A stretch of DNA of 64,000 nt from Marsupella aquatica (lineage: Eukaryota > Plantae > Marchantiophyta). Below the pieces are notes generated by a model that searched no databases, was not told the origin of the DNA, and saw only the letters and a list, made by a program, of their open reading frames with translations. Shown piece after piece: positions 1-64,000 of this stretch (positions are counted from its first letter, which is position 1; each line of letters opens with the position of its first letter). The stretch spans positions 6,543,708 through 6,607,707 of the forward strand of contig OZ316891.1 of NCBI GenBank assembly GCA_973895155.1. The letters are read 5' to 3'. A program made the position numbers and the translations under genes.

Positions 1-467
1 CAAGTGAGTTCAATGACGGTCCAGATTCAAAACCGAGATAAACGTGCTCATCGATTGTATAAGAGATTAGTTGAACTCAAAGTGCTTCCTACTGGATTAG
101 GAGCGATTTGGATGGGAGGCGTAGATCCTCAAGATAGTCTCAATCCGCTCCGAATTGAGTTTTGCAGAAAGAATGAGCAAGGAGTTCCGATTCGGTCAAG
201 AATTTTTTGAACGGTTGTCTGCATTCTGTTGATTCTTCGTGTAATTATTGTCGTGATGATGAAAACAAGTATCATCGATTGGCATACTTGTGTTGTCGAA
301 TTTGGAACGAAGATCCTTGGGTTAACTCTTCCCATTGAATCTACTTGATTCTAGGGTCACAAATATTTGGAGTTTTGTTCAGTATTCTTGGCTCTCAAAT
401 ATTTAGACATGATGTTTTTCTTTTGATCAAAGAAATAAAGTAATTGTTTTGATCCCTGTTTTGTAGG

Positions 468-764
468 CTCGGGGGTCTCACTATATGGGGACCTCCCCAT
501 CGCCTGCGACGTTTTTAGGGCTCGGACCCCCTAAAATGTAAGAAAAAAAAATTATTTTTTAACCCCTATAAAGTTGGAATATTCTTGGAATATTCTAAAA
601 ATTGGATTAAAAAGGCCCTAATGTTCTTATAAGTCTCAAAATTGAATTTAAAAGACCCTATTGTTCTTCTACAAAAATTCTTAAGTCTTCCCTTAGAACC
701 AATAAAATGACCCTATCCTTCGTCGCACGTGATATGCCATTTTTGTGGAAGTGAAACCCCCGAG
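468..764. mobile_element. 297-bp MITE, copy 1 (15-bp TIR CTCGGGGGT(C/T)TCACT, 8-bp TSD)
   Basis: Ends ctcgggggtctcact...agtgaaacccccgag; TSD tttgtagg at 460-467 and 765-772; near-identical copy at 37157-37453. Confidence 0.93.
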
Positions 765-847
765 TTTGTAGGTTCTTCAAACAGAGAACTTCTCCATTTT
801 CTCTATCACTCAAGGTATTCCTTTTTTCGTGTCAAATTGGTTTGGAA

Positions 848-1390
848 TGGCCGTCCCTCAAAACCTTGTCTTTGCAAGGTTAGCGACCATATTTGAGAAC
901 GAGAAGAAGAAACAAATTGAGCAGAAACGGAGCCGAAGGGAATCCGGACTACTTTTGGATGGACTTCCTGATGAGATTGTTGAAACGTTCATATGGCCTA
1001 TTTTGAAAGTTTCTTGCATCGAGGACGAATTTGATTCTTCCAAGATCTCGGCTGAAGAAAGACTCAGCCGATTAAAAGAAATGGTTTGGCTGGGATCCTC
1101 CTCAAAAAAAATGGAACCAGCTTGTAGTTTGTACACGAGTATGGGGTCTCCTTCGACTAGCACGAAGCCAGTTTGAGGGATTAAATGAATTGCTTGATAG
1201 CGTTCCCCATGGAGACCCACTTCAGAATGTTCATCTCGCAAACTTTTTTAGGATGGAAACTTTGAATCTTCCCCCAATCGATTTCCTTGGTTTGTTTTCG
1301 ACATCAGAACTAAGTCAATTTCAAGGGGACTGGCTAAATCTAGAGAAAGATCAACAAGCCAAACTAGTGGAAATATATGGACAAACTTGA
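848..1390 (+). pseudogene. F-box-like protein, frameshifted at a poly-A run near 1105-1111
   Basis: LLDGLPDEIVETFIWPIL, then after a 1-nt shift SKKWNQLV...RVW, continuing in frame into the 1190-1390 ORF; matches the F-box LP.E...S+.W..L pattern. Confidence 0.5.
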
Positions 1391-1883
1391 TTAATGTTCT
1401 ATCATTCATGCTTAGGTGTGCTCATGGTGAGCTACTTGTAAAAATGTTTTTCATGAATCAATATTTACTATCTTTTGTGGCACATCTTTGGACCAAACTC
1501 AGATTGTCAGCATTTTGCCCTGGCTGGCTTCCAGACCTTTAGTTTCTCGTTGCCAATAGCATCCAAATGAGGGTATCCCATATCGGATTACTCCACTATA
1601 TTTTTCCGTAAAACATTCTTCAAACCCTAAACCGCATACTAGATTAGCCGCGACTATTTCAAGCGACTATTTCGAGGAACTAACTGCCTTGTTACGTAGT
1701 GGACCCAGGAGAAAGTATAAATAAGAGTGCCTCCCCCAAAAGTTACGCTCATTTCTCATCTCTCACGCCGCCTCTCACTCTTTCCAAATACCCATTCTCC
1801 ATAGATATTTGTATTCCCTCGGCAGACACTCCATCACCAATTGAGAATACAATCTCCACGATATTTTCATACAAACTGGGAGG

Positions 1884-2286
1884 ATGAATCCGAAGTGGGA
1901 TACCGCGTATCCCACTTCGCATTCACTTTGGCCGAATTCTTGTTTGAGAAGAAAAATGCAATGAGATGTCGGGGATGAATATGAAGTGGAATACCGCGTA
2001 TCCCACTTCGCATTCAACATGCAAATCTTCAAAGTTATTGAAATCCTCAGCGCAACTAAGGGGATGAATCCAAAGTGGGATACACAGTATCCCACTTCGG
2101 ATTCATCTCCAAGATTTCATGCTTTCTTAATGAATAGCCAGAATAGGGGCGGTTCGATACGAAGTGGGATACCGTGTATCCCACTTCGCATTCATCCCCA
2201 AGAATTCATACTTTTTATATGAAAGAGCCGGAATAGGATGTGTTGGATACAAAGTGGGATACCGCGTATCCCATCTCGCATTCACA
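1884..2286. repeat. Five ~40-bp palindromes GAAT.C.AAGTGGGATAC-N3-GTATCCCACTT.G.ATTC at ~90-bp spacing, upstream of the MTase gene
   Basis: For example tgaatccgaagtgggatac cgc gtatcccacttcgcattca at about 1885-1925; others at about 1976, 2063, 2155 and 2245. Confidence 0.9.
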
Positions 2287-2341
2287 TATTGGATTATGGA
2301 CTTGTTGCTCAAGTGGACCATATTAGGCTTGAAATTCTAAC

Positions 2342-5290
2342 ATGTGGTTTGTTTTGCGCAGGATGTCGAACAAGTCAAGTGCTTTGGGTTCCTCTGGCTC
2401 TTCCCGACAAGCCATCATTGATGAAATCTGGAAAAAGGATCTCTATGTTGAGGAGAAATTCCTCAAGAACAAGTGGTATTTGTGTGATGCTCGTGAGCTT
2501 GATCTTCATCAAGCATATGCAGGCCCAGCATTATGGTTGATTGTCGTGAAGGGTAAAGAGCATTGCCACCAAGGATTGGTGATCGACACGGCCGAGTCGG
2601 ACATCGTTGATACAAAAACCAAGAAAGTTAAGAGGGTACCAATGTTTCTTTGCATTGGTGTTGATAAGACCTTCTCTGTGTTGGTTCTCAACTATGAGAA
2701 ACTTGATCGAGTCTCCATGAATGCATTTCCGGAAGACCCGATCACTCAGCTCGTGGCGGAGGCGCCTGATGTGGATGCATTTTTGTTTTGGTGCTTGAAT
2801 TATGTCTTCACGTCGTGGAAGGTGGTGCGGGACTTCATCAACATTGTGTATCGCTTAGTGGTTGGAGAAGACTTTAAGGGTCCCGAAAGAACTCCATTGA
2901 AGTTGAAGATACATAGGCCAACTAATCCGTCTGGGACAGTGGAGGGTTCGGAGACAACCACAACAAAAGAGCAGGCAGTTTCCGAGCCAAAGAACAAGAA
3001 GAAAGCACTAGCAACATCTGTTGGAAAATCTGGGGAAGGATCAGGTGCCACTATCTCCGAAGATCCTCTGAAAAAGAAGACTAAGTTGGATCGACGAGAA
3101 ATCCAAAAGAGAGTAGTGTCAATAGCTCCCCCTTCGCCTTTGAGATCGGTAGATGAGATTCCTCCAACTTCACAAGGTGGGCCATCCGTTGCATCGAAGG
3201 GGAAGGGTCCGATGATTCCAGGGGTTGGGAAAACATTGAAGAAGCACGAACCAATTTTCCAGATATTATTTAGATCAGGAAAAGTTTGGGACCTCCAAGA
3301 CCAGATCTTTGACATGTGGAACAGATTTGAGATCAAGGGGCAGACCAAACAAAAATCCCCTGTGAAGATAGTGAAGAAAGGGTCCAAGTTAAAGGCCGTG
3401 CCCGTCGTGAAACCTTTGAACAAGCTAGCAAATGGGCTAGCATTGACACCTTGGAGAGCGATCCAAGGGATTGAGCACGACCGGTTTTTGGAATCCCTTC
3501 TCCTTCAAGTCAAGGATCGAATGATCAGTCTAGAGCAAATGGCCAAAGAGGCCGAAAGTTACAAGAAGCTTGTGAAGATCAGTAAACTATTTGTGCAATT
3601 GTCTGGCCAACCAGACTAGGCAACTTGTAAACAGATGTTTCCCAAAGAGACGCAGTCTGCGGAGCTCGAAAGATGGAGTGGAAAACTCTTGGATGTGGTA
3701 AGTTGATTTTGTGTTTTCAAAGGTTGAATTCAAAACTGGATACGCGTATCCCATTTGGGATTCACAATCGATTCTGGCTCCATTCAAGTTGTTTCTTTCT
3801 TTTTGTCTGGGTGGAATCCGAAATGGGATACGGGGTATCCCATTTCGGATTCGACCCCAGGTTTTGGCTGTGTTAGCGTTGTTCCTTTGATTTTCCCTAG
3901 GTGGAATCCGAAATGGGATACCCCGTATCCCGTTTGGCATTCAACCCCGGGTTTTGGCTGTGTATGCGTTGTTCCTTTGAGTTTCCCTAGGTGGAATCCC
4001 AAATGGGATACCCCGTATCCCATTCGGGATTCAAGTTGGAGTTTGAGGGTTAGAAGCATGATTCACCAGATTTATTTAGTCGAATACCGAATGGGAGACT
4101 CGGTATCCCTCTTGGTATTCAGTGCATTAACTCTGGTGCCTTGATGTTTTATAGTTGAAAGCCTTCTCGAAGAAGAAGAACAAAATGGTTCAAGTGTCAA
4201 ATGATGGCGAGGAGACTGTTGAGGAGGAGCTTAGTTCCGATGTTATCCCCCTTGGTTTTAAGAATATGGTTCAGGAAGCTATTGAGAATTATAATCGTCG
4301 GATTGGTATCGATACTGTTCAAGCGGAATCAAGCGACCACCGTTGGAAAAATTCTGATGGAAATTTCATCAACTACACTCTCCACTGTGGAGATGTCCGG
4401 GCGCTTGATAGGTTCTTGGAGAAACGGCCTTACACACTTGCAGTCGCCGACATTCCTTATGGATTCAATGCCATCGGCTCTGAGAATGATGAAGTTCCAT
4501 TTTCAGAGAAAGATATTATTGATACATGGTGAAATGTTTTGCTAAGGTGACTACTTCACCTATGTGGAGGTTTGTTGTTATTCATTCGCTGCAACAAAGT
4601 GTCTCCGTTTTGAATGCTTTGGGAAAGACTTGCAACGCTGGAGTTGAGGCAGGAATTTGGGAGAAGCCAAATGTACATGCACACCCCTCCGGGAATAGGC
4701 TAGCTTGGGCGTTTGAGAACTGGTCCATTGGATATTATAATGAAGGTGGTATCAGGACCAGGGAAATGTACAATTTCGAGCATGATGAAAAAAGAATCAA
4801 CATCATCAAGGTTCCTTGTGTTACCAAAAAATGTGTAACACCCTTAGGGGAAGTAGTGAATCCGTATCAGAAGCCGATAGCCCTCACAGACTGGTTCATC
4901 AAGCATTTTAGTGAAGAAGGAGATTGGATTGTTGATTTATGCGCTGAAAGTGGGTCCACTTCGTGTGCGGCTTTGTTGGCAAAGCGACATGTTACAGCTT
5001 TGGAGTTGAGTGCTCAACAAATAGACTGTATCTAGACTCGACTAGTCACGCTGGATGAATCATGGGACTTGAATGAGGAAGCAATTGAGGAGGGTACAGG
5101 GCCGATGAGTTTTGAGATACAACCACCGATTGGTGGTATGACAAGCACTCTCACCACCGGACCTTGCATCATTACAACCACGGCTGAGAATGATGATGAT
5201 GTAGATGAAGACGAGGAGCAGGAGGAAGAGGAAGCAGAAGCTCCGGCATTAGATCTTGGCTCATTCCTCGAGGTGTCGAGATTATTTTGA
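2342..5290 (+). pseudogene. Two-exon gene: uncharacterised N-terminal region fused to a beta-class N4C/N6A DNA methyltransferase (exons 2342-3697, 4155-5290)
   Basis: Phase-0 intron GTAAGT 3698..ATAG 4154. Motifs LHCGD, LAVADIPYG (motif IV, DPPY-like), NPYQKPIAL, EEGDWIVDLCAESGSTSCAA (motif I) in beta order. Lesions: TAG 3617, frameshift near 4525, TAG 5033. Confidence 0.85.
3725..4122. repeat. Five GGGATAC-N3-GTATCCC palindromes (~90-bp period) filling the MTase intron
   Basis: gaatccgaaatgggatac ggg gtatcccatttcggattc at about 3814-3852; copies at about 3730, 3904, 3994 and 4082. Confidence 0.9.
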
Positions 5291-6714
5291 GATTAGATTG
5301 CTGCAAATGAGATTTCCCCAAATTGTATATGAACTTCTGGAAATATTCCAAGAGATTTAGATGTTCTTATGTGACAATAATGTCCTTGCAGGATCCACCA
5401 AAGGAGGTTATTGAATTGAAAAGTGTTCTTCATAGATTTTTGCACAATCCTTTTGTTGGTCATCTCCTCAATCAAGAAACATTGGAACAACTTGAACCCG
5501 ACCAATATTTGGGTGACGAAATTATGGAATTTTACCCAGAGTCCCAAACAGAAGAACAGGGAGATCTTGCTCCAATGGTAAACACGTTATCCTCCTTTTT
5601 TTATCCTTGGATGGCATCAAGGATTGAAAAAGAACCAACACATGAATCCCTTAAAGAATCTTTACAGAAAATGCGAGGTTATTACAAGCCACCATTTTCC
5701 AAGATTGAGGTTATTCTTATGCCAATTCACATGAGTGGCCATTGGAGTTTGGTTGTCATATGTTTGGATCGATCTCAATCTTTGATCCAAATGTATCATC
5801 TAGACTCACTTGCTGGTCGATCTACATGAAACTCATGTAATTGAATCGGCACTGAAAAGGTGAAAGACTTAACTTTATCTTCTAGTACTATTTGTTTTTC
5901 AAATGAGATTATTTAATTCATGTGATTATAAATGCTACTTTAACTAAGGAATCACTTTCAATGACTTGCAGATATTTCACAATAGAATGGGAACTATTTT
6001 TTGGAAAAGTGCCATTGGGTGTTATGGAGATGTGGAATCCAAAGGTATGTAATTTGTTTCATTTTTAATTCTTTTTATCTCTCTATTCATTAAAACTAGA
6101 AAATTCTTTGATCTTTGGACATTTGGGCACTAAAATACATATTTTTGGGCACAAGAATTGTACATTTGGGTAGTGAAAGTTGTACATTTGGGCACCATTT
6201 AATGTACATTTGGGGAATCAAGATTGTACATTGGGGAAAAATAAATATTAATTTGGATTCTAAAGAAAAACATTTGGGTGATAGAAATATAAAATGTGTT
6301 GGATAATAAATAAAACATTCATCTAGTCTAATAATTAAGATATAAGCTTGGATATGATCTCTACCCTAATCTTATGCTTTGATCATTAATAGGGTTCTAA
6401 ATTCATGTTATTCTAGTTGCTTGGAACTCTCCACACTAAAAGCAATTCTACACAAGAATCCAATATCAAATTACTCAAGAATCCAATATCAAATTACTCA
6501 AGAATCCATCAAGAACAATTTTACTAGAGCCTTCATAATAGGCCACACAAGAATCCAATATCAAATTACTCAAGAATCCATCAAGAACAAGTTTAAACTG
6601 AGACTCTAGATGAATTCAGAAGTGCATAAACCCCCTATGCAGTCATTTTCTACACATCAAATATGGAAAGAAATGCATGTACAATGCTTCACATGAGAAC
6701 TATCTAGTTAAACA

Positions 6715-8705
6715 TGTGGGAGAAAGAATAACAATGGGATGGGCGACCTCTCACTTGAAGCTATGCACCAAATTTGGCGCTCCAAATTTTGCTAGTTTCC
6801 ATATACTCCTCATGTAGTGTTGGCCATCAACGTCAATAGTAGTGGGTGCAGCAGCTAAACCAAATATTTGGAGCTCCACATTGTGCTAGTTTTTAAAATA
6901 ATATAACTGTCACTATTGCTGGCCAAAATTGCACCATCCCCAAGGCAACCTTAACTCCAAAACTGCACCATCCTAGAGGCAACCTTAACTCTCCATCAAT
7001 GACCAACAAACCTCTTTTCCTCACAAAAGTACCTACCCAAAGAGACAACAGTTGTTGGCTCTAGATGATCTTGAGGTAAAATAGTGATCCTCAATAACCA
7101 AGGAAATCATTCTAAAGATTCTCAACTATCACTAAACCCTTACACAAATGTAAAATAAGTTGTTAGCTATAGTTGATCTTGAAGGAAAATTGAGACTTGT
7201 AATTGCCTCAAAAAATCATTATATAGCAATTTCTCAAAAATCATCAAGAGACCTCAATTAATGAAAAGCTTACACAATTGTTGGCTCTTGATGATCTTGA
7301 GGTAAAATCAAGGCCCCTAAATTTCCAAGGAAACTGCTCTAAAGATGCTTCACTATCAAGAAATATATATCCAAAGCTTACACAATTGTTGGCTCTAGAT
7401 GATCTCGAGGTAAAATAAAGGCCTCTAAGCTTCCAAGGAAACGGTTGTGAAGATGCTTCACTATCAAGAAATACGTATGTGTGGGAGAAGGAATAGCAAT
7501 GGGATGGATGAACTCTCACTTGAAGCTATGCACCAAATTTGGAGCTCCAAATCTTCCTAGTTTCCATATACTCCTTACGTAGTGTTGGCCATCAACATCG
7601 ATACTAGTGGGTGCAGTGGCTGGACAAAATATTTGGGGCTCTACGGCTCCACGTCTCGCTAGTTTTCAAATACAACTATCACTATCACTAGCCAAAATTG
7701 CACCATCCCAAAGGCAACGTCAACTCCAAAATTGCACCATCCCAGAGGCAACCTTAACTCTCCATCAATGACCAACGAACCTCTTCTCCTCACAAAAGTA
7801 CCTACCCAAAGAGACAACAATTGTTGGCTCTAGATGATCTTGAGGTAATAGTGATCCTCAATAACCAAGGAAATCATTCTAAAGATTCTCAACTATCACT
7901 AAACCCTTATACAAATGTAAAATAAGTTGTTAGCTATAGTTGATCTTGAGGGAAAATTGAGACTTGTAATTGCCTCAAAAAATCATTGTAGCAATTTCTA
8001 ATCATCAAGAGACCCAATGAAAAGCTTACACAATTGTTGGCTCTAGATGATCTCGAGGTAAAATCAAGGCCCCTAAATTTCCAAGGAAACTGCTCTGAAG
8101 ATGCTTCACTATCAAGAAATACGTATCCAAAGCTTACACAATTGTTGGCTCTAGATGATCTCAAGGTAAAATAACGGTCTCTAAACTTCCAAGGAAACGG
8201 TTGTGAAGATGCTTCACTGTAAAAAAATACGTATCCAAAGCTTACACAATTGTTGGCTCTAGATGATCTCGCGCAAGGCAAAATGAAGGCCCCTAAACTT
8301 CCAAGGAAACCAATGTAAAGATGTTTCACTATCAAGAAATATGTATCCAAAGCTTACACAATTGTTGGCTCTAGATGATCTCGAGCCTGTAACACATGGG
8401 CCTCTAACTTGAAAGAAAACCGTTGTGAAGATGCTTCACTATCAAAAAATATGTATCCAAAGCTTACACAATTGTTGGCTCTAGATGATCTTGAGGCAAA
8501 ATAAAGGTCCCTAAGCTTCCAAGGAAACCGCTGTGAAGATGCTTCACTGTCAAGAAATATGTATCCAAAGCTTACACAATTGTTGGCTCTAGATGATCTC
8601 AAAGTAAAATGGGGACTCTAACTACCACAAAGATCACTACGAATGCATCCCTCACCCTAAACAAACCCTCGCCAAAGCTACAATAAACTCTTGGCTCTAG
8701 ATTAT
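6715..8705. repeat. ~765-bp tandem duplication (6715/7480) running into a ~109-bp tandem array with core GCTTACACAATTGTTGGCTCTAGATGATCTCGAG
   Basis: Core at about 7268, 7376, 8024, 8132, 8241, 8352, 8462 and 8570. Confidence 0.9.
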
Positions 8706-9459
8706 CTAGCTAGAGATAAACTAGATAATTGCTATAGAAATTGGTAGGGTTATGGGTTTAGGGTTTTCTGCCCCCAAAACCTGGCCTGATCTATCCTTAA
8801 CCAAAGCTCAGACCAATAGAAATATTAGCAAGGAGGAGCTCAAGAGACTTGGAGAGAGGGAGAGCGAGAGGAAGAGCAAGAGGAACAGAGAACAACATGA
8901 CAACAAAAATGAAACTAGTAAAATGATCCTCGCAACTGGGAACAAAGGATTATATGCCACCGACTGACTCACGAGAGGGCCCAACAATCTGCGTACGGAT
9001 TTGTGTACGGATTGCTTTAACTGCACACCAAGGGCATACGGGTTGCATTAAATGCTTTATCATACCTGACACACTTATGCCTCTCTCATACTTGTATCTA
9101 CCTAGTGTTGCCTTTGGACATGACATACGGTGCGTTGAGGAGATTTGAATTCCGATCATTTGCATTTTTATCTTTCCTCTTTCTTGCAAGAGCTCCTCCC
9201 TTCTTGCTCTTGCTTTGAGATCTTGGTTGTAGCCTCTAGATCTTAGTTTTAGCTTGGGTCGAGATCTATGTGCTAGCCTCAAGATCTTAGTTTTAGCTTG
9301 GGTTGAGATCTGTGGGCTAGCCTCGAGATCAATATGGTAGCCACATGGTTTTAGTGCTAGACTATAGGGTCAAGATCGGAGTCGAATCAGTTGTCACCAC
9401 TCATGATCGACCACGTGTCATCCATCAATTGCTTGTTGCGATGTCCACTCGGAGCACTA

Positions 9460-12400
9460 GGAGACTCTAGATCATCTTGAGCTTCTTGTCTTGACTTTGG
9501 TTTTATAGTGTAGAATATTGAAGCACTTGGAGGCTCTAGATCGAGCCTCTTGCATGTCTTCATTTTGGTTTAAGAGTGCAAAAATTGAAGCGCTTGGAGG
9601 CTCTAGATCATCTCGAGCCTCTTGTCTTGACTTTGGTTTCATAGGGTAGAAAATTGAAGTGCTCGAAGACTCTAGATCATCTCAAGCCTCTTGTCTTGAC
9701 TTTGCTTTTATAATGTAGAAAATTGTAGCACTTGGAGGCTCTAGATCACCTTCAGCCTCTTGTTCTGCCTTTTATTTTAGAGTGCAGAAAATTAAAGTGC
9801 TCGGAGGCTCTAGATCATCTCAAGCCTATTGTCTTGACTTTGGTTTTAGAGTCCAAAAACTTCAAGCGCTCGGAGGCTCTAGATCATCTCGAGCCTCTTG
9901 TCTTGACTTTGGTTTTAGAGTGCACAAAATTGAAGTGCTTGGAGGCTCTCTAGATCATCTTGAGCCTCTTGTCCTTAGTTTGGTTTTACAATGTAGAAAA
10001 TTTCTTGGAGGCTCTAGATCATCTCGAGCCTCTTGTCCTTAGTTTTGTTTTACAGTGTAGAAAACTTCTTGGAGGCTCTAGATCATCTCGAGCCTCTTGT
10101 CCTAACTTTGGTTTTAGGGTGCAAAAAATTGAAGCGCTTGGAGGCCCTAGATCATCTCGAGCCTCTTGTCCTTAGTTTTGTTTTACAGCGTAGAAAACTT
10201 CTTGGAGGCCTCTAGATCATCTCGAGCCTCTTGTCCTAACTTTGATTTTAGGGTGCAAAAAATTGAAACGCTTGGAGGCTCTAGATCATCTCGAGCCTCT
10301 TGTCTTGACTTTGGTTTTAGAGTGCACAAAATTGAAGCGCTTGGAGGCTCTCTAGATCATCTCAAGCTTCTTGTCCTTAGTTTTGTTTTACAATGCAGAA
10401 AACTTCTTGGAGGCTCTAGAACATCTCGAGCCTCTTGTCCTTAGTTTTGTTTTACAGTGTAGAAAACTTCTTGGAGGCTCTAGATCATCTCGAGCCTCTT
10501 GTCCTAACTTTGGTTTTAGGGTGCAGAAAATTGAATCGCTCGGAGGCTCTAGATCATCTCGAGCCTCTTGTCCTTAGTTTGGTTTTATAGTGTAGAAAAC
10601 TTCTTGGACGCTCTAGATCATCTCGAGCCTCTTGTCCTGACTTTGGGTTTAGGGTGCAGAAAATTGAAGCGCTCAGAGGCTCTAGATCATCTTGAGCCTC
10701 TTGTCCTGACTTTGGTTTATAGTGTAGAAAATTTCTTGGAGGCTCAGATCATCTCGAGCCTCTTGTCCTTAGTTTGGTTTTCTAGTGTAGAAAACTTCTT
10801 GGAGGCTCTAGATCATCTCGAGCCTCTTGTCCTGACTTTGGTTTTAGAGTGCAAAAAGTTGAAGCGCTCGGAGGCTCTAGATCATCTTGAGCCTTTTGTC
10901 CTTAGTTTTGTTTTACAATGTTGAAAACTGCGTGGAGACTCAAGATCATCTTAAGCCTCTTGTCTTGACTTTGGTTTTAGAGTGCAGAAAATTGAAGCCC
11001 TCATAGGCTCTAGATCATCTCGAGCCTCTTGTCTCGACTTTGGTTTTAGAGTGCAGAAAATTAAACTGCTCTGAGGCTCTAGATCATCTCGAGCCTCTTG
11101 TCCTGCCTTTGGTTTGAAAGTGCACAAAATTAAAATGCTTGGAGTCTCTAGATCATCTCGAGACTCTTGTCCTGACTTTAGTTTTAGAGTGCAGACAATT
11201 AAAGTCCTCGGAGGATCTAGATCATCTTGAGCCTCTTGTCTTGACTTTGGTTTTAGAGTCCAAAAACTTCAAGCGCTCGGAGTCTCTAGATCATCTCAAG
11301 CCTCTTGTGCTGACTTTGGTTTTAGAGTGCACAAAATTGAAGCGCTTTTAGATGCAGCCTGTGGGAGGGAGCCTGTGGGAGTGGCGCAGCTTTTTGTCTT
11401 GCACCAGATTCTCTGGAGGCTCTGGATTGGGAGAAACACTCACATGTTTCAGACGGGGGGGGGAGACGTGTGTTTGACCTGGGACTTGTCCTGTCGGAGG
11501 CAGTGGAGAACTTATTCGCTACTGGTCGGCGTTGCCCCCATGGTAGGAGGTGCACTCGCCTGCTATGGGCCAAATCATGTATTGATGGGCTTTGCAGGAG
11601 CTGGCTCGATGGTGGGGGGACCAGTTTCACTTCCGCTGGATGACTCTGATTTTTCTGTGAGGTTGGAACGTTGAGACCAATGAATGTATGGTTCTGGGGG
11701 CAGGGATGCCCTATGGCTGGTTATTAGGTTGTGTGGTCGTCCTCTTTTGCTGTTAGGTATCGCCGGGGAGGTTAATTCCTTGCCTGATGTGGGATTAAGG
11801 TGATTTTTTGAGGTTTGGTCCTCTGTTCTGTCTTGGCTGTCTCCCGTGAATATGATCTGTTTGTGCGCCCTCCCCGTGGGGCTTTTCGCAGGGGAACTGA
11901 AATTTATAAAATGGCTACCATTCCAAGGAAAATTGAAGTGCTTGGAGGCTCTCTAGATCATCTCGAGCCTCTTGTCCTTAGTTTGGTTTTACAGTGTAGA
12001 AAACTTCTGGGAGGCTCTAGATCATCTCGAGCCTCTTGGCCTGACTTTGGTTTTAGAGTGCAAAAAATTGAAGCGCTTGGAGGCTCTAGATCATCTGAAA
12101 CCTCTTGTCCTAACTTTGGTTTTAGAGTGCAAAAAATTGAAGCGCTCGAAGGCTCTAGATCATCTCAAGCCTTTTATCTTGACTTTGGTTTTAGAGTGTA
12201 GAAAATTAAAGCGTTTGGAGGTTCTAGATCATCTCGAGCCTCTTGTCCTGCCTTTGGTTTTAGACTGCACAAAATTAAAGCGCTTGGACCGAGGCTCTAG
12301 ATCATCTTGAGCCTCTTGTCTTGACTTTAGTGTGAGAGTGCATAAAATTGAAGCGATTGGAGGCTCTAGATTGTATAAAGCCTCTTGTCTTGACTTCTGT

Positions 12401-12800
12401 TTTAGAGTGCAAAAAATTGAAATAGTCTAAGGCTCTAGATCATCTCGAGTCTCTTGTCTTGACTTCTGTTTTAGAGTCCAAAAACTTCAAGTGCTCGGAG
12501 GCTCTAGATAGTCTCGAGACTCTTAGCTTGTCCTGACTTTGGTTTTAGACTGTGGAAATTGAAGCGCCTGAAGGCTCTTGATCATCTCAAGCCTCTTGTC
12601 CTAACTTTGGTTTTAGAGTGCTGAAAATTGAAAGCGCTTGGAGGCTCTAGCTCATCTCGAGCTTCTTGTCTTTGACTTTGGTTTTAGAGTGCAAAAAATT
12701 GAAGTGCATGGAGGCTCTAGATCATCTCGAGCCTCTTGTCCTTACTCTGATTTTAGAGTCCTGAAAACTATTAGCACTTGGAGGCTATCGATCATCTGGA
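9460..12800. repeat. ~63-68-bp satellite (roughly 40 units) with quasi-palindromic core GAGGCTC-TAGATCATCTC-GAGCCTC; interrupted at ~11350-11927
   Basis: Continuous ggaggctctagatcatctcgagcctcttgtc units; the ORFs here (EALDHLEPLV repeats) are repeat artefacts. Confidence 0.95.
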
Positions 12801-13834
12801 GTCCAAAAGATTCAAAGGGGTTTTGCTTTAGGTCTTTTGTGGAGCCAAGTTATTATGATAATTGTTGTACCTGTCCTATAAGTTCTGGAATATAGTGTCG
12901 TAGGTGGTGTGCAACCGAGGTATGAAATTTGATTTTTCAAGGTCTGGACTTGCTTGCTCAAATGATTTCTACCAACTAAGAGAGTCATGAGTGTAATATT
13001 TAGTCAAAGATAAACCCTCCATTTGGGTCTAGACTATCTCAACCATCTAAGTATGATAAATATAAGTTCTTACATAGATAGGAGATTAGGGTGGTTGCAA
13101 TCTCTACCCTTAATTAATAAGGACAAATGACCATTCATCACTTGCTACCCTTGACAGTCAAACTACCATATTTACTAGTGTTACTTAGGGTAGAGACGAT
13201 TGACTAAACTGATATAGTGATTCATGTATTTTCAATAATTTTAATTTAATATATTGTATATAGATTGTTATATTCTATTCATTGATATGCTTTTTTAGAC
13301 TATATAATAATAATGATACTATATAGTATAATAATATAACTTTCTATTATATGAATATTAATTAATTATAAATTACTATTTAGTTATTTAATAATTTAGG
13401 TACAAGAAGTGTAATTTTAGACCACAAAAAGTGTACATTTGGCCTACCAAATATATACTTTTGGGGCAAATTTTGTGAAATTTTGGGTAGCAAAATAATA
13501 CTTTTGAGCATCAACTTTTGGACTCTAGAAATTCCAGTTTTAATGAATAGAGTGATTTTTGGGTTCAAAAACATATCTATAAATTGTACTAAAATACACC
13601 ATGTTTTTTATCAGGTGCCACAACAACCAAATACCACAGATTGTGGTTTATTTGTCCTGCACAACATGGATGAAATTAGAGTTCGATGGAATAATTCAAA
13701 ATCTGTATCCGCAGAGTCTTTATTTACAAGAGATTGGTACAACCCCACACAAGCATGTCATCTGCGAAAGGTGATCAGAGATAGAGTTATGAAATTAATG
13801 CATGTATCAGCCTAGTTTAATTAGTAAATGAAAC

Positions 13835-16800
13835 TCAATCTTCTGAAGATACAGAACCTCGCTCTAAAATAGCAGCCTCTATGATCTTCTTTATTTTTGC
13901 TGCTATTTGGTTATTTGTCAAAAGTGCAAAATTGTATGCATATATCGCTATTGACGACAAAACTAGTTCATCTTGATGAAGTCTATTAGATACATTATCT
14001 TTTTCTGGAAAATATTTTCCATCAATTGCAGTCTCAGCACTTGCCTCAGTTGTGTACCACGTGATTTTGATTCTTTTCGGAATGTCTTCTCTTTTTGTCA
14101 AAATCTTTTCGACACCTTTGCCATCCAAAATAACTTGCCTTCTGGATCTTTGTGTGCTGCTACGCATATCATTGACCATTTGTTGTTCACTTCCATATCT
14201 TTGAAATCCCCAAGTTCAGGTTGCTTTCGCCGAGGACCTGAGTACATAATCCTCTGTGGTCCTGCAACTTTATCAACTAGAGTTGGGTCAACATCTTCGG
14301 ACGTCAAAATCTGATTTGTTGACACACCACCAAGTCCACGCCTTTCATTTTGTTGTGGCCAAACCCATTCAAATAACCACTCACCCTCCTCTAAGTGGTT
14401 TTTGATAACATCATTTTGCTTCTCAAAGAATGTCATCCACCATAGTTTATCTTCATCGTCAAAGTAATTGAATCCCTCTTGAATTGCTTTTTGATATTTC
14501 ACCAGAATGGATAATGCACCATTTGAGTCCATCAGATCATCATCTCGTTCAACACCTTTTGCTGACTTTAGTGACATCTGTGCTGCAACCCACATTCTTG
14601 AAGTGGGGATGTAGTTGACAAATGCTACCACGTCTCCCCAATCAGAGGTTGTAGATAGATGTTTCCCATGAAACATGGTCACTTCGTTATCATCTACAAT
14701 GCCTCGCTTGAATCTGAATTGCCTTTGAAAAGTTATGAGGTTGAGATCTCTCAAAACTCGACCTGAAACTCCGTTGTCATTTGGTTGGTCGGTCTCATTC
14801 ACAAATTTTCTGAAGTCTGCAACTTCATCCACAAAAATTACATCTGCTTGAGGAGAATATGCCCATTGTATAATATCCACAAGAGTATCTAAGCGAAATG
14901 CTTTATGCTTGTTTAATCTAGATGAGAACTTGCTAAACATCTTATCTATTTGGTCATGCGTATGACCAACCAACAAAAAACCAACTTTTATCTTGTCAAA
15001 AACCTTTAAATCTACCAACATGTGTAGATAAGCCATCAAGAATTTATTCTTGTTCTCCCTAGTGGTATTATCCAATTGAAGATATAATACCCGTGGCAAT
15101 ATCCCATCCCATGTATTCAAAATATTTTGAATAACATGAATGGTGAGATAATTTGCATCATTGTGGATGTTGGGGTAGGTCAGAAAAACTTTTGCCGCAA
15201 GCTTTCTATTAAAGATAAGACAACCCACAACATGGATAGGGATGAAATATTTCTCATCCATGTTCTTTGGACAACGAATAAAATGTGGTAGCTCAGTTTT
15301 CTTTTGATCCATACTGTCAATACAAATACCCAAATACTTGTTGGGTTCATCATAGCATTTCTTTCGATGCTTTGCCAACTTCATCCTCTCGAGTGATTGT
15401 ACTCTTCAATGCTCCATAAGAGCGTTGATATACTTTCCTGCAATAATACAATCATGTGTAATCAATAAATTATCTATTCATCATTGTGTCTAACTTATCA
15501 CTATCTTACTTAGACACAAATGTGAGGTTACAATGAACTTACTTTTATCTTCTTCTGTCGTTGCTTTGTCTCGAAGAGCCTTGAATTCGGTACATGGACC
15601 ACAAGTGGAAAAACAACTCCTTTTGGGAATCCGCACATTTGAAAACTTCTTCTTCCAAACGCGCAAGAAATAAGAATATGTAACATATTGCTCTTCCCGC
15701 AAGATTGTTTCGGCAAGAAAGATTTCATGAATCTCTTGCTTTGTCCAATTGTTTGGCAAGTGATGAATTTCTTTATGAGGAAGACTATCCATGTTTCTTT
15801 GAAAGAAATCTTTCAACCATTCCACCAAGTTGAGAAATGAAGGTGAGTCTTCCTTACAGAATGTATCTCGTTCAATCCTGGTGAACATGTTTGCATGGAT
15901 TGTAGCCAACCTATTATTCCCTATGGAATATAATTTCTTGAAACCTCCTCTACAAATAGTTTGTCCATTCACACTATATCCACGGGAAGTATTATAATTA
16001 CTCATAATACATCCTCGCAAAAGAATGTTTTTTTGTGAGTGTGAGGGACCAAAATAATACTTACGTTGTTTCCAACATTCTTCTAGACCTAAAGACCTCA
16101 AGCAAAACTTGTCACAACAAGAATACTTAAAAATATCTTTAATTTTTTGTTTTTTCAAGTTCGCATTGATAAGCCTATCTTTTCGAATCATCTGGTCTCT
16201 AATTTTTTTGCTTGGTCTTCTCACCTCTATTCTATCTTGTATTGTGTTGGGAGAATTCACTCCTCCACTAGTTTCCATGGGACTCATTGAACTTAAAACA
16301 AAAGTATCTTGATTTTCTCCGGTATTACTTTCACTCTCTACATTTTCTAAGACTGGTTCGTGAGCACTCTCGCGACCAAGGATCTCTTTAACAATATTTG
16401 AGATTTCAACAGTCCCTATGGCATCCTCTACGACATCGGCTGGTACCTCCGATTCTTCTTCAGATTCTTCTGGAAAAGCAATTGGTACCCGAAGATTTCT
16501 TGTCTGAAATCTTCTACCGATATTCCTTGCTTCTATCGGAGTATCCCCCACTTGTCTCTGAAAGTGTGATCCTTGCCTTGGTGTCTCATCTCGACTAGAG
16601 GGATCATCCTGACCATTGAATAGTCTTTGAACAACCTTCAATTTTCCTTCTAGCCTTGAATTTTCGGGGCAAGTTTGTGGCAACGCACTTTGCAACAATC
16701 TGTGAGGCATTTGATGGACACCTGCAGCATTTGTGACACTTGATCTCCTTCCTCCCTTTTGAAATGGTCGTCCTACCAAAGATCCAGCAACCTCACACTG

Positions 16801-17928
16801 CATTCGAGCCAAAGGGCTTCGAAGCCCAAAGTTGATGTTTGATTGACCACTAGGCGAAATCACCGATGGGAACACGGAATGGGATCCATGGATCCCAACT
16901 CGTATTCGTCCACTTGGACTTCGAAGTGACAGCTGCCCCACTTGTGGTTCTATGGTAGCGCTTGACAATTGACCATTGTGTAAAACAAAGTGGGATCCAC
17001 GGATCCCCTGTCTCATTCCTCCACCCAAAGCGACTAACAAAGTTTGTCCGCTTTGCAATTTGGGCTCAACATTTGGTAAAATTCCAGGAGGGGATACCAA
17101 GTGGGATCCGCGGATCCCCTTCCGCATTCCTCTCCCCGAATCAGCAGGCAATGGTTTTTCGCTTCGCATTTCGGGCTCACCATTTGGTAAAATTCTAGGA
17201 GGGGATACCAAGTGGGATCCACGGATCCCATTTTGCATTCCTCCCACCAAATCAGTAGGCGAAGGTTGCCCGATTTGCAATTCTGGCTCGCCATTTGGCA
17301 AAATTCCAGGAGGGAATACCAAATGGGATCCACGGATCCCACTTGGTATTCCACTAATGGCATTTGGTAGCGAAGGAGATGAAATTGGCAATTCACGCTC
17401 TCCATTCCGCAAACTTCGAGTAGGGATCCCTCTGGGTATTCTTCGTGCGGCTGGCACTTCTAGCACCGTCGAACTTCTCATTCGCTCAAACTGCGATTGC
17501 ACACTAGACAAAGCTATCTGGACTCCAGGAGGACGCGACATTGGGAAAACCAGAGGAGATCTCTTGGCGGGCCTACATAGCAACATTGTTCTTGGCATTA
17601 TAAACCGAGGCCGACGCTTGGGTACATCTGGAGGGGTTCACGGTGAACTAGTCTGACCTAAGGGTATGACAGTGGACTTTCTCCCAAGCAAACGTCGTTT
17701 AAGCGGTTTGCTTGGAGAAACATAATAAGGTGTTGGAGCTCCAACAACACTTCTCCCACACTCGGAATCAGGCCCTGAACTCTCTGAATCTGATGAAAAT
17801 GACATCTCTGGCAAAACTCTTTGTGAGACTGGAAGCTCCTTCATCAAACGAGATGGAATGAATTTTCGAACAACATCTGGCGAAGATGCATCAGAACTAT
17901 AAATAGACTCGTCACCTGAAGACGCCAT
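13835..17928 (-). pseudogene. Sola-like DDE transposase with long low-complexity N-terminus; intron 15438-15542
   Basis: CCDKFC, ICRGGFKKLYSIG, YFLRVWKKKF.NVRIPK..FSTCGPC, CIDSMDQ, LYLQLDNTTRENKN, FLLVGHTHDQIDKMFS; phase-1 GT-AG intron; TGA (from CGA) after the intron and frameshifts near 17620 and 14100. Confidence 0.75.
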
Positions 17929-18900
17929 TGAGATAGTATCAAGGTTCTATAGGAGTAAGGATTCCTATGGGGAGTGGACCGTTCCAGTGACTCCAATCTA
18001 GGAAAATAGAGACTCAATATTTGAGAACCTAAAATGAGTCATAAAAAATGAAGACGGAATCACATGCGAGCTTGTTCTTATATAGTTTTTGGGAAGATGT
18101 CCACGTGGCTTCCATTCATTGGTCCGTACAAATTTTTAAATGTGAACAAAATTGATCTTTGAGAGAAAAGAGTATTCCAAAATTGTTTGTTTCTTGAGTT
18201 GGATCGGACAATGGGATCCATGGATCCCGATTGGTATTCAAACATTGATTTAGCAACGCGGGGGTTTGACAAGGGCAAATTTGGAAGGGTGAATACCAAA
18301 TGGGATCCGTGGATCCCATTTCGTATTCACCCCGACTTTTGGCTTAGCTCTTTTTGGACTTGGGAAATAAAATGGGATCCATGGATCCCTGTTGGTATTC
18401 ATATCTCTAATTTGTTAGATGGAGGGTGGCGGTTGGGAAATAAATGGTCTACAGTATGTCCAACCATCTGCTTGGGTTAACTTAACTGACTGCATTTGTC
18501 GACCATGGTTGCTAGTAAAGTTTATACAGTACGTCGTTTTACCTTTGGTAAATATTCAAATCTAGTTTACTCGGTATGGTAACTTAAGGCCCCAAATGAT
18601 CAACTTAGTGTGTTTTTGTTTGATTTTCCACGGATGAATCTGAAACGGGATACGGCGTATCCCATTTTGGTTTGAATGATTTGCTTGTCAAATGGAGATT
18701 TGTGTTATTGAAGCTTTTCCGGGCGAATTGATTAAGCGCGCGGAAATAGGACTTGAAAATCATTGTTTTATGGGTTTTGTGTTTGACAAATATTTTTGGG
18801 ATCAATTGTTCTAAAATCAAAGATTTTAATGATTTTCCATTTTTTGTCAAAAAGTATCTCAATTTGGAATCGGATGTTGGATCCAATTTTGCATTCATCT
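16875..18900. repeat. GGGATCC-N2-GGATCCC palindromes in the 5' coding part (111-bp period) and upstream of the transposase
   Basis: About 16880, 16991, 17102, 17213, 17324, 18213, 18301 and 18373; a GGGATAC-N3 type again at about 18647. Confidence 0.9.
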
Positions 18901-19019
18901 AAGAATTTGTGTTTTTGATATCAATTTAAGATATTTTTTGCCGTTTTTTGCAAAAATCAAAACACACTTCTCGTTTGGTCGTCACACTTCTCGTTTGGTC
19001 GGTCATCGTGTTTAAGGAG

Positions 19020-19330
19020 TATGTTGATACTCTCATCTTACGCACTTGAGAATGAAAGGCAATGCCTGGTCTTATGGCAAGTGCCCCTTCTTTGTAGGGT
19101 CTAGAAATAGTGTCCAATGCAACATACAAGAGCCTTTTCTTGGCAGTGTCATCACTCCTTCCCCACAACAAAATACAAAAATTATTTTTTTAATCACTTA
19201 TATCCAATCTTCTAGATGCTAAGCAACATAACATGGTACACAGGGATAGCACAAAGAACATGCTCCAGAAGGACCAGCCTACCAAGTTGTGTACTTAAGA
19301 CAATATCCAATTGGTCCAATGTCGCAATCA
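19020..19330 (-). mobile_element. Degenerate L1-type LINE ORF2 fragment
   Basis: Minus-strand peptides GRLVLLEHVLCAIPVYHVM and LWGRSD..KKRLLYVALDTISRPYKEGALAI resemble plant L1 post-RT motifs (GRLVLIKSVL.AIP.Y; FLW...VAW..I..PK.EGGLGI). Confidence 0.65.
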
Positions 19331-19499
19331 TTATCCGCCTCTTGCGCTGGTTGGATGCCATTGCCAATGGGACAGCCCAGGTAAGTGATGACCCCCCCTT
19401 TGCTAGAATGCAACACCCAGTTCTCTGTATCCAATCAGGTCACTTTGAATCATATTAGAGGTCAGTGATAAGATTTATGGATGTTAAGAAGAGCACCAG

Positions 19500-19900
19500 A
19501 GATATGTGTATGACGTTACAAGCAGTATGAAATTTCTCTTCTATGGCATTGAGAAACAGACAAGTGTCATCAGCAACTTAGATGACACTACCATAGGAAG
19601 ACAGAAACTGAAATTTTGTATCAAGCATGAAAATTCATGTTCCATCATATTATCGTGTCATGGGGACTATTTAAATGACTGGAAACCATTGTCATATCAT
19701 CATGTTGGGACCACTTAATTTGGGATTATTGAAATGACTAAAAATCATTGACATGTCGTGGTCATTACAGTCAGCTAGAAATTACTTACTAATGATGGTC
19801 GTCATTTCAGTCTGGTTGGAATGACATAGTTAAACGTGTCATAAAGGGTTAAATTTTGGCTATCATTTTTGTGGTCATTTTGGGTGTTCTCCACAATAGG
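19500..19900. repeat. ATGAC/GTCAT-rich tract, likely a decayed CACTA subterminal region
   Basis: Dense GTCAT/ATGAC motifs like those at 42170-42800. Confidence 0.4.
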
Positions 19901-22027
19901 GAGGTGTTTTATGTTATACAAATCAATGAAAGAGAAATGATATATGTTGCTTTGTCACTGCCTTGTTCCCACAAGAGGGGATGTCCCCGTGAGACCTGTG
20001 GATGATAGAAGAATGAAAGAGGTACCTCAAACTGTACATCACTTTATTGCTTTGTGTATTGGGTCTCCCCAACACTTTGCATAAAAAAACAACCAAATCT
20101 TTTAGAGCAAAATAAATTAACCGAGCTCCACACAGAATCCACAAGTGCCACAACCCTTCAATAAGTCCTACTGCATTATTTCTATGACAATGTTGTAAAT
20201 TAGTAGGTTTCCGGTATCTTGCTGACACCTAGCAAAAACATGTGTTTGGCACGTATTTCACCCAATTAATTGTTTTTAAGAGCATTGCACCTCATAGAAA
20301 TTTATTCTAAATTCATGCAGACTGTCAAGTCTAGGATTTAATCTCCTCCCTTTTCCCGGGCCAGCATATTTTTCCAGCCCAACTTTTTTGGAGTGACACT
20401 TTACTGCACTGGGTGCAATTTTTAAAAATTGAATTATATATGTGCAATTTTAGTTACTACTACTGTATGGATTGTAGGTGGGGAGAGTGCAATTGCAAAA
20501 ATAACTCTCCAAATCAGGTTCTTTTGGCTGTTTAGGGGGGCTTTACAAGACAGTGGGGGCCATTCAGTGTCTCTCCATCCAGAGCAAAGCTGATGGCCAT
20601 TTCCTTACACAAAAGTTAAATGCCTGAGTCAAAATGTGTCAGGTTTGGAAGTAATCAATGCAATTCCCTGAAAATAATCGGCCATTTGCTAAGGGGGCCT
20701 TTACAAGAAAGTTTTTGACAAAAGAAAGCTTGCACACATCAACAAAAGTGACCCGCAAGGGGCCCACGACAAATGACTAGGTTTGGTAATGCTTTTGTTT
20801 GATTGGGGACGTTCATGTAAAGTGAAGTGTGGCCAGTTCCCACATATGGACGGCTAGGATTGCATCTCTCACTTAGGAAAAAAAGGAATCGCTGCCCCAA
20901 ATTCTTGTAAAGCCACCATTAGTGGGTGGCAAGGAGAAAGGTGTAGATGGACTTATTACAGATTCAGTTTGTGGGTGGGGCATTAATGAATCCCAAACGA
21001 AAAACAAGCAGTGACTGCATAGAAATTAGACTCTGTGCGATCTGTGTAGTTCATATATCGATCTCAACTTCAAACGATCTTGAGCGGTTTTTTCTGTTGC
21101 CTGTTCCACCATCAGTCCACAGGTGTACCTGTCGCCATTGCTGCGATGGTGGTTTTTTCTTCGGGCTCCTCTCCCTTTTGGTCTCTCCTCTCGCCCCATG
21201 AAGGCCTTCACTTCACAGTCATCTCCCTGAAGCTCTCAGAAACAAGCAGTAGCACATGTTTTTATGTGGGATCTCTACATGAGAAGGTACCCCGTACTCA
21301 ATTTGCAGGAGAAGCTAGTTCCAACGACGAGTCTGAATCTGACCCCACAAATGGATCGACCAGAGGAGCAGGCACAAAATGATGAGACCCATCACCGACC
21401 GAATGTCCATTCGACTTCCTGGGGTAGAGAATTGGAGTTCAAGAAGTGCGAAGTGATACTTTGAAAAGATGAAAAGCTGGAAAGTGTGGATCCCGTGGAG
21501 TAATTTGTGCGCTGTATTGTTAGCTTGAGGGAGACTCCCGTGCCTTCAAATCAAATTTGTGATTCATGGTCCATTGTTTTACTGGCGGTTGCCGCGGTCT
21601 CATGTCCCTGCCCTGTGGATTCTAGACATACACCTTTCTGGCTCTTAATTGGCTTGTATCGTCAATGCGGGTGTTCTTCTTATGCCTGTCGGTCGGCAGA
21701 TTCTTTGAGAAGGAGAGAAGTAAGGTGGGCCGGCTTGTTTCTCTCTTTTGAGGTAGCTGTGGGTTCTTGGAGCCCAGCCTTGTGAAAGAGATTCAGATGG
21801 ATTACTGCATTGAACTTCCATCAATGATGACTGGGTAGACGGCGCAATGGGTCAAGGTGAAAGATGTATTCAATGCAATGTTGTTGGACGTGAAGTGGTC
21901 ACAGTTTCCGTGGAACATACTTGACCGAGGAGCTCGAAATGGAAGATCATTTGCCAGTGTAACGCTTACCCCAACCAAACCAATGGAGAAGCGCAGCTGT
22001 TGAGGTTTATCTGAAGGCTGAGTAGGC

Positions 22028-22380
22028 ATGGGCTCCAAAGTGGACACGTTTCAGAGGCCAACCTGTTTTAGCCAATTCCTGCCGAAAGGAATGTGGGTCC
22101 TCTTCACTCTTCTCAGCTTAGGGTTTCTGTCGACATTGTCTGGGTTGGAGGAGCAGAAGGCCCCATACAGAATGCAAACGTTGTTCTCGGTGGAGTGCAG
22201 TCCCTACTTTGACTGGCAGACGGTCGGACTGATGCATAGTTTCAGGAAAGCAAAGCAGCCTTGGCCCATCACTCGCTTGCTGAGTTGCACTGACCAAAAG
22301 TTGGAGGAGTACAAGAACCTCGACATTGCTCCCACTCATGTGGTTCCGTCTATGACAGTCCACCCTGTCACAGGAGACAT
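22028..22380 (+). pseudogene. Isolated first exon of a peptidyl-serine alpha-galactosyltransferase (SERGT1-like)
   Basis: Hydrophobic segment then APYRMQTLFSVECSPYFDWQTVGLMHSFRKAKQPWPITRLLSCT...HPVTGD, ending at a GTAAG donor; no later exons recognised. Confidence 0.8.
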
Positions 22381-25300
22381 GTAAGCCTACTTTAGGTGGT
22401 AAAAATTTGTTTTAATTTTGAGTTTTAGATTCGACTAATCGATAGGAAAGACGAATACCTGAATGGATGACTGAACAACTGGACGAAGCAGGAAGTGTTA
22501 AAGGGGAAAACAAAAGAAATTTTCTTGTTTATTGAAATTCTACGCAGATATTGCAGATTGATTGAATTTTGAAGCACAGATTGAGAATAATTCAAATGCA
22601 AATGTTTTCTGCTCTTTTTCTTTTTTTGGCTTTTGTTTGTCACATTCAAACAATTTGTACAACTAAAGTTTAGATTGTAAGGTGAACTTGTTTATGAAAA
22701 TGAGAAAGTTGTAATGGAAGTTGACAAAGTAGTTGAAATTTCGAACTTCTGAGTGGAGTTTGCTCGCCAGGAGTTTGGTGATTTCTTGTGCGAAGGTTTT
22801 TAAACTTGCGTTATTTGGCACGTGGTTGTATCGGGAGTAGAGGGGCATTGCAGATGGGATAGATTACTTCTATTTATTTATTTATTTATTTGCATTTTTT
22901 GACAGTTTTAGTATCACGGATGTATTAGTTTTGTGATGGTCACAATTTCAACGTGTCGACCCCTCCCCCTTGTAACTTTTATGTATTGACCACAGTTCTA
23001 ACCATGGTTTGCTAGGCTAGCGGGCTACGTGGCGGTGATAAGCTACAACGTTTTTGAGAAGTTGCAAAAATTGATGTTTAGTAGTGGTTGCTAAGAGCCC
23101 ATCCTAGTGTGCAGATCTTCTTCACTTTTATCTCCAGGATAAAGCTAAAGATAATACACAAAACACAACTAATTATGCAAATAAACAAGGGGGTCCACTG
23201 ATTAATTCTCACTTGGAGAAAAGAAAGAATATCTCTTACGTGTAAACAAGTTCCTTGCATTATGATTGATTTCAAAATTTGGAAATCTACTTAAAGGGAA
23301 ATTAACAAAAGAATCTAGGATAACATAGATGACAAACATTGAGAGGGGGCAAAATAGGCTGAAAATCCAATTAATACAAATGATGCACCTTGTTTAGGCA
23401 CATTGAAAATAAAAATACACAAAAAAAAGTTTGGGTAAGATAAAATATTGATGAAAGGTGAATGGGGTATTTACAAACGACTTGAGACGGTTTGCTACTT
23501 TCCTTGATTTTGCTACTAAGGATCTCCTGTATGATAGTTTCCAAAACCCAACTCCTTTACAATCATCCGTCCGCTACGTGGTCAGGTCCAGTTCAGCTTT
23601 GATTTCAGGCTCGGGTTTTTTCTATTTAGCATGAATGATCTAGCTAGGACTGTGTTCACATCCCGATCCCTTCAAATGCGATCGTGCGATAATTGTAAGA
23701 ACAAAATGATCGGGATTTGCAACTAACAGTACCGACGGTCACGATAGAGCTCTCTTCGATCTTCTCCTATCTACCAGATGGTTATAATAACAGAGGTGAA
23801 GTCCTGCCTAGATCTGGTCCTAAAAGCGTCCGAGTTTGCTAACCAGCTCCAAGATGGTTGGTACAAAGGTTCCGCTGAGGTGGAGTCATTCAAAGCCCAA
23901 GTCTCGATACTTCGTCAGAAGCATGATCAGTGGAGCGCTCAGCTACGGAGGCATGGGGTTTCGGAGGACGAACGGCTTTTGCGGGCAGTGCAGGCAGCCG
24001 TTCAGGTTCTGGACAAGCAAGAGCAATACGTGAGAAGACTCCAGAAAAATCATCTCTTGAGATTGAGGAGAAAGGCATTCCCCGGCCAGCTTACCTATGT
24101 CTTGAAAAATGTCTCGGACATCGTGGACGCTGGGCCTCAGCTGCTGGCCGCAAGGGTTGATACGTTTGATGTGTTGGAGAGAATCGTAGCCCTGACTCCG
24201 GCTCCATTGCCTTTCATTCCGGATCCCAATTACGTCCCGATTTCAGAGTCTGTTCTAGAGATACGAAAAGCGTTGGAGGATAAAGAGGGCCCTCGCGTAG
24301 TGACTGTGTTTGGAGGGCCCGGACTGGGCAAGAGTAGTGTGGTGAAATATTTAGCACTCCAGTACGAAGAGGAGAGAAAGCAAGGCTTAAAACAACCCCC
24401 GAGCATCCCACTCAGTTTTCCATATGGTGTCTACTATTTGTTTTGTGGAAAGGACGCCCAAGAGAGTATGAAGCAGTTGGAGCTAGAGCTGGTCGAGTGT
24501 CTGGGCTTTGGACCGGGTTCAAGTTCAGCTCCACTGAATGACCAGACGGGTAACGGAATGCAGGAAGGCGGCTATCTTCAACTACCTTTACATCGAATGA
24601 AGCTTAGATCACGCTTAGCTGAGCAAACCTTGCTCATTGTACTGGATGATGTATGGGAGCGGCAGGTTTTGCAACAGCTCTTGCAATTGGTTCCTGCGAA
24701 GGGAGTACGATTTCTCGTAACATCCCAGATGAAAGAAATTTGGGATTCTGCTGCAAAAGTCCAGATGAGATATCCGAATCTTGCAGAAGCCACGCAAATC
24801 ATGTCGAATTACACAAACGGACTTACGATGAAGGGAAAATTTCCTGACAACATTCAGGTACAACTTCAAATCTTGCTACTGCAGTTTTCTGTCTGAGGTT
24901 CAGGGAACTGTCTGTGGATGTCTTGCTTTCACTTGAATTAATGTTAGCAGCCCTTGCGTCGTTGATTGCTACCAACCGTTCAAAGTGTACAAGCAAAGAG
25001 ATCTTAAACCGTAATAGTAACTGTTATCCATAAAGGATTTACTGATTTCGAGCGTTTTCCATTGCCTGTAGAGTGTGATTAATGCCATCATCAGGAAAGT
25101 AGGCTACCTTCCACTATCTTTGGCTCATGTTGGCATCAGCGTAAACAGTAGCAGAGCAACTGATGCAAGTCATTGGGAAGCGATCAATGATAATTTACAT
25201 CAAGTTCTTCTGCACGAGGACGACTTCCAGGTCAGTCCGGGTATGTATGAGAAATATTACGATCGCACAGTCGCGACCTCAATGATGCTCATGGTGGAGT

Positions 25301-27584
25301 CTTTGACTGCAAGTCCAGATGCAAGGCGACTCCTCTTCTTGATTGCATTGTTAGAGGGCGACCATTTGCCAGAAACCCTGGTGAGGTATTTTTACAAATG
25401 GATTCAACCGGCTCAATCCACAGCTTTCCACAAATGGAACTACGAGAACCAGGAGAAGTACCTGGCAGACAGGTCATTGATTGATTTGCACATGCAAGGA
25501 AATGAGTCAACGTGGGAGAGGATGCCCTACATGCGGGGGCAAAGAACTTTGGCTGGTCATTGCTTGAGGATGCGCTTCATTCGGGAGAGGAAGTCTCTCG
25601 AAGTGCGGTCCATCGCTGCTCAAATATTAAAAAGCAGTAATCAAGGTGGAACTGAACTTATTGAGAAAGGGGACGCAGAGGCAACGCTGTGACTATCTTG
25701 AGTGCAATTTACTTCCAAGAACCGTTCACGGATGTCCTAGTAAATACTCTCGAAAAGCATCGTCGAACAATCTATGATGGCACCATTGCTCGGAGCCTCA
25801 GTACGGGCATCGATCCACATGATCTTGTAAAGATGACAAGGCGAACGACAAGGTACGAAATCAAAGATCTAGTCTGGCTCATTAATGTCGATCGTGGAGA
25901 TCCTGCTTGGAAGCAGCAAGCACATGGGTATGCCAAAAAGGTACGACTGCCTATCATATTCTGCCAAAACAATTCGCCTTCAAATACCATAGTACATATC
26001 TCAGCTGGAAAAAATCAACCGTGATTAGTGATGCACGCAATGTCCAATTCCTTCGTTCTAAATTTTCAGTGTCTGTGAGTAAAATTGAAATCCATACTGA
26101 CTTGATGCTTAACTGGCCTGAGAACACGATTTAAGATTGAAAGGAATAGAAATTATGGAGAATAATGGGATTGCCAGGTCTGCAATCCAAGGTTCGATGT
26201 AGTTCACAAAACCAGAATGCCACTATTAAAGCTATGACAAAGTACACAGTAAACTATGGATCGACTTCGTGTTTCATCTGGTTTCTCCCAATTCAAGCAT
26301 CAATTGTTTACTAATGACACTTACGTTTCCTATTTGGTGATAGATTATTATCAAGCTAGCCTATCAAGGCAAATTGGACGACAACAGTATGGCAAGCTTG
26401 CTTCAACTCCCTCAAACAACCTCAGTTGCATGTGCAGTAGTCAAGGGCTACGGTAATTCCTGGGGTGCTTTTGATGTAATGCCACCATTTTCAAGCGCAC
26501 ATGGCGAGACAATGAATGCTCTGCTCGCTCTCTTGCGTGATGATGGTGCATCAACCACCAGACGAGTTCCTGTAATTGGTGCTCTTCGGGCTGTACTTCA
26601 CTACGAGAGCAAAGATACAATCCTCAGCGTGGCCCCTAAGTGTATGGAACTGCTGGCCATGGATTTCAGTGACTCTACTCTCCAGACTGCTGTAGCGCGA
26701 AGCCTTGAAAGGTATACAAGAGAAACAATTGTAATTGGCGAATTTACTGGAATCTCGGATCTCCTCGTGGCGTTACTAGTCTCCGTAAAAGACTACGAGG
26801 TCCGTATTTCTGCAGGACTTTCCCTTGAGAGCTTATGTCGCTGGAAGTGTGCTGCCCTCAAGGTAGCAGCCATACCAGACGCCGTCGAAAAGCTCTTCAA
26901 TTTGTTCCTCACAACAGTGACACCCTCACAGGTTGCATCCACTGAGCTGGAAAGTCCATTCCTCTGCAATCGGGCAGGATACATATTGATTGAGCTGGCA
27001 TCCGTGGAAGAGAACAGGATCAAATTCCGTACCATCCAGAGCGGTTCATTACATGGCCTTGGAAATATCCTGGCTCGACTCAAGGAAACTTGGCAGGGCA
27101 CTCATAGCGAGCAGCATCGGACAGAATTGATGGAACGAGCTTCTATGGCTGCCGGAATACTGGATCAGCTAGCACGGGACAAGGAGCTGAGACATTCCAT
27201 TGCTTCATTGCCTGGGCTTGAGGAAGGTTTGCTATTCTTGCAACTTATCGAGATTGATACAATCAATGATTACACTTGGGTGTGGCCCATTAATTCTACT
27301 AGGGTGCTTACAAAGCTCTGCTACGCTTCAACAAACCCAAGATTGAGAGACGTACCAACTCTGAAACAACTACAAGCAGTATCTTCTTCTCCAGCGATGG
27401 GAGCGAGGGAATGCTTCGGAATATATTGGAGTCGATTTCAAGTCCATTGTGGAATGGGAGCGTACGAGGAGGCTCTTGAAAACTTGGAACTCGCTCAACT
27501 GCATTTTGACCAGCTCCAGACTCCGGATAGGCTCGGGGTATTGGGAATCGACATAATGGTGATGATGTTCGGTAATATGGCGAT

Positions 27585-30500
27585 TGTTAGATATTGCTAT
27601 AGCCTTGTGACTCATGAGCTAACCATAGTTAGTCTAACTCGGGTTAGGATTAAGCTAATGTTAGCGGTAGTGTTGTTGTGCATATAGCCAGGGCTGATGC
27701 CAGACCCTGGGTGGAACTTAGGCTCATTGTTACGGAGCTAGTTGAGAGATAGGGAGAGCTTGTGCTGTGGATGTTTGGTATGGCCGGTCGGCCTAGAGTG
27801 CAGTAAAGCTCTTGTGTGTTCCCGTGGACGTAGCCTCATGTGGAGGTGAACCACGTATCTCTCTGTGTCGACTATTGTGCGTTGGATGGTTCATGGGCTT
27901 GCCGTTACGAATGTCGTCTATGCTCAACAAGTGGTATCAGAGCATGCCTGGGAGGTGACGAGGTTTTTTCGTGACGGGTTTTCCAGCGTTCATTGTCGAT
28001 GGTACATTAGGAGTTTCGTTGCATGAAACTCGAATGTGTGTGGCTGTACGGATAGGTTAGTGAGAGGGCCTTCTAACGGTGGTTAGAACTCGCTGATTGT
28101 TATCCGTGGTGCGGAGGAATTGAAGTTTGTGTCGTTCATGATTTATTCGTGTTCGACGGTATTTCGGGGGAGAGACCAGAGATCGCGTATTTCAACGGTG
28201 TGAGCTGTGCGATACGGGAGAGATCGCACATTATAGCTCAAAGTGAAGGTTGAAGCGAGCTGGTCATTTTGGTAGCTGGATTGTTGTCGAGTTATTACCG
28301 AGTGTGACGTGACGAGTGACGGAGGCATTCAGGTTTTTTCACAAGCTATGGAGCTTGTTCTCATCTGAATCGGGTTTCCCTTTGTGACGTCTGACTCGGT
28401 GGAAGAACCGCGAAGTGCTACGGCTCAACGGTTTGATCGCGGCGAGCCGGTTGTTTTGAGCCCGGGATTGGCACTTGACGCGGAGTGAAGACGTCACGAT
28501 GAAAAGTTTTACTCTACTTGGAGTTGCAGATTGTACCAGCGCAATTCATCAACTTCACCCATCGGCGGTGGTCACTTTTCTCAAGCAAATGGCAAGGCAA
28601 GAGTGTCATTTTTTGCTTTGAGTGGCAGTTTTTTTTAAGGGTACTATAAGTGATTTTTTCCCCCTTAAAAGCTTTTGCGACACTCAGGAGCGCCGGCGCC
28701 CCTCCCCGGCGCACGGCGTCGTTTCGCCCCCCCTCCGACCCTGTATCAGGCTGCGGATGCCGTAGCTGCTCCGCTGCCATTCCCTGTTCGCCCCTTCATA
28801 CGCCCTGCCCGCATACTCCTGACCTTTATACAGGGTATTTTTGGGTCATAAGGGGCTTTGCACCCCCTTTAGGGCCTTATTTAACCCTTTTTCCCCGGCT
28901 CTTCAAATTGGCTTTCCCGGGACCGGTGACCCGGCGCTTTAACCGCTTCGACAGGGGGAACTGCCCCTGTGAGACCTGTCGGACTGTACGAGAATATTCC
29001 CAAAAAACAGAGAGCTGTTTTTTGGCCGTCCGACAAAGATTCCGCGTGCCGAACGATAACTTTTTTGGTTCTTCTTCGGCGTGGTGGTGGCCATTGGAGT
29101 TAGCAATGCGGCGCACCGATCACATCGCGATTCCGACGACAGGTTGTACTGGGTATTTTGGTTATTCTCCAAGGTGGTTAGAACGGGGGAGTTTCCCAAG
29201 GTTTTACCCACCCCGACCGAAATTTGAATAACTTTTTCGTCAAATTTTGATTGTGATTTCGGCTTTCAGTATTGGACTCCTAGCTTCGTGGGCTACGCGG
29301 TGGTGTTGAGTTTTGAGTTTTATGAGAAGTTTCAAAAAAAGACATTTTTTCGTGATTGTTTCATATGAGTGCCTCGGAGGATACTGGAAGAATTGGCGTC
29401 AGTAGAGCTTCAGGATTGTGAAGATCAGACGGTGAGTCTGAGGAGGAGCTGCTACCGTTTGAGGAAGAACTAGTGTCACCGGTAAGATCACCGGTGTGGC
29501 GTGCAGTGGAGGAAGCTGTGTTACTACCAGAGCTGTCCGTAGTTAAAAAGAAGAGGGAGATGGCTAGATTTGGAGGAGTGAAGTTTGAGGTGGAGAAGTA
29601 CGATGGTCGTATTGATTACTTGCTCTGGGAGAAGCAAGTGAAGGGTGTCCTTCGGGCCATGGGCTTAGCTCATCTGCTCTCTTCGCGAGAGCAGTATGAT
29701 GGAGAAGAGGAGATCTCAGAGAAGCAGTGGAGATAGGAGCAGGTGATTGCTGTCAATGCAATGATGCTATATCTCAAGCCGCACATCATCAAGCAGCTGG
29801 ATGATTATGCGGATTGCGCATCACTATTCAAGGCTCTAAGAGAGAAGTACTACCGGGAAGATGCGTCAGACCGGCTGTACAAGAAGTCTCTCTTGATGAG
29901 CCTCAGGCTCAAGGAAGGGAGCAAGATGCAGGATCACCTGGATGAGTTTGACAGTCTAGCGGTGGATCTGTCAAACCTGGGAAAAGGAGTTGAAGATGAG
30001 GATAAGGCCTTGCTTCTGCTAAGCTCCTTACCGCCGTCATATCAGGGTTTGAAATAGGTGCTCTTGTATAGAGATCTGAAGTCCATTTCATATAATGAGG
30101 TGGTGAGCTCCTTGCTGTCTGATGATGCTCAGAAGAAGTTGGGTCATTCACAGACAGCATCTTCTTCTGGCACTGCGCTGAACGTGAACTGTGGTAGACC
30201 AGCACAGCACTCAAATGGGTAGAATAGGTTTAGATCTACATCACGAGGGAGATCTAAATCCAGAGGGAAATCGCAAGAGAGAAAGCCTCTTGCATGTTGG
30301 AGATGTGGCAAGCAAGGCCACATGAAAAGGGATTGTCGAGTAAAGGATCCTACTGCTTCAGCTAACGCGGCTTCGAGCTCGCATGAGGTAGATTTGCTCG
30401 ATGATGATGACATATTGTGATGCCAAGGTTATGCTCTCAACGTAGTGTCAAATCCAGGTAGTGATGACTGGATTCTAGATAGTGCATGTACTTTTCATAT

Positions 30501-33500
30501 TTGCTCTAGGAGAGATTTTTTCAGTTCTTACACGGTTTCCAACGGGTCAGTGTTGATGGGAAATGGAATCCCATGTCAAGTTGTTGGACTTGGATCTGTA
30601 AGATTTCAGATGTTTGATGGTGCTGTGAGAATGTTGAGGAATGTGAGACATATTCTCAGCATGATGAAAAATCTCATTTTACTTGGAGTTTTATAAGCAA
30701 ATGGCCATCAGTGGAGTTCTGCTAATGGTGTCCTTCAGGTTTCAACTGGTACTAAAGTTGTATTGAAGGGAAAGAGACATAGCAATCTATACGTTTTGGA
30801 GGGCAATGTAGTTTGTGATGAAGCCAATGTAACCTTATCTCATGAGGAGACGGCCCGGCTGTGGCACTTCCGTTTGGGCCACATGAGTGAAAAAGGTTTG
30901 GTTATTCTTCAGAAGAGGATTACTTTCTAATTTGCAATCTTGTAAGTTGGAATTTTGTGAGCACTGTGTGCTAGGAAAGCAGCACAGGAAACCCTTCGGA
31001 GTTGGAACTCACACCAACAAGGAGGTACTTGAGTATGTACATAGTGATGTGTGGGGTCCAGTCCCTACTCCCTCACATTCTGGACGGTTATACTATGTCA
31101 CGTTCATAGACGATTACTCAAGGTATGTGTGGATATACTTTTTACACAATAAGTCTGATGTTTTTGCCACTTTTAAGGAGTGGAAAGCCCAAGTTAAGAA
31201 TCAGACTGGTAATAAGGTGAGATATCTTTGATCGGATAATGGCGGTGAATACAATTCCAGGGAATTTGGAACGTATTGTAAGGAGCAGGGGATTACCCGC
31301 GCGCCATCTCACAACAAGTTATACTCCTCAGCAAAATGGTGTTTCTGAGAGACTCAACCGAACACTATTGGACCGCTCGAGGAGTATGTTGAGTCAATCA
31401 TGCTTACCACATGAATTTTGGGCTGAAGCTCTCAACACTACAGCTTATTTGGTAAATTTTTCTCCATCCAGTTCTATTGGATTCAAGACGCCATTTGAAA
31501 TGAGGTACGGGCGTCCAGCAGATTACTCACATCTGAGGATTTTTGGATGTGATGCTTATGTGCTTACACCTTCCCAGCTTCGATCCAAGCTGGAGTCCAA
31601 GTCGAAGAAGTGCATTTTCCTTGGCTATCAGAAAGGTGTGAAGGGTTATAGGTTATAGGATCCAGTAACCTGTAAGTTAATTGTCAGTAGAGATGTGTCC
31701 TTTAATGAATCCAGATCATCAAAGGAGGGGGAGAGTTCTCAGGACTCCCATACTGACAAGGGGAAATCTCCCATCCCGGACCGGGTTGAGGGGAAGATTA
31801 GTCATGATGCTATTCATGACAGGAGAGATGGAGAAGCTCCGGGCTTGGAGCTGGTTCCTGTGATGGAACAAGAGGAGCAGATTGTTGCTAGGGTACCTCA
31901 AATTCAACCAGCAGCAGTAGATCAGCCTGAGTCATCTACTAGAGGAACTTCCAGTCGTTCTACTAGAGCTCCTACCAGGTATGGTCAATGTGCAGACTCA
32001 TCTAAGCTAGATGATATTGACATTGCATCTGATGATGATGACATGGCTTTGATCTTGGAAGAAGGAGAGTCTTCTTCATATAGTGAGGCTTGTGCTTCAG
32101 AGCAGAAGCATGAGTGGAATGCAGCAATGCAGAGGGAGTTGCAATCTTTGAGTGACAACAAGACATGGGAGCTGGTGGAGCTTCCAAGAGGTCAGCAAGT
32201 GGTGGACAGCAAGTGGATTTACAAGTTGAAGGACAGTCCTTCAGAGGGTGGAGATAAGATCTACAAGACAAGGCTTGTTGCCAAGGGGTTCACTCAGGAG
32301 AAAAGAGTGGACTACAATGAGGTCTTTTCACCGGTGGCTAAGTATTCCACAATTCGGATCTTGTGTCAGCTTGTTGTGTTTTTTAATCTGGTGATGGATC
32401 AGATGGATATTATTACTGCTTTTCTCTATGGCAACTTGGAAGAGATGATCTTCATGAGACAGCCATTAGGCTTTATGAAAAAGGGCCAAGAGAACTTAGT
32501 TTGCAGATTGCTCAAGTCCTTGTATGGATTGAAGCAGTCTACCAGACAGTGGAACAAGCGATTTGATGATTTCATGCTTGCTCAAGGTTTTACAAGGATG
32601 GTGTATGATCCTTGTGTGTATACGAAATCAGTCAAGAATGATGTATTTGGTTTCATCATTCTGGTGATCTATGTGGATGACATGTTGATTGTGGCTAAAG
32701 ATCAATCTGAGGTTGACAGTCTCAAGGCGAAATTGAGTGCTGAATTCAGGATGAAGGATCTTGGTAAGGCCAAGAGGATCTTAGGGATGGAGATTTTTTG
32801 GAACTCTGATACTTGACAGTTGTGCTTGAGTCAAGGCCAGTATGCGAGGAAAGTACTTGCACGATTCAACATGGAAAATTGTAAGCCAGTTCCGAGTATT
32901 CCTTTAGCTTCACATTTCAAGTTATCATCGGCTTTCTCTCCTACGGATGCTATGAAGAAAGGTCTGATGGCTAAGATTCCTTATGAGAAGGCAGTAGGTA
33001 GTCTGATGTATTTGATGACTTATACTAGGCCTGACTTGGCCCTAGCGATGGGCAAGGTTAGCAGATTCATGTCAAATCCAGGGAAGGTACATTGGGAAGC
33101 TGTGAAATGGATTCTCAGGTATCTCAAGGGTACCCAGGACTATGGATTACTATTTTATAACAGATCAGATAGAACGTTGGTTGGCTATGTAGATTCTGAC
33201 TATGGAAGCTGTCTGGATACAAGGAGGTCTACAACTGGGTTTGTATTTACTCTTGGAGGAGGATGCATCAGTTGGAAATCTACCTTGCAGAAGTGTATAT
33301 CTCAGTCTACTACAGAAGCAGAGTATGTTGCAGCAGCAGAAGCAGCAAAGGAAGCAATTTGGTTGGACAAGTTAATTGCGGAGATGGGTTTAGAGCATGG
33401 CAAAATGACTCTAAACTGTGATAGTCAGAGTGCTCTTCACTTGGCTGCTAACCAGGTGATGGATAGCAGGGTGAAGCACATTGATGTCAGGTACCATTTT

Positions 33501-34193
33501 ATCAGGCAAGCAATGTCTGATAAAACTTTTGAGCTAGTCAAGATTGATGGAAAACTCAATCCCGCTGATGCCTTTACCAAGGTGATTCCTTTGGAGAGTT
33601 TCTCAAGACACCGTGCTACTTTGCAGGTTTTGCAGTTGTAGTGCAAGTAGAGTTATTTAGCAATGTGTGACTATTTGTATATGGATTACTCATTCCTGTT
33701 TGGCTACGGCTTAGTTCTAGTTAACCCTTAGTTAACCCTTGTGGTTTTTAGGGGGAGACCTGGTTTGGTGATTGTCTAGAACTTCCCGCTGAGGATTCCA
33801 TATGGTAGCATTTAGTCTAGTCCCCAAGACAAGAGTCAAGGGGGAGTTTGTTAGATATTGCTCTAGCCTTGTGACTCATGAGCTAACCACAGTTAGTCTA
33901 ACTCAGGTTAGGACTAAGCTAATGTTAGCGGTTGTGCTGTTGTGCATATAGCCAGGGCTGATGCCAGACCCTAGGTGGAACTTAGGCTCATTGTTACGGA
34001 GCTAGTTGAGAGATAGGGAGAGCTTGTGCTATGGATGCTTGGTATGGCCGGTCGGCCTAGAGTGCAGTCAAGCTCTTGTGTGTTCCCGTGGACGTAGCCT
34101 CATGTGGAGGTGAACCACGTATCTCTCTGTGTTGACTATTGTGCGTTGGATGGTTCATGGGCTTGCCGTTACGAATGTCGTCTAAGCTCAACA
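27585..34193 (+). mobile_element. Full-length Ty1/copia LTR retrotransposon, decayed
   Basis: 345-bp LTRs 27585-27929 and 33849-34193 (TG..CA, about 12 differences by eye); PBS TGGTATCAGAGC at 27932; PPT before 33849; TSD gcgat/acgat. Confidence 0.97.
29560..33641 (+). pseudogene. Copia gag-pol (gag, CCHC knuckle, protease, integrase, RT, RNase H) with many stops and frameshifts
   Basis: KFEVEKYDG, CWRCGKQGH, WILDSAC, HSDVWGP, TPQQNGVSER, LYGLKQS, IYVDDML, SQSTTEAEY, KHIDVRYHF. Confidence 0.96.
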
Positions 34194-37156
34194 ACGATGA
34201 AGTTCAGTTACGCTGCAGAAATGTTGAGGTACGAAACTGCTCGGATTGTGTACATTGAGCTTGGCTTGTGTGCCTTTGAGAAATGGCTTGTGTTCCCAAA
34301 GTGTAATCTTCGATTTAGATTTATGTGTGAGGTCCTTAGGGCTGTCCTGCAAGTGCCATCGTCTTAAAAAAATGGGGCCCTTATGACTCCTAAATTGTTG
34401 GCAAAAAGGTCATCTCTGCTACTTAAAGATGTGTGCCCTACCCACTCACCCGCCTGTCCTTCTTTGTCGCTTTCTTTCCTTCCTTCTAGGGCAATATATT
34501 GTCTTATTCATATATCAAAAGTTGGGACTCTGAAGGGCAGGAAACTTTCTGGCCCTTGCCCTTCAAACTCCTTGTTTTCTGCCGTGAGGACTGCATGGTG
34601 AGGGGGAAAGCTTGGCTCACTCATAGGCTCATAGCCCGAGAGACATTAAGTAAAGGGCCGAGTTTTTAGGACCGTCTACATGCAAGACGGCCCTTGGGGC
34701 TCTCTTGTATGTGTGAGGTCCTTAGTTTTCCTGCCCTCCACTCCACAGATGGCACTAACTGAGAATTTTGTGGAAGAACCTACTATTCAGGCAGGTCTTA
34801 TGGCATGCAAAGGTGGAGAACCAGGGGCAGGGGCTGCAAACTTTGCAGCCTTGAGGTCCTGTCCTGAGGTCCTGTCCTTTAGAATCAACATAAGACAGGC
34901 AAAGCAGACAACACAGTGAGTCAGGAAACGACCAAAAATCAAGAAGAAAAAAAGTGTGGGCCTCGTACTGAGCATGACAAGAGGATATAAATCCTACAAT
35001 TCAGGGAAAGGTACGGCCCGCTTGTTTTAGGACCACGGCCCGAGTTCACATTAGCAATTTTAATAATGATCAATTTAAGGTGGAAATTTAAAGGGATAGA
35101 AACAACTCTCAGGTTCTAATTTTGAGCTTGACAACTATAGTAATCAAAAGTGCTAGCAGGTCACCCAAGGGACGTCATCAATTGTTGCCAAAGATAGATA
35201 CACAAGTAAATTCCCTCTTCTCCTGCCCCTGACGCCATGCAATACAATGGATGGGTTCGTAATGCCTATTAATCTTAATTCATTTTTAATGTTGAAGGCA
35301 CCAGAACGCTTGGGCACCTGGTTCATAATACCTTTAAATAATATGAAATAAATGATAAATTACAGTCATCCGAATTGGTTAGTGGGTTTAGTGTAAAGTG
35401 TGGACAGTGAGTAATTTTAGGAATTCATAACTCTGTCAATTCTTCATGAATAGAAATATTAGACTAGTGGGAAAGATCTTTCCAATCCACATCTAATGAT
35501 CCCAAGAAGAGCCAATTCTGCTGGACAGAAAGGGAGAATGATGTTGAAGGTCAAACTTTGCTATTGAAAACTCTTTGGAAATGAGAAGTTGTCAATGAGT
35601 GAAGGTGTTAAACCAAGGTGTCATGGTCCATGGGGGTTGTATGGTTGATGGTCTCGGTCCATGTGAACAACACTTTTGCTTTGGGCAGATGTGTGAATGC
35701 CCTGTGCAGGTTTTCAACTACGAAGCACTCCAAAAATCAGAAAACTTTAAGTCCAGCTCCAGGCACAGTAAAGGCCACACTGTAAAACCCTTCCAAAGCA
35801 ATGTTTCAGGAAAAGCACCAAGGCAAGCCTAGTACCCTTGGGCTTTATCCATAAAAATGCCCTTGTGAGAGGGCTTCACTATACACAAGCTTCTCAGTGT
35901 GGTGTGTGAGAAGGAACTCAAGTTATTTGGAGGTCTATGTCCCCTCTACTTCCATATTAAGATGTCATATGCAGTTCCACAGGTCAATTGACACACCGAC
36001 CTGTGCACACAGGTGGGATAGGATATTTCTTGAAGCTATGTTGGGGGATTACACAAGGGCCTTATTGGGTGCAGATGGGGAAGTTGAGAGGGCCCAGCAA
36101 TCTAACCTCCCAATATACTTAAGACGGAGAGCTGAGAATTGCGGGCAGCAGTCTAACCTCTATCTATACTTGACATGGAGAGGAATTGTACGGAGGCTAT
36201 GCAGAGATTTATCAGGGGCGCTTGATGACTTGGATGCAGTTTATCAACTGAGGCAAGGCCTTGGGCAAGAAAACAATTCTGATTTTGCTATCCTCCAGCA
36301 TAGAGGCTACATCAAATATTTAATGAAGGATGAAGTTGGAGCTAGGGCAGATGCAGAAGCTGCCCAACAGCTACAACGTAAAACTACTCGTCATGTTATT
36401 GGTATTGAAACTGTTAGAGATTATGAGTGTATTTTTGGGCCTTGGGATGTACTGGTAAACTATTTGGGTTACTTTTCCTCCTCTAAGTCAAGTCTCTTTT
36501 AGATTTATGTCCAGTCACATTAGCATGGTTGACGCTACTGCTGTCCTTAGTTTATGCTCTAGCAGAACTAGGAATGGCTTGTGGGCCATGTTTGCACCCT
36601 CAATATCTTTGAGGGGAGTCTTTGACAGCCTAAAAGTACAGGTGACCACCACTCTTAGAAAATTTGGCAGCCTCTACATTGGGTGGTCAGCCTACCTAAA
36701 TTTCCCAATTCAGGGTACCGGTGGGAAACAAGAGTGACGGAGAATACTCATCTCCATTATCATTGTTTTTTAGGTTTTAAGCAAAAATGGGCAGCACTGG
36801 GGGAGTTCTAATTGGTCCACGGGTCTGAACCCTCAAAACTTGATGTACCCCAACTACTTGGTTAAATTTTTGGGTCTGCATTAAAGAACAATAGGCCCAT
36901 ATTAAATGGGTCATATTCCATGAAGTTGTCAAAGAAAAGGGTTGTTGTGTCATGTACATGAATTGGACATGTGTCATGTGTCATGTTCTAATTGGTAGCC
37001 TGTCACTGTGTAATTGGTACACGTGTATATCCCAAAGAATAGTTAATTTAACTTTTCCCAAGAGAATAGCTAAAAGCATGCATGGATGTAGGGTTTGGGC
37101 CTTTATATTTAGTGGCAAACCAATTTCATGGAGCCTCAATTGTTGCTGCTGTTACT

Positions 37157-37453
37157 CTCGGGGGTCTCACTATATGGGGACCTCCCCATCGCCTGCGACG
37201 TTTTTAGGGCTCGGACCCCCTAAAATGTAAGAAAAAAAAATTATTTTTTAACCCCTATAAAGTTGGAATATTCTTGGAATATTCTAAAAATTGGATTAAA
37301 AAGGCTCTAATGTTCTTATAAGTCTCAAAATTGAATTTGAAAGACCCTATTGTTCTTCTACAAAAATTCTTAAGTCTTCCCTTAGAACCAATAAAATGAC
37401 CCTATCCTTCGTCGCACGTGATATGCCATTTTTGTGGAAGTGAAACCCCCGAG
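37157..37453. mobile_element. 297-bp MITE, copy 2
   Basis: Same TIRs as 468-764; 8-bp TSD ctgttact at 37149-37156 and 37454-37461. Confidence 0.93.
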
Positions 37454-37497
37454 CTGTTACTGGAGGAGGGCTAGCTATAGAAGGGCTATGGAAGGGC

Positions 37498-40054
37498 TGT
37501 CACGCGATTGACATGGGTCTTAACGCCAAAAACGTCACTATGGGTGCCAAAACCATCTCTTTATACCTGAGGATCACGAAGGGATGTTGTGAAGGCCGGT
37601 GAACACCAATTTACGCCCTTAACACCAGACTATCATAGCAAGACTCTATCACACATCACCCAAGCTCAATCCCAAGGAACCAAGGTTGGGGATCAGATCC
37701 GTGCTCATGATAGTTCTGGTGATAAGGGGTCTTCATATCGGGCCCGTACACACAGGGCCTAGCGCTACGGTGCGCATAGGTCTATACGTATGCTTACTAT
37801 CATAGGTATGTTTCTATTCCGCCGCCGGAATGTACCCATAAACCAGTGACTCCTTACTGATTCCCGGCTTAGGGACTTCTAAGCCATTGCCCCACCACTC
37901 TGCCATTCCACTCTCAGCAATCAGAGCTATGACAGTCCTCACCCAGCCCACTTCAATGCACCATGTACACCTCTTAGTGGCGCTGCTAGTCCCATCATAC
38001 ACTCAGATTGCCTCACACACACACACATCCATGAGAGAAACGAGGCCTGAGAGGAAAACTCAATTAGATTCAACGATGTGCACAATAGTCCACTGAGAAC
38101 ACTCGATCCGAACAATAGGCCCGAAGGCTGTCTACTCCAGATTACGACGTGCTTGCCCCGCAAGCCCCGTGCTTGCCATGCAAGCTCAATCCTGAACCTG
38201 AGCCCGGCTCACTCCAGATTGTGACGGCAGATTGGACTCAAACCAATCCCGTACTTGCCTTGCAAACTCAATCCTGAACTCAACCTCCTTCACTGCACTT
38301 CATTCTTGGGGGCACATATAGATCTCACACCTCCAATTCAGAATGTCAAGTTACGCATGCACAGTTGACTCGACTTCAAAGCTGGTACCAAGCCTAACGA
38401 CAATCTATCCCAGACTGCAATGAGGCCCGGCCTCACGCTTGCCCTGCAAGCTCAGCTCTGGCCATAAATCCCTTAGTGCTCTCCACCAGACAAAGGCCAG
38501 GACTCCCCATGGATCACATAGCCTTGCCAGACTGAACTGTAAATGCTCCTCCTGCTGCCCCTCAATCAGTGTCTCAGCCTCCCTAATGTGCTCACCACAA
38601 ATCAAATTGACATCCTCCCCACAGTTTACAATCACCAATACATCACCTATCACCAAGGCTCTGTATCGGGGGAAAAGAACCCAATTGTGCTGCCCACTAG
38701 AAAGAGCCACAATCCAGCTCGCAAACCTAGCAACCCGTTGCTGTGAAGCTTGGCTGATTACTCCCTGAGTAATAGCACAACCAAGCTCTCCCCAACACGC
38801 AGCGTCCAAGTCCAGCCTTGCTTGCACAGAGCTCCTCCCTACTGCTCAGTCTAAGTGAGATCACACAACTGAAGTCCCCCCCTGCCTCTACCGGGGGCTG
38901 CTCTATATACTCTCATACTGAGCCCAAATAGGTGGATACTACGCTGCTGGAGCCCCATCCCAGCCCTAATAGAGCCGCCACTATCTCTAACTACTGAACC
39001 CTAACTCACAACTTTATTTCTATCTCGAATTGGCTATGTACTTCGGATTCGGCCCTCCTCCATGGTTTTCGCGAGCTTGCGCCTCCTCTCCCGATTTCTC
39101 TATTCAACCATTTGCTGCGTGGATAGCAGCGTTGGAAGCGGCTTGAGCTCCTCTTTCCAATGAGGTCAATTATAGTCGATTTGGTCAAATACACAGAGAG
39201 TTATGCCCCCGCAACCGAGAGGGGGTACTCACTGCTGCGCTAACCCGAGTTACATAGCTAACCCGAGTTCGGCTAACCTAGCTATCCTATCTAACCCGAG
39301 TAGAGCTAACCCGTGGTCTCGGGTTAGGCCGCTACCCGCTATCCGCTATCCGCTAACCTAGCCTAAGCTGAGCCCGAACCCGAGTTTACCTGAGCTAAGC
39401 TGAGGCCGCGCTGACCTGAGCTAAGCTGAAGCCGTGCTGACCTGAGATAAGCTGAAGCCGTGCTTACCTGAGCTAAGCTGAAGCCGTGTTGACCTGAGCT
39501 AAGCTGAAGCCGTGCTTACCTGAGCTAAGCTGAAGCCGTGCTTACCTGAGCTAAGCTGAAGCCGTGCTGACCTGAGCTAAGCTGAAGCCGTGCTGACCTG
39601 AGCTAAGCTGAAGCCGTGCTTACCTGAGCTAAGCTGAAGCCGTGCTTACCTCAGCTAAGCTGAAGCCGTGCTCACATAAGCTAAGCCGTGGTCGAGCTTG
39701 GGTTAACCCGAAACTGAAGCCGAATCCGCTAATTCCGGCCACAAGTTAACCCGTCACACTAATCAAGCCGTATCTTTCTTAATACACCTCCGTTTCTCGA
39801 GTGTTTTATATTGATTTTACTCGCCTTGACCAGATCTTTCCAATGCTCTTTACAGATCCAGATTTGGTGACATATTGAAAGAGATATGATCATCGACCAC
39901 CCGCGACATAGCTTTTATTTCCCTACTCTTAACGCCATGATTGCCCTTATTCTTGCCATCTTGCTAATTGTTATGCAATATCAATAGCTACTCCTTGCAT
40001 ACAGCAACCTACTTAATCAGATTACAAAATAAGGACCATGTCGTTGGCGTCACA
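37498..40054 (-). mobile_element. 2.56-kb solo LTR (probably gypsy-type)
   Basis: Termini TGTCACGC...GCGTCACA flanked by 5-bp TSD agggc (37493-37497, 40055-40059); TATA-like TATATAGAG on minus strand near 38900; no coding domains. Confidence 0.75.
39389..39690. repeat. 26-bp tandem array (~11 copies) CCTGAGCTAAGCTGAAGCCGTGCT(T/G)A inside the solo LTR
   Basis: Directly visible. Confidence 0.95.
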
Positions 40055-40574
40055 AGGGCGTAACCTAAGGAGGCTATTGGGGCTTTGATAGGAATAGAGG
40101 GTTAAGTTAGGTTAGGCTAGGGTTTTTGCTATTCAAGTTTGGGGTTCAAGCCAGGGAATTAAGGGGCAGCCAACCTGCCACCCAATTGCAATGTTCAGTT
40201 TGAACACTTTTGAGTTTCATGCAGAGGTCAAAAGGAAGAGGTTGATGCCATAACAAGATGTGGAAGGACAATGTTGGCTAGGAGAACTGCCGTTGGACCT
40301 TGGAGTGCAATGTAGACTGAGGTCTTTGAGTAGACTCATTGTTTGTTTGTCATAGACATCTATTGCTATCCATTTTGCTAGCATTTGTTTACATGCCCAT
40401 ATTGTCTAACCCAAGGAAATGATTGTGTCTAACTGGTTGCATGAGAAGAGAAGGAAGACAATAAACCTAAGAAAGGAAGCTTGGTGAAGGAAAAGTGCAA
40501 AGTTTGAGTTTTCATGTCCGAGAGGTTTGTGTGTCTTGTAATGCCTTGTGTTATTTTCAATGTTGTTTATAATT

Positions 40575-42146
40575 GCAAATACGAGTATTGCTAGTTGGTA
40601 ACAGGAAAGTGGGTGGTAATTTGTTTGGATTTTTTTTTGGATTTTTTTTTTGAAATTTTTTTTTTGGTGAATTTTTTTTTTTTTGGGTTAGTTATCATCA
40701 TATTGCTAGCGCCCGGAGCTAACAATAGCAGCGCTTGGCGCTTGCAAAAAAAATCATGATTTTAATTATTTTAAATAATAATAATTTAAATGGTACATTT
40801 TTAGATCATCTTTTTTACAGGAGACTTTTTGCTAGTACCAGTACACCTGTTTGTTGTGGTGATGCCCAGGTGAATTAGCCATCATAGTAGTATCAAAACC
40901 AAAATATACTATATATACAATGTTCCCATTAGGACTCTCACTTGGAACATTCACTTGAGACAAGATAACATTTCACTGAGTGTCGTAAAATCATGTTCAT
41001 ACCTTACTGGTGTTGTTGCTGTTGGTTAATAATTATGGACCTTTATTGAATTGGATCAACAAAATTGTGAAGACCCATCCTTGGATTGCTATCACAAAAT
41101 ATATACAAGGATAATACCCAATCCCGCTGCCTATCATTTTGCACCTAGCTGCTCACCATATTGCACCTAGCCACCCCAAGGGCAAGGCAACCCATGGTTA
41201 ATGCTTTATTTATAAACGCCACACCATAGTTGGTTAGGATTTGTGCCTATCCACCCCCCACCCCCAACTAAAATGCTGCAGGATGAAGGGAGATTGGTGG
41301 GTTAAGTTGTGCGCGCAGTAAGTTGAGGTTTCAGAGGTGAGGTTTTTACTACACACGGAGCTCAGGGGGGCATTATATGAAGGGTCCTACATGGTGTGCA
41401 ATGTGTTTAGGTCCAAACCCATAAATTATAAGCAATTTTATTTTTTCCTGACCTTACTTACTTTAAAGCAGCCATTTTTTTATTATGTTTACCCCTTAAA
41501 ACTTTAAGTAAAGTTTTGTTTTGAATTAAACAATGCATATAAAGAAATGATAAGTATCTTGTAGGTTAGAGCCCAAATTTTTTGCAATCATTCAATTTGC
41601 TCCGTCTTTTCGCTTAATGCAATTTACTTTGCCTTTCCACTTGATACTACATCCTACATCTCTTGTACAGTCCATAGACTATGAAAGTAAATAATTATAT
41701 ATATTATTCTATGGGTGTTCAATTAATTATCAATCAACTTACAAGTCTATTTTGCTCTCTAAACTCTCAAATATTGTAGCATGGTGGGTACCATGCACTA
41801 CAAATAGGAAACCAAACACTATCGATTGTCTATTCAAGGTGTCGATTCTTTACCTTGCTTCACAACCCGTTGCATGACTACATTATATCCACAGACTGGA
41901 GCAGAATTGAGCCAATGGCAATTTACAACTCATTTGTTTGAGCTCATGGCCTCAAATAAGAAGCAGAGGTGACCTTCACGATAGGTCACTTGAATGCAAA
42001 AGAAAGGTCCCCTTGACGCAAGTGGGGCATTGAACACACTGGGCTTAGCATAGGATTTTCATGGTTAATTCTATGATAATGATAAAGTAAAAAAATACAA
42101 ACTATATCCTAGACATTTTTCAAACCAACTAGCAATACTCGTATTT
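40575..42146. mobile_element. ~1.57-kb non-autonomous TIR element whose right TIR is cut by the CACTA at 42147
   Basis: aaatacgagtattgctagttggt (40577-40599) is the exact reverse complement of 42124-42146. Confidence 0.65.
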
Positions 42147-42813
42147 CACTAGTAGAAAACAAGGTTATTTATGACCGCAACAATGATGACCCATATGGTC
42201 TTTTCAACAAAACAATGACGCATCCGTTTCTGTCTTTCCAGACGCGTCACAATGGACATTTAGGTCACGGTCCTTTTGGACAAATGACGCAAAAAAGGTG
42301 TGGTCATTTCATACCGTCCAAAATGACTTAATTTATGATTTGGTCATAAATGGTAAACTGTCCGAAATGACCCAAAAATCACCGTTGACGGTCAATTGCC
42401 GTTCATTGTCGACGGTCTCCATACCCAATTATGTAATGCCACATGGCAGTTAAAGAACAAAGGTCATTTGTCATTTTGGACTTGTCCAAAATGATGCACA
42501 TTATATAACAAATCAGGTAGTGACATGTGGCTCAAAGGATATTCCACCATGTGGCAATAGATTTGGGTCATTTTGGACTTGTCCAAAATGACTACATTAT
42601 AGACAAGTCATATTGGGGCACGTGGTTCAATTAGAAAGAGACACATGGAGATATACATTAGTCATTAATGAATTGGGTTTAATGACTTGAGTTGAGTCAT
42701 ATTGGACACAAACATAAACATCCATAATGACCATTAGATTAGTCATTTTAGATGTCATTTAGATCATGTATTTAATGACTCGAGTTAAATTGGTCATAAA
42801 CAAGAAGCCTTAA

Positions 42814-45800
42814 AGGGTGAGTAACAAGCCCAAACTCTAAGCACTCTCGTAAAAAAATTGCAGAAACAAAGAAAATGGCAAAAAAGTGGCCAAAAATACT
42901 ACCTGTTTTTTGACAAAATAATAAAACAAACTGAAAGTATTAAAATGACACACTTTTTGCACCATCTCCTAATTACAAAATGATCTCAACTTACTTTTGA
43001 TAAAATTACTACCTATAATTTTACTATGCCATTTTAGCAATTTTTACCAAAACATGATTTGTATTTTTAACAAACAATCAAATTACCTCCATAATTCATT
43101 AGACTTGGGAAAAATTCAAATTCATAAAATATGATCTCTTTATGACTCTCCAACATGCGCCCCTTCACTCTTTGAGGAAGACTTTTCAATGGAAGATGAT
43201 ATCTCCACAAATTCACCACCTACGCTTCCAGATGTACCTGTTCTGATCCAAATCAGATCACTCAATGGCTCCTCTTTTACTCTCAACCTGGCTCTCAACA
43301 TGCCTGAGTTTGATTTGTTAGGCAACATCTGAATTTCACAAACATATTGACCCAACAGGGCTCCCCCAACCTCTTCTTGGGGACCTCTTCCAAATTCTTA
43401 TTCTTCCCCTTCAAGTTAATTTCTTGATATTGATTGGCTTCCAATCTCAGCCAAATGATGCAAGTGTGCCCGGGTGACCTTCTTGTGATGATCCTTTCCT
43501 TGCTGGAATTATTTGCAGCCTCAGTAGGTCTTCTTGTGTCCCCGCTTGTGTCAGCGCTCTTACACCTTCCTGGAATTTGAGAGATGTCAGACGACCATAT
43601 TCACTCTCTCCCCTTGGTGCTTGTTGCACGCTTGACCTTTCCAAAATGCACAAAAATCTGGTTTTGAGACAGGACTTAGTGTTTTTAGAAACTTGTTACA
43701 ATCGGTCTTCATGAATTCATGAGTCCGCTTTCTCAACTGTCCACTATCTTGAAGACCCTTGAGTCGGACACCCAAATTAACACTAGTCTCAACCACATGG
43801 GATAGAACTTAACGCCCGGGGAGGCTAGTGCTCTCAAATGAGTGAGAAGAACTTAATGTAGACAAAACACACAAAAGAGCAAAAACCTTTTAACTTGAAA
43901 CAAATGAAATAACATGTTTTCATGAATAGAGGACGCCTATTTGTACTTAATTGGTCCTTTCTCTAATTTAAATGAATAAGAAATGCTTAAATCATTTTTC
44001 AATAATTAAGCCAATCCTTTCATGACATAGATGAACAAGTCAAGGAAAAAGTTGAAAAAATTATATTTCCAAAAGTTTTTTATGACACAACACTTTATTA
44101 ATTAGTCTTCTTGGCTACTAGGTGGTATCTTAGTCCTTTGACTTTTTGGCTTGTTGGGCAACTTAGGGCTTCTTTGGGCCTTTTCCCTTCCCCATACCTC
44201 CCTTTACTAGATTGTTCAATTATTAATCTCACAATATTGTTTGGACTACGCAATCCAGTTTACTTGGAGAAATAAATCATTTTTAGGTTTGCATTCCCAC
44301 GTTTCATGAGGATAAAATTGGCAGTAAAAACCCATATGTTTTTGCCCACCAGTAAAAACCCATATGTTTTTGCCCACCAAGATACGTACTTCCATGACTC
44401 ATGATTGGAGAGTTTGTCTTGTTGACCTACTGTTTCCATATGCTTTTTGGAATATTGGCATTTGGAGCACTTTTTGCTTTTATTTCACCATATTTTTTGC
44501 ATTTCTTGAGATTGAGTGGTTTGTCTTTATCCCCTTTTCTTTCACTTTTGAAGTCTTTCTTTTGGCTATTCTGGAGATTCTCTCCCTAAGATACCTTATT
44601 CTCTTTCATGAATTCATGAAGGGGCTACCACCTGGGAAACTGAGAAACCAAAAGCTTCATGAATTCATGAAGCCCAAAACTGGTTGTGACAAAATTCAAA
44701 GGGCAAAGACTGTGTTGCAAGCTCAATGACCTACAAAGGGCGAGGGTAGCCAATTGGCTATGGCAAAGGAGGCTGCGGCCTGGAGAGGGCTATTGGCCCT
44801 CACTTAAGCTCAAGTCGCATCAAGGTGCTGTCATCAGCTGCCGATTGAGGTCAGGCCTAATTTATGGTCTGGGAACGACTGCTAATCTCTGCTGTCGCCT
44901 TCAAAATCCTGAAGCTGAAATTTTGAATTCCTGGTTTGATGTTGATGCTTTGATTGCTGGATTTCACCTGAGTGTTGGACTTTGATTTCTCAGATTTGGT
45001 TATTGAATGAGCTTCTACTGTGATTGACTGCTGCTTGAATTAGCTGTGGTAGACTCTGATTAAATGAGACAGATTCCAATTAGGGGAGATAGCCACAAAG
45101 GATCAGGGATAATTTGTGAAAAATTGAGCTTGAGAGCTAGATCTCAATCGAGCAGACCTAAGGATTGAAGGGGGAGCGAGTGGAGGATGGGAGAGGGAGC
45201 AAGGGAGATTGGAATGGGATTGATAAGGATTGGAAGGGGATTGGAAGGGGGGCCATTTAGGGATTGGAGGAGGGTGGACAATCGACCGTCAGGGGAACGA
45301 TCAACCATCAGAGGGGGATGGAGCACCGGAGGAGGGCAGTCGAGCATCAAGGGGATGATCAAACATTGGAGGGGGAGCGGTAAAGATCGGGGGGAGGGTT
45401 TAGGATTGGGGAAGGGTTTCACTAATCAGGGACCGGGGGAGGGCCGATCGGGAATCAAGATTGATCCAGGGAGGATTAAGGGTTGACCAGGCCTGGTCTA
45501 GGTCAAAAATGAGTCCAAGGTGGGTGGATTGGGAGCAGAAGCAAAGAGAACTATCGAGCTTGGGGGAACTAACTGGAGGGAGCTAGGAGGATCAGGTAGC
45601 TTCTTTCAGGTGAGAACCCGGCTTCATGATTTCATGAAGCCAGGTGGCTGCCCAAATCAAACTCGATGTACATTTCGATGTACAAGAGTGATCAAGAGAC
45701 TGAGGAGGACGTGAAGCGCACCAGAGTAGAGGGTGCAACAGAAGATGTAACTATTGAGCTAGCTCGGATTGAAGCAAGGATCTTCTAGAAGTGGAGAGGA

Positions 45801-46133
45801 GGTTAGAGAAGCCTTAGATTAGTTGAGTTGCATTGTATTTAGAGATTTAGTGGACTTAGATGCACACCTACAATGGATAGTGGCATTCTACTTAAGATTT
45901 TGAGTTTGCACAAACTCAGATCAAAGACCGTAAATTTTATGTTTGTAATTAAGTATGGATTTGTTGTTTTTGGTAATTGTGAAAATGATGTTGAAAATAT
46001 CCCAAGATTTTCATTGAAAGAATTATAATAGCAAAGTTCACAAAACATGTTTCATTTTTATATGTTTTTTTAAAGCACTTTTGGAAAAATCATGAAAATC
46101 TTGAAAAAGGAATTCGGGCCTTGGACTCATCCC
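42814..46133. mobile_element. ~3.3-kb non-autonomous insert with degenerate GGG-start TIRs, flanked by TTAA
   Basis: TTAA at 42810-42813 and 46134-46137; TIRs agggtgagtaacaagcccaaactc vs rc gggatgagtccaaggcccgaattc (16/24); outer-CACTA motif (g/t)tcatattggaca resumes after it; internal TTCATGAATTCATGAA-type palindromes. Confidence 0.5.
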
Positions 46134-47319
46134 TTAAGGCTCCATGTTCATATTGGACAAAAATTCATGTCATTCAATAGATTTGTTGAATGAAACCCTA
46201 AAGAGACATTCTATACCTAACAAATCTAATTGACATTCATACAAGATACATCCTTAAGTTCCGCAATAATTATTCAACTCAATGCAAATTTATGAAGCAA
46301 AATGACATTGAAAAAAAGCATACACGTAATATTATTAGATGTATAATTGTCAAGTGCTACAATTTGAAATATCAACAACTCTTAATATCTGTAGAAAAAT
46401 AGAGTTGTCATTCTCATTCTACAAACCTATTTCTATCATGTCTATTGCTTCTTGGCTCATGGCTGCTTATACTACTGTTTGGCTGTTTCTATTGTTTCTT
46501 GAGCAATCTAAAGTTCCACAGGGCACTCATCCCCTTCACATCAGATAACTTAGACTAGTTCTCCCCTGCATTAGCAAATGATAATGCCACATCTACAAAC
46601 ACTTCAATCACAATGTCAATACTGTTAATTGTGTCACACTACAACACTACCCACACCTTTTGCGAACTTGAAAGCATCGCAAACAACAAAGGAAATCAAA
46701 AAACAAAACTTGCCTTTGCGAAGTATCGCGCATCGCAATAGAATCGCAAACTGCGAAGCCCAAAGGTTCGCATCCGGTCTTTCGCAAGACCTTCGCAACG
46801 CCTTCGCAACTTGCGACACTAATAGAATCGCAAAGGACTCACATTTAAGCGACTCCGTGGGCGTCGCGAGAGGCTTGCGATAATAATCAAGCAGTTAAAT
46901 ATTTGCAATCCCAAAAGTTTGGTAATCGGTTTGCGATATTAAGTTAATGGTAGTTATGCCATGAACATGGCTTCACATTTATGTGAACGTATGTGGTTTG
47001 CATAATGTTTGCGATACCTTCAATATGGTAAATATGCGAATTGGGTTGTTCGCATAGGTTTCGCAAGATGTCTTGAGGCTAGGGTTTAGATTTAGAGTTT
47101 TGAATTATGGTTGGGTTCTTGTCGTCCAACACGGAGAATGAGGTCTGAATCAAAATTGCTTTATAGAAAATTGATAGGTACACAAAAATTAGGGTTTCCT
47201 AAACCCTAAACCCTAGATGGGTGTCATATGACAAGCTAGGTCCCTATAAGACTACCCATATCAAAACTATATACTACACTAAGTAAATAGGCATCCCATA
47301 GGCACTACACCACCAAGCT

Positions 47320-49296
47320 CTAGAATGGGGTCCTCCTACTCCTTGTCGCCGGCCTCTTCCCCTTGTCCCTCTTGCGACGATCCGGACGTGGCACAGGAGG
47401 TGGTGCTGGCTGCTCCTCCACATCTGGTTCCTCCTCGTCCTCGTCCTCATCCTCTTCCTCCCCCTCCTGCTGGGAAACTCCTCCTACTGGTCCAGATCCA
47501 CTACTCCCTCCTACCTTGGGCCCCTTTGTCGTGGTCCCCTCATTGTTCTCATCGGTGCTGCTGGTATCACTGGCATCCTCATCATCCTGTTTGCACAGCA
47601 CAACGCCAAATTGGTTTAGGTTTACGGAATGAAAAGATAAGTGGATTGGGTGGGAAAAACTGAAGGGGATACATGCACTTACAGTCGCCAACTCTGCGTC
47701 AACCAAGTCAAAGAGATGTTTGGCTCCATGCGCAGCTCCTATCTCCATCTCTTTTGCTGTTATCTTCCTGCGGTACCTCTTATACTACCACAACCAAACA
47801 TTCCAAAACCAAAATAGATCGAGGTTAATATGCTATAAACCCAAGAAAAATGCATGGAGGTGCTAATAGGGTGCCCCCTAACACAAAACTGGGCTCAATA
47901 ACCCTTAGCGGTTTTTTTAAAACATAATACACACTTGCGAAACTCCCCACTTCGCAAATTCAAATAAATTGGCTGTTTGCGAAGTAGTTTGCAAAGCGAG
48001 TTATTTCGCAATAGCTTCGCATTTACAACTTTAAAAAATGCCATGATAGACTTTGCGAAACATTTGCGAAGCAACCCGCATCGCAAAAACTTCGCAAACT
48101 CTGTTTTTAAAAAATTCCGAGAAATCTCTAAGGCACGCAATGTGTCAGGGTGACCTAAAGTACAAGACAGGCCGTAAGAAAGAAACAAGAGGTATGCAGG
48201 GGGGGCATTGCAGGTTTGGATAGCAATTGAAAGCAAGGAAACAGAAGCAGGGGAGGAGAGGAGAGGGCCCACTCACAAAGTGTGCTTTGAGGCCGGGAAG
48301 TCCACCTTGGCCCATCTTGTGCGTGGTCTTGGGCCGTTTGCTGACTCGCTCAGCTGCAAGGATGAATTTTTGGGGTGGTGCACCCACTTCATCCACAATG
48401 TGCTGCATGTGAGACACTTTCTCAGCCATTGCCTTGAGCTCTCGGTCGGACTTCCCGGCCTTCTGTGCCTTGGCTTCCATCTCCTTCCAGAAGAGAAGGT
48501 TCCTGGAAGCTCTCATCTGCACCTCCACTTTGTAAAAGGCATTCCACACGTCCTCAGTGAATTGCAGTGGCCTCCTCACGTTTCTGTACTCCTCCAAGTT
48601 TGCCAGGTAGGCCCTTACCTTCTTCCTATCATGGTACCGTGCTTGAGACATTGAATTGGAAATTCTATCTGCAAGCCACTGTTCATCAATCTCTGCTCCA
48701 TTTTGAAATGAATCTTTGATTTGACTCATTACTTTCTTCTGGTCTGCCTTGCTGAGTTTCCCCCACTCAACTCCTCGTGCAAAATTGGAGCGCACCATAA
48801 GCCTGATAGTGCTCTTTGCCCCGGTGTAGGCCAGTTCAGTAGGAATGCCTTTGATCAAGGCAATCATAGGCAGCTTCTTCCTCTCTTCCTCCTTCTTTCG
48901 CTGCTCCTCCCGCTGTGCTCTTATCTCATCTCGTTCCTCTCTCCTCCTCTTCTTTTCTAGGGCAACAGGTGAGACTACTCCTGCCTTGGCCCTCTCCTCC
49001 TTCTTACGCTTCTTCTCTCTTGCCTTCTATTGAGCTGCACTCCTTTGCTCCTCCTCCCTTGCAATGTTCCCTACATCTACTCCCGTTTGCAAGGCTTGCC
49101 CAAGGATTGCACTCAAAGAAGCAATCCCTGCTGGTGTAGTCAAATCTAAGTGGCTCAACTGTGCTGCATTGAGGTGCTCAGCCATCAAATCGGTCCATCG
49201 ATTCCTCTCCTGCTCCCCATTGCCTTCATTCCCATTGCCACTCTCACTCACCCCTGCCCTATCACCTCCATTTGCTCCACTGGAATCCATAGCCAA
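47320..49296 (-). pseudogene. CACTA second gene (TnpA/Ptta-like accessory protein), spliced, premature TAG at ~49027
   Basis: PLQFTEDVWNAF and HKMGQGGLPGLKAHF followed by a GTGAGT donor; acidic C-terminal exon; divergent from the transposase. Confidence 0.55.
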
Positions 49297-50565
49297 GCCA
49301 CCCCCCGAGCGCGCGTGAGCTCCCTTCTCCCTCCCTACGCTTGAAATTTGTCAAATGCCGCTGAGTACGCCGCGGCCGAGTGCAAAAGTACAAGCGGGAA
49401 AGACTTGCGAAGCAACCCGTTTCGCATATAGTTTCTCAATTTTGCAAAACCATTGCGACGTGAAAGGCTTCGCAACACCTTCGCTCTCTCGCAGAAATGC
49501 TCTCGGGCTCTGTTTTTCTGAAGGTCTTGCGAAAGCAATAGCTTCGCAAACTTCAATTCTAATTTGTGATGGTATTTGCGAAGGAAGCGGCTTCGCAAGA
49601 CATTGGCAACTCGTCCTGGGGGAATGTTGGTTTCATTTGAAAGGGTTTTTTTCAAAGGTGAAGTGGACCCCTCTATACTCATATTTGGAATGCTTTTTGG
49701 CCATGTTTTGGGTGTTAGATAATAGTTGAAGGCGGGTTTGAAGGGTTAGGCAGATTTCAGGTTAATGGGTTATGTATGGTGTTGGTTTAGGCTAAGGTTT
49801 GGGTTTACATTAGTTTAGAAGAAATAATAAAGGTGTGGGATTTGGTTTACAAGAAATAAGTAAGGTTTGGGTTTAGGGTTTTAGGGTTTGGGGTTTTTTA
49901 ATAGAAAGGTCTCTAGGGTTGAAGAAAGGTTTGGGTTTGTGTGTAAGTCAGATTTAGGTTTAATAGGTAGGATGCGGTTTGGGGTTGAAGGTTTGGATAA
50001 GACAAAGCAAGGTTTCATGAGATTTATATTGCAACCTTTTGGGTTTAAGAGAGGTTCATTGGGTTTATGAATCAAAAGGGGATTGGCATGGGTTTTGCTA
50101 ACAAAGGAGGGGAATATATGATAGCTTGCAAGGTGCGGCACTTTTTGATGATTTGATACTATTGCATATGCATTGTGAGAGCCCGGGCATCTGAAAGGTA
50201 AACATTGCATGATCGGCTAAAGTGTTCCTTTCATGTACTTAACACTTTTGGTTGCCACTATGTATAAAGGGGACATGTATATAGGGTTTTTTGTTCTTGT
50301 CTGGTCTAGATTATTGTGCTTACATATACATGGAATGGTTGCAGCTTTTCCCTCATACTTTCAGATTGGGTTCATTAATTATCTTAGAGCCACAAGAGAT
50401 ATTGGCACTGCTGAGCCCGGGTCTCATAAAGGTACCTTTTTTATTGCTATGGTCATTTTGGTTTGGGTTTCTTGTCATCATTATTTGGGAACTTTGATTT
50501 ATATCATTTTGTGGTATGTTTTGGTCATAACATGCCCATTTTAATTATATCTTGTTACAGGGGAT

Positions 50566-51717
50566 ATGTCTTCATCTTTTGAAATCTCCACCACAGACTC
50601 GTCCTCCTCTAATGAAGATACACCACCTCCACCTCAACATCACACGACCGCACCTCCTCCTCGCGGTCCACCCCGTCAACTTTGTGAATGTTCCAGATGT
50701 GTGGGTCAGGTTTCCCAAAAATCTTACATATGTGCCCAACATATTGAGAGATATGGGCGTTGTGGACGTCATACGGCAGGGGCTTCTTCATCTCATATGG
50801 TAAGTGTTATGCCTTAGTTTTCCTACCCTATTCCCATTACTCAATGGTTGAAGGTTTGCAATTTCACACCTACTTTTGTTTGTTTTGGTTTCGGTGGAAT
50901 AGGTATCCAATAGGCCTAGACCTGCGGCACAAGCACCCTATGTCCCATCACAAGGTGTTCTAGATGCTATAGGCAATGCATTCTCAAAAGCCTTGGGTCT
51001 AGCGGCAAGGCCCACCAGTCCTAGGGAAGTTGGGGTTGAGGCTATTGTCCCAAGAGGGAGAAAGCGTTCCAAGAGGCGGGCCCGAGGGGATACTGATTTG
51101 TACAAGGCAGTGGTTACGGGTCGGTGGGGTGATTGTGAGTTCACTAGCAGATGTGTCCCTATCATCAAGGACTGGGATCCTGAGACTCTTGGTTTGCCAC
51201 AACAGCTTTCCTACGGTGCGGAGGTAGAGGTTTGGGGTAGACGTTGGGTTATCAAACCTTCCACACTTGGGGATAGACATGGCTATGGAGTTTTTGCCTG
51301 TGAGGACATCATTGTGGACGTCGAGAGTGGTAGAGGTGGACGCGGCCGAGAGGGGCCTACTTTGTTTCCTTATGGTGGACCCATCTACAAGAGAAGACAT
51401 TGGAACATGATCCTTGCACAACACCCTGAGTGGAAGACTTATGCATTGGACATGGATACTTTTGATGGTAACACTAGAAGGTATAGTGAGCAGCGTGTCA
51501 TAGATGGGGACCCCATACGGACTGGGAATATTGCTAGTTTCATAAACAGTACCGTGGGGACTCGCCCTAAGCGTAGGCAAAATTGTGAGTGGGTTTTCAT
51601 TGAGGTCCTCCGCCAGCACCTTATGGCCAGACATATCATCATGACCATTGCCTAGTTGTAGCAACAAGGACCATTAACTTAGGGGATGAGTTATTTACTC
51701 ACTATGAGTGGGATTAG
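50566..51717 (+). pseudogene. SET-domain lysine methyltransferase-like isoform (exon 1 50566-50799 + exon 50903-51717), 1-nt deletion near 51605
   Basis: IKPSTLGDRHGYGVFACEDI, YGG.IY, YAL, IDGD...GNIASFINST, NCEWV; after the shift LVVATRTINLGDELFTHYEWD* (ELxxxY motif). Confidence 0.8.
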
Positions 51718-54700
51718 GGTTAAGTTAAGGGTCATAGGTGGTATGTTGCATATCAAAGGGCACTACATATGGCCTTTGGCCACATTTTGTATTTGCACCA
51801 CAACCAATATTATTTCATTTTTGCACACCCCTAGCCCATTTTTGTGTGTGTTCTCTTTGCAATATAACTTTCAATTGTTTGCTTTGTTTTTAGAATGTGC
51901 GACCCTCTCCAAATATGTTACCACGGAGATTGAGAGCAACATATCGAGAAATGGGTATGCCAGAAGAAGGACATGGATCAGAGTCACACTCCTCATCAAG
52001 TGCTAGTGGAAGCAGTAACCCTGATGAAGAGGTACCTCGGACGGATGAACAAGTAACTGATGACCAGGATAGAGCCATGGATGACTTTATGGTTGATTGG
52101 TTTGGTGCCAACAACCTTGGTGATGACCTTCCCAATGAAGGGCAGGTGCCCCCCAATGATCCACGCCCAAGGCATACCCCTGAGGGACAACGCCAATGGG
52201 AAGAAGCAGAGGAACATGCCCGAACACCTATCTATGAGGGTGCTCGTTTGAGTCGTCTTTCAGCCATCTTGGGGTTGATGAACCTACAGGCCAAACACAA
52301 TGCAAGCAATGCCTTGTTATCTGATATGTTTGCACTTTGCCATGACCTTATGTTGCCCACTGAGAATGTGTTGCCAGCAACTTGGAAGGAGGCAAAGAGT
52401 GTTCTCTCATCTATTGGCATGGAATATCATATTGTTCATGCATGTGTGAATGATTGCATGTTATTTCATGGGGCCAATGCAAACATGACACAATGTACAA
52501 CATGTGATGAGCCTCGCTATGACCCCAACATGCTAACAAAGAAGGTGCCAAGGAAGGCTGTTCGTTGGTTTCCCATCATTCCTCGGTTGTTGCACATGTA
52601 TCGGTGTTCTGACTTGGCAGAGTTGATGGTATGGCATAAGATTCATCGACCAGAGTCTGGTGTCATGCGGTTGCCAGTTGACTCCCCTGCTCACAAACAT
52701 ATTGAGGCAACATGGCCAGACTTTGCACATGATCCTCGCCATGTGAGGCTAGGATTGGCATCTGATGGAGTTAGCCCTCATTCACTTGGAGGAAAGGGGC
52801 AACCTACATCAGTTTGGCCTGTGGTTGTCATGAATTATAACCTCCCACCATGGCTATCCATGAAGAAGGGGTTCCTTTTATTGTCTTTGATTATCCCAGG
52901 TCCAAAAAAGGTGAAGAACTTTGACACTTACTTGGCACTATTGGTTGGAGAACTTCAAAAATTATGGAATGGAGTGTGGGCATATGATGGCAGGAAAATT
53001 ACAGGAGGTTTTCCACGTGTCTTTCAATTGAGAGGGATCATTTGTTGGACAATGCATGACTATCCTGGTAAGATGACTTCCATGCCATTTGCAACCCTTC
53101 AATAATGTGTAGTTCCTATTGATGTTTCTCATGTGACAACCCTAACATAAAGTTTGCATGGTTTGATTTCTTCTATGTAAGCAGGGTTTGGTTTTGTCTC
53201 TGGATTGCAAACTCAGGGGTACAAAGCTTGCTCTACTTGTGGCCCAAGCTTAGAGGACATGGCCACATATTGTTCATGGATTAGAAAGATTGTTTATATT
53301 GGGCATACAAAGTTTCTTCCCATGGGGCATGAGATGAGGTTTGACCCACTTCTATTCTCCTCCTTTGACATGCCATTTGGTGATGAGCGTGAAATTCCTG
53401 ACGCAACAAGTTTTGCACATTGGAAGTCACTAGCTAATAGGGTGGCAGACCCAAATGATTCCTTCACCTTTGATAGGACAGGTTTGACCAGGTGGAGTAT
53501 ACTAGCCACTTTGCCCTATTGGTCTGAGTTGAAGATCCACCATCTTTTAGACCCCATGCACATAGAGGGAAATGTGGGGAAGGCTTTGATAAAGCATTTT
53601 TATGGGGAGAAGGACACTAATTTTAGGGAGGCATGCGAGGAGATGGAAATGCATCCAGATGTTTGGGTGACAATTGATCCTATCACAGGTGTGGAGAATC
53701 GTCCTTCTGCTCCTTGGGTGTTGAGTGTTGGCCAAAGACGTGAATTTCGGAACCGTATAGGAGAGATGCGGTTTCCTACAGGCTATGGTGCCAACCTTCG
53801 AAAAGCTTTTGGGATGGAGGACAATCACAAGTGGCCACGATATCTGAAGACACATGACTATCATCGCCTATTGCAGCATATATTGCCAGTGGCAATTATA
53901 GGTATAGGGAGTGAAGAAGTGCAAGATGCCATCTGGTCATTGGGTCGTTTGTTGAGATGGATATGCTCAAAGGAGATATATGTAGAAGAGATCCCTGGGA
54001 TGGAGGTATTGGCAGTTGAGGTGGTATGCAAGTTGGAGAAAGCCCTTCCTCCTTCCTTCTTTGATTGTCAGGTTCATTTACTTGTGCATCTTGTGCGGGA
54101 GGTTGCCATTGCAGGTCCAGTGCATTGTAGATGGATGTATTGGCTTGAGCGTTACATGGCGATGTTGAAGGCTTATGTACGTAACCGTGCACGGGTGGAG
54201 GGAAGCATAGCTACAGGATACTTGGCAGCATAGAGTATGTTTTATTGTAGTAACATCTTGGCCACCATTGATCCTACTTGTCCACGTACTTGGATGGAGG
54301 AAAGAGAAGAGGAGGAGGACCGTTTAACAGGTGCCACAAAAACAAGCATGTTGACATCAACAGAGTGGTCACAGTTGACAACATTTATGTTGAGTAATAG
54401 TAATATCATGGAGAAATGGAGAGAGTTTTATGAGAATGCCAAGAGAACAAGTCAAAGAGCAAGAATTTTTCCTAAGATGCATGAGTATATGAAGCAAAAG
54501 TTGCTTGAGTTGGATGACATGGTGACACAAGGAGGAGATGTGTCCCACTTTCCTACCATCACAGATGACGTTCGGACCATTGTTCATGGCCCTTTGAGAG
54601 TGGTGACATCCAAGACGGCTATGTGGACACAAGGGAGACACTTCAGGTCCACTAGTACCTAACCTTTCTTCCTCTATTAATTCATGTAGACCTTATTTTG

Positions 54701-55384
54701 ATTAGTTATTTCTATTGTTTAAAAACTTTCTATTATTATTAATGACATCTATAACTGTAATGTTGGCTTCTATATTTATGCCATAGGCCATGTGGGTTTT
54801 GGCTATTTAGGGATGGGTGTCATATTTTGATGATTATTACATTAATGGTATCTTTTACAGTGTAATAAAAATTTGTGGGTTTTGTTAATTTTAGGGTTTC
54901 TTCCCTTGATGAGAAGAGGGGTCGTACTTTTGATTGTGGAGTTCAAGGGGAATTTTCTCAAGACTCCAGAAGCAGCCGCCATGACAGGAACATTGTTCGA
55001 GATGTTGTGCCACACTATGGGAAGATAGAGGAGATCTTGGTGGTATCATATGACAACCATTCAAAGTTTGAGGAATATGTCTTCAAGTGCAAGTGGTTCA
55101 AAGTGAACCTTGTTGGTCAAAATTGCACTGTACTTCAAGATGAGAGTGGGTTTACACGGTTGAAGACAAGTGCCACTAGTGTTCAAGCATCTCATTGGCA
55201 AACGTCAGAACCATTTTCTTTCCCATCACACTTGGAGCAATGTTTCTACATTCCATACCCCTTAGACATCGAGTGGTCAATTGTCATCACCTATGTGCCA
55301 CGTTCTCGTTCCATTGTTTCTGAGAAGCCAGATGTTATTGTATCAGACCTAGATGACCTTGAGGCCGATGAGGACCAAGTGTGA
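50566..55384 (+). pseudogene. CACTA TnpD-type transposase; exons 50566-50799, 51894-53067, 53185-54646, 54895-55384; stop at 54231
   Basis: CECSRC...HIERYG N-terminal motif; HACVNDC, RLGLASDG, YNLPPW, HDYPG, LDPMHIEGN, LKTHDYH, FFDCQVHLLVHL, WMYWLER, YGKIEEI, FKCKWF. Confidence 0.93.
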
Positions 55385-56936
55385 GGGACATATTTATATG
55401 CACTTGGGTCCAGCCTAGACATTTGTTCATGTTTGGTGATATAAAAAAAAGGATTGTCTATATTTATATTTGCCATTCACTTTTGAATGAATCATACTCA
55501 TGACATATGTATTGTATTGTTTTATTGTGATCACTTGTGAATTTTACATGCAACTTTCTATCTAACCTCTGTTGCTCAATATAACTTTATTTCCTACTTA
55601 TTCCATAATTTTCATTCTCACCCTCGTGTTTCCCTCCTCCGTGGTACGTCTGTCCCTCCTCCTCCCTTCCTCTTTCTCCTCCCTCCTTCCTCTTCCATTG
55701 TACTCCCTCCCTTTTCCATCCTTCATTGTACCTCCCTCCATCCTCCCTTCCTCTTCCCTCCTGCCCCATCCATATATTGGACCATCCACCCTTTTCATTG
55801 TCTCACCTCACAATAACCTTAATTTTTAGTTTGCGAACAATTTGCAAAGCTCACAAACTCTCACCGGACTCGCAATTTATATGAAGCTTCTCGTTTCTCA
55901 ATATTTCCATACTACACTCTTCGCAAACTTGTGAAGCAAAATAAATCACAAATTTCATATTTTCAGCGTTTCGCAAATCTTCCATCCTCCGACATTCTTA
56001 AACTTGTCAAACAACTACTATCGCAAAACATTTTCAATCCAATATTCTTCGCAAATATTTACATGAGTTAGTTTCGGAGTCGGCGAGCAATTTTTCCGTC
56101 TTCGGAAGGTGCCTTTCCATTCGACGCATTTCGGTAAAAATTGCAAAACCACTTACTTCGCAATTTATTAGCGATATAATGCGCTTCAGCTATTATATTT
56201 GCGATAGGGATAGAATCGCAAATTGCGATGCGGGTTGATTCGCAAAATATGCAAAGCGCCGCCCATCGGAAATACAAGAGCGTCGACAAAAATACCTTTG
56301 CAAAAGTGTCAAATATGTTGTAGTGTTAGTTGGTCTTCCGTGCAACACACGAGGCTCCCCTAAAGATGCTCTCATAAAACACACAAGGAAAATGCATAAA
56401 CAAACTATAATCACCAACAAGATATAATCACACTAGAAACATGAACGAACATTATAAACATACAATGACATATATACACCACAATAATTACATTAAATAG
56501 ACAGTGAATACATGATAGAGAATTTTACCTTCATTATCACTAGAAACAATAAGAGATCATTTTCTACTATCGAGCTTGGAACTTGTGCGATACTAGAGTG
56601 ATGTGCCATCCATGTAGTCATCATGCTTGCCAACTCCTTCACAATGGCTTTCAATTCATCGACATCCAATTGCACAGCCCCAATGGTAGTGATCTCTTCT
56701 TTTGAATGTGGGGTCTCTAAATGACTCACAAACCAACTCAACATTCTCACTGTCAAACTAACAAACTTGAATGTGGGGTCTGTAAATGACTCACAAACCA
56801 ACACAACATTCTCACTGTCAAACTAACCAACAACTCAACATTCTGTCAAATAGAAAATGATGTACAAATTAGATTGGAATGACAATACTCACAGCTGATC
56901 CATGTCTGTACCTCGCACCAATCCATGTCTGTACCT

Positions 56937-59162
56937 CGCACCATAGATGCTGTCGCCAGTCTTCTTCCCGTCACTACTTTTGCTCGTGGATAGACTTGAT
57001 GTCTCGATCAAAAAACTCTTGAGTCTCTACAATGCCTCCTCTTCACCTCCTACCAGTAGAGCCCCTCCGTATGGAGTACTTTTCTCCTGCTTAGCAAGAA
57101 TGTGAAAACTCAATGCCAGGCATTCAAATCAAGTTGAATTCTCTCTAAATGGGAAGTCAATGATAACGCTAAATCGCCCCTAGGAAAGGGCCACTCTTAT
57201 GAGTTGAGTCTAACATTTTTCCCTTTCTCCCTCAGATATATCTGTGAGAGAGGTTGTGGGGTGAAGAGACAATCCGACTTCACTCGCTTCACACCTTACT
57301 TAAACCAAATACTCCAGCTTAGCCAAGTACAAATCTAAAATCAACTCCCAACAGGAAGTGGCAAAGAAAGATCACAAAAGCCACCCTTTCCGGTGTTGAA
57401 AACAAGGTTAAGAGGTGAAAAATGCATCTGGAGCAGAAAACGCAGAACTCCTCAGGGGATATAGAGAACAATACTAACCTGAAGACCATTAAGAGTCTGC
57501 AGTCTACACATACATTAGGTTCTCACCAAATTCAATAGACACAAATCTAACAAAAAGAAGACTACAGTCGGCACGTGATTATGTTTGGTGCAAAATTGTC
57601 TTACTACGAGAGATAGGAATAATTTTCCTCACAAGTCCTTTTAAGGTTTAAGTGCGCTGTAAAATATAATGTCACGCATGATCCTCCCCTTCATGAAGGA
57701 AACAACATAGAGACCTAGAACTGCAATATTGTATACAGAAAAGTCTCCATATTTGCAGCTATGCATTGATTGAATGTGAGTGGTACGCGTTTCAATTACC
57801 TATGGCGATCAGTAACTTACAGAAGTTGGAACTTGTTTGAAACTTAAGAAAACACAAAAGAACTAGTACTTGGGGGAAGAAGGGATAGGCACCTCCACCA
57901 TCCCCATTGCATTCCCCATCCTGTTATATTCGTAATACTAATACAGATTCTTGATTGGGTTGGTCTATATCTTTATTCAAATTCACCTTGCCCACAGCAA
58001 CCCAAGGGTTTGAAAGTTAACATAGGTTTTACCATGCCCAAGATCCTGAGAGAAGCACAGATAACACGACAAAACTCCAATCACATGACTCGAAAAATAT
58101 GCTCTTGCTTACTAACGGGTGAGGGCTTCACGTTCAAACACAAACAGATCCTCAGCTAAAAAATGAAACATAATTCGATGAGATTGGTGAGTAGATGATG
58201 CCATTGTCTCTTAAACAAATGAGACAATATAACTTACTGGTCGCTTGGCAGAAGTTGGATTCAATCCTAGGTCTTGAAGGGATGGAATATCTCCAGCCTT
58301 GACGCTGCCACGATTAGGAAACCCTTTCAGCTGCTTGGCAGCAGGTATAGTAGCTCTCACTTCCAATTGCTGTACTTTCTCTCTAAAGCCACCATAGTTG
58401 GAAGGCATTTCGTCCAGCTTGAACGGAAGGTCATCAATGTGGAACAAGGTACTTCCCCAAAAGAATTTTGGGTCCACTCCTTTCTCCTTCAGTGCAGCAG
58501 TGACCTTCGTGATCTCGGCAACCATCTCCTCGATAGCCACTTCTCGGTGAGCGTAAAGGGCATCGGCTCCAACACTCTTTGCTAGCGTGACTAACACCTC
58601 CTCGGGCTTCCCAATTCTCACGATCAGCTCCGAGCCTCTTTGCCTCAAATTCTCTCACAATTTGGCCACAAATTCCAAAAGAAACTTAGCTCTGTATGGG
58701 CCGGTTTTGTCGAATCCCGATGACGATTTTCCATAGTCACGAGGATCAAAGCAGTAGATGGGGAGAATTGACACAGATTCATTGCTGGCATTGACCAGAG
58801 CCTCATTGTTGTGGACACGCAGATCGTTCCTAAACTAGACAATAGTAGCCCTTTGCAGGCCAGCGGGGTTCTTGGGTTCCCCCAAAATTGCGATCCCTGA
58901 GCCTTTGGTACTCTGGAAATGGGGAGATGAAGCTCGCAAGCTTGCTGCCATTGTGCACACTCTGAAGGGGGGCAGTGGCAGCCACCAGCACCTTGGCGGA
59001 GCCCACAACAGGGCTGGGATTCAGAGCGCTCCTGGAAGACGTGTCCGCTGGCTTGGCAAACCCCACCTTCTTGGCTTTCGATGATGATTGACCACCAACA
59101 GCCAGGTTGACAAGATGAGTCAATGGAGGGACAACAACATTGAGAGAAAGCACGGAGTCCAT
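56937..59162 (-). pseudogene. PHR2: Captured 5' fragment of photolyase/blue-light receptor PHR2 (exon 1 ~59162-58238, exon 2 57086-56937, truncated)
   Basis: IV*FRNDLRVHNNEAL, CFDPRDYGKSSSGFDKTGPYRA, FFWGSTLFHIDDLPF, MPSNYGGFREKV; exon 2 LVGGEEEAL*RLKSF...DSIYGA; stops and frameshifts. Confidence 0.85.
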
Positions 59163-61299
59163 GGCCAAGCTCAGAGACGCTGCCCCGGGACAGGATTGGG
59201 TGCCAGGCCATACACAAGAACCTCCGTCCGACCATCATGACGATCACCACCATCTTCTGCCAATTCTGCTCGTCCACCAGAAGGATCCGAAGACCGAAAA
59301 TTCCTCACTGGCATTTTTTGTGGCTGACTTCCAAAAATGGCAAGAGATGGCGCATCACCAACGATTCCTGCTATCCAGGTTCGTATCCAATATGAGCTTG
59401 AGATCTTGGAAGTCTGCCATCTCCCTCTCTAGCCCGTGCCTACTGCCCTGCACGCTGTGAACATGAGTATGGTGTGTGTTGTTGTGAACGTGTTCTTCTG
59501 TCAATATGTGGAATAGTAGGACAGGAAAAGTGTAATGTGGGTAGGGTTTACCCTAAATGAAAGTTACGTAACACATGTGCACTAACAGACAATGGGAACA
59601 TTCAATCTGACTGGATCCTTTAAGACAACACATATATTGCAGGCACATGTAAAGCTCCACGAACATTGAGACAGGGTCGGAAAGCGGGTCCAGGTTGTGA
59701 TTAAGAGAAAGAAACAGAGAGAAACCCCAGCTCCAGCCATCGCTTGAGCACACATTTGCTTACCCTTAAAGCCCGAACTTGCTCCCACAAATGTAAGTCC
59801 TTAGTTCCTCCCACCACCGTTTGACAATGGCTGTTGCACTGCAAAGACAGTGCAACGAAGCTCCCCTTCCAACAATGGACAGCTACCGCAGCTCCTCAGC
59901 TCCCACAGCTCCTCCGCTATGGAACCTCTTGTAGCTGCTTGCCGATCGCAGCTCATCCTCACCCGCTCCTCACCACTCCTCTCACTCCTCAATCTCCAGT
60001 AGCTTGTCGCCGACTACAGGTCGTCACGGATTGCCTTGAACCCTTGAACTCCCGCAGCTCCTCCCTGACGGCAGCTCAATGATCACAATCTTAGCTGCAC
60101 AACCCAAGCCTTGAGCACGCCTCACACCTCATCTGACCAAGCTACGAAGGCACAACGTAGCCAGGATCGATGGCCATGTAAACCGTGTGAGGAGGCCGTC
60201 GACGCTACGCAACCCTCACCAATGTGCTAAGCACCCTAAAGCAGAGAGCACTCAGTAATGTGGTGTGCCAAGAAAGCCAAACATTGAACGTCAAATCTCG
60301 ACGGAAGCACGGAGGGAGGGAGCAGGCGCAGGCGTAGGCGCAAGTAGAAGGAACGGACAGCGGACGTGCTTATGATGATAAGCTAGGCACTCGGGACCAC
60401 CCTCAACATTGTCGTCGCGGTTGCGCTCCACATTGCCCTTCAGCACGATGTTTCTCGAAAGGAATGGAATGACCTAAGCACTCAGGACTGCCCTCCGTTG
60501 CGCTCTACATTGGCCTGCTGCACGACGTTTCTTGGTAGAAATGAATGCAACCACACCAAGATCAAATAATTATGTGTCCTACCTGTAAGTGCTTTGTTAC
60601 AAAGTAAAATTGACTGCGGGAATCCTCTCGTTTACATGCGATAGTCCTCCCACAATGCAGGGCGTCATCTCAGCCGTCGGCATTTGTGTAGGTGTCATCA
60701 ACACTGTTAATATAAAAATAATGTTAATGATATAAGAGGTCCTTTTAGACCAAGGGGAAACCTTGAATTGGTAGTTTTCTAAAGCTCTAGTTATGGCTCA
60801 AGAACACATTGACCCTAAATCCATAACTCGCCCCTCATTTAAACAAATTAATCCTTCATGGCAGGTGGAGGTGTTGCTGATGACACTAGTGTAACTATGT
60901 AACACCATTTTTTTGGGTGATAGATTATGTCTGAAAAATATATATCATTCCAAATGTTAGCATTTCATAGCTCTCCACTGGGTGACTCAAATAATAGAAA
61001 ACCCTCATTGACAATCGACTCAAACACATTTCTAGGGCAACTATTAGTTTTGTAGTAATGAGTATATTATGTGTACTCTAAACCCTCTACTCCTGGGTTG
61101 TGTGGTAAATATCCAGCTCCACGGATGGGTCATTTGTATAGGTATTGAATGACATCACGACAGACAATTCTAATGACTACATCCAACATGATAGCCCTAA
61201 TGACCTTATTTCCTGTCATTGGCATTTATGCAACATCATTAATTGCAAATACTCCAATAAAGGACCTTAGGGTACCTCCAAAGAACCCACCAAATTCCA

Positions 61300-64000
61300 A
61301 AACCAATAGTCCTCCAAAGTATTCAATAAACCAAGCCCCTCTAGCTCCTAGCCCCAAGTGTCATTTGTGTAGGTCCTGAATGAAATTGTAAGGAGTTACC
61401 TCTCTTATGACTCCGTATGTCGTCATTTGGTCTACATGACCCTACATATGACAACCCCAATGATTGGCCTAAATGACTGCATAGGGGACCCCTTAAATGA
61501 CCCAAAGTCCAGTCATTTGACTTATATGACATTCCATATGACCAATTTTCAGACCCTAATTGTAGTCATTGGTATTTATGACACAAATTGGTTTGGAAAT
61601 GACCCAATGAAGGGCCTAGTACCTCCAAAGAGAGCGTGTTCCGTATTCCTTGAAAAACTGGAATATTCCTATATCTTTATACTAAAGAGGGAAGCACATG
61701 GACCATAGAAGGAAGCACCACAACCAGGCCCATTCCATTCGAGTTGCACTACGTCTTGGAGAAACAAACCAAATGGCTCCATTTGCCTTTGGAACATAAG
61801 ATATCCATCCATGATGACGATCTTGGAAAATCGTTCCAAAGCCATACGACTTGGGAGTGATTTCCCCAAAGTTCCATCATGCCTTACTAGTGGAGGGTAA
61901 GCACAAAAACATACCTTAACATTAATTATGGCATAACTAGTGGTGGAGAATAGTAAGTAGAGTGTCCAGCGCCTAGTGGAGGGGTTGCAAGCATTATGTG
62001 GGCCACATGGCACTCTAGGGCCCGCGTTTAGCCCCTAGCCCCAAATTGGTTATTTGTGCTTCCCCTAAATGACTACCCAAGGGACCCCTCAAATGACCAC
62101 AATTCCAGTCATTTGACTTAAATGACATCGAATGTGACCATTTTAATGACCCTACGTGTAGTCCATGGTATTTATGACATAGTTTTGTTTAGAAATGACC
62201 CAATGAAGCCCTAGTACCTCCAAACAGACCCCATTGTAGATTCTTTGCAAAAATGGAATATTCCTATACCTTTAACCAGCACACATACCGTAGAGGGAAG
62301 CACCACTACCATGCCCATTCCATTGGTGTTGCACTACCTCTTGGAGGAACAAACCAAATGGATCCATTTGCCTTTGGAATATAAGATATTCATCCATGAT
62401 GGTGGTGTTGGCAAATCACTCCAAAGCCGTATGACTTGGGAGTGATTTCCCCAAGGTTGTATCATCCCTTAAGTAATTGCAAAAACATGGCTTCAAAGTG
62501 CTCATGGCGCAACTAGTGGTTGGAGAATAGTAAGTATAGTGTCTCACACCTAGTGGAAAGGTTGCCAGTTCCATATAGGGCCCCATGACACTCTAGGGCC
62601 CACTTCCAGCCCTTAGCCCCAAACTCCCCAAACTGGTCATTTATGCTTGTCCATAATGACACCATGAGGGATCTCCCTAATGACAACATCTTTAGTCATT
62701 TGGTCCAAATGACCTCTAAAATGACAACCAAATTGACCCTTATTGCAGTCATTGGCATTAATGACACACCATTTCGTGAAAATGACCCAATGAAGATTAC
62801 ACTACCTCTCGGAGTGCCCCTCACAATTCCTTTGCAATTTAATAGAACATTCCTCATCTAAACATCGGGTCAAACATGACATAGTTTTATAGAAGGACGA
62901 TAGTTTATCGGGCAAACATGACTAGTAAATTGCACTATATAAATATCTTGGAGAGACAAAAACAATTGGTGTTTGCCTTTGGATAGGATGGTATGCATGC
63001 ATGGTGACACTTTTGGCAAATGACTCCAAAGTTGTATGACTTGGGAGTGATTTTCCCAAAGTTCTATCATGCCTAAAGTAAATGCAAAAACACGGCTCCA
63101 AAGTGCTAATGGTGCAACTAGTGGTTGGAGAATAGTAAATATAGTATTTGGCACCTAGTGGAGGGGTTGCAAGCTCTATGTGGGGCCACATGGCACTCTA
63201 GGGCCCACCTTCAGCCCCTAGCCCCAAACTGGCCATTTGTGCTTCTGTTTAATGACTGCACAAGGGACCCATCAATTGACCACAAATCCAGTCACTTGAC
63301 TTATATGACTTCTCATATGACAGTTTTAATGACTCTACTTTTAGTCATTGGCATTTATGACGGGCCATTGCTCACATATGACCCAATAAAGGACCTAGTA
63401 CCTCCACAAAGAGCCCACTTTAGATTCCTTGCAAGGTTAGAATATTCCTCTACCCTAAACCAGCACACACACCATATAGGGAAGCACAACAACCACGCCC
63501 TTACCCTAAACCCTGCTGCACTACCTCTTGGAGAACAAAAATAGCACTTTTGTTTTCATTTGGATGTGATGGTATGCGCCCATTTGACATTTTTGACAAA
63601 TCACTCCAAAGTCGTATGATTTAGGAGTGATTTCCCCTAGGGTGCATCATGCCTTAAGTAAACGCAAAAACATGTGTCCAAAGTGTTTATGTCGCAACTA
63701 GTGGTTGGACAATGATGAGATAGTGTCCCGCACCTAGTGGAGGGGTTCTTAGCTCTATGTGGGGCCCCATGGCACCCTAGGGCCCACCTCCAGCCCCTAG
63801 CCCCAAACTGGTCATTTGTGCTTCTGCTTAATGACTGCACAAGGGACCCCTCAAATGACCACAAATCCAGTCATTTGACTTATGTGACAGCCCATATGAC
63901 AGATTTAATGACCCTACTTGTAGTCATTGGTATTTATGACACCAATTTTTTTAGAAATGACTCAATGAAGATTACACTACCTCCTTGAGTGCCCCGTCAC
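61300..64000. repeat. ~580-605-bp ATGAC-rich tandem repeat, at least 4 copies
   Basis: Anchor ACTAGTGG(T)TGGA...CCTAGTGGA at about 61936, 62513, 63118 and 63697. Confidence 0.88.

Follow-up and report, generated by a model that had tools for sequence, protein, structure and literature searches.

The first 19 kb of the window (the whole 64-kb stretch of Marsupella aquatica DNA analysed here) belong to a Sola-like DNA transposon (1 to 19012), present here as a dead copy. Opposite its transposase there is likely one spliced accessory gene, which joins an N-terminal domain, a ParB-type helical part and a beta-class amino-methyltransferase of bacterial type, and a Ulp1 protease is probably also part of this predicted gene. 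Our best explanation, to which we give a probability of about 0.58, is a dead cut-and-paste transposon whose predicted spliced DNA-binding methyltransferase would bind the element's own palindromes, write N6-methyladenine (6mA) and help the element to evade silencing.

Contigs of four runs covered the whole block and gave it a sharp right end. In all four runs, loose contig ends with unlike flanks were located at 19012 to 19016, from the final CGTGTT at 19012 onwards (8, 10, 11 and 16 contigs listed), and the flanks agreed at about 0.5 where several contigs were present. The flank without the element was also found as contigs. The sharp end, the many flanks and the flank lacking the element indicate mobility, and they support the view, already taken in the preliminary description, that this stretch is one repeated, mobile transposon family with a sharp terminus; summed contig depths were left out as a copy-number measure. 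The right terminus (18959 to 19012) finishes in …GGTCATCGTGTT, reading 5'-AACACG on the other strand, and carries a 20-bp tandem pair. The element had been placed at 848 to 19010; the right end held, although it lies at 19012, whereas 848 is no end at all. No left end matching the right terminus was found within the 64-kb window, and a search for its inverted counterpart gave nothing above shuffles in 1 to 2400 and nothing window-wide at 3 mismatches. A coding-like stretch of unassigned kind at 1 to 350 on the plus strand is covered by several contigs per run and is probably inside the element; one contig connects 315 to 4964, and Pfam returned no family above the cut-off for 1 to 207. If the element extends to base 1, it is at least 11.2 kb long after removal of two nested elements.

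These two insertions are unrelated to their host element. The first is a MITE of 297 bp (468 to 764) with the ends CTCGGGGG and an 8-bp target duplication; its second copy at 37157 to 37453 is 99.3% identical, and the target duplications of the pair are TTTGTAGG and CTGTTACT. The second is a non-coding element with terminal inverted repeats (6079 to 13554), showing CACTC/CTCTC ends, 25-bp inverted ends and an AT duplication, and from these features we take it to be EnSpm-like. It sits within the last Ulp1 intron and carries its own palindrome in 108-bp and 69-bp arrays (34 matches inside, 0 outside). Contigs in three of the four runs span this site without the insert, and the gene order is kept in those copies. 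The element is large and repeated, but 7.5 kb of the size that the word "giant" had implied belong to a separate transposon. Nesting of two unrelated elements might also suggest a chance pile-up of insertions around a single-copy host methyltransferase gene; this is barely credible, as it is contradicted by the conserved linkage, the shared terminus and the many unlike flanks. A single-copy host methyltransferase had been named as a finding that would count against the element, and what was found is conserved linkage in a repeated family.

The minus-strand gene (13835 to 17928, exons 17928 to 15543 and 15437 to 13835) was confirmed as a Sola-like transposase with a DUF7869 match of E 4e-44, and no MULE family or PDB sequence matched it. 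It bears the motifs IDSMDQ, QLDN..ENKN and GHTHDQID. The three acidic motifs, presumably the Sola triad, are present in 101, 105 and 102 of 120 relatives. The intron is at an equal position in the related locus L006. The Ulp1 stop at 13815 and the transposase stop at 13835 give the tail-to-tail layout originally reported. The copy is indeed dead. Exon 1 of the accessory gene is cut short by a TAG at 3617, a position that encodes Trp in relatives; the methyltransferase exon has a frameshift near 4524 and a TAG at 5033; Ulp1 is shifted near 5827, an upstream open reading frame near 1110, and the transposase has stops at 17638 and 15406 and a frameshift near 14109. Motif I of the methyltransferase reads DLCAESGS, compared with the DLCCGTGS type in relatives.

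The linkage of methyltransferase and transposase is conserved. The pair lies tail to tail in four of six close loci (L001 to L006, all from one metagenome assembly), and the other two loci end 300 to 360 nt past the methyltransferase stop. A homolog of exon 1 stands upstream of the methyltransferase in all five loci that reach that far. The Riccia methyltransferase R1sor_020633 has a transposase, R1sor_020635, two locus tags away, while by locus tag a second Riccia methyltransferase, six Chara and three Adiantum proteins had no listed transposase neighbour. Ulp1 was missing from all four relatives that span both genes and from all 308 proteins examined. The proposal of four linked genes therefore stands for the methyltransferase and transposase but not for a four-gene toolkit as the norm, since Ulp1 is absent from these relatives and the F-box is unverified.

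Across 15 pairs of methyltransferases, pN was 0.05 to 0.26 and pS 0.50 to 0.95, with a dN/dS of about 0.07 in the sole unsaturated pair; the methyltransferase is under strong purifying selection, and the subfamilies are saturated at synonymous sites. All named methyltransferase relatives are streptophytes, and the named plant rows fall in one 25-row group of the tree (support 89/90). This tree, built from 38 rows chosen for long matches, yields no donor because it is unrooted and holds no prokaryotic reference. No relative of the methyltransferase was detected in viral contigs (69 candidate stretches) or in prokaryote genomes (16 candidates).

The large open reading frame at 2333 to 3697, left unnamed in the preliminary description, corresponds to exon 1 of the gene for the methyltransferase. 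Exon 1 (2342 to 3697, plus strand, with a start codon at 2342 or 2363) encodes the N-terminal domain, a low-complexity linker and the C-terminal helical part of the ParB-like region, as indicated by tblastn to L001 to L005 and by alignment. The window copy is without the ParB N-domain and first helices, and its match to the 377-residue L003 exon begins only at about residue 217. The relatives possess the full ParB domain, in the exon of L002 to L004. The predicted structure of a relative's exon resembles ParB/Noc/Spo0J (E 1.4e-6, Z 9.4) when modelled from a 19-row alignment at pLDDT 75, compared with pLDDT 37 from the single sequence. A predicted phase-0 GT-AG intron follows (3698 to 4154), with donor and acceptor at the same position in all five relatives, and the two exons form one polypeptide in named proteins of Chara and Ginkgo. 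Proteins joining ParB and methyltransferase occur in Chara, Riccia, Adiantum and Ginkgo, and the ParB-like region was matched in 24 of the 188 methyltransferase-hit proteins. The conserved partner of the methyltransferase, overlooked earlier, is this ParB domain.

The methyltransferase exon (4155 to 5272, plus strand) has an acidic tail, and its motif IV (DIPY) precedes motif I. Pfam N6_N4_Mtase (PF01555) matched at E 6.6e-7 with 29.9 bits against a cut-off of 26.7, in agreement with the original N4C/N6A assignment. The strict [DNSH]PP[YFW] motif is absent from the close family, which has DIPY or DVPY without the first Pro, and DPPY was seen in 12 of 100 motifs read, among more distant members. 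The non-canonical motif would suit a module that binds DNA or SAM without catalytic activity, or an RNA-acting enzyme, leaving no foreign base in the DNA, and the methylase domains of DIRS elements have been judged inactive (PMC4738411). We regard this as quite improbable, however: motifs IV and I are both kept under strong selection, more distant members retain DPPY, and all close structure matches are DNA methyltransferases. Regarding the product, motif IV begins with Asp in 96 and with Ser in 2 of the 100 motifs read, with no Ser in the close family. Asp-first N4C enzymes exist. A leading Ser is the reported criterion for the N4-cytosine type (PMC4738411). A wide profile matched N6A enzymes at E 4e-17 to 1e-11 and N4C enzymes at 1e-4 and weaker, but the close-family profile failed to separate them (0.009 for N6A, 0.015 for N4C). 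By these comparisons 6mA appears the likelier mark than 4mC. GATC as the marked site showed no consistent enrichment over synonymous shuffles.

The Ulp1/C48 domain is present as claimed, in two Pfam pieces of E 4e-11 and 2.4e-5. The plus-strand exons at 5392 to 5859 and 5972 to 6044, with Pfam and SENP matches, carry the His and Asp of the triad, and the last exon (13615 to 13815, plus strand) carries QQPNTTDCG with the oxyanion Gln and the catalytic Cys. The full catalytic set (GHW, HLDS, QQPNTTDCG) is retained, and SENP7 and SENP2 were the top structure matches (E 4e-6). Besides SUMO, members of C48 can cleave NEDD8 or ubiquitin. Ulp1 is likely joined to the methyltransferase through a predicted phase-0 intron (5273 to 5391), whose donor (GTGTCG) is weak; a possible own stop of the methyltransferase at 5288 to 5290 coincides with the place where relatives end. 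The open reading frame at 847 to 1390 (plus strand, frameshifted) has in translation a motif that we take to resemble an F-box. Pfam, NCBIfam, PDB sequences, the protein collection and the Atlas gave no F-box match, the two pieces having been searched apart and the frameshift within the motif lowering sensitivity, and thus the F-box call is left with a motif resemblance that neither profile nor homolog searches supported. Its armadillo-repeat matches were dismissed as summed weak repeats. It is possible, if short of probable, that the core element is as described, but that Ulp1 travels along as a separate gene or without function, and that the F-box-like frame encodes no F-box and belongs to no toolkit. 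The natural stop, the absence of Ulp1 from the spanning relatives and the 308 proteins, and the unsupported F-box point in this direction; the distance of only 100 nt from the stop to the Ulp1 frame, the fit of a phase-0 GT-AG intron, the full catalytic set and the other copies that keep the gene order without the nested insert argue for a joined Ulp1.

The palindrome GGGATMC-N2/3-GKATCCC had 16 matches, against 0 in 100 shuffles. The matches cluster at 1897 to 2272, 3825 to 4021, 16881 to 17340, 18213 to 18389 and 18647, with none from 4022 to 16880, so the palindromes do not run through the whole block as had been thought, and the insert at 6079 to 13554 has a different one. An array of GGGATAC-N3-GTATCCC with a period of about 90 bp (1882 to 2284) lies upstream of the accessory gene, and another occupies its predicted intron (3720 to 4035). 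Five copies of GGGATCC-N2-GGATCCC with a 111-bp period (16881 to 17340) are in frame in the N-terminal region of the transposase, and others (18213 to 18663) are upstream of it. A role as coded peptide was rejected, as the identical motif is also found in introns and upstream DNA. The palindromes are family-specific and stand at matching places in relatives. They would also suit an accessory protein that helps transposition, in which ParB loads on the palindromes and pairs or marks the ends, the timing or licensing of the transposase depends on methylation as a form of self-recognition, and host silencing is left unaffected. The predicted ParB fold favours such a helper, as do the arrays, which lie close to the right end and to the two promoters, and Dam controls bacterial transposition. 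We consider it unlikely, as it leaves the CpG retention and the Ulp1 capture unexplained and the terminal 340 bp of the element contain no palindrome.

Codon-junction CpG observed/expected was 0.54 in the element, 0.77 in the relatives and 0.83 in host genes, compared with 0.10 in the neighbouring CACTA and Copia elements (p 3e-8), a contrast that involves one CACTA and one Copia copy and, for the relatives, another host without a control. The element was below host genes (p 0.03). This retention is consistent with escape from host 5mC. A recent horizontal transfer out of a donor with weak methylation, with no active protection, would leave a similar trace, and related transposases in marine animals as well as plants, together with similar elements in algae, fit it. 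The saturation at synonymous sites and the streptophyte-only named methyltransferase relatives suggest long residence instead, and we doubt this origin.

In the mechanism that we prefer, the accessory transcript would splice the N-domain, the ParB part and the methyltransferase together, and the ParB part would recognise the family palindrome as ParB does parS. The enzyme would be active and make 6mA rather than 4mC, and the mark or the bound protein would keep CG methylation off. In the subfamily of the window, captured Ulp1 would be spliced on as a C-terminal SUMO protease to the same end, as proposed for KIU/VANC. The window copy retains palindromes yet lacks most of the ParB region; any still-mobile ends would thus need the proteins of intact relatives, and should the whole subfamily have lost that region, palindrome binding may fall to the transposase.

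A comparable layout is described for Sola1-1_Ec32 of Ectocarpus, a giant Sola of 21.5 kb with ParB-like and N4C/N6A methyltransferase domains in an opposite-strand gene, for which self-binding and self-marking were proposed and whose best match is a Physcomitrella Sola1 transposase (PMC12477816). Both types exceed 10 kb and have an accessory gene opposite the transposase, with ParB-like and methyltransferase parts in one protein (in the relatives, for our family). The termini are similar by this single comparison (AACCG-CGGTT and AACACG-CGTGTT). In the accessible text the brown algal element is described without Ulp1 or palindrome arrays, while the window copy has Ulp1 and lacks the ParB N-domain. 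The accessible part of the report on Plavaka, PAG2 and PAG3 in Bostrychia (bioRxiv 10.1101/2025.02.11.637652) describes giant elements that combine a ParB-like protein with a PF01555 methylase and have inverted-repeat arrays alongside; these red algal elements differ in the EnSpm transposase and in separate genes for a SET-fused methylase and a 2OG oxygenase-fused ParB. KIU/VANC of the angiosperm VANDAL MULEs (PMC13317346) likewise have an anti-silencing gene that has acquired Ulp1, short family-specific motifs in non-coding parts and hypomethylation of their own family, but carry a MULE transposase and VANC and, in the sections available, no methyltransferase or ParB. DAM-carrying DIRS and LTR retrotransposons tie a transposon-borne prokaryote-type adenine methylase to active chromatin, but are retroelements with Dam-type enzymes, and "Sola" is absent from the main text of that report (bioRxiv 10.64898/2026.05.21.726589). 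MpDN4MT1 of Marchantia (bioRxiv 10.1101/2021.02.12.428880) and bdelloid N4CMT (PMC8885841) are, in the portions available, beta-class amino-methyltransferases of bacterial origin in eukaryotes; they are host genes with SPPY that make 4mC, unlike the Asp-first, transposon-borne family here. The combination had been thought undescribed in plants. In the literature searched, no land-plant Sola with a methyltransferase or Ulp1 was found, and Bao et al. 2009, Repbase reports and Iyer et al. 2011 may describe extra Physcomitrella Sola1 genes; the layout of Sola, ParB and methyltransferase and the self-marking idea are already published for algae. What is new here is the occurrence in land plants, the family-specific palindromes at conserved places, the Ulp1 capture and the host-like CpG retention.

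For specialists this is a useful extension, unsurprising in kind. The ParB-methyltransferase accessory protein, so far a prediction from algae, is now placed in land-plant transposons, and the open-frame relatives, the distinct palindrome of each family and the CpG-retention footprint predicted by the anti-silencing idea are testable material. The capture of Ulp1 has its counterpart in KIU/VANC, which belong to an unrelated superfamily, and this suggests that SUMO is targeted repeatedly. More speculatively, and we hold it to be rather unlikely as a whole, a land-plant Sola subfamily may have swapped the ParB CTP-clamp for a SUMO protease, so that one protein would write 6mA on family palindromes and, at these sites, remove SUMO from silencing factors. 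Elements of this kind, ranging from Chara to ferns and Ginkgo, would in that case supply 6mA locally in the genomes of land plants as a so far hidden enzymatic source, and would explain why CpG is kept here but lost in neighbouring transposons. According to the accessible part of one report, 6mA is held to be lost from major multicellular lineages (bioRxiv 10.64898/2026.05.21.726589), and a transposon-borne 6mA writer would show exactly where in plants to search for it.

We found that the methyltransferase stays with the transposase in related loci. A metagenome scan of 41 candidate stretches gave nine loci with methyltransferase relatives, including six close ones from a single assembly, and 14 of 195 candidate proteins matched the methyltransferase at 60–64%. 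In four of the six close loci the transposase lies tail to tail downstream of the methyltransferase, so the linkage is conserved; the remaining two stop 300–360 nt past the methyltransferase stop. Taken as a whole, we put the probability that this is a transposon whose methyltransferase partner is conserved at about 0.95. The window ORF at 2333 has a homolog upstream of the methyltransferase in all five loci extending that far. In all five relatives a phase-0 GT follows this ORF and a CAG precedes the methyltransferase, at places matching window positions 3698 and 4154, which argues that the two are exons of one predicted gene. The upstream exon of the metagenome loci L002–L004 has about 215 residues more than the window copy, and this region, when folded from a 19-row alignment (pLDDT 75), gave a model matching ParB, Noc and Spo0J (E 1.4e-6; Z 9.4). 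In the window copy, the linker is joined in frame to the tail of the ParB-like region.

The methyltransferase profile matched 1771 proteins at E 0.001, of which the best 150 were listed, and the ParB exon also matched 24 of 188 methyltransferase-hit proteins. Of 20 matches looked up, mostly long ones, twelve have a species label, namely Chara braunii (6), Adiantum nelumboides (3), Riccia sorocarpa (2) and Ginkgo biloba (1), whereas ten close matches have none. Transposase relatives among the matches listed came from Riccia, Adiantum, Chara and marine animals, with at least 47 from Riccia among 120 rows listed (hand count). Of the two methyltransferase genes in Riccia, one has a listed transposase two locus tags away, for which we estimate a chance of about 0.7% per gene; the second Riccia gene and those of Chara and Adiantum had no listed transposase adjacent by locus tag.

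The methyltransferase, Ulp1 and transposase genes named in the preliminary description were recovered as Pfam matches to N6_N4_Mtase (4523–5032), Peptidase_C48 in two pieces (5311–5826 and 13384–13812) and DUF7869 (14101–15405, minus strand). The copy is indeed dead, as all three are broken by premature stops (3617, 5033, 15406 and 17638) and frameshifts (near 4524, 5827 and 14109). The contigs of other copies are without the two extra bases at 4524 in three of four sequencing runs and at 14109 in all four, indicating that these lesions are specific to the window copy. The F-box is a putative call from a motif resemblance; the two pieces of the ORF, each queried alone, matched nothing in family, structure-sequence and protein searches.

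Over 18720–19420, contigs of all four runs had loose ends at 19012–19016 with unlike flanks (at least 8, 10, 11 and 16 contigs per run), and beyond this point the cover drops to the single-contig level. The right end of the element reads …GGTCATCGTGTT, at 19012. In three runs, a flank-matching contig from 19013 onward continues into other sequence, which extends beyond 31 letters in only one of the three; this is consistent with an empty or paralogous site. One contig joins 315 to 4964. Since no inverted partner of the right end was found in the window, and 1–1400 is covered like the rest of the element, we infer that the left end lies outside the window, to the left of base 1. Part of the giant block proposed at 848..19010 is a separate nested TIR element at 6079–13554 (7476 bp; 25-bp inverted ends, AT duplication), and a 297-bp MITE at 468–764 is nested in the element as well. 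The palindrome of the former differs from that of its host element (34 matches inside, 0 outside), and contigs in three of four runs join the sequences on either side of this insertion. Without both insertions the element measures at least 11.2 kb. The TIR element is non-coding and consists mostly of two arrays in opposite orientation, with units of 108 bp and 69 bp, that repeat one imperfect palindrome, GAGGCTC.AGAT.ATCT.GAGCCTC; it seems to belong, as a non-autonomous member, to a different family with palindrome arrays. The MITE, on a predicted splice acceptor, forms a young pair with 37157–37453 (99.3%, ends CTCGGGGG, 8-bp target duplication), and in one run it is seen next to dozens of unlike flanks.

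The Ulp1 catalytic set is complete across three predicted exons, and a putative 119-nt phase-0 GT-AG intron would link it to the methyltransferase. The donor of this intron is weak, and where the relatives end the window has a stop (5288–5290), so that we put a fusion only somewhat above even odds. Equal-depth joints in one run (5276–5477, 5538–5679 and 5818–5966), from the methyltransferase end through Ulp1, suggest a diverged copy keeping the same order. Ulp1 was found in none of the nine metagenome loci and none of 308 fetched proteins; it is therefore a subfamily capture and not, as the toolkit idea had it, a norm of the family.

In the methyltransferase, motif IV lies upstream of motif I (beta order) and is DIPY or DVPY among members of the close family. 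Its first residue was Asp in 96 and Ser in 2 of 100 motifs read; Ser is reported as an N4C sign (PMC4738411). With the wide profile, the N6A enzymes DpnA, CcrM, MboIIA and RsrI scored E 4e-17 to 1e-11, against 1e-4 or weaker for N4C enzymes; the close-family profile did not separate N6A from N4C enzymes. The Asp-first motif and the wide-profile ranking suggest that 6mA is a likelier product than 4mC and set the enzyme apart from the Marchantia and bdelloid 4mC type. The methyltransferase is under strong selection: 14 of 15 pairs approach saturation at synonymous sites, and the single unsaturated pair has a dN/dS of about 0.07.

The GGGATMC palindrome of the window element is real (16 matches versus 0 in 100 shuffles), but it forms five clusters, with none between 4022 and 16880, rather than running through the whole block as had been thought. 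In the relatives, arrays occupy corresponding positions: upstream of the accessory gene, in its introns and after it. The palindrome word is GAGCGAGAC-N2-GTCTCGCTC in L002, L004 and L005 and CCGAT-N6-ATCGG in L003. As each family has its own word, these arrays point to a putative family-encoded binder, for which ParB is the natural candidate and the transposase a rival. In the segment ahead of the conserved FQIAF helix (L002 2471–3157, L003 1864–2994, L004 177–1163, L005 3–605, window 3230–3270), the three loci that have a palindrome in common read HDH, and the two whose palindromes have GAT-type arms read HDP or HEP, a candidate specificity code with too few cases so far. At 16881–17340 the palindrome recurs in frame within the transposase coding sequence, where it encodes a 37-aa repeat and would place binding sites inside an exon. 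The distant methyltransferase relative L009 (11–1106) also has palindromes TCGAGATAG-N-CTATCTCGA directly upstream.

CpG was counted at codon junctions, where it is largely free of protein constraint. Observed/expected values were 51/93.6 (0.54) in the element, 225/290.7 (0.77) in relatives, 58/69.6 (0.83) in host genes and 9/92.0 (0.10) in one CACTA plus one Copia copy of the window. The element is higher than these controls (p 3e-8) and lower than host genes (p 0.03). The control loss is probably old, because both frames are nearly open. With only two control copies, the retention is compatible with a Sola lineage that has long carried little CG methylation; it could instead come from horizontal arrival of the element.

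The CACTA and Copia are plant-type and, together with the named relatives, point to a seed-free plant as the probable host. The CACTA transposase (50903–55384; Transposase_21, DUF4218, DUF4216) has very low CpG, and its preceding ORF has a weak SET match below the cut-off (E 0.21), possibly making it a second transposon with chromatin cargo. The 347-bp direct repeat 27584–27930/33848–34194 (96.5%) may be the LTRs of the Copia pol fragment (RVT_2, 31221–33641). The Copia element apparently splits a host gene that encodes helical repeats and an NB-ARC/STAND domain (23748–27687 and 35855–36502). A photolyase-family host gene (58211–59304, minus strand; DNA_photolyase E 3.7e-16) and a diverged tandem array (61460–64000; period about 600 bp, 73–85% identity) follow.

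Sola1-1_Ec32 is 21.5 kb and carries, on the strand opposite the transposase, a gene for a 1104-aa protein with ParB and N4C/N6A methyltransferase domains, for which self-binding and self-marking were proposed (PMC12477816); its termini are AACCG-CGGTT with a 4-bp duplication (PMC12477816 supplement rows). Bostrychia Plavaka elements have ParB next to inverted-repeat arrays and a PF01555 methylase (bioRxiv 10.1101/2025.02.11.637652), and Ulp1 occurs on the anti-silencing gene KIU/VANC (PMC13317346). A Physcomitrella Sola1 is listed in PMC9033089, and the available portions of PMC4455052, PMC5751038 and PMC3985635 contain no motif definitions for Sola1–3. The literature searched, which did not extend to Bao et al. 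2009, Repbase or Iyer et al. 2011, gave no land-plant Sola with a methyltransferase or Ulp1. Formal Sola1 membership is likely, and the window element would work like Sola1-1_Ec32. It seems unlikely that this subfamily traded its ParB clamp for a SUMO protease, such that one protein writes 6mA at palindromes and strips SUMO there. For the family, the balance tips slightly towards a mechanism in which the element would mark its own DNA and counter silencing.

Follow-up and report, generated by a model that had tools for sequence, protein, structure and literature searches.

A decayed beta-class amino-methyltransferase carried by a DUF7869 transposon in Marsupella aquatica, and its ParB-fused relatives in green plants

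Introduction

The closest described counterparts of the plant methylase family reported here are fusions in phages and prophages (ParB-terminase loci; PHROG 67/498), in which a ParB/sulfiredoxin (Srx) domain likewise lies N-terminal to a beta-class methylase. The top viral structural matches to the plant family covered both domains, and phrog_67 matched with E-values of 1e-14 to 6e-23, the phage matches being 23–29% identical. The plant family differs by its spliceosomal introns, an extra N-terminal domain, an acidic tail and its eukaryotic transposon context. Iyer et al. traced several eukaryotic N6A-MTase clades to ParB-terminase loci and described one chlorophyte family with a ParB-type HTH (PMC4738411). 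That family is their Group 2, a chlorophyte-type Dam, and their clade 6 is unpermuted, haptophyte and FHA-fused; by the main-text description, none of the clades is a permuted, ParB-fused, transposon-borne land-plant family (PMC4738411).

DIRS and LTR retrotransposons that carry DAM methylases likewise place a prokaryote-type adenine methylase on a eukaryotic transposable element, where it is proposed to favour the activity of the element. According to the main text of the source, DAM-bearing LTR elements have more 6mA and higher expression, and DAM-LTRs are reported absent from Streptophyta (bioRxiv 10.64898/2026.05.21.726589). These enzymes are described as Dam-type with an NPP motif, whereas the plant family is of the PF01555 beta class with a DxPY motif, ParB-fused and located on a streptophyte DNA transposon. 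That main text makes no mention of ParB, N6_N4, Sola or Marchantia.

Bdelloid N4CMT and Marchantia DN4MT1a/b are likewise beta-class amino-methylases of prokaryotic origin in eukaryotes. They are domesticated host genes for 4mC, are described as carrying an SPPY/TSPPY motif IV (PMC8885841; bioRxiv 2021.02.12.428880) and, in N4CMT, include a chromodomain, whereas the plant family combines DxPY with a ParB fusion and is transposon cargo. VANDAL elements resemble the plant element in being DNA transposons with an accessory gene and family-specific non-coding repeats, which the VANC proteins are described as binding (PMC5735166). They have a Mutator transposase and tandem-repeat targets, whereas the plant element has dispersed 16–17-bp palindromes. 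The effect of VANC is a loss of 5mC, and the protein is not known to be a methylase.

Methylases carried by transposons are already known from retrotransposons; what appears to be new is a ParB-fused beta-class methylase in a plant DNA transposon. No earlier description of such a ParB-fused, transposon-borne family was found in the literature searched.

Results

Gene structure and decay

The window analysed is a stretch of 64,000 nt of Marsupella aquatica (GCA_973895155.1, contig OZ316891.1, 6,543,708–6,607,707 of the forward strand). A sequence-only reading had joined four open reading frame pieces into one protein of about 830 amino acids. The pieces summed to 828 codons in two exons, in agreement with that reading.

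2342–3697, + strand: methyltransferase exon 1 (452 codons), with a premature TAG at 3617–3619; homologous exons in loci L001–L005
3698–4154, + strand: phase-0 GT-AG intron with five palindromes; splice codons conserved in 5/5 testable loci
4155–5290, + strand: exon 2, which encodes the beta-class amino-methyltransferase domain and an acidic tail, with a frameshift at about 4523–4526 and a TAG at 5033–5035

The start codon (ATG, 2342), both TAG codons, the frame change, the final TGA (5288–5290) and the motifs given below all matched the sequence as proposed. The splice donor is GTG/GTAAGT at 3698 and the acceptor is TTTTATAG/TTG at 4154/4155. A phase-0 GT donor and a CAG acceptor were located at identical codons in all five related loci that hold both flanks (L001–L005 of seven), and homology indicates that exons 1 and 2 are joined. 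Fourteen intact proteins, 60–64% identical over 98–99% of the piece 4523–5032, continue across the sites of both the frameshift and the second TAG. The window copy is a pseudogene with two stops, one frameshift and a Glu replacing the first Gly of motif I; intact catalytic and SAM-binding motifs are absent from it and present in intact relatives.

Bacterial DNA contamination was ruled out by the conserved spliceosomal introns and the flanking plant elements. The observed/expected CpG ratio was 0.62–0.68 (depleted) in the exons, 0.21 in nearby Copia coding sequence and 0.30 in CACTA coding sequence; the milder depletion in the exons is compatible with partial protection but also with age.

Transposon context

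The gene had been read as borne by a transposable element, and it indeed lies tail to tail with a DUF7869 transposase in a multi-copy element, tentatively called Sola-like.

13835–17928, − strand: DUF7869 (PF25273) transposase gene that meets the cargo genes tail to tail; its frame is broken near 17640 by a stop and near 14109 by a frameshift
5392–13815, + strand: Ulp1/C48 SUMO-protease cargo in three inferred exons (5392–5859, 5972–6044 and 13615–13815), with PF02902 on the first and last exon
18960–19012, no strand: right element end at about 19010–19012 with a duplicated 20-bp subterminal motif, placed by mixed flanks and depth

PF25273 matched with E 4e-44 in the window and E 9e-50 in locus L006, where the transposase adjoining the methylase is 59% identical to that of the window. 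A tail-to-tail DUF7869 neighbour was present in three of seven related loci (L002, L005 and L006); the other four end within 300–500 bp, too short to test for a transposase. Because all seven share one contig prefix, they constitute one data set and not seven independent cases. The Ulp1 cargo is frameshifted near 5826, and its long intron is packed with 108-bp and 69-bp tandem arrays. Ulp1 cargo is also carried by Mutator-like elements.

Hundreds of variant contigs covered the gene and the transposase in all four runs, and this coverage stopped sharply at about 19012. This end was located by loose ends with mixed flanks past 19012, by contigs whose match starts only at 19013 and by a depth that is low from 19284 onwards, read depth serving only for presence and the repeat end and not for copy number. 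The element is thus dispersed and multi-copy, with a discrete right end. Comparison of 1–1900 with 18600–24000 yielded no left TIR (matches at chance level), and no matching left end, paired TIRs or target-site duplication were found in the window. The window may begin inside the element, its left end then preceding base 1.

N-terminal half and ParB/Srx fusion

The sequence-only reading had described about 450 amino acids as an unknown N-terminal region. This went too far, since homologous exons and a ParB-type domain in relatives were found, and it stands insofar as the region is only partly explained.

2426–2914, + strand: N-terminal alpha/beta domain (aa 29–191), family-specific, delimited by a homologous separate upstream exon in L001 and L003 and by a model
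3218–3697, + strand: helical region that trails the ParB/Srx core in relatives, matched by relatives P0030–P0032

Residues 293–451 were 44–50% identical to the exon preceding the methylase in five loci, and residues 29–191 had 21–26% identity to another exon, lying farther upstream in L001 and L003. A structural model of the N-terminus was obtained (pLDDT 69). PH-like folds filled nearly all of the best 50 structural matches to aa 29–191 (best Z 5.2), a weak and unproven resemblance to the PH superfamily. This domain had no Pfam or PHROG match and no Foldseek match at E ≤ 0.001, its atlas lead to Transposase_28 (0.89) was below threshold, and the ParB exon gave no alignment with it.

Relatives in Chara, Ginkgo and Adiantum have a ParB/sulfiredoxin-fold domain fused to the methylase. 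In the model of relative P0050 (pLDDT 82.6), residues from about 85 to 236 are predicted to resemble PadC (Z 9.2, rmsd 3.0, 96 aligned within about 98–234), KorB (Z 8.2), SerK (Z 8.1) and Srx (Z 7.5), and an atlas comparison of residues 40–260 of P0032 gave DUF3723 (0.96) and ParB_N (0.92). Among viral models, those with the label ParB/Sulfiredoxin or DNA methylase align with the family over about 600–700 columns. The proposed fusion was further supported by one-polypeptide relatives: a profile of the upstream exon matched 22 proteins from the methylase search or its clusters. The ParB motif of the relatives is GGxH[GST] with no following Arg; the canonical ParB/Srx motif has an Arg after this stretch. 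HTH_ParB matched the relatives weakly (E 0.05).

When the whole window was compared, P0030–P0032 matched it solely at 3209–3709, and their ParB core (about 200 aa) had no match anywhere in the 64 kb. By this comparison, the window copy keeps the weakly PH-like domain and the helical part without the ParB core. A role of the N-terminus as a targeting module is plausible.

Palindromes

Short palindromes were found along the element, three groups of them outside the methylase gene.

1897–2272, no strand: five palindromes GGGATAC-N3-GTATCCC at about 90 bp spacing, upstream of the methylase gene, seen in the sequence
16881–17340, no strand: five palindromes GGGATCC-N2-GGATCCC at 111 bp spacing, in the 5' part of the transposase frame, seen in the sequence
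18213–18663, no strand: four palindromes upstream of the transposase, seen in the sequence

The window contained 19 palindromes within 1897–18663, five of them in the transposase open frame, and none in 19013–64000, the 45 kb beyond the element (shuffle mean <0.5). One shared pattern, composed after the sequences had been inspected, found 36 palindromes in five of the seven related loci; 35 were outside the drawn exon bounds and the last was between two transposase segments. The shared palindrome was missing from L001 and L007, and L001 has 12 copies of another repeat. The palindromes are confined to the element and, in the related loci, to its non-coding parts. Since they are retained in the window without the ParB core, this core does not maintain them.

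The transposase could be the palindrome binder. If the palindromes were its subterminal sites, the substrate of the methylase might be limited to intermediates of transposition, either excised DNA or hemimethylated DNA fresh from replication, and its role would be to time or direct transposition and not to resist silencing. We consider this unlikely. In its favour, the palindromes are present even where the ParB core is not, groups of them sit at the transposase promoter and close to the right end, and phage methylases of ParB-terminase loci are predicted, in the account of PMC4738411, to act in DNA packaging. Against it, palindromes also fill methylase introns and the intergenic gap, well away from the ends, both in the window and in five loci.

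Methylase domain and target base

The proposed succession of DIPY, PYQKP (4862–4876) and DLCAESGS was recovered.

4449–4460, + strand: motif IV, DIPY, from the sequence and family counts
4934–4957, + strand: motif I, DLCAESGS, degenerate (DLC[CSA]G[TS]G in relatives), from sequence comparison with relatives

PF01555 matched the piece 4523–5032 with 29.9 bits (E 6.6e-7, above the cutoff of 26.7) and three intact relatives with 30.5–34.8 bits; none of the other three gene pieces had a significant profile match. Residues 526–767 of the P0050 model matched CcrM (Z 23.9, rmsd 2.8, 218 aligned) and M.BceJIV (Z 23.2). The PF01555 score and the permuted Rossmann fold predicted for this relative support a beta-class amino-methyltransferase of bacterial or phage type.

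The first Gly of motif I was kept in 103 of 108 relatives and was Glu in none, so that the Glu is a private defect of the window copy; the second was conserved in 100/108. The acidic residue of motif II was present in 94/94 relatives. Motif IV of the family is D-x-P-Y/F: its first residue is Asp in 96 of 101 relatives and Ser in one, and SPPY did not occur (0/101). The family profile scored highest against 6mA enzymes (M1.HpyAVI 69.7, RsrI 65, BceJIV 58.9, MboIIA 55.6 and CcrM 54.1 bits), compared with 33.6 bits for N4CMT and 22.9 bits for PvuII. Judging by motif IV and the profile scores, the target of the intact relatives is quite probably adenine (6mA). Some beta-class enzymes with an Asp motif make 4mC, for example M.BamHI. 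Such enzymes were counted against adenine, as was the P0050 model, in which N4CMT (Z 20.1) and PvuII (Z 20.0) tie with RsrI and HpyAVI by structure alone.

The Pro-Pro of motif IV is relaxed in the family to D[IVALF]PY, with DPPY in just 9/101. This would suit a protein that binds DNA or serves as a scaffold and has hardly any catalytic activity or none, a VANC-type binder on a methylase fold, and precedents are on record: DIRS methylases were judged inactive (PMC4738411), and retrotransposon DAMs are described as producing no 6mA in E. coli (bioRxiv 10.64898/2026.05.21.726589). Retention of the motif IV Asp, both motif-I glycines and the motif-II acidic residue across very divergent members makes such a protein distinctly unlikely.

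The sequence-only reading had further proposed a 4mC writer that could have served as vehicle or reservoir for the domesticated enzymes DN4MT1 (Marchantia) and N4CMT (bdelloids). Although the beta class is the same, one member is from a liverwort (Riccia sorocarpa), the N4CMT structure is close to the model and the window palindromes contain GGATCC, we hold this proposal to be improbable in view of the missing SPPY, profile scores of N4CMT and PvuII 20–45 bits under those of 6mA enzymes, an identity to N4CMT of 15–17% and the description of DN4MT1 as being without extra domains (PMC8885841).

Relatives and selection

Annotated gene models of relatives were found in Chara, Ginkgo, Adiantum, Riccia and Cymbomonas. 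Synonymous sites were at or near saturation in nine of ten locus pairs, with dN of 0.14–0.30, and the L004/L005 pair had dN 0.058 and dS 0.75; these values indicate strong purifying selection on the relatives. That the annotated models reflect a host gene, a domesticated DNA or RNA methylase captured as a mere passenger by the transposon family, is very improbable, given the many divergent, often broken copies, the linkage to the same transposase in families 35–40% divergent and the purifying selection inside elements.

Pattern scans, which see close relatives only, gave 27 stretches in viral_contigs and 37 in the prokaryote set genome_contigs, with none confirmed in either. A FastTree phylogeny was built from 57 of 163 aligned core domains, the rest being dropped for <75% coverage. 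As it has no outgroup and its deep nodes are weak, we base no statement on origin or transfer order on this tree.

Discussion

We hold with high confidence, as a joint statement, the gene structure and fold, the pseudogene, its tail-to-tail linkage with DUF7869, the ParB/Srx fusion and purifying selection in relatives, and palindromes that are confined to the element and, in related loci, to its non-coding parts. Tentatively, at slightly less than even confidence, we favour a methylase that is transposon cargo and, in intact elements, writes 6mA on the element's own DNA. The intact enzyme would likely bind the palindromes of its element and place N6-methyladenine on that DNA, a local mark that would favour the element by keeping it unsilenced or transposition-competent. 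By analogy with ParB and parS, the N-terminal half would recognise the palindromes, and ParB-bearing versions may load at them or spread from them. The window copy is dead and the intact members known here are relatives, which was counted against this cargo reading. The in-frame loss of the ParB core in the window copy implies that spreading is either not essential to it or supplied in trans.

A phage ParB-methylase fusion that entered the green plants early is the probable source of the family. It is less likely than not that such a fusion, captured early by green-plant DNA transposons, has since then been a parS/ParB-like system that loads, spreads and writes 6mA. The protein would then load at the palindromes, coat the element in 6mA and counter 5mC silencing; the window subfamily would have dropped the sliding domain, and the SUMO protease may be spliced on.

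To the methylases known from retroelements, the finding adds DNA transposons as carriers and a second class of enzyme. It also suggests that a plant element follows a ParB/palindrome logic like that of bacteria. Genuine enzyme-made 6mA is disputed in land plants, and plants are reported to lack the usual adenine-methylation enzyme. Streptophytes have been described as being without abundant genomic 6mA (bioRxiv 10.64898/2026.05.21.726589, main text). The family supplies a candidate 6mA writer, candidate sites in the palindromes, and genomes (Chara, Riccia, Adiantum and Ginkgo), so that the proposal is testable in existing long-read data. A sequence-targeted 6mA writer that functions in plant chromatin would, if real, be a useful tool. 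For the transposon, 6mA on its own DNA is a possible counter to silencing. If loading, spreading and writing were true of the family, land plants would have a transposon-specific adenine mark that opposes 5mC silencing.

Gene structure and decay

The four ORF pieces read without database searches as one methylase gene were confirmed to belong together, and the pieces totalled 828 codons.

2342–5290, + strand: methylase gene read from the sequence (ATG 2342, TAG 3617, GT-AG intron 3698–4154, frame change at approximately 4523–4526, TAG 5033, TGA 5288–5290)

The piece at 4523–5032 exceeded the cutoff of PF01555, the HMM proposed as a check. Among 195 candidates, a search for longer proteins yielded 14, all intact and 60–64% identical, in which the frameshift and second stop of the window copy were read through. 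Several of these began at the codon that opens the second exon in the window. Splicing of the 3698–4154 intron, and with it the proposed joining of the two exons, is predicted from homology: donor and acceptor fell at identical codons, in phase 0, in the five related loci having both flanks. Motif I contained Glu in the window copy versus Gly in 103 of 108 relatives. Because of this substitution and the three breaks, the window copy is a pseudogene and dead.

The surrounding transposon

A broken Ulp1/C48 protease gene was located downstream of the methylase, and a broken transposase with DUF7869, provisionally Sola-like, lay on the opposite strand; the available text of PMC4455052 gave no superfamily for it. 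A metagenome scan matched 56 stretches, from which seven loci (L001–L007) were confirmed; all seven share a single contig prefix. In L002, L005 and L006 the same transposase stood tail to tail with the methylase, 320–470 bp beyond its stop, and Ulp1 was absent; in the remaining four the contig ended within approximately 500 bp of the methylase. In each of the four sequencing runs mapped, out of five, contigs stacked in many variants over the methylase gene and transposase. The repeat ended at approximately 19012: beyond it the copies continued into differing flanks, and matches to a second organism's contigs started only at 19013. No left end was found within the window. The gene is thus borne by a transposon, as the sequence-only reading had it.

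Further features lay in or near the element:

847–1390, + strand: frameshifted ORF with the start LDGLPDEIVETFIWP
6715–12900: tandem arrays of 108-bp and 69-bp units sharing a TCTAGATSATCTCGAG core, filling the long Ulp1 intron

The start of the ORF at 847–1390 presumably resembles an F-box; a Pfam search with this ORF gave no match, and it may be additional cargo. The arrays are probably a nested non-autonomous element, for which no terminal inverted repeat (TIR) was found. A possible phase-0 donor at 5273 (GAG|GT, where the methylase frame ends), used with the phase-0 acceptor at 5392 (first Ulp1 exon), could yield a methylase–SUMO-protease fusion; an alternative Ulp1 start is ATG 5380. In run X2, a diverged contig spanned both the methylase-end and Ulp1 regions. 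A separate high-copy repeat with many internal deletion variants (20500–21100) lay just beyond the element.

The window also contained plant-type Copia, CACTA and NB-ARC sequences, the source presumably being a non-flowering land plant, and further repeats:

468–764 and 37157–37453: 297-bp MITE, two copies 99.3% identical, 14-bp TIRs
23748–27687 (+ strand) and 35855–36502: NB-ARC (STAND) gene with DUF7779 and repeat-like C-terminal exons
27584–27930 and 33848–34194: Copia LTRs, 96.5% identical
39324–39739: 26-bp tandem array
50903–55384, + strand: CACTA Tnp2 transposase (PF02992, DUF4218, DUF4216)
61179–64000: array of approximately 590-bp units with hairpins

Both MITE copies had a perfect 8-bp target-site duplication, different in sequence at each site. 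The MITE is recently mobile, and from the duplication length we take it to be hAT- or P-like. The NB-ARC gene is apparently split by the Copia element. The ORF before Tnp2 had no Pfam match and was SET-like by eye.

Fusion to a ParB-like domain in relatives

The 425-aa frame of the window was matched by three relative proteins (P0030–P0032), confined to its last 30%. These proteins contained approximately 200 additional residues with a GGNH motif, which had no counterpart anywhere in the window. A profile built from them matched 22 other proteins that the methylase search or its clusters had supplied; in several of these, a single chain combined both parts. In the model of relative P0050 (pLDDT 82.6, alignment of 68 rows), residues 85–236 (approximate) were predicted to adopt a ParB/sulfiredoxin (Srx) fold (PadC Z 9.2, KorB 8.2, SerK 8.1, Srx 7.5) and residues 520–767 a beta-class methylase fold (CcrM Z 23.9). 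Its best viral matches included models of 450–520 aa over approximately 670–780 aligned columns, one labelled ParB/Sulfiredoxin. Atlas look-alikes of P0032 40–260 were DUF3723, a cargo in Starship elements, and ParB_N. The nearest atlas clusters of this region included unnamed sponge and mollusc proteins and fungal DUF3723, a hint that mobile ParB-like domains of eukaryotes form a larger group.

L001 and L003 had three inferred exons: the first encodes an N-terminal domain, the second ParB together with helices, and the third the methylase. In the window, a single open frame links the first domain to the rear half of the second exon's product and omits the ParB core. The N-terminus, initially called unknown, was placed in part: its last part matches the helical part of the ParB-plus-helices exon, and residues 29–191 (pLDDT 69, model from five sequences) had a weak PH-superfamily resemblance (Z ≤ 5.2).

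Palindromes and a possible self-marking mechanism

Nineteen palindromes of 16–17 bp were located between 1897 and 18663, with the forms GGGATAC-N3-GTATCCC and GGGATCC-N2-GGATCCC and frequently longer arms. Some preceded the methylase gene or fell within its intron, and others occupied the 5' part of the transposase frame or the sequence upstream of the transposase; the other 45 kb of the window contained none, and shuffles yielded <0.5. A joint pattern written post hoc to fit both forms (G[GC]GA[GT][AC]C-N2-3-inverse, one mismatch allowed) occurred 6, 16, 5, 6 and 3 times in L002–L006, respectively, and was absent from L001 and L007. Of these 36 palindromes, 35 were outside the inferred exon bounds and one was between two transposase segments. 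Since L001 contained a different repeat (12 non-coding copies), each family retains its own variant. VANDAL families likewise keep family-specific repeats (PMC5735166, available text).

Our leading, tentative hypothesis is that the element marks itself. The N-terminal half of the protein would bind the element's own palindromes, the methylase would then write 6mA locally, and this mark would favour expression or transposition of the element; every step beyond the anatomy is one we infer. The chief objection is that palindromes persist in the window although the ParB core is missing from it. The transposase therefore remains a rival binder, although we consider it unlikely that it, and not the methylase, binds them. 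Somewhat less probable again is a protein that binds without catalysis.

Target base

Among 163 aligned sequences, 101 covered motif IV, the first residue of which was Asp in 96, Asn in two and Ser in one; none had SPPY. The motif is SPPY in N4CMT of bdelloids and DPPY in bacterial N6A enzymes (PMC8885841; PMC10406627), and TSPPY in DN4MT1 of Marchantia (bioRxiv 2021.02.12.428880), as given in the available texts. The family profile gave 54–70 bits for five solved 6mA beta enzymes, compared with 33.6 for N4CMT and 22.9 for PvuII, and CcrM, BceJIV and HpyAVI ranked highest in Foldseek. However, structural Z did not separate N4CMT from RsrI, and 4mC enzymes with an Asp motif exist. On balance, the sequences indicate that the target base is probably adenine. 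The proposed kinship with the 4mC writers DN4MT1 and N4CMT was not borne out by motif IV or the profile scores, and a 4mC writer related to them is improbable.

Distribution and significance

A profile search over 1.84 billion representatives (best 150 of 1203 matches listed) reached 1203 proteins at E ≤ 0.001, of which 164 passed 1e-10 and 31 passed 1e-30. Eight of 30 proteins checked had an organism name, and all eight were from green plants: Chara braunii (3), Adiantum nelumboides (2), Ginkgo biloba, Riccia sorocarpa and Cymbomonas tetramitiformis. The C. braunii model P0037 contained a tandem pair of ParB–methylase units within a single 1825-aa gene model. Pattern scans confirmed no close relatives in viral or prokaryote contigs, and phage methylases shared 23–29% identity with the family. 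The coding exons of the loci were under strong purifying selection. That the methylase is a host gene carried as a passenger is very improbable.

Several eukaryotic adenine methylases derive from phage ParB–terminase loci according to Iyer et al., the available part of which lists no such family for land plants (PMC4738411). Dam-type (NPP) methylases occur in DIRS and LTR retrotransposons; the DAM-bearing elements had higher 6mA and expression, the methylases were inactive in E. coli, and the available text describes DAM-LTRs as absent from Streptophyta (bioRxiv 10.64898/2026.05.21.726589). The recent acquisitions named in the accessible part of another source are N4CMT, DN4MT1 and a fungal 6mA enzyme only (PMC12344493). 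We found no published description of the family in full-text literature, which lies mostly outside subscription journals, Repbase and supplements. Transposon-borne DNA methylases are thus known as a kind, and the ParB fusion and the palindrome system set this family apart. The family offers a candidate writer of plant 6mA that can be tested directly.

Follow-up and report, generated by a model that had tools for sequence, protein, structure and literature searches.

In maize En/Spm and Arabidopsis EN/SPM3, a single gene gives rise by alternative splicing to two proteins, TnpD and TnpA; TnpA of Spm3 has anti-silencing activity, and TnpA-like proteins are reported there only from flowering plants (PMC13547354; 10.64898/2026.08.24.746577). 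The VANC proteins of VANDAL elements are cited as element-encoded factors proposed to counter silencing (in 10.1101/2025.02.11.637652 and PMC12730594). SET domains carried by transposons are also on record: PAG2 of red-algal Plavaka elements places one in a DNA transposon of the EnSpm superfamily (10.1101/2025.02.11.637652), SET genes are cited for HarbingerS and oomycete MuDR elements (in PMC12730594), and SETs captured by Helitrons are cited in the Bostrychia preprint (10.1101/2025.02.11.637652). Passages of PMC11982613 and PMC4158355 add nothing on SET cargo.

Here we analyse a CACTA element of the liverwort Marsupella aquatica, lying in a stretch of 64,000 nucleotides (contig OZ316891.1, positions 6,543,708 to 6,607,707; hereafter the window). 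A sequence-only reading of the window had proposed that the first intron of the transposase gene hides a SET-domain exon, and that alternative splicing yields either a transposase or a lysine methyltransferase. The SET gene proves to be real and conserved; it is encoded by the element, where its nested position is distinctive. The element has defined ends, and its family a recurring gene order, conserved splice signals, a SET fold and purifying selection.

A decayed CACTA element with a nested SET exon

The element measures 9.7 kb (46637-56325 of the window; Table 1) and is a CACTA (En/Spm) member by its ends, target duplication, repeats and transposase. A perfect 10-bp terminal inverted repeat of the CACTA..TAGTG type bounds it at 46637 and 56325, and its start, CACTACAACAAC, is common to four related loci (L006, L013, L034 and L036). 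The target site duplication, TCA/TTA, is 3 bp long with one mismatch, which published criteria for CACTA elements tolerate (10.64898/2026.08.24.746577). As in CACTA subterminal repeats, TTGCGA/TTCGCA motifs are dense near both element ends, and they are also dense around an accessory gene: 47 of them fall in the 1-kb bins of 46001-50000 and 55001-57000, compared to 3 in the remaining bins of 40001-64000.

The accessory gene stands head to head with the unit that comprises the first coding exon, the SET exon and the transposase exons. Its first exon extends to about 48277, with later exons near 47784-47680 and further on, and it is 50-61% identical in related loci; searches with it gave no Pfam and no PDB match. 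The transposase matches PF02992 (E 7e-39), followed by DUF4218 and DUF4216, and its C(2)C and H(3-4)H motifs could be located. When joined, the first coding exon and the three transposase exons form 1119 codons with one stop.

Three lesions mark this copy. The stop codon of the SET exon (51715-51717) exists as had been claimed, but is reached only past a 1-base frameshift near 51603; contigs from four of the eight runs compared carry one more base at this position, so the frameshift belongs to the window copy. The accessory gene has a premature stop at 49029-49027, a place across which locus L030 is open, and the transposase has a premature TAG at 54231, where all four relatives compared have Glu or Lys. 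Given these lesions and the mismatched target duplication, the window copy is decayed and dead; elsewhere in its family SET frames remain open.

Table 1 Features of the element, in window coordinates
Feature	Position	Strand	Details
Left terminal inverted repeat	46637..46646	+	CACTACAACA; flank TCA
Left subterminal TTGCGA/TTCGCA repeat cluster	46659..47070	.	Motif counts
Other TTGCGA/TTCGCA clusters	~47930-48100, 49400-49610, 55830-56290	.	Motif counts
Divergent accessory gene, no assigned family	47323..49290	-	ATG 49290; related loci
First coding exon	50566..50799	+	ATG 50566; 78 codons; phase 0 at 50799/GTAAGT
Predicted intron to SET exon	50800..50902	+	GT..AG; 103 nt (111-118 nt in relatives)
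SET exon with own stop	50903..51717	+	Motifs, PF00856, relatives; frameshift near 51603
Basic NLS-like stretch	51050	+	SET exon
GxG motif	51281	+	SET exon
FPYGGPIY	51365	+	SET exon
GNIxxFINS	51524	+	SET exon
NCEW	51581	+	SET exon
GDELFTHYEW	51682	+	SET exon; frame ends GDELFTHYEWD
T-rich spacer	51718..51893	+	Not conserved apart from final AG
Transposase exon	51894..53067	+	PF02992 Tnp2; catalytic-type Asp motifs, first 52758, second 53052
Transposase exon	53185..54646	+	C-x2-C 53229; HLLDPMH 53541; DUF4218; WLERY 54141
Last transposase exon	54895..55384	+	DUF4216
Right terminal inverted repeat	56316..56325	-	TGTTGTAGTG; flank TTA

Fold and predicted activity of the SET protein

The assignment to the SET family is borne out by intact relatives and weakly by the window copy itself. 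PF00856 is found at E<=0.1 in 27 of 28 aligned relatives (best 7.5e-8), and the intact relative P0002 scores 29.3 bits, above the cut-off of 22.4; the halves of the window exon reach E 0.16-0.21 and 0.031, each below the cut-off. Modelled with 97 diverse sequences, P0002 adopts a SET fold at a pLDDT of 94, a prediction from 28 close sequences having reached a pLDDT of only 44. The model aligns to Set1/COMPASS at Z 12.1 (rmsd 2.6, 124 aligned), SET7/9 at 11.6, SET8 at 11.4 and LegAS4 at 10.9, and no subfamily is singled out among these and EZH2, all at Z of about 11-12. For P0002 a protein atlas gave streptophyte (0.98) and basidiomycete (0.96) SET clusters, and its fold matches to viruses (phaeovirus SETs, E 3e-7) did not surpass those to cellular proteins. 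By sequence, the best match among PDB structures is LegAS4 (E 1e-8, the next being 3e-4), which PDB searches with a single sequence or a narrow profile did not recover, as these gave no match. Host plant lysine methyltransferase families (SUVH, ASHH, ATX and CLF) match only at E>=3e-4, and the SET protein falls in none of them.

Residues of the GxG, Asn and ELxxxY signature are present across the 97 diverse relatives: the motif-I Gly in 81 of 81, the Asn in 87 of 96, the Glu in 78 of 80 and the final Tyr in 75 of 79. The His of NHS (in RFxNHS) is replaced by Ser in 94 of 96, so that the loss of His in FINST for FINHS, which the sequence-only reading had pointed out, is a trait of the whole family. 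The SET is not quite as minimal as described there: ahead of the domain, the P0002 model shows a folded extension, roughly 50 residues long and specific to the family. At the other end the protein stops three residues after the final Tyr and has no post-SET cysteines. Two residues before that Tyr stands Ala, Thr, Cys or Val, not Phe/Tyr. Under the Phe/Tyr switch rule a small residue at this place points to di- or trimethylation, and the family sequences thus suggest that the enzyme may add two or three methyl groups.

LegAS4, which methylates H3K14 (10.64898/2026.05.29.728679), is active without the NHS His, so the missing His is no argument against activity. The SET protein of the family is probably catalytically active; methyltransferase activity and a histone substrate are predicted from motifs and fold. 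A different reading accepts the splicing and has the SET protein act on targets other than histones (transposase, accessory protein or a silencing factor of the host), write a repressive, self-limiting mark or serve as a non-catalytic binder of histone tails. It would fit the structure matches, in which enzymes for H3K4, H3K27, H3K36, H4K20 and H3K14 are about equal, and the absence of both the NHS His and the post-SET cysteines. However, residues of the cofactor site and channel are conserved across clusters less than 50% identical, LegAS4 manages without that His and a basic stretch precedes the domain in full-length relatives; we consider this reading unlikely, though by no means negligible.

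Splice sites and a probably shared first coding exon

Re-reading the sequence upheld the coordinates behind the splicing proposal: the start codon, the donor and two acceptors (AATAG/50903 and TTTTTAG/51894), both in phase 0 with the first coding exon. What had been called exon 1 is the first exon to be translated, but probably not the first of the transcript, as untranslated exons before it are suggested by two donor-like sites (50198, 50432) and an acceptor (50560). After a Ser-rich start, exon 1 encodes a C-x-C-x2-C-x16-H motif (50683-50742) that is likely to bind zinc. Plant CACTA transposases usually carry a zinc-binding, transposase-associated domain (PF13963) at the N terminus. Exon 1 itself has no PF13963 match in Pfam, its only link to that family being a weak one in the Riccia relative P0132 (E 0.031, below the cut-off), and the protein atlas gave no match for it.

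The splice signals are conserved across related loci. The donor GT is kept in all 18 loci having exon 1, the SET acceptor AATAG is in phase in 15 of 18, and the transposase acceptor keeps the position of its AG in 20 of 22. Within 50566-51717, position 50800 is the sole strong donor; the four other GT sites flagged there are weaker; they arise from Cys/Ser-Glu codons, in phase 1 as read from the sequence, which makes in-frame joining to a phase-0 acceptor impossible. At four loci the spacer past the SET stop shares 45-49% identity with the window, the level of chance (45-46% in shuffled controls), and we predict that it serves as the 3′ untranslated region of the SET form and as the intron end of the transposase form. 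In contrast to this stretch just upstream, the first 30 nt of the transposase exon are 63-70% identical, and the seven codons before its first Met are conserved as protein (NVRPSPN versus NIRPSED) and therefore call for an upstream phase-0 exon.

From these signals it is likely that exon 1 is shared by SET and transposase through alternative splicing. The earlier claim of a shared Cys/His exon gains from the conserved sites and the joined frame of 1119 codons, but a search of longer proteins with exon 1 gave 13 matches, none of which is an exon 1-transposase protein. Among the joints listed for contigs of 8 of 15 runs, none falls at 50799-50903 or 50799-51894, but these contigs resemble DNA and are uninformative on splicing. 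Gene models of Sphagnum and Calypogeia, which are themselves predictions, join exon 1 to the SET exon at the equivalent of the 50799/50903 junction; one S. fallax model spans exactly the coding length plus the intron and thus lends no support for untranslated regions.

Exon 1 might instead belong to the SET product alone, with the transposase translated from a different transcript (one that joins an untranslated exon further upstream to 51894, or a bicistronic message) and starting at the Met eight codons into its exon. This would explain why that Met is conserved (MLP), would give the upstream donor-like sites a use, and agrees with annotations that link exon 1 solely to SET and with the distant relatives P0056 and P0097, in which the Cys/His motif and SET share one unbroken frame. 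The conserved acceptor phase and the seven conserved codons ahead of the Met argue against it, and a transposase without exon 1 would miss the N-terminal zinc domain that is usual in plant CACTAs, to which the weak PF13963 match of P0132 points. We find this reading improbable. A main product that fuses SET to the transposase in the manner of SETMAR, through a donor inside the SET exon, is suggested by gene models that disagree with those above (P0053, P0078, P0136, P0161 and P0166); but their junctions differ, and in most of them the C-terminal ELxxxY motif or some other part is missing; the stop of the SET frame is conserved, and related loci have no further strong or in-frame donor conserved inside the SET exon, which makes a fusion very improbable.

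Distribution, gene order and selection

Searches with the SET exon returned 50 proteins of near-equal length and six longer ones, the named ones being from Sphagnum species and Calypogeia, with Calypogeia fissa the nearest (82%). A profile search extended the family to 138 SET clusters at 50% identity; among the 20 clusters looked up, the named ones comprise six of Riccia sorocarpa, one of Calypogeia and one distant Ginkgo model. A tree of 76 of the 97 family members, built without outgroups from hosts, viruses or bacteria, places the closest relatives together with Calypogeia and Sphagnum sequences. Scans that reach close relatives only found none among 37 candidates from viral contigs and 17 from prokaryote genomes.

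Across 36 metagenome loci the accessory gene, exon 1, SET and the transposase are again found in this order. Apart from the window, the loci represent only two lineages, L003 and a cluster whose members are mostly 91-98% alike. The transposase lies 3′ of SET in all 19 loci with room downstream, and exon 1 lies 5′ of it in all 17 with room upstream. In three Riccia gene models a distant SET relative directly precedes Tnp2, so the link between SET and transposase is old.

Calculated by Nei-Gojobori against the window for 11 of the 36 loci, dN/dS is 0.19-0.29 in the SET core, 0.14-0.21 in the core of the first coding exon and 0.09-0.17 in the transposase exons; the SET exon is under purifying selection. 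The SET core is open in only 7 of the 18 loci that cover it fully and broken in 11, as is expected of a transposon with many dead copies.

Orthogroup OG_7564, which includes at least two SET models of the family, numbers 90 genes in one Sphagnum species and 44 in another, plus 2 in Pseudotsuga; of the 36 genomes tabulated, the remaining 33, among them Marchantia, Physcomitrium and Ceratodon, lack it (PMC9946827). Six of the 12 members looked up span more than 4 kb, and not all need be SET-only models. The same source puts CACTA elements at 6.8% of the Sphagnum genome and lists, for the single Sphagnum copy with expression values, values near zero (0.069 in the control and 0 under seven conditions; PMC9946827 Table S6), a point against the splicing model.

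If the SET exon were a piece of a host gene picked up by the element (Pack-CACTA) and in neutral decay, or were peculiar to the window copy, this would account for the frames broken here and in the 11 relatives, but such a reading is almost certainly wrong: dN/dS far below 1, the presence of SET in a moss and two liverwort groups and in the 138 clusters, and the absence of OG_7564 from those 33 tabulated genomes (PMC9946827) rule out a neutrally decaying fragment, the element does not classify as a Pack-CACTA, and the exon is, as the sequence-only reading maintained, no recognizable piece of a host gene.

A proposed two-product unit

The whole model, in which bryophyte CACTA elements carry a SET exon, make two proteins by alternative 3′ splicing and use the SET protein to mark chromatin for their own benefit, we regard as moderately probable. 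One promoter region would drive the accessory gene leftward and a second transcript rightward, in which the donor at 50799 would be joined either to 50903, giving a predicted lysine methyltransferase of about 350 residues with its own stop, or to 51894, giving a transposase of about 1,120 residues. The shared Cys/His exon would form the zinc-binding N-terminal domain usual in CACTA transposases, and the basic stretch before SET could act as a nuclear signal and contact DNA. Once in the nucleus, the SET form would methylate a lysine of a histone close to the element and so favour the element's expression or mobility, the most likely role being a mark that counters host silencing there. Speculatively, targeting might come from the shared exon or from an accessory protein that binds the TTGCGA/TTCGCA repeats.

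A bolder version is possible but doubtful: an old bryophyte CACTA lineage would direct its shared zinc exon either to the transposase or to a histone methyltransferase of its own, unlike the host families, that writes a protective mark on the element's own copies, with splicing toggling between writer and transposition; the mark might be an unusual one, as that of LegAS4 at H3K14.

Comparison with known transposons and SET proteins

In the literature covered we found no report of a SET exon in a bryophyte CACTA; Repbase Reports and bioRxiv supplements, including a survey of 962 Spm protein structures, lay outside this scope and may hold one. We did not find the nested, shared-exon layout of land-plant CACTAs in print, and the earlier view that SET domains are not standard CACTA cargo somewhat overstated the novelty, as SET cargo has been published for HarbingerS, MuDR, Helitron and the EnSpm-related Plavaka elements. 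Where transposon SET genes had been listed from oomycetes and red algae in the sources cited above, the present family belongs to land plants; some of its members are intact, its fold is confidently modelled and its hosts are tractable. It implies that dozens of Sphagnum gene models named 'SET domain' are likely transposon cargo, and it gives substrate studies a new, divergent branch of SETs.

As described, HarbingerS, MuDR and Helitron elements also carry SET methyltransferase genes, in other superfamilies and hosts. PAG2 is closer in superfamily, but is described as a separate gene in which SET is fused to an N6-adenine DNA methylase, whereas the bryophyte SET stands alone, as an exon within a PF02992 transposase gene; PF00856 is the one domain seen in full-length relatives, and the element contains no DNA methylase. 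Legionella LegAS4/RomA (PDB 5czy, 8sr6 and 8swi) shares with the family a GN-x-x-x-YIN-x-S motif without His (YINFS in LegAS4), the lack of post-SET cysteines and a basic N-terminal stretch. It is a bacterial effector with ankyrin repeats, 22-29% identical to the family SET, and the likeness implies neither a direct evolutionary link nor a common substrate.

En/Spm, as described, and the bryophyte element have in common CACTA ends, a Tnp2 transposase and a second protein from the same unit, which is predicted here. The second product of En/Spm is a helix-turn-helix DNA binder, whereas that of the bryophyte element would be a SET-fold enzyme, and unlike En/Spm the latter has a further accessory gene head to head. 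With VANC, the SET element shares repeated element motifs and an anti-silencing factor, a role that is our proposal in the bryophyte case; VANC is not described as a histone-modifying enzyme in the sources cited, and the bryophyte SET is a predicted one. The plant transposon anti-silencers VANC and TnpA are, in those accounts, DNA-binding regulators; an element-encoded lysine methyltransferase, if true, would be a direct writer of chromatin.

SET exon and transposase differ in divergence

Between the window's element and the Sphagnum-type loci, synonymous distance is 0.7-0.8 in the SET exon (50903-51717) and 1.1-1.5, and hence higher, in the transposase (51894-54646). The lower distance in the SET exon may mean that families have swapped this exon or that it is under additional constraint. 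The two groups also differ in gene structure, as the transposase of the Sphagnum-type elements has an additional intron of roughly 150 nt (positions 2627-2774 in the related metagenome locus L001, corresponding to about window position 53780) that is absent from the window's element.

Distant SET relatives were found in two protein clusters from the profile search (P0153 and P0212), as a Calypogeia protein and a Ginkgo model. The Calypogeia relative carries two CCCH-like fingers, with a weak match to DUF5763.

Accessory gene and genomic neighbourhood

The CACTA element also carries a conserved accessory gene, which has no match in Pfam and PDB searches and whose copy in a second related metagenome locus (L030) is an open frame of 405 codons. 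Its product is a candidate binder of the TTGCGA/TTCGCA repeats.

Features of the window around the SET and transposase exons
Feature	Position	Strand	Evidence or remark
428-codon frame	2333-3619		Precedes methylase/Ulp1 pair
N6/N4 DNA methylase frame, directly followed by Ulp1 protease frame	4523-5829	+	Pfam: PF01555 (E 7e-7); PF02902 (E 4e-11)
Pair of long frames	14098-17637	-	One matches DUF7869 (E 4e-44)
NB-ARC gene	23748-27687	+	C-terminal part long, helical-looking
Copia-type reverse transcriptase and next frame	31659-33641	+	Next frame has in-frame stop
TTCATGAATTCATGAA palindromes and inverted 33-nt pair	43704-45641		1.9 kb between pair
Accessory gene of CACTA element	47323-49290	-	Conserved
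Photolyase/cryptochrome-type host gene	58211-59084	-	PF00875; neighbours CACTA element

Among the other features, the palindromes and the inverted 33-nt pair are likely to belong to another repeat element and the DUF7869-matching pair of frames to an additional DNA transposon. The methylase and Ulp1 frames possibly represent another mobile element, with the DNA methylase as its cargo.
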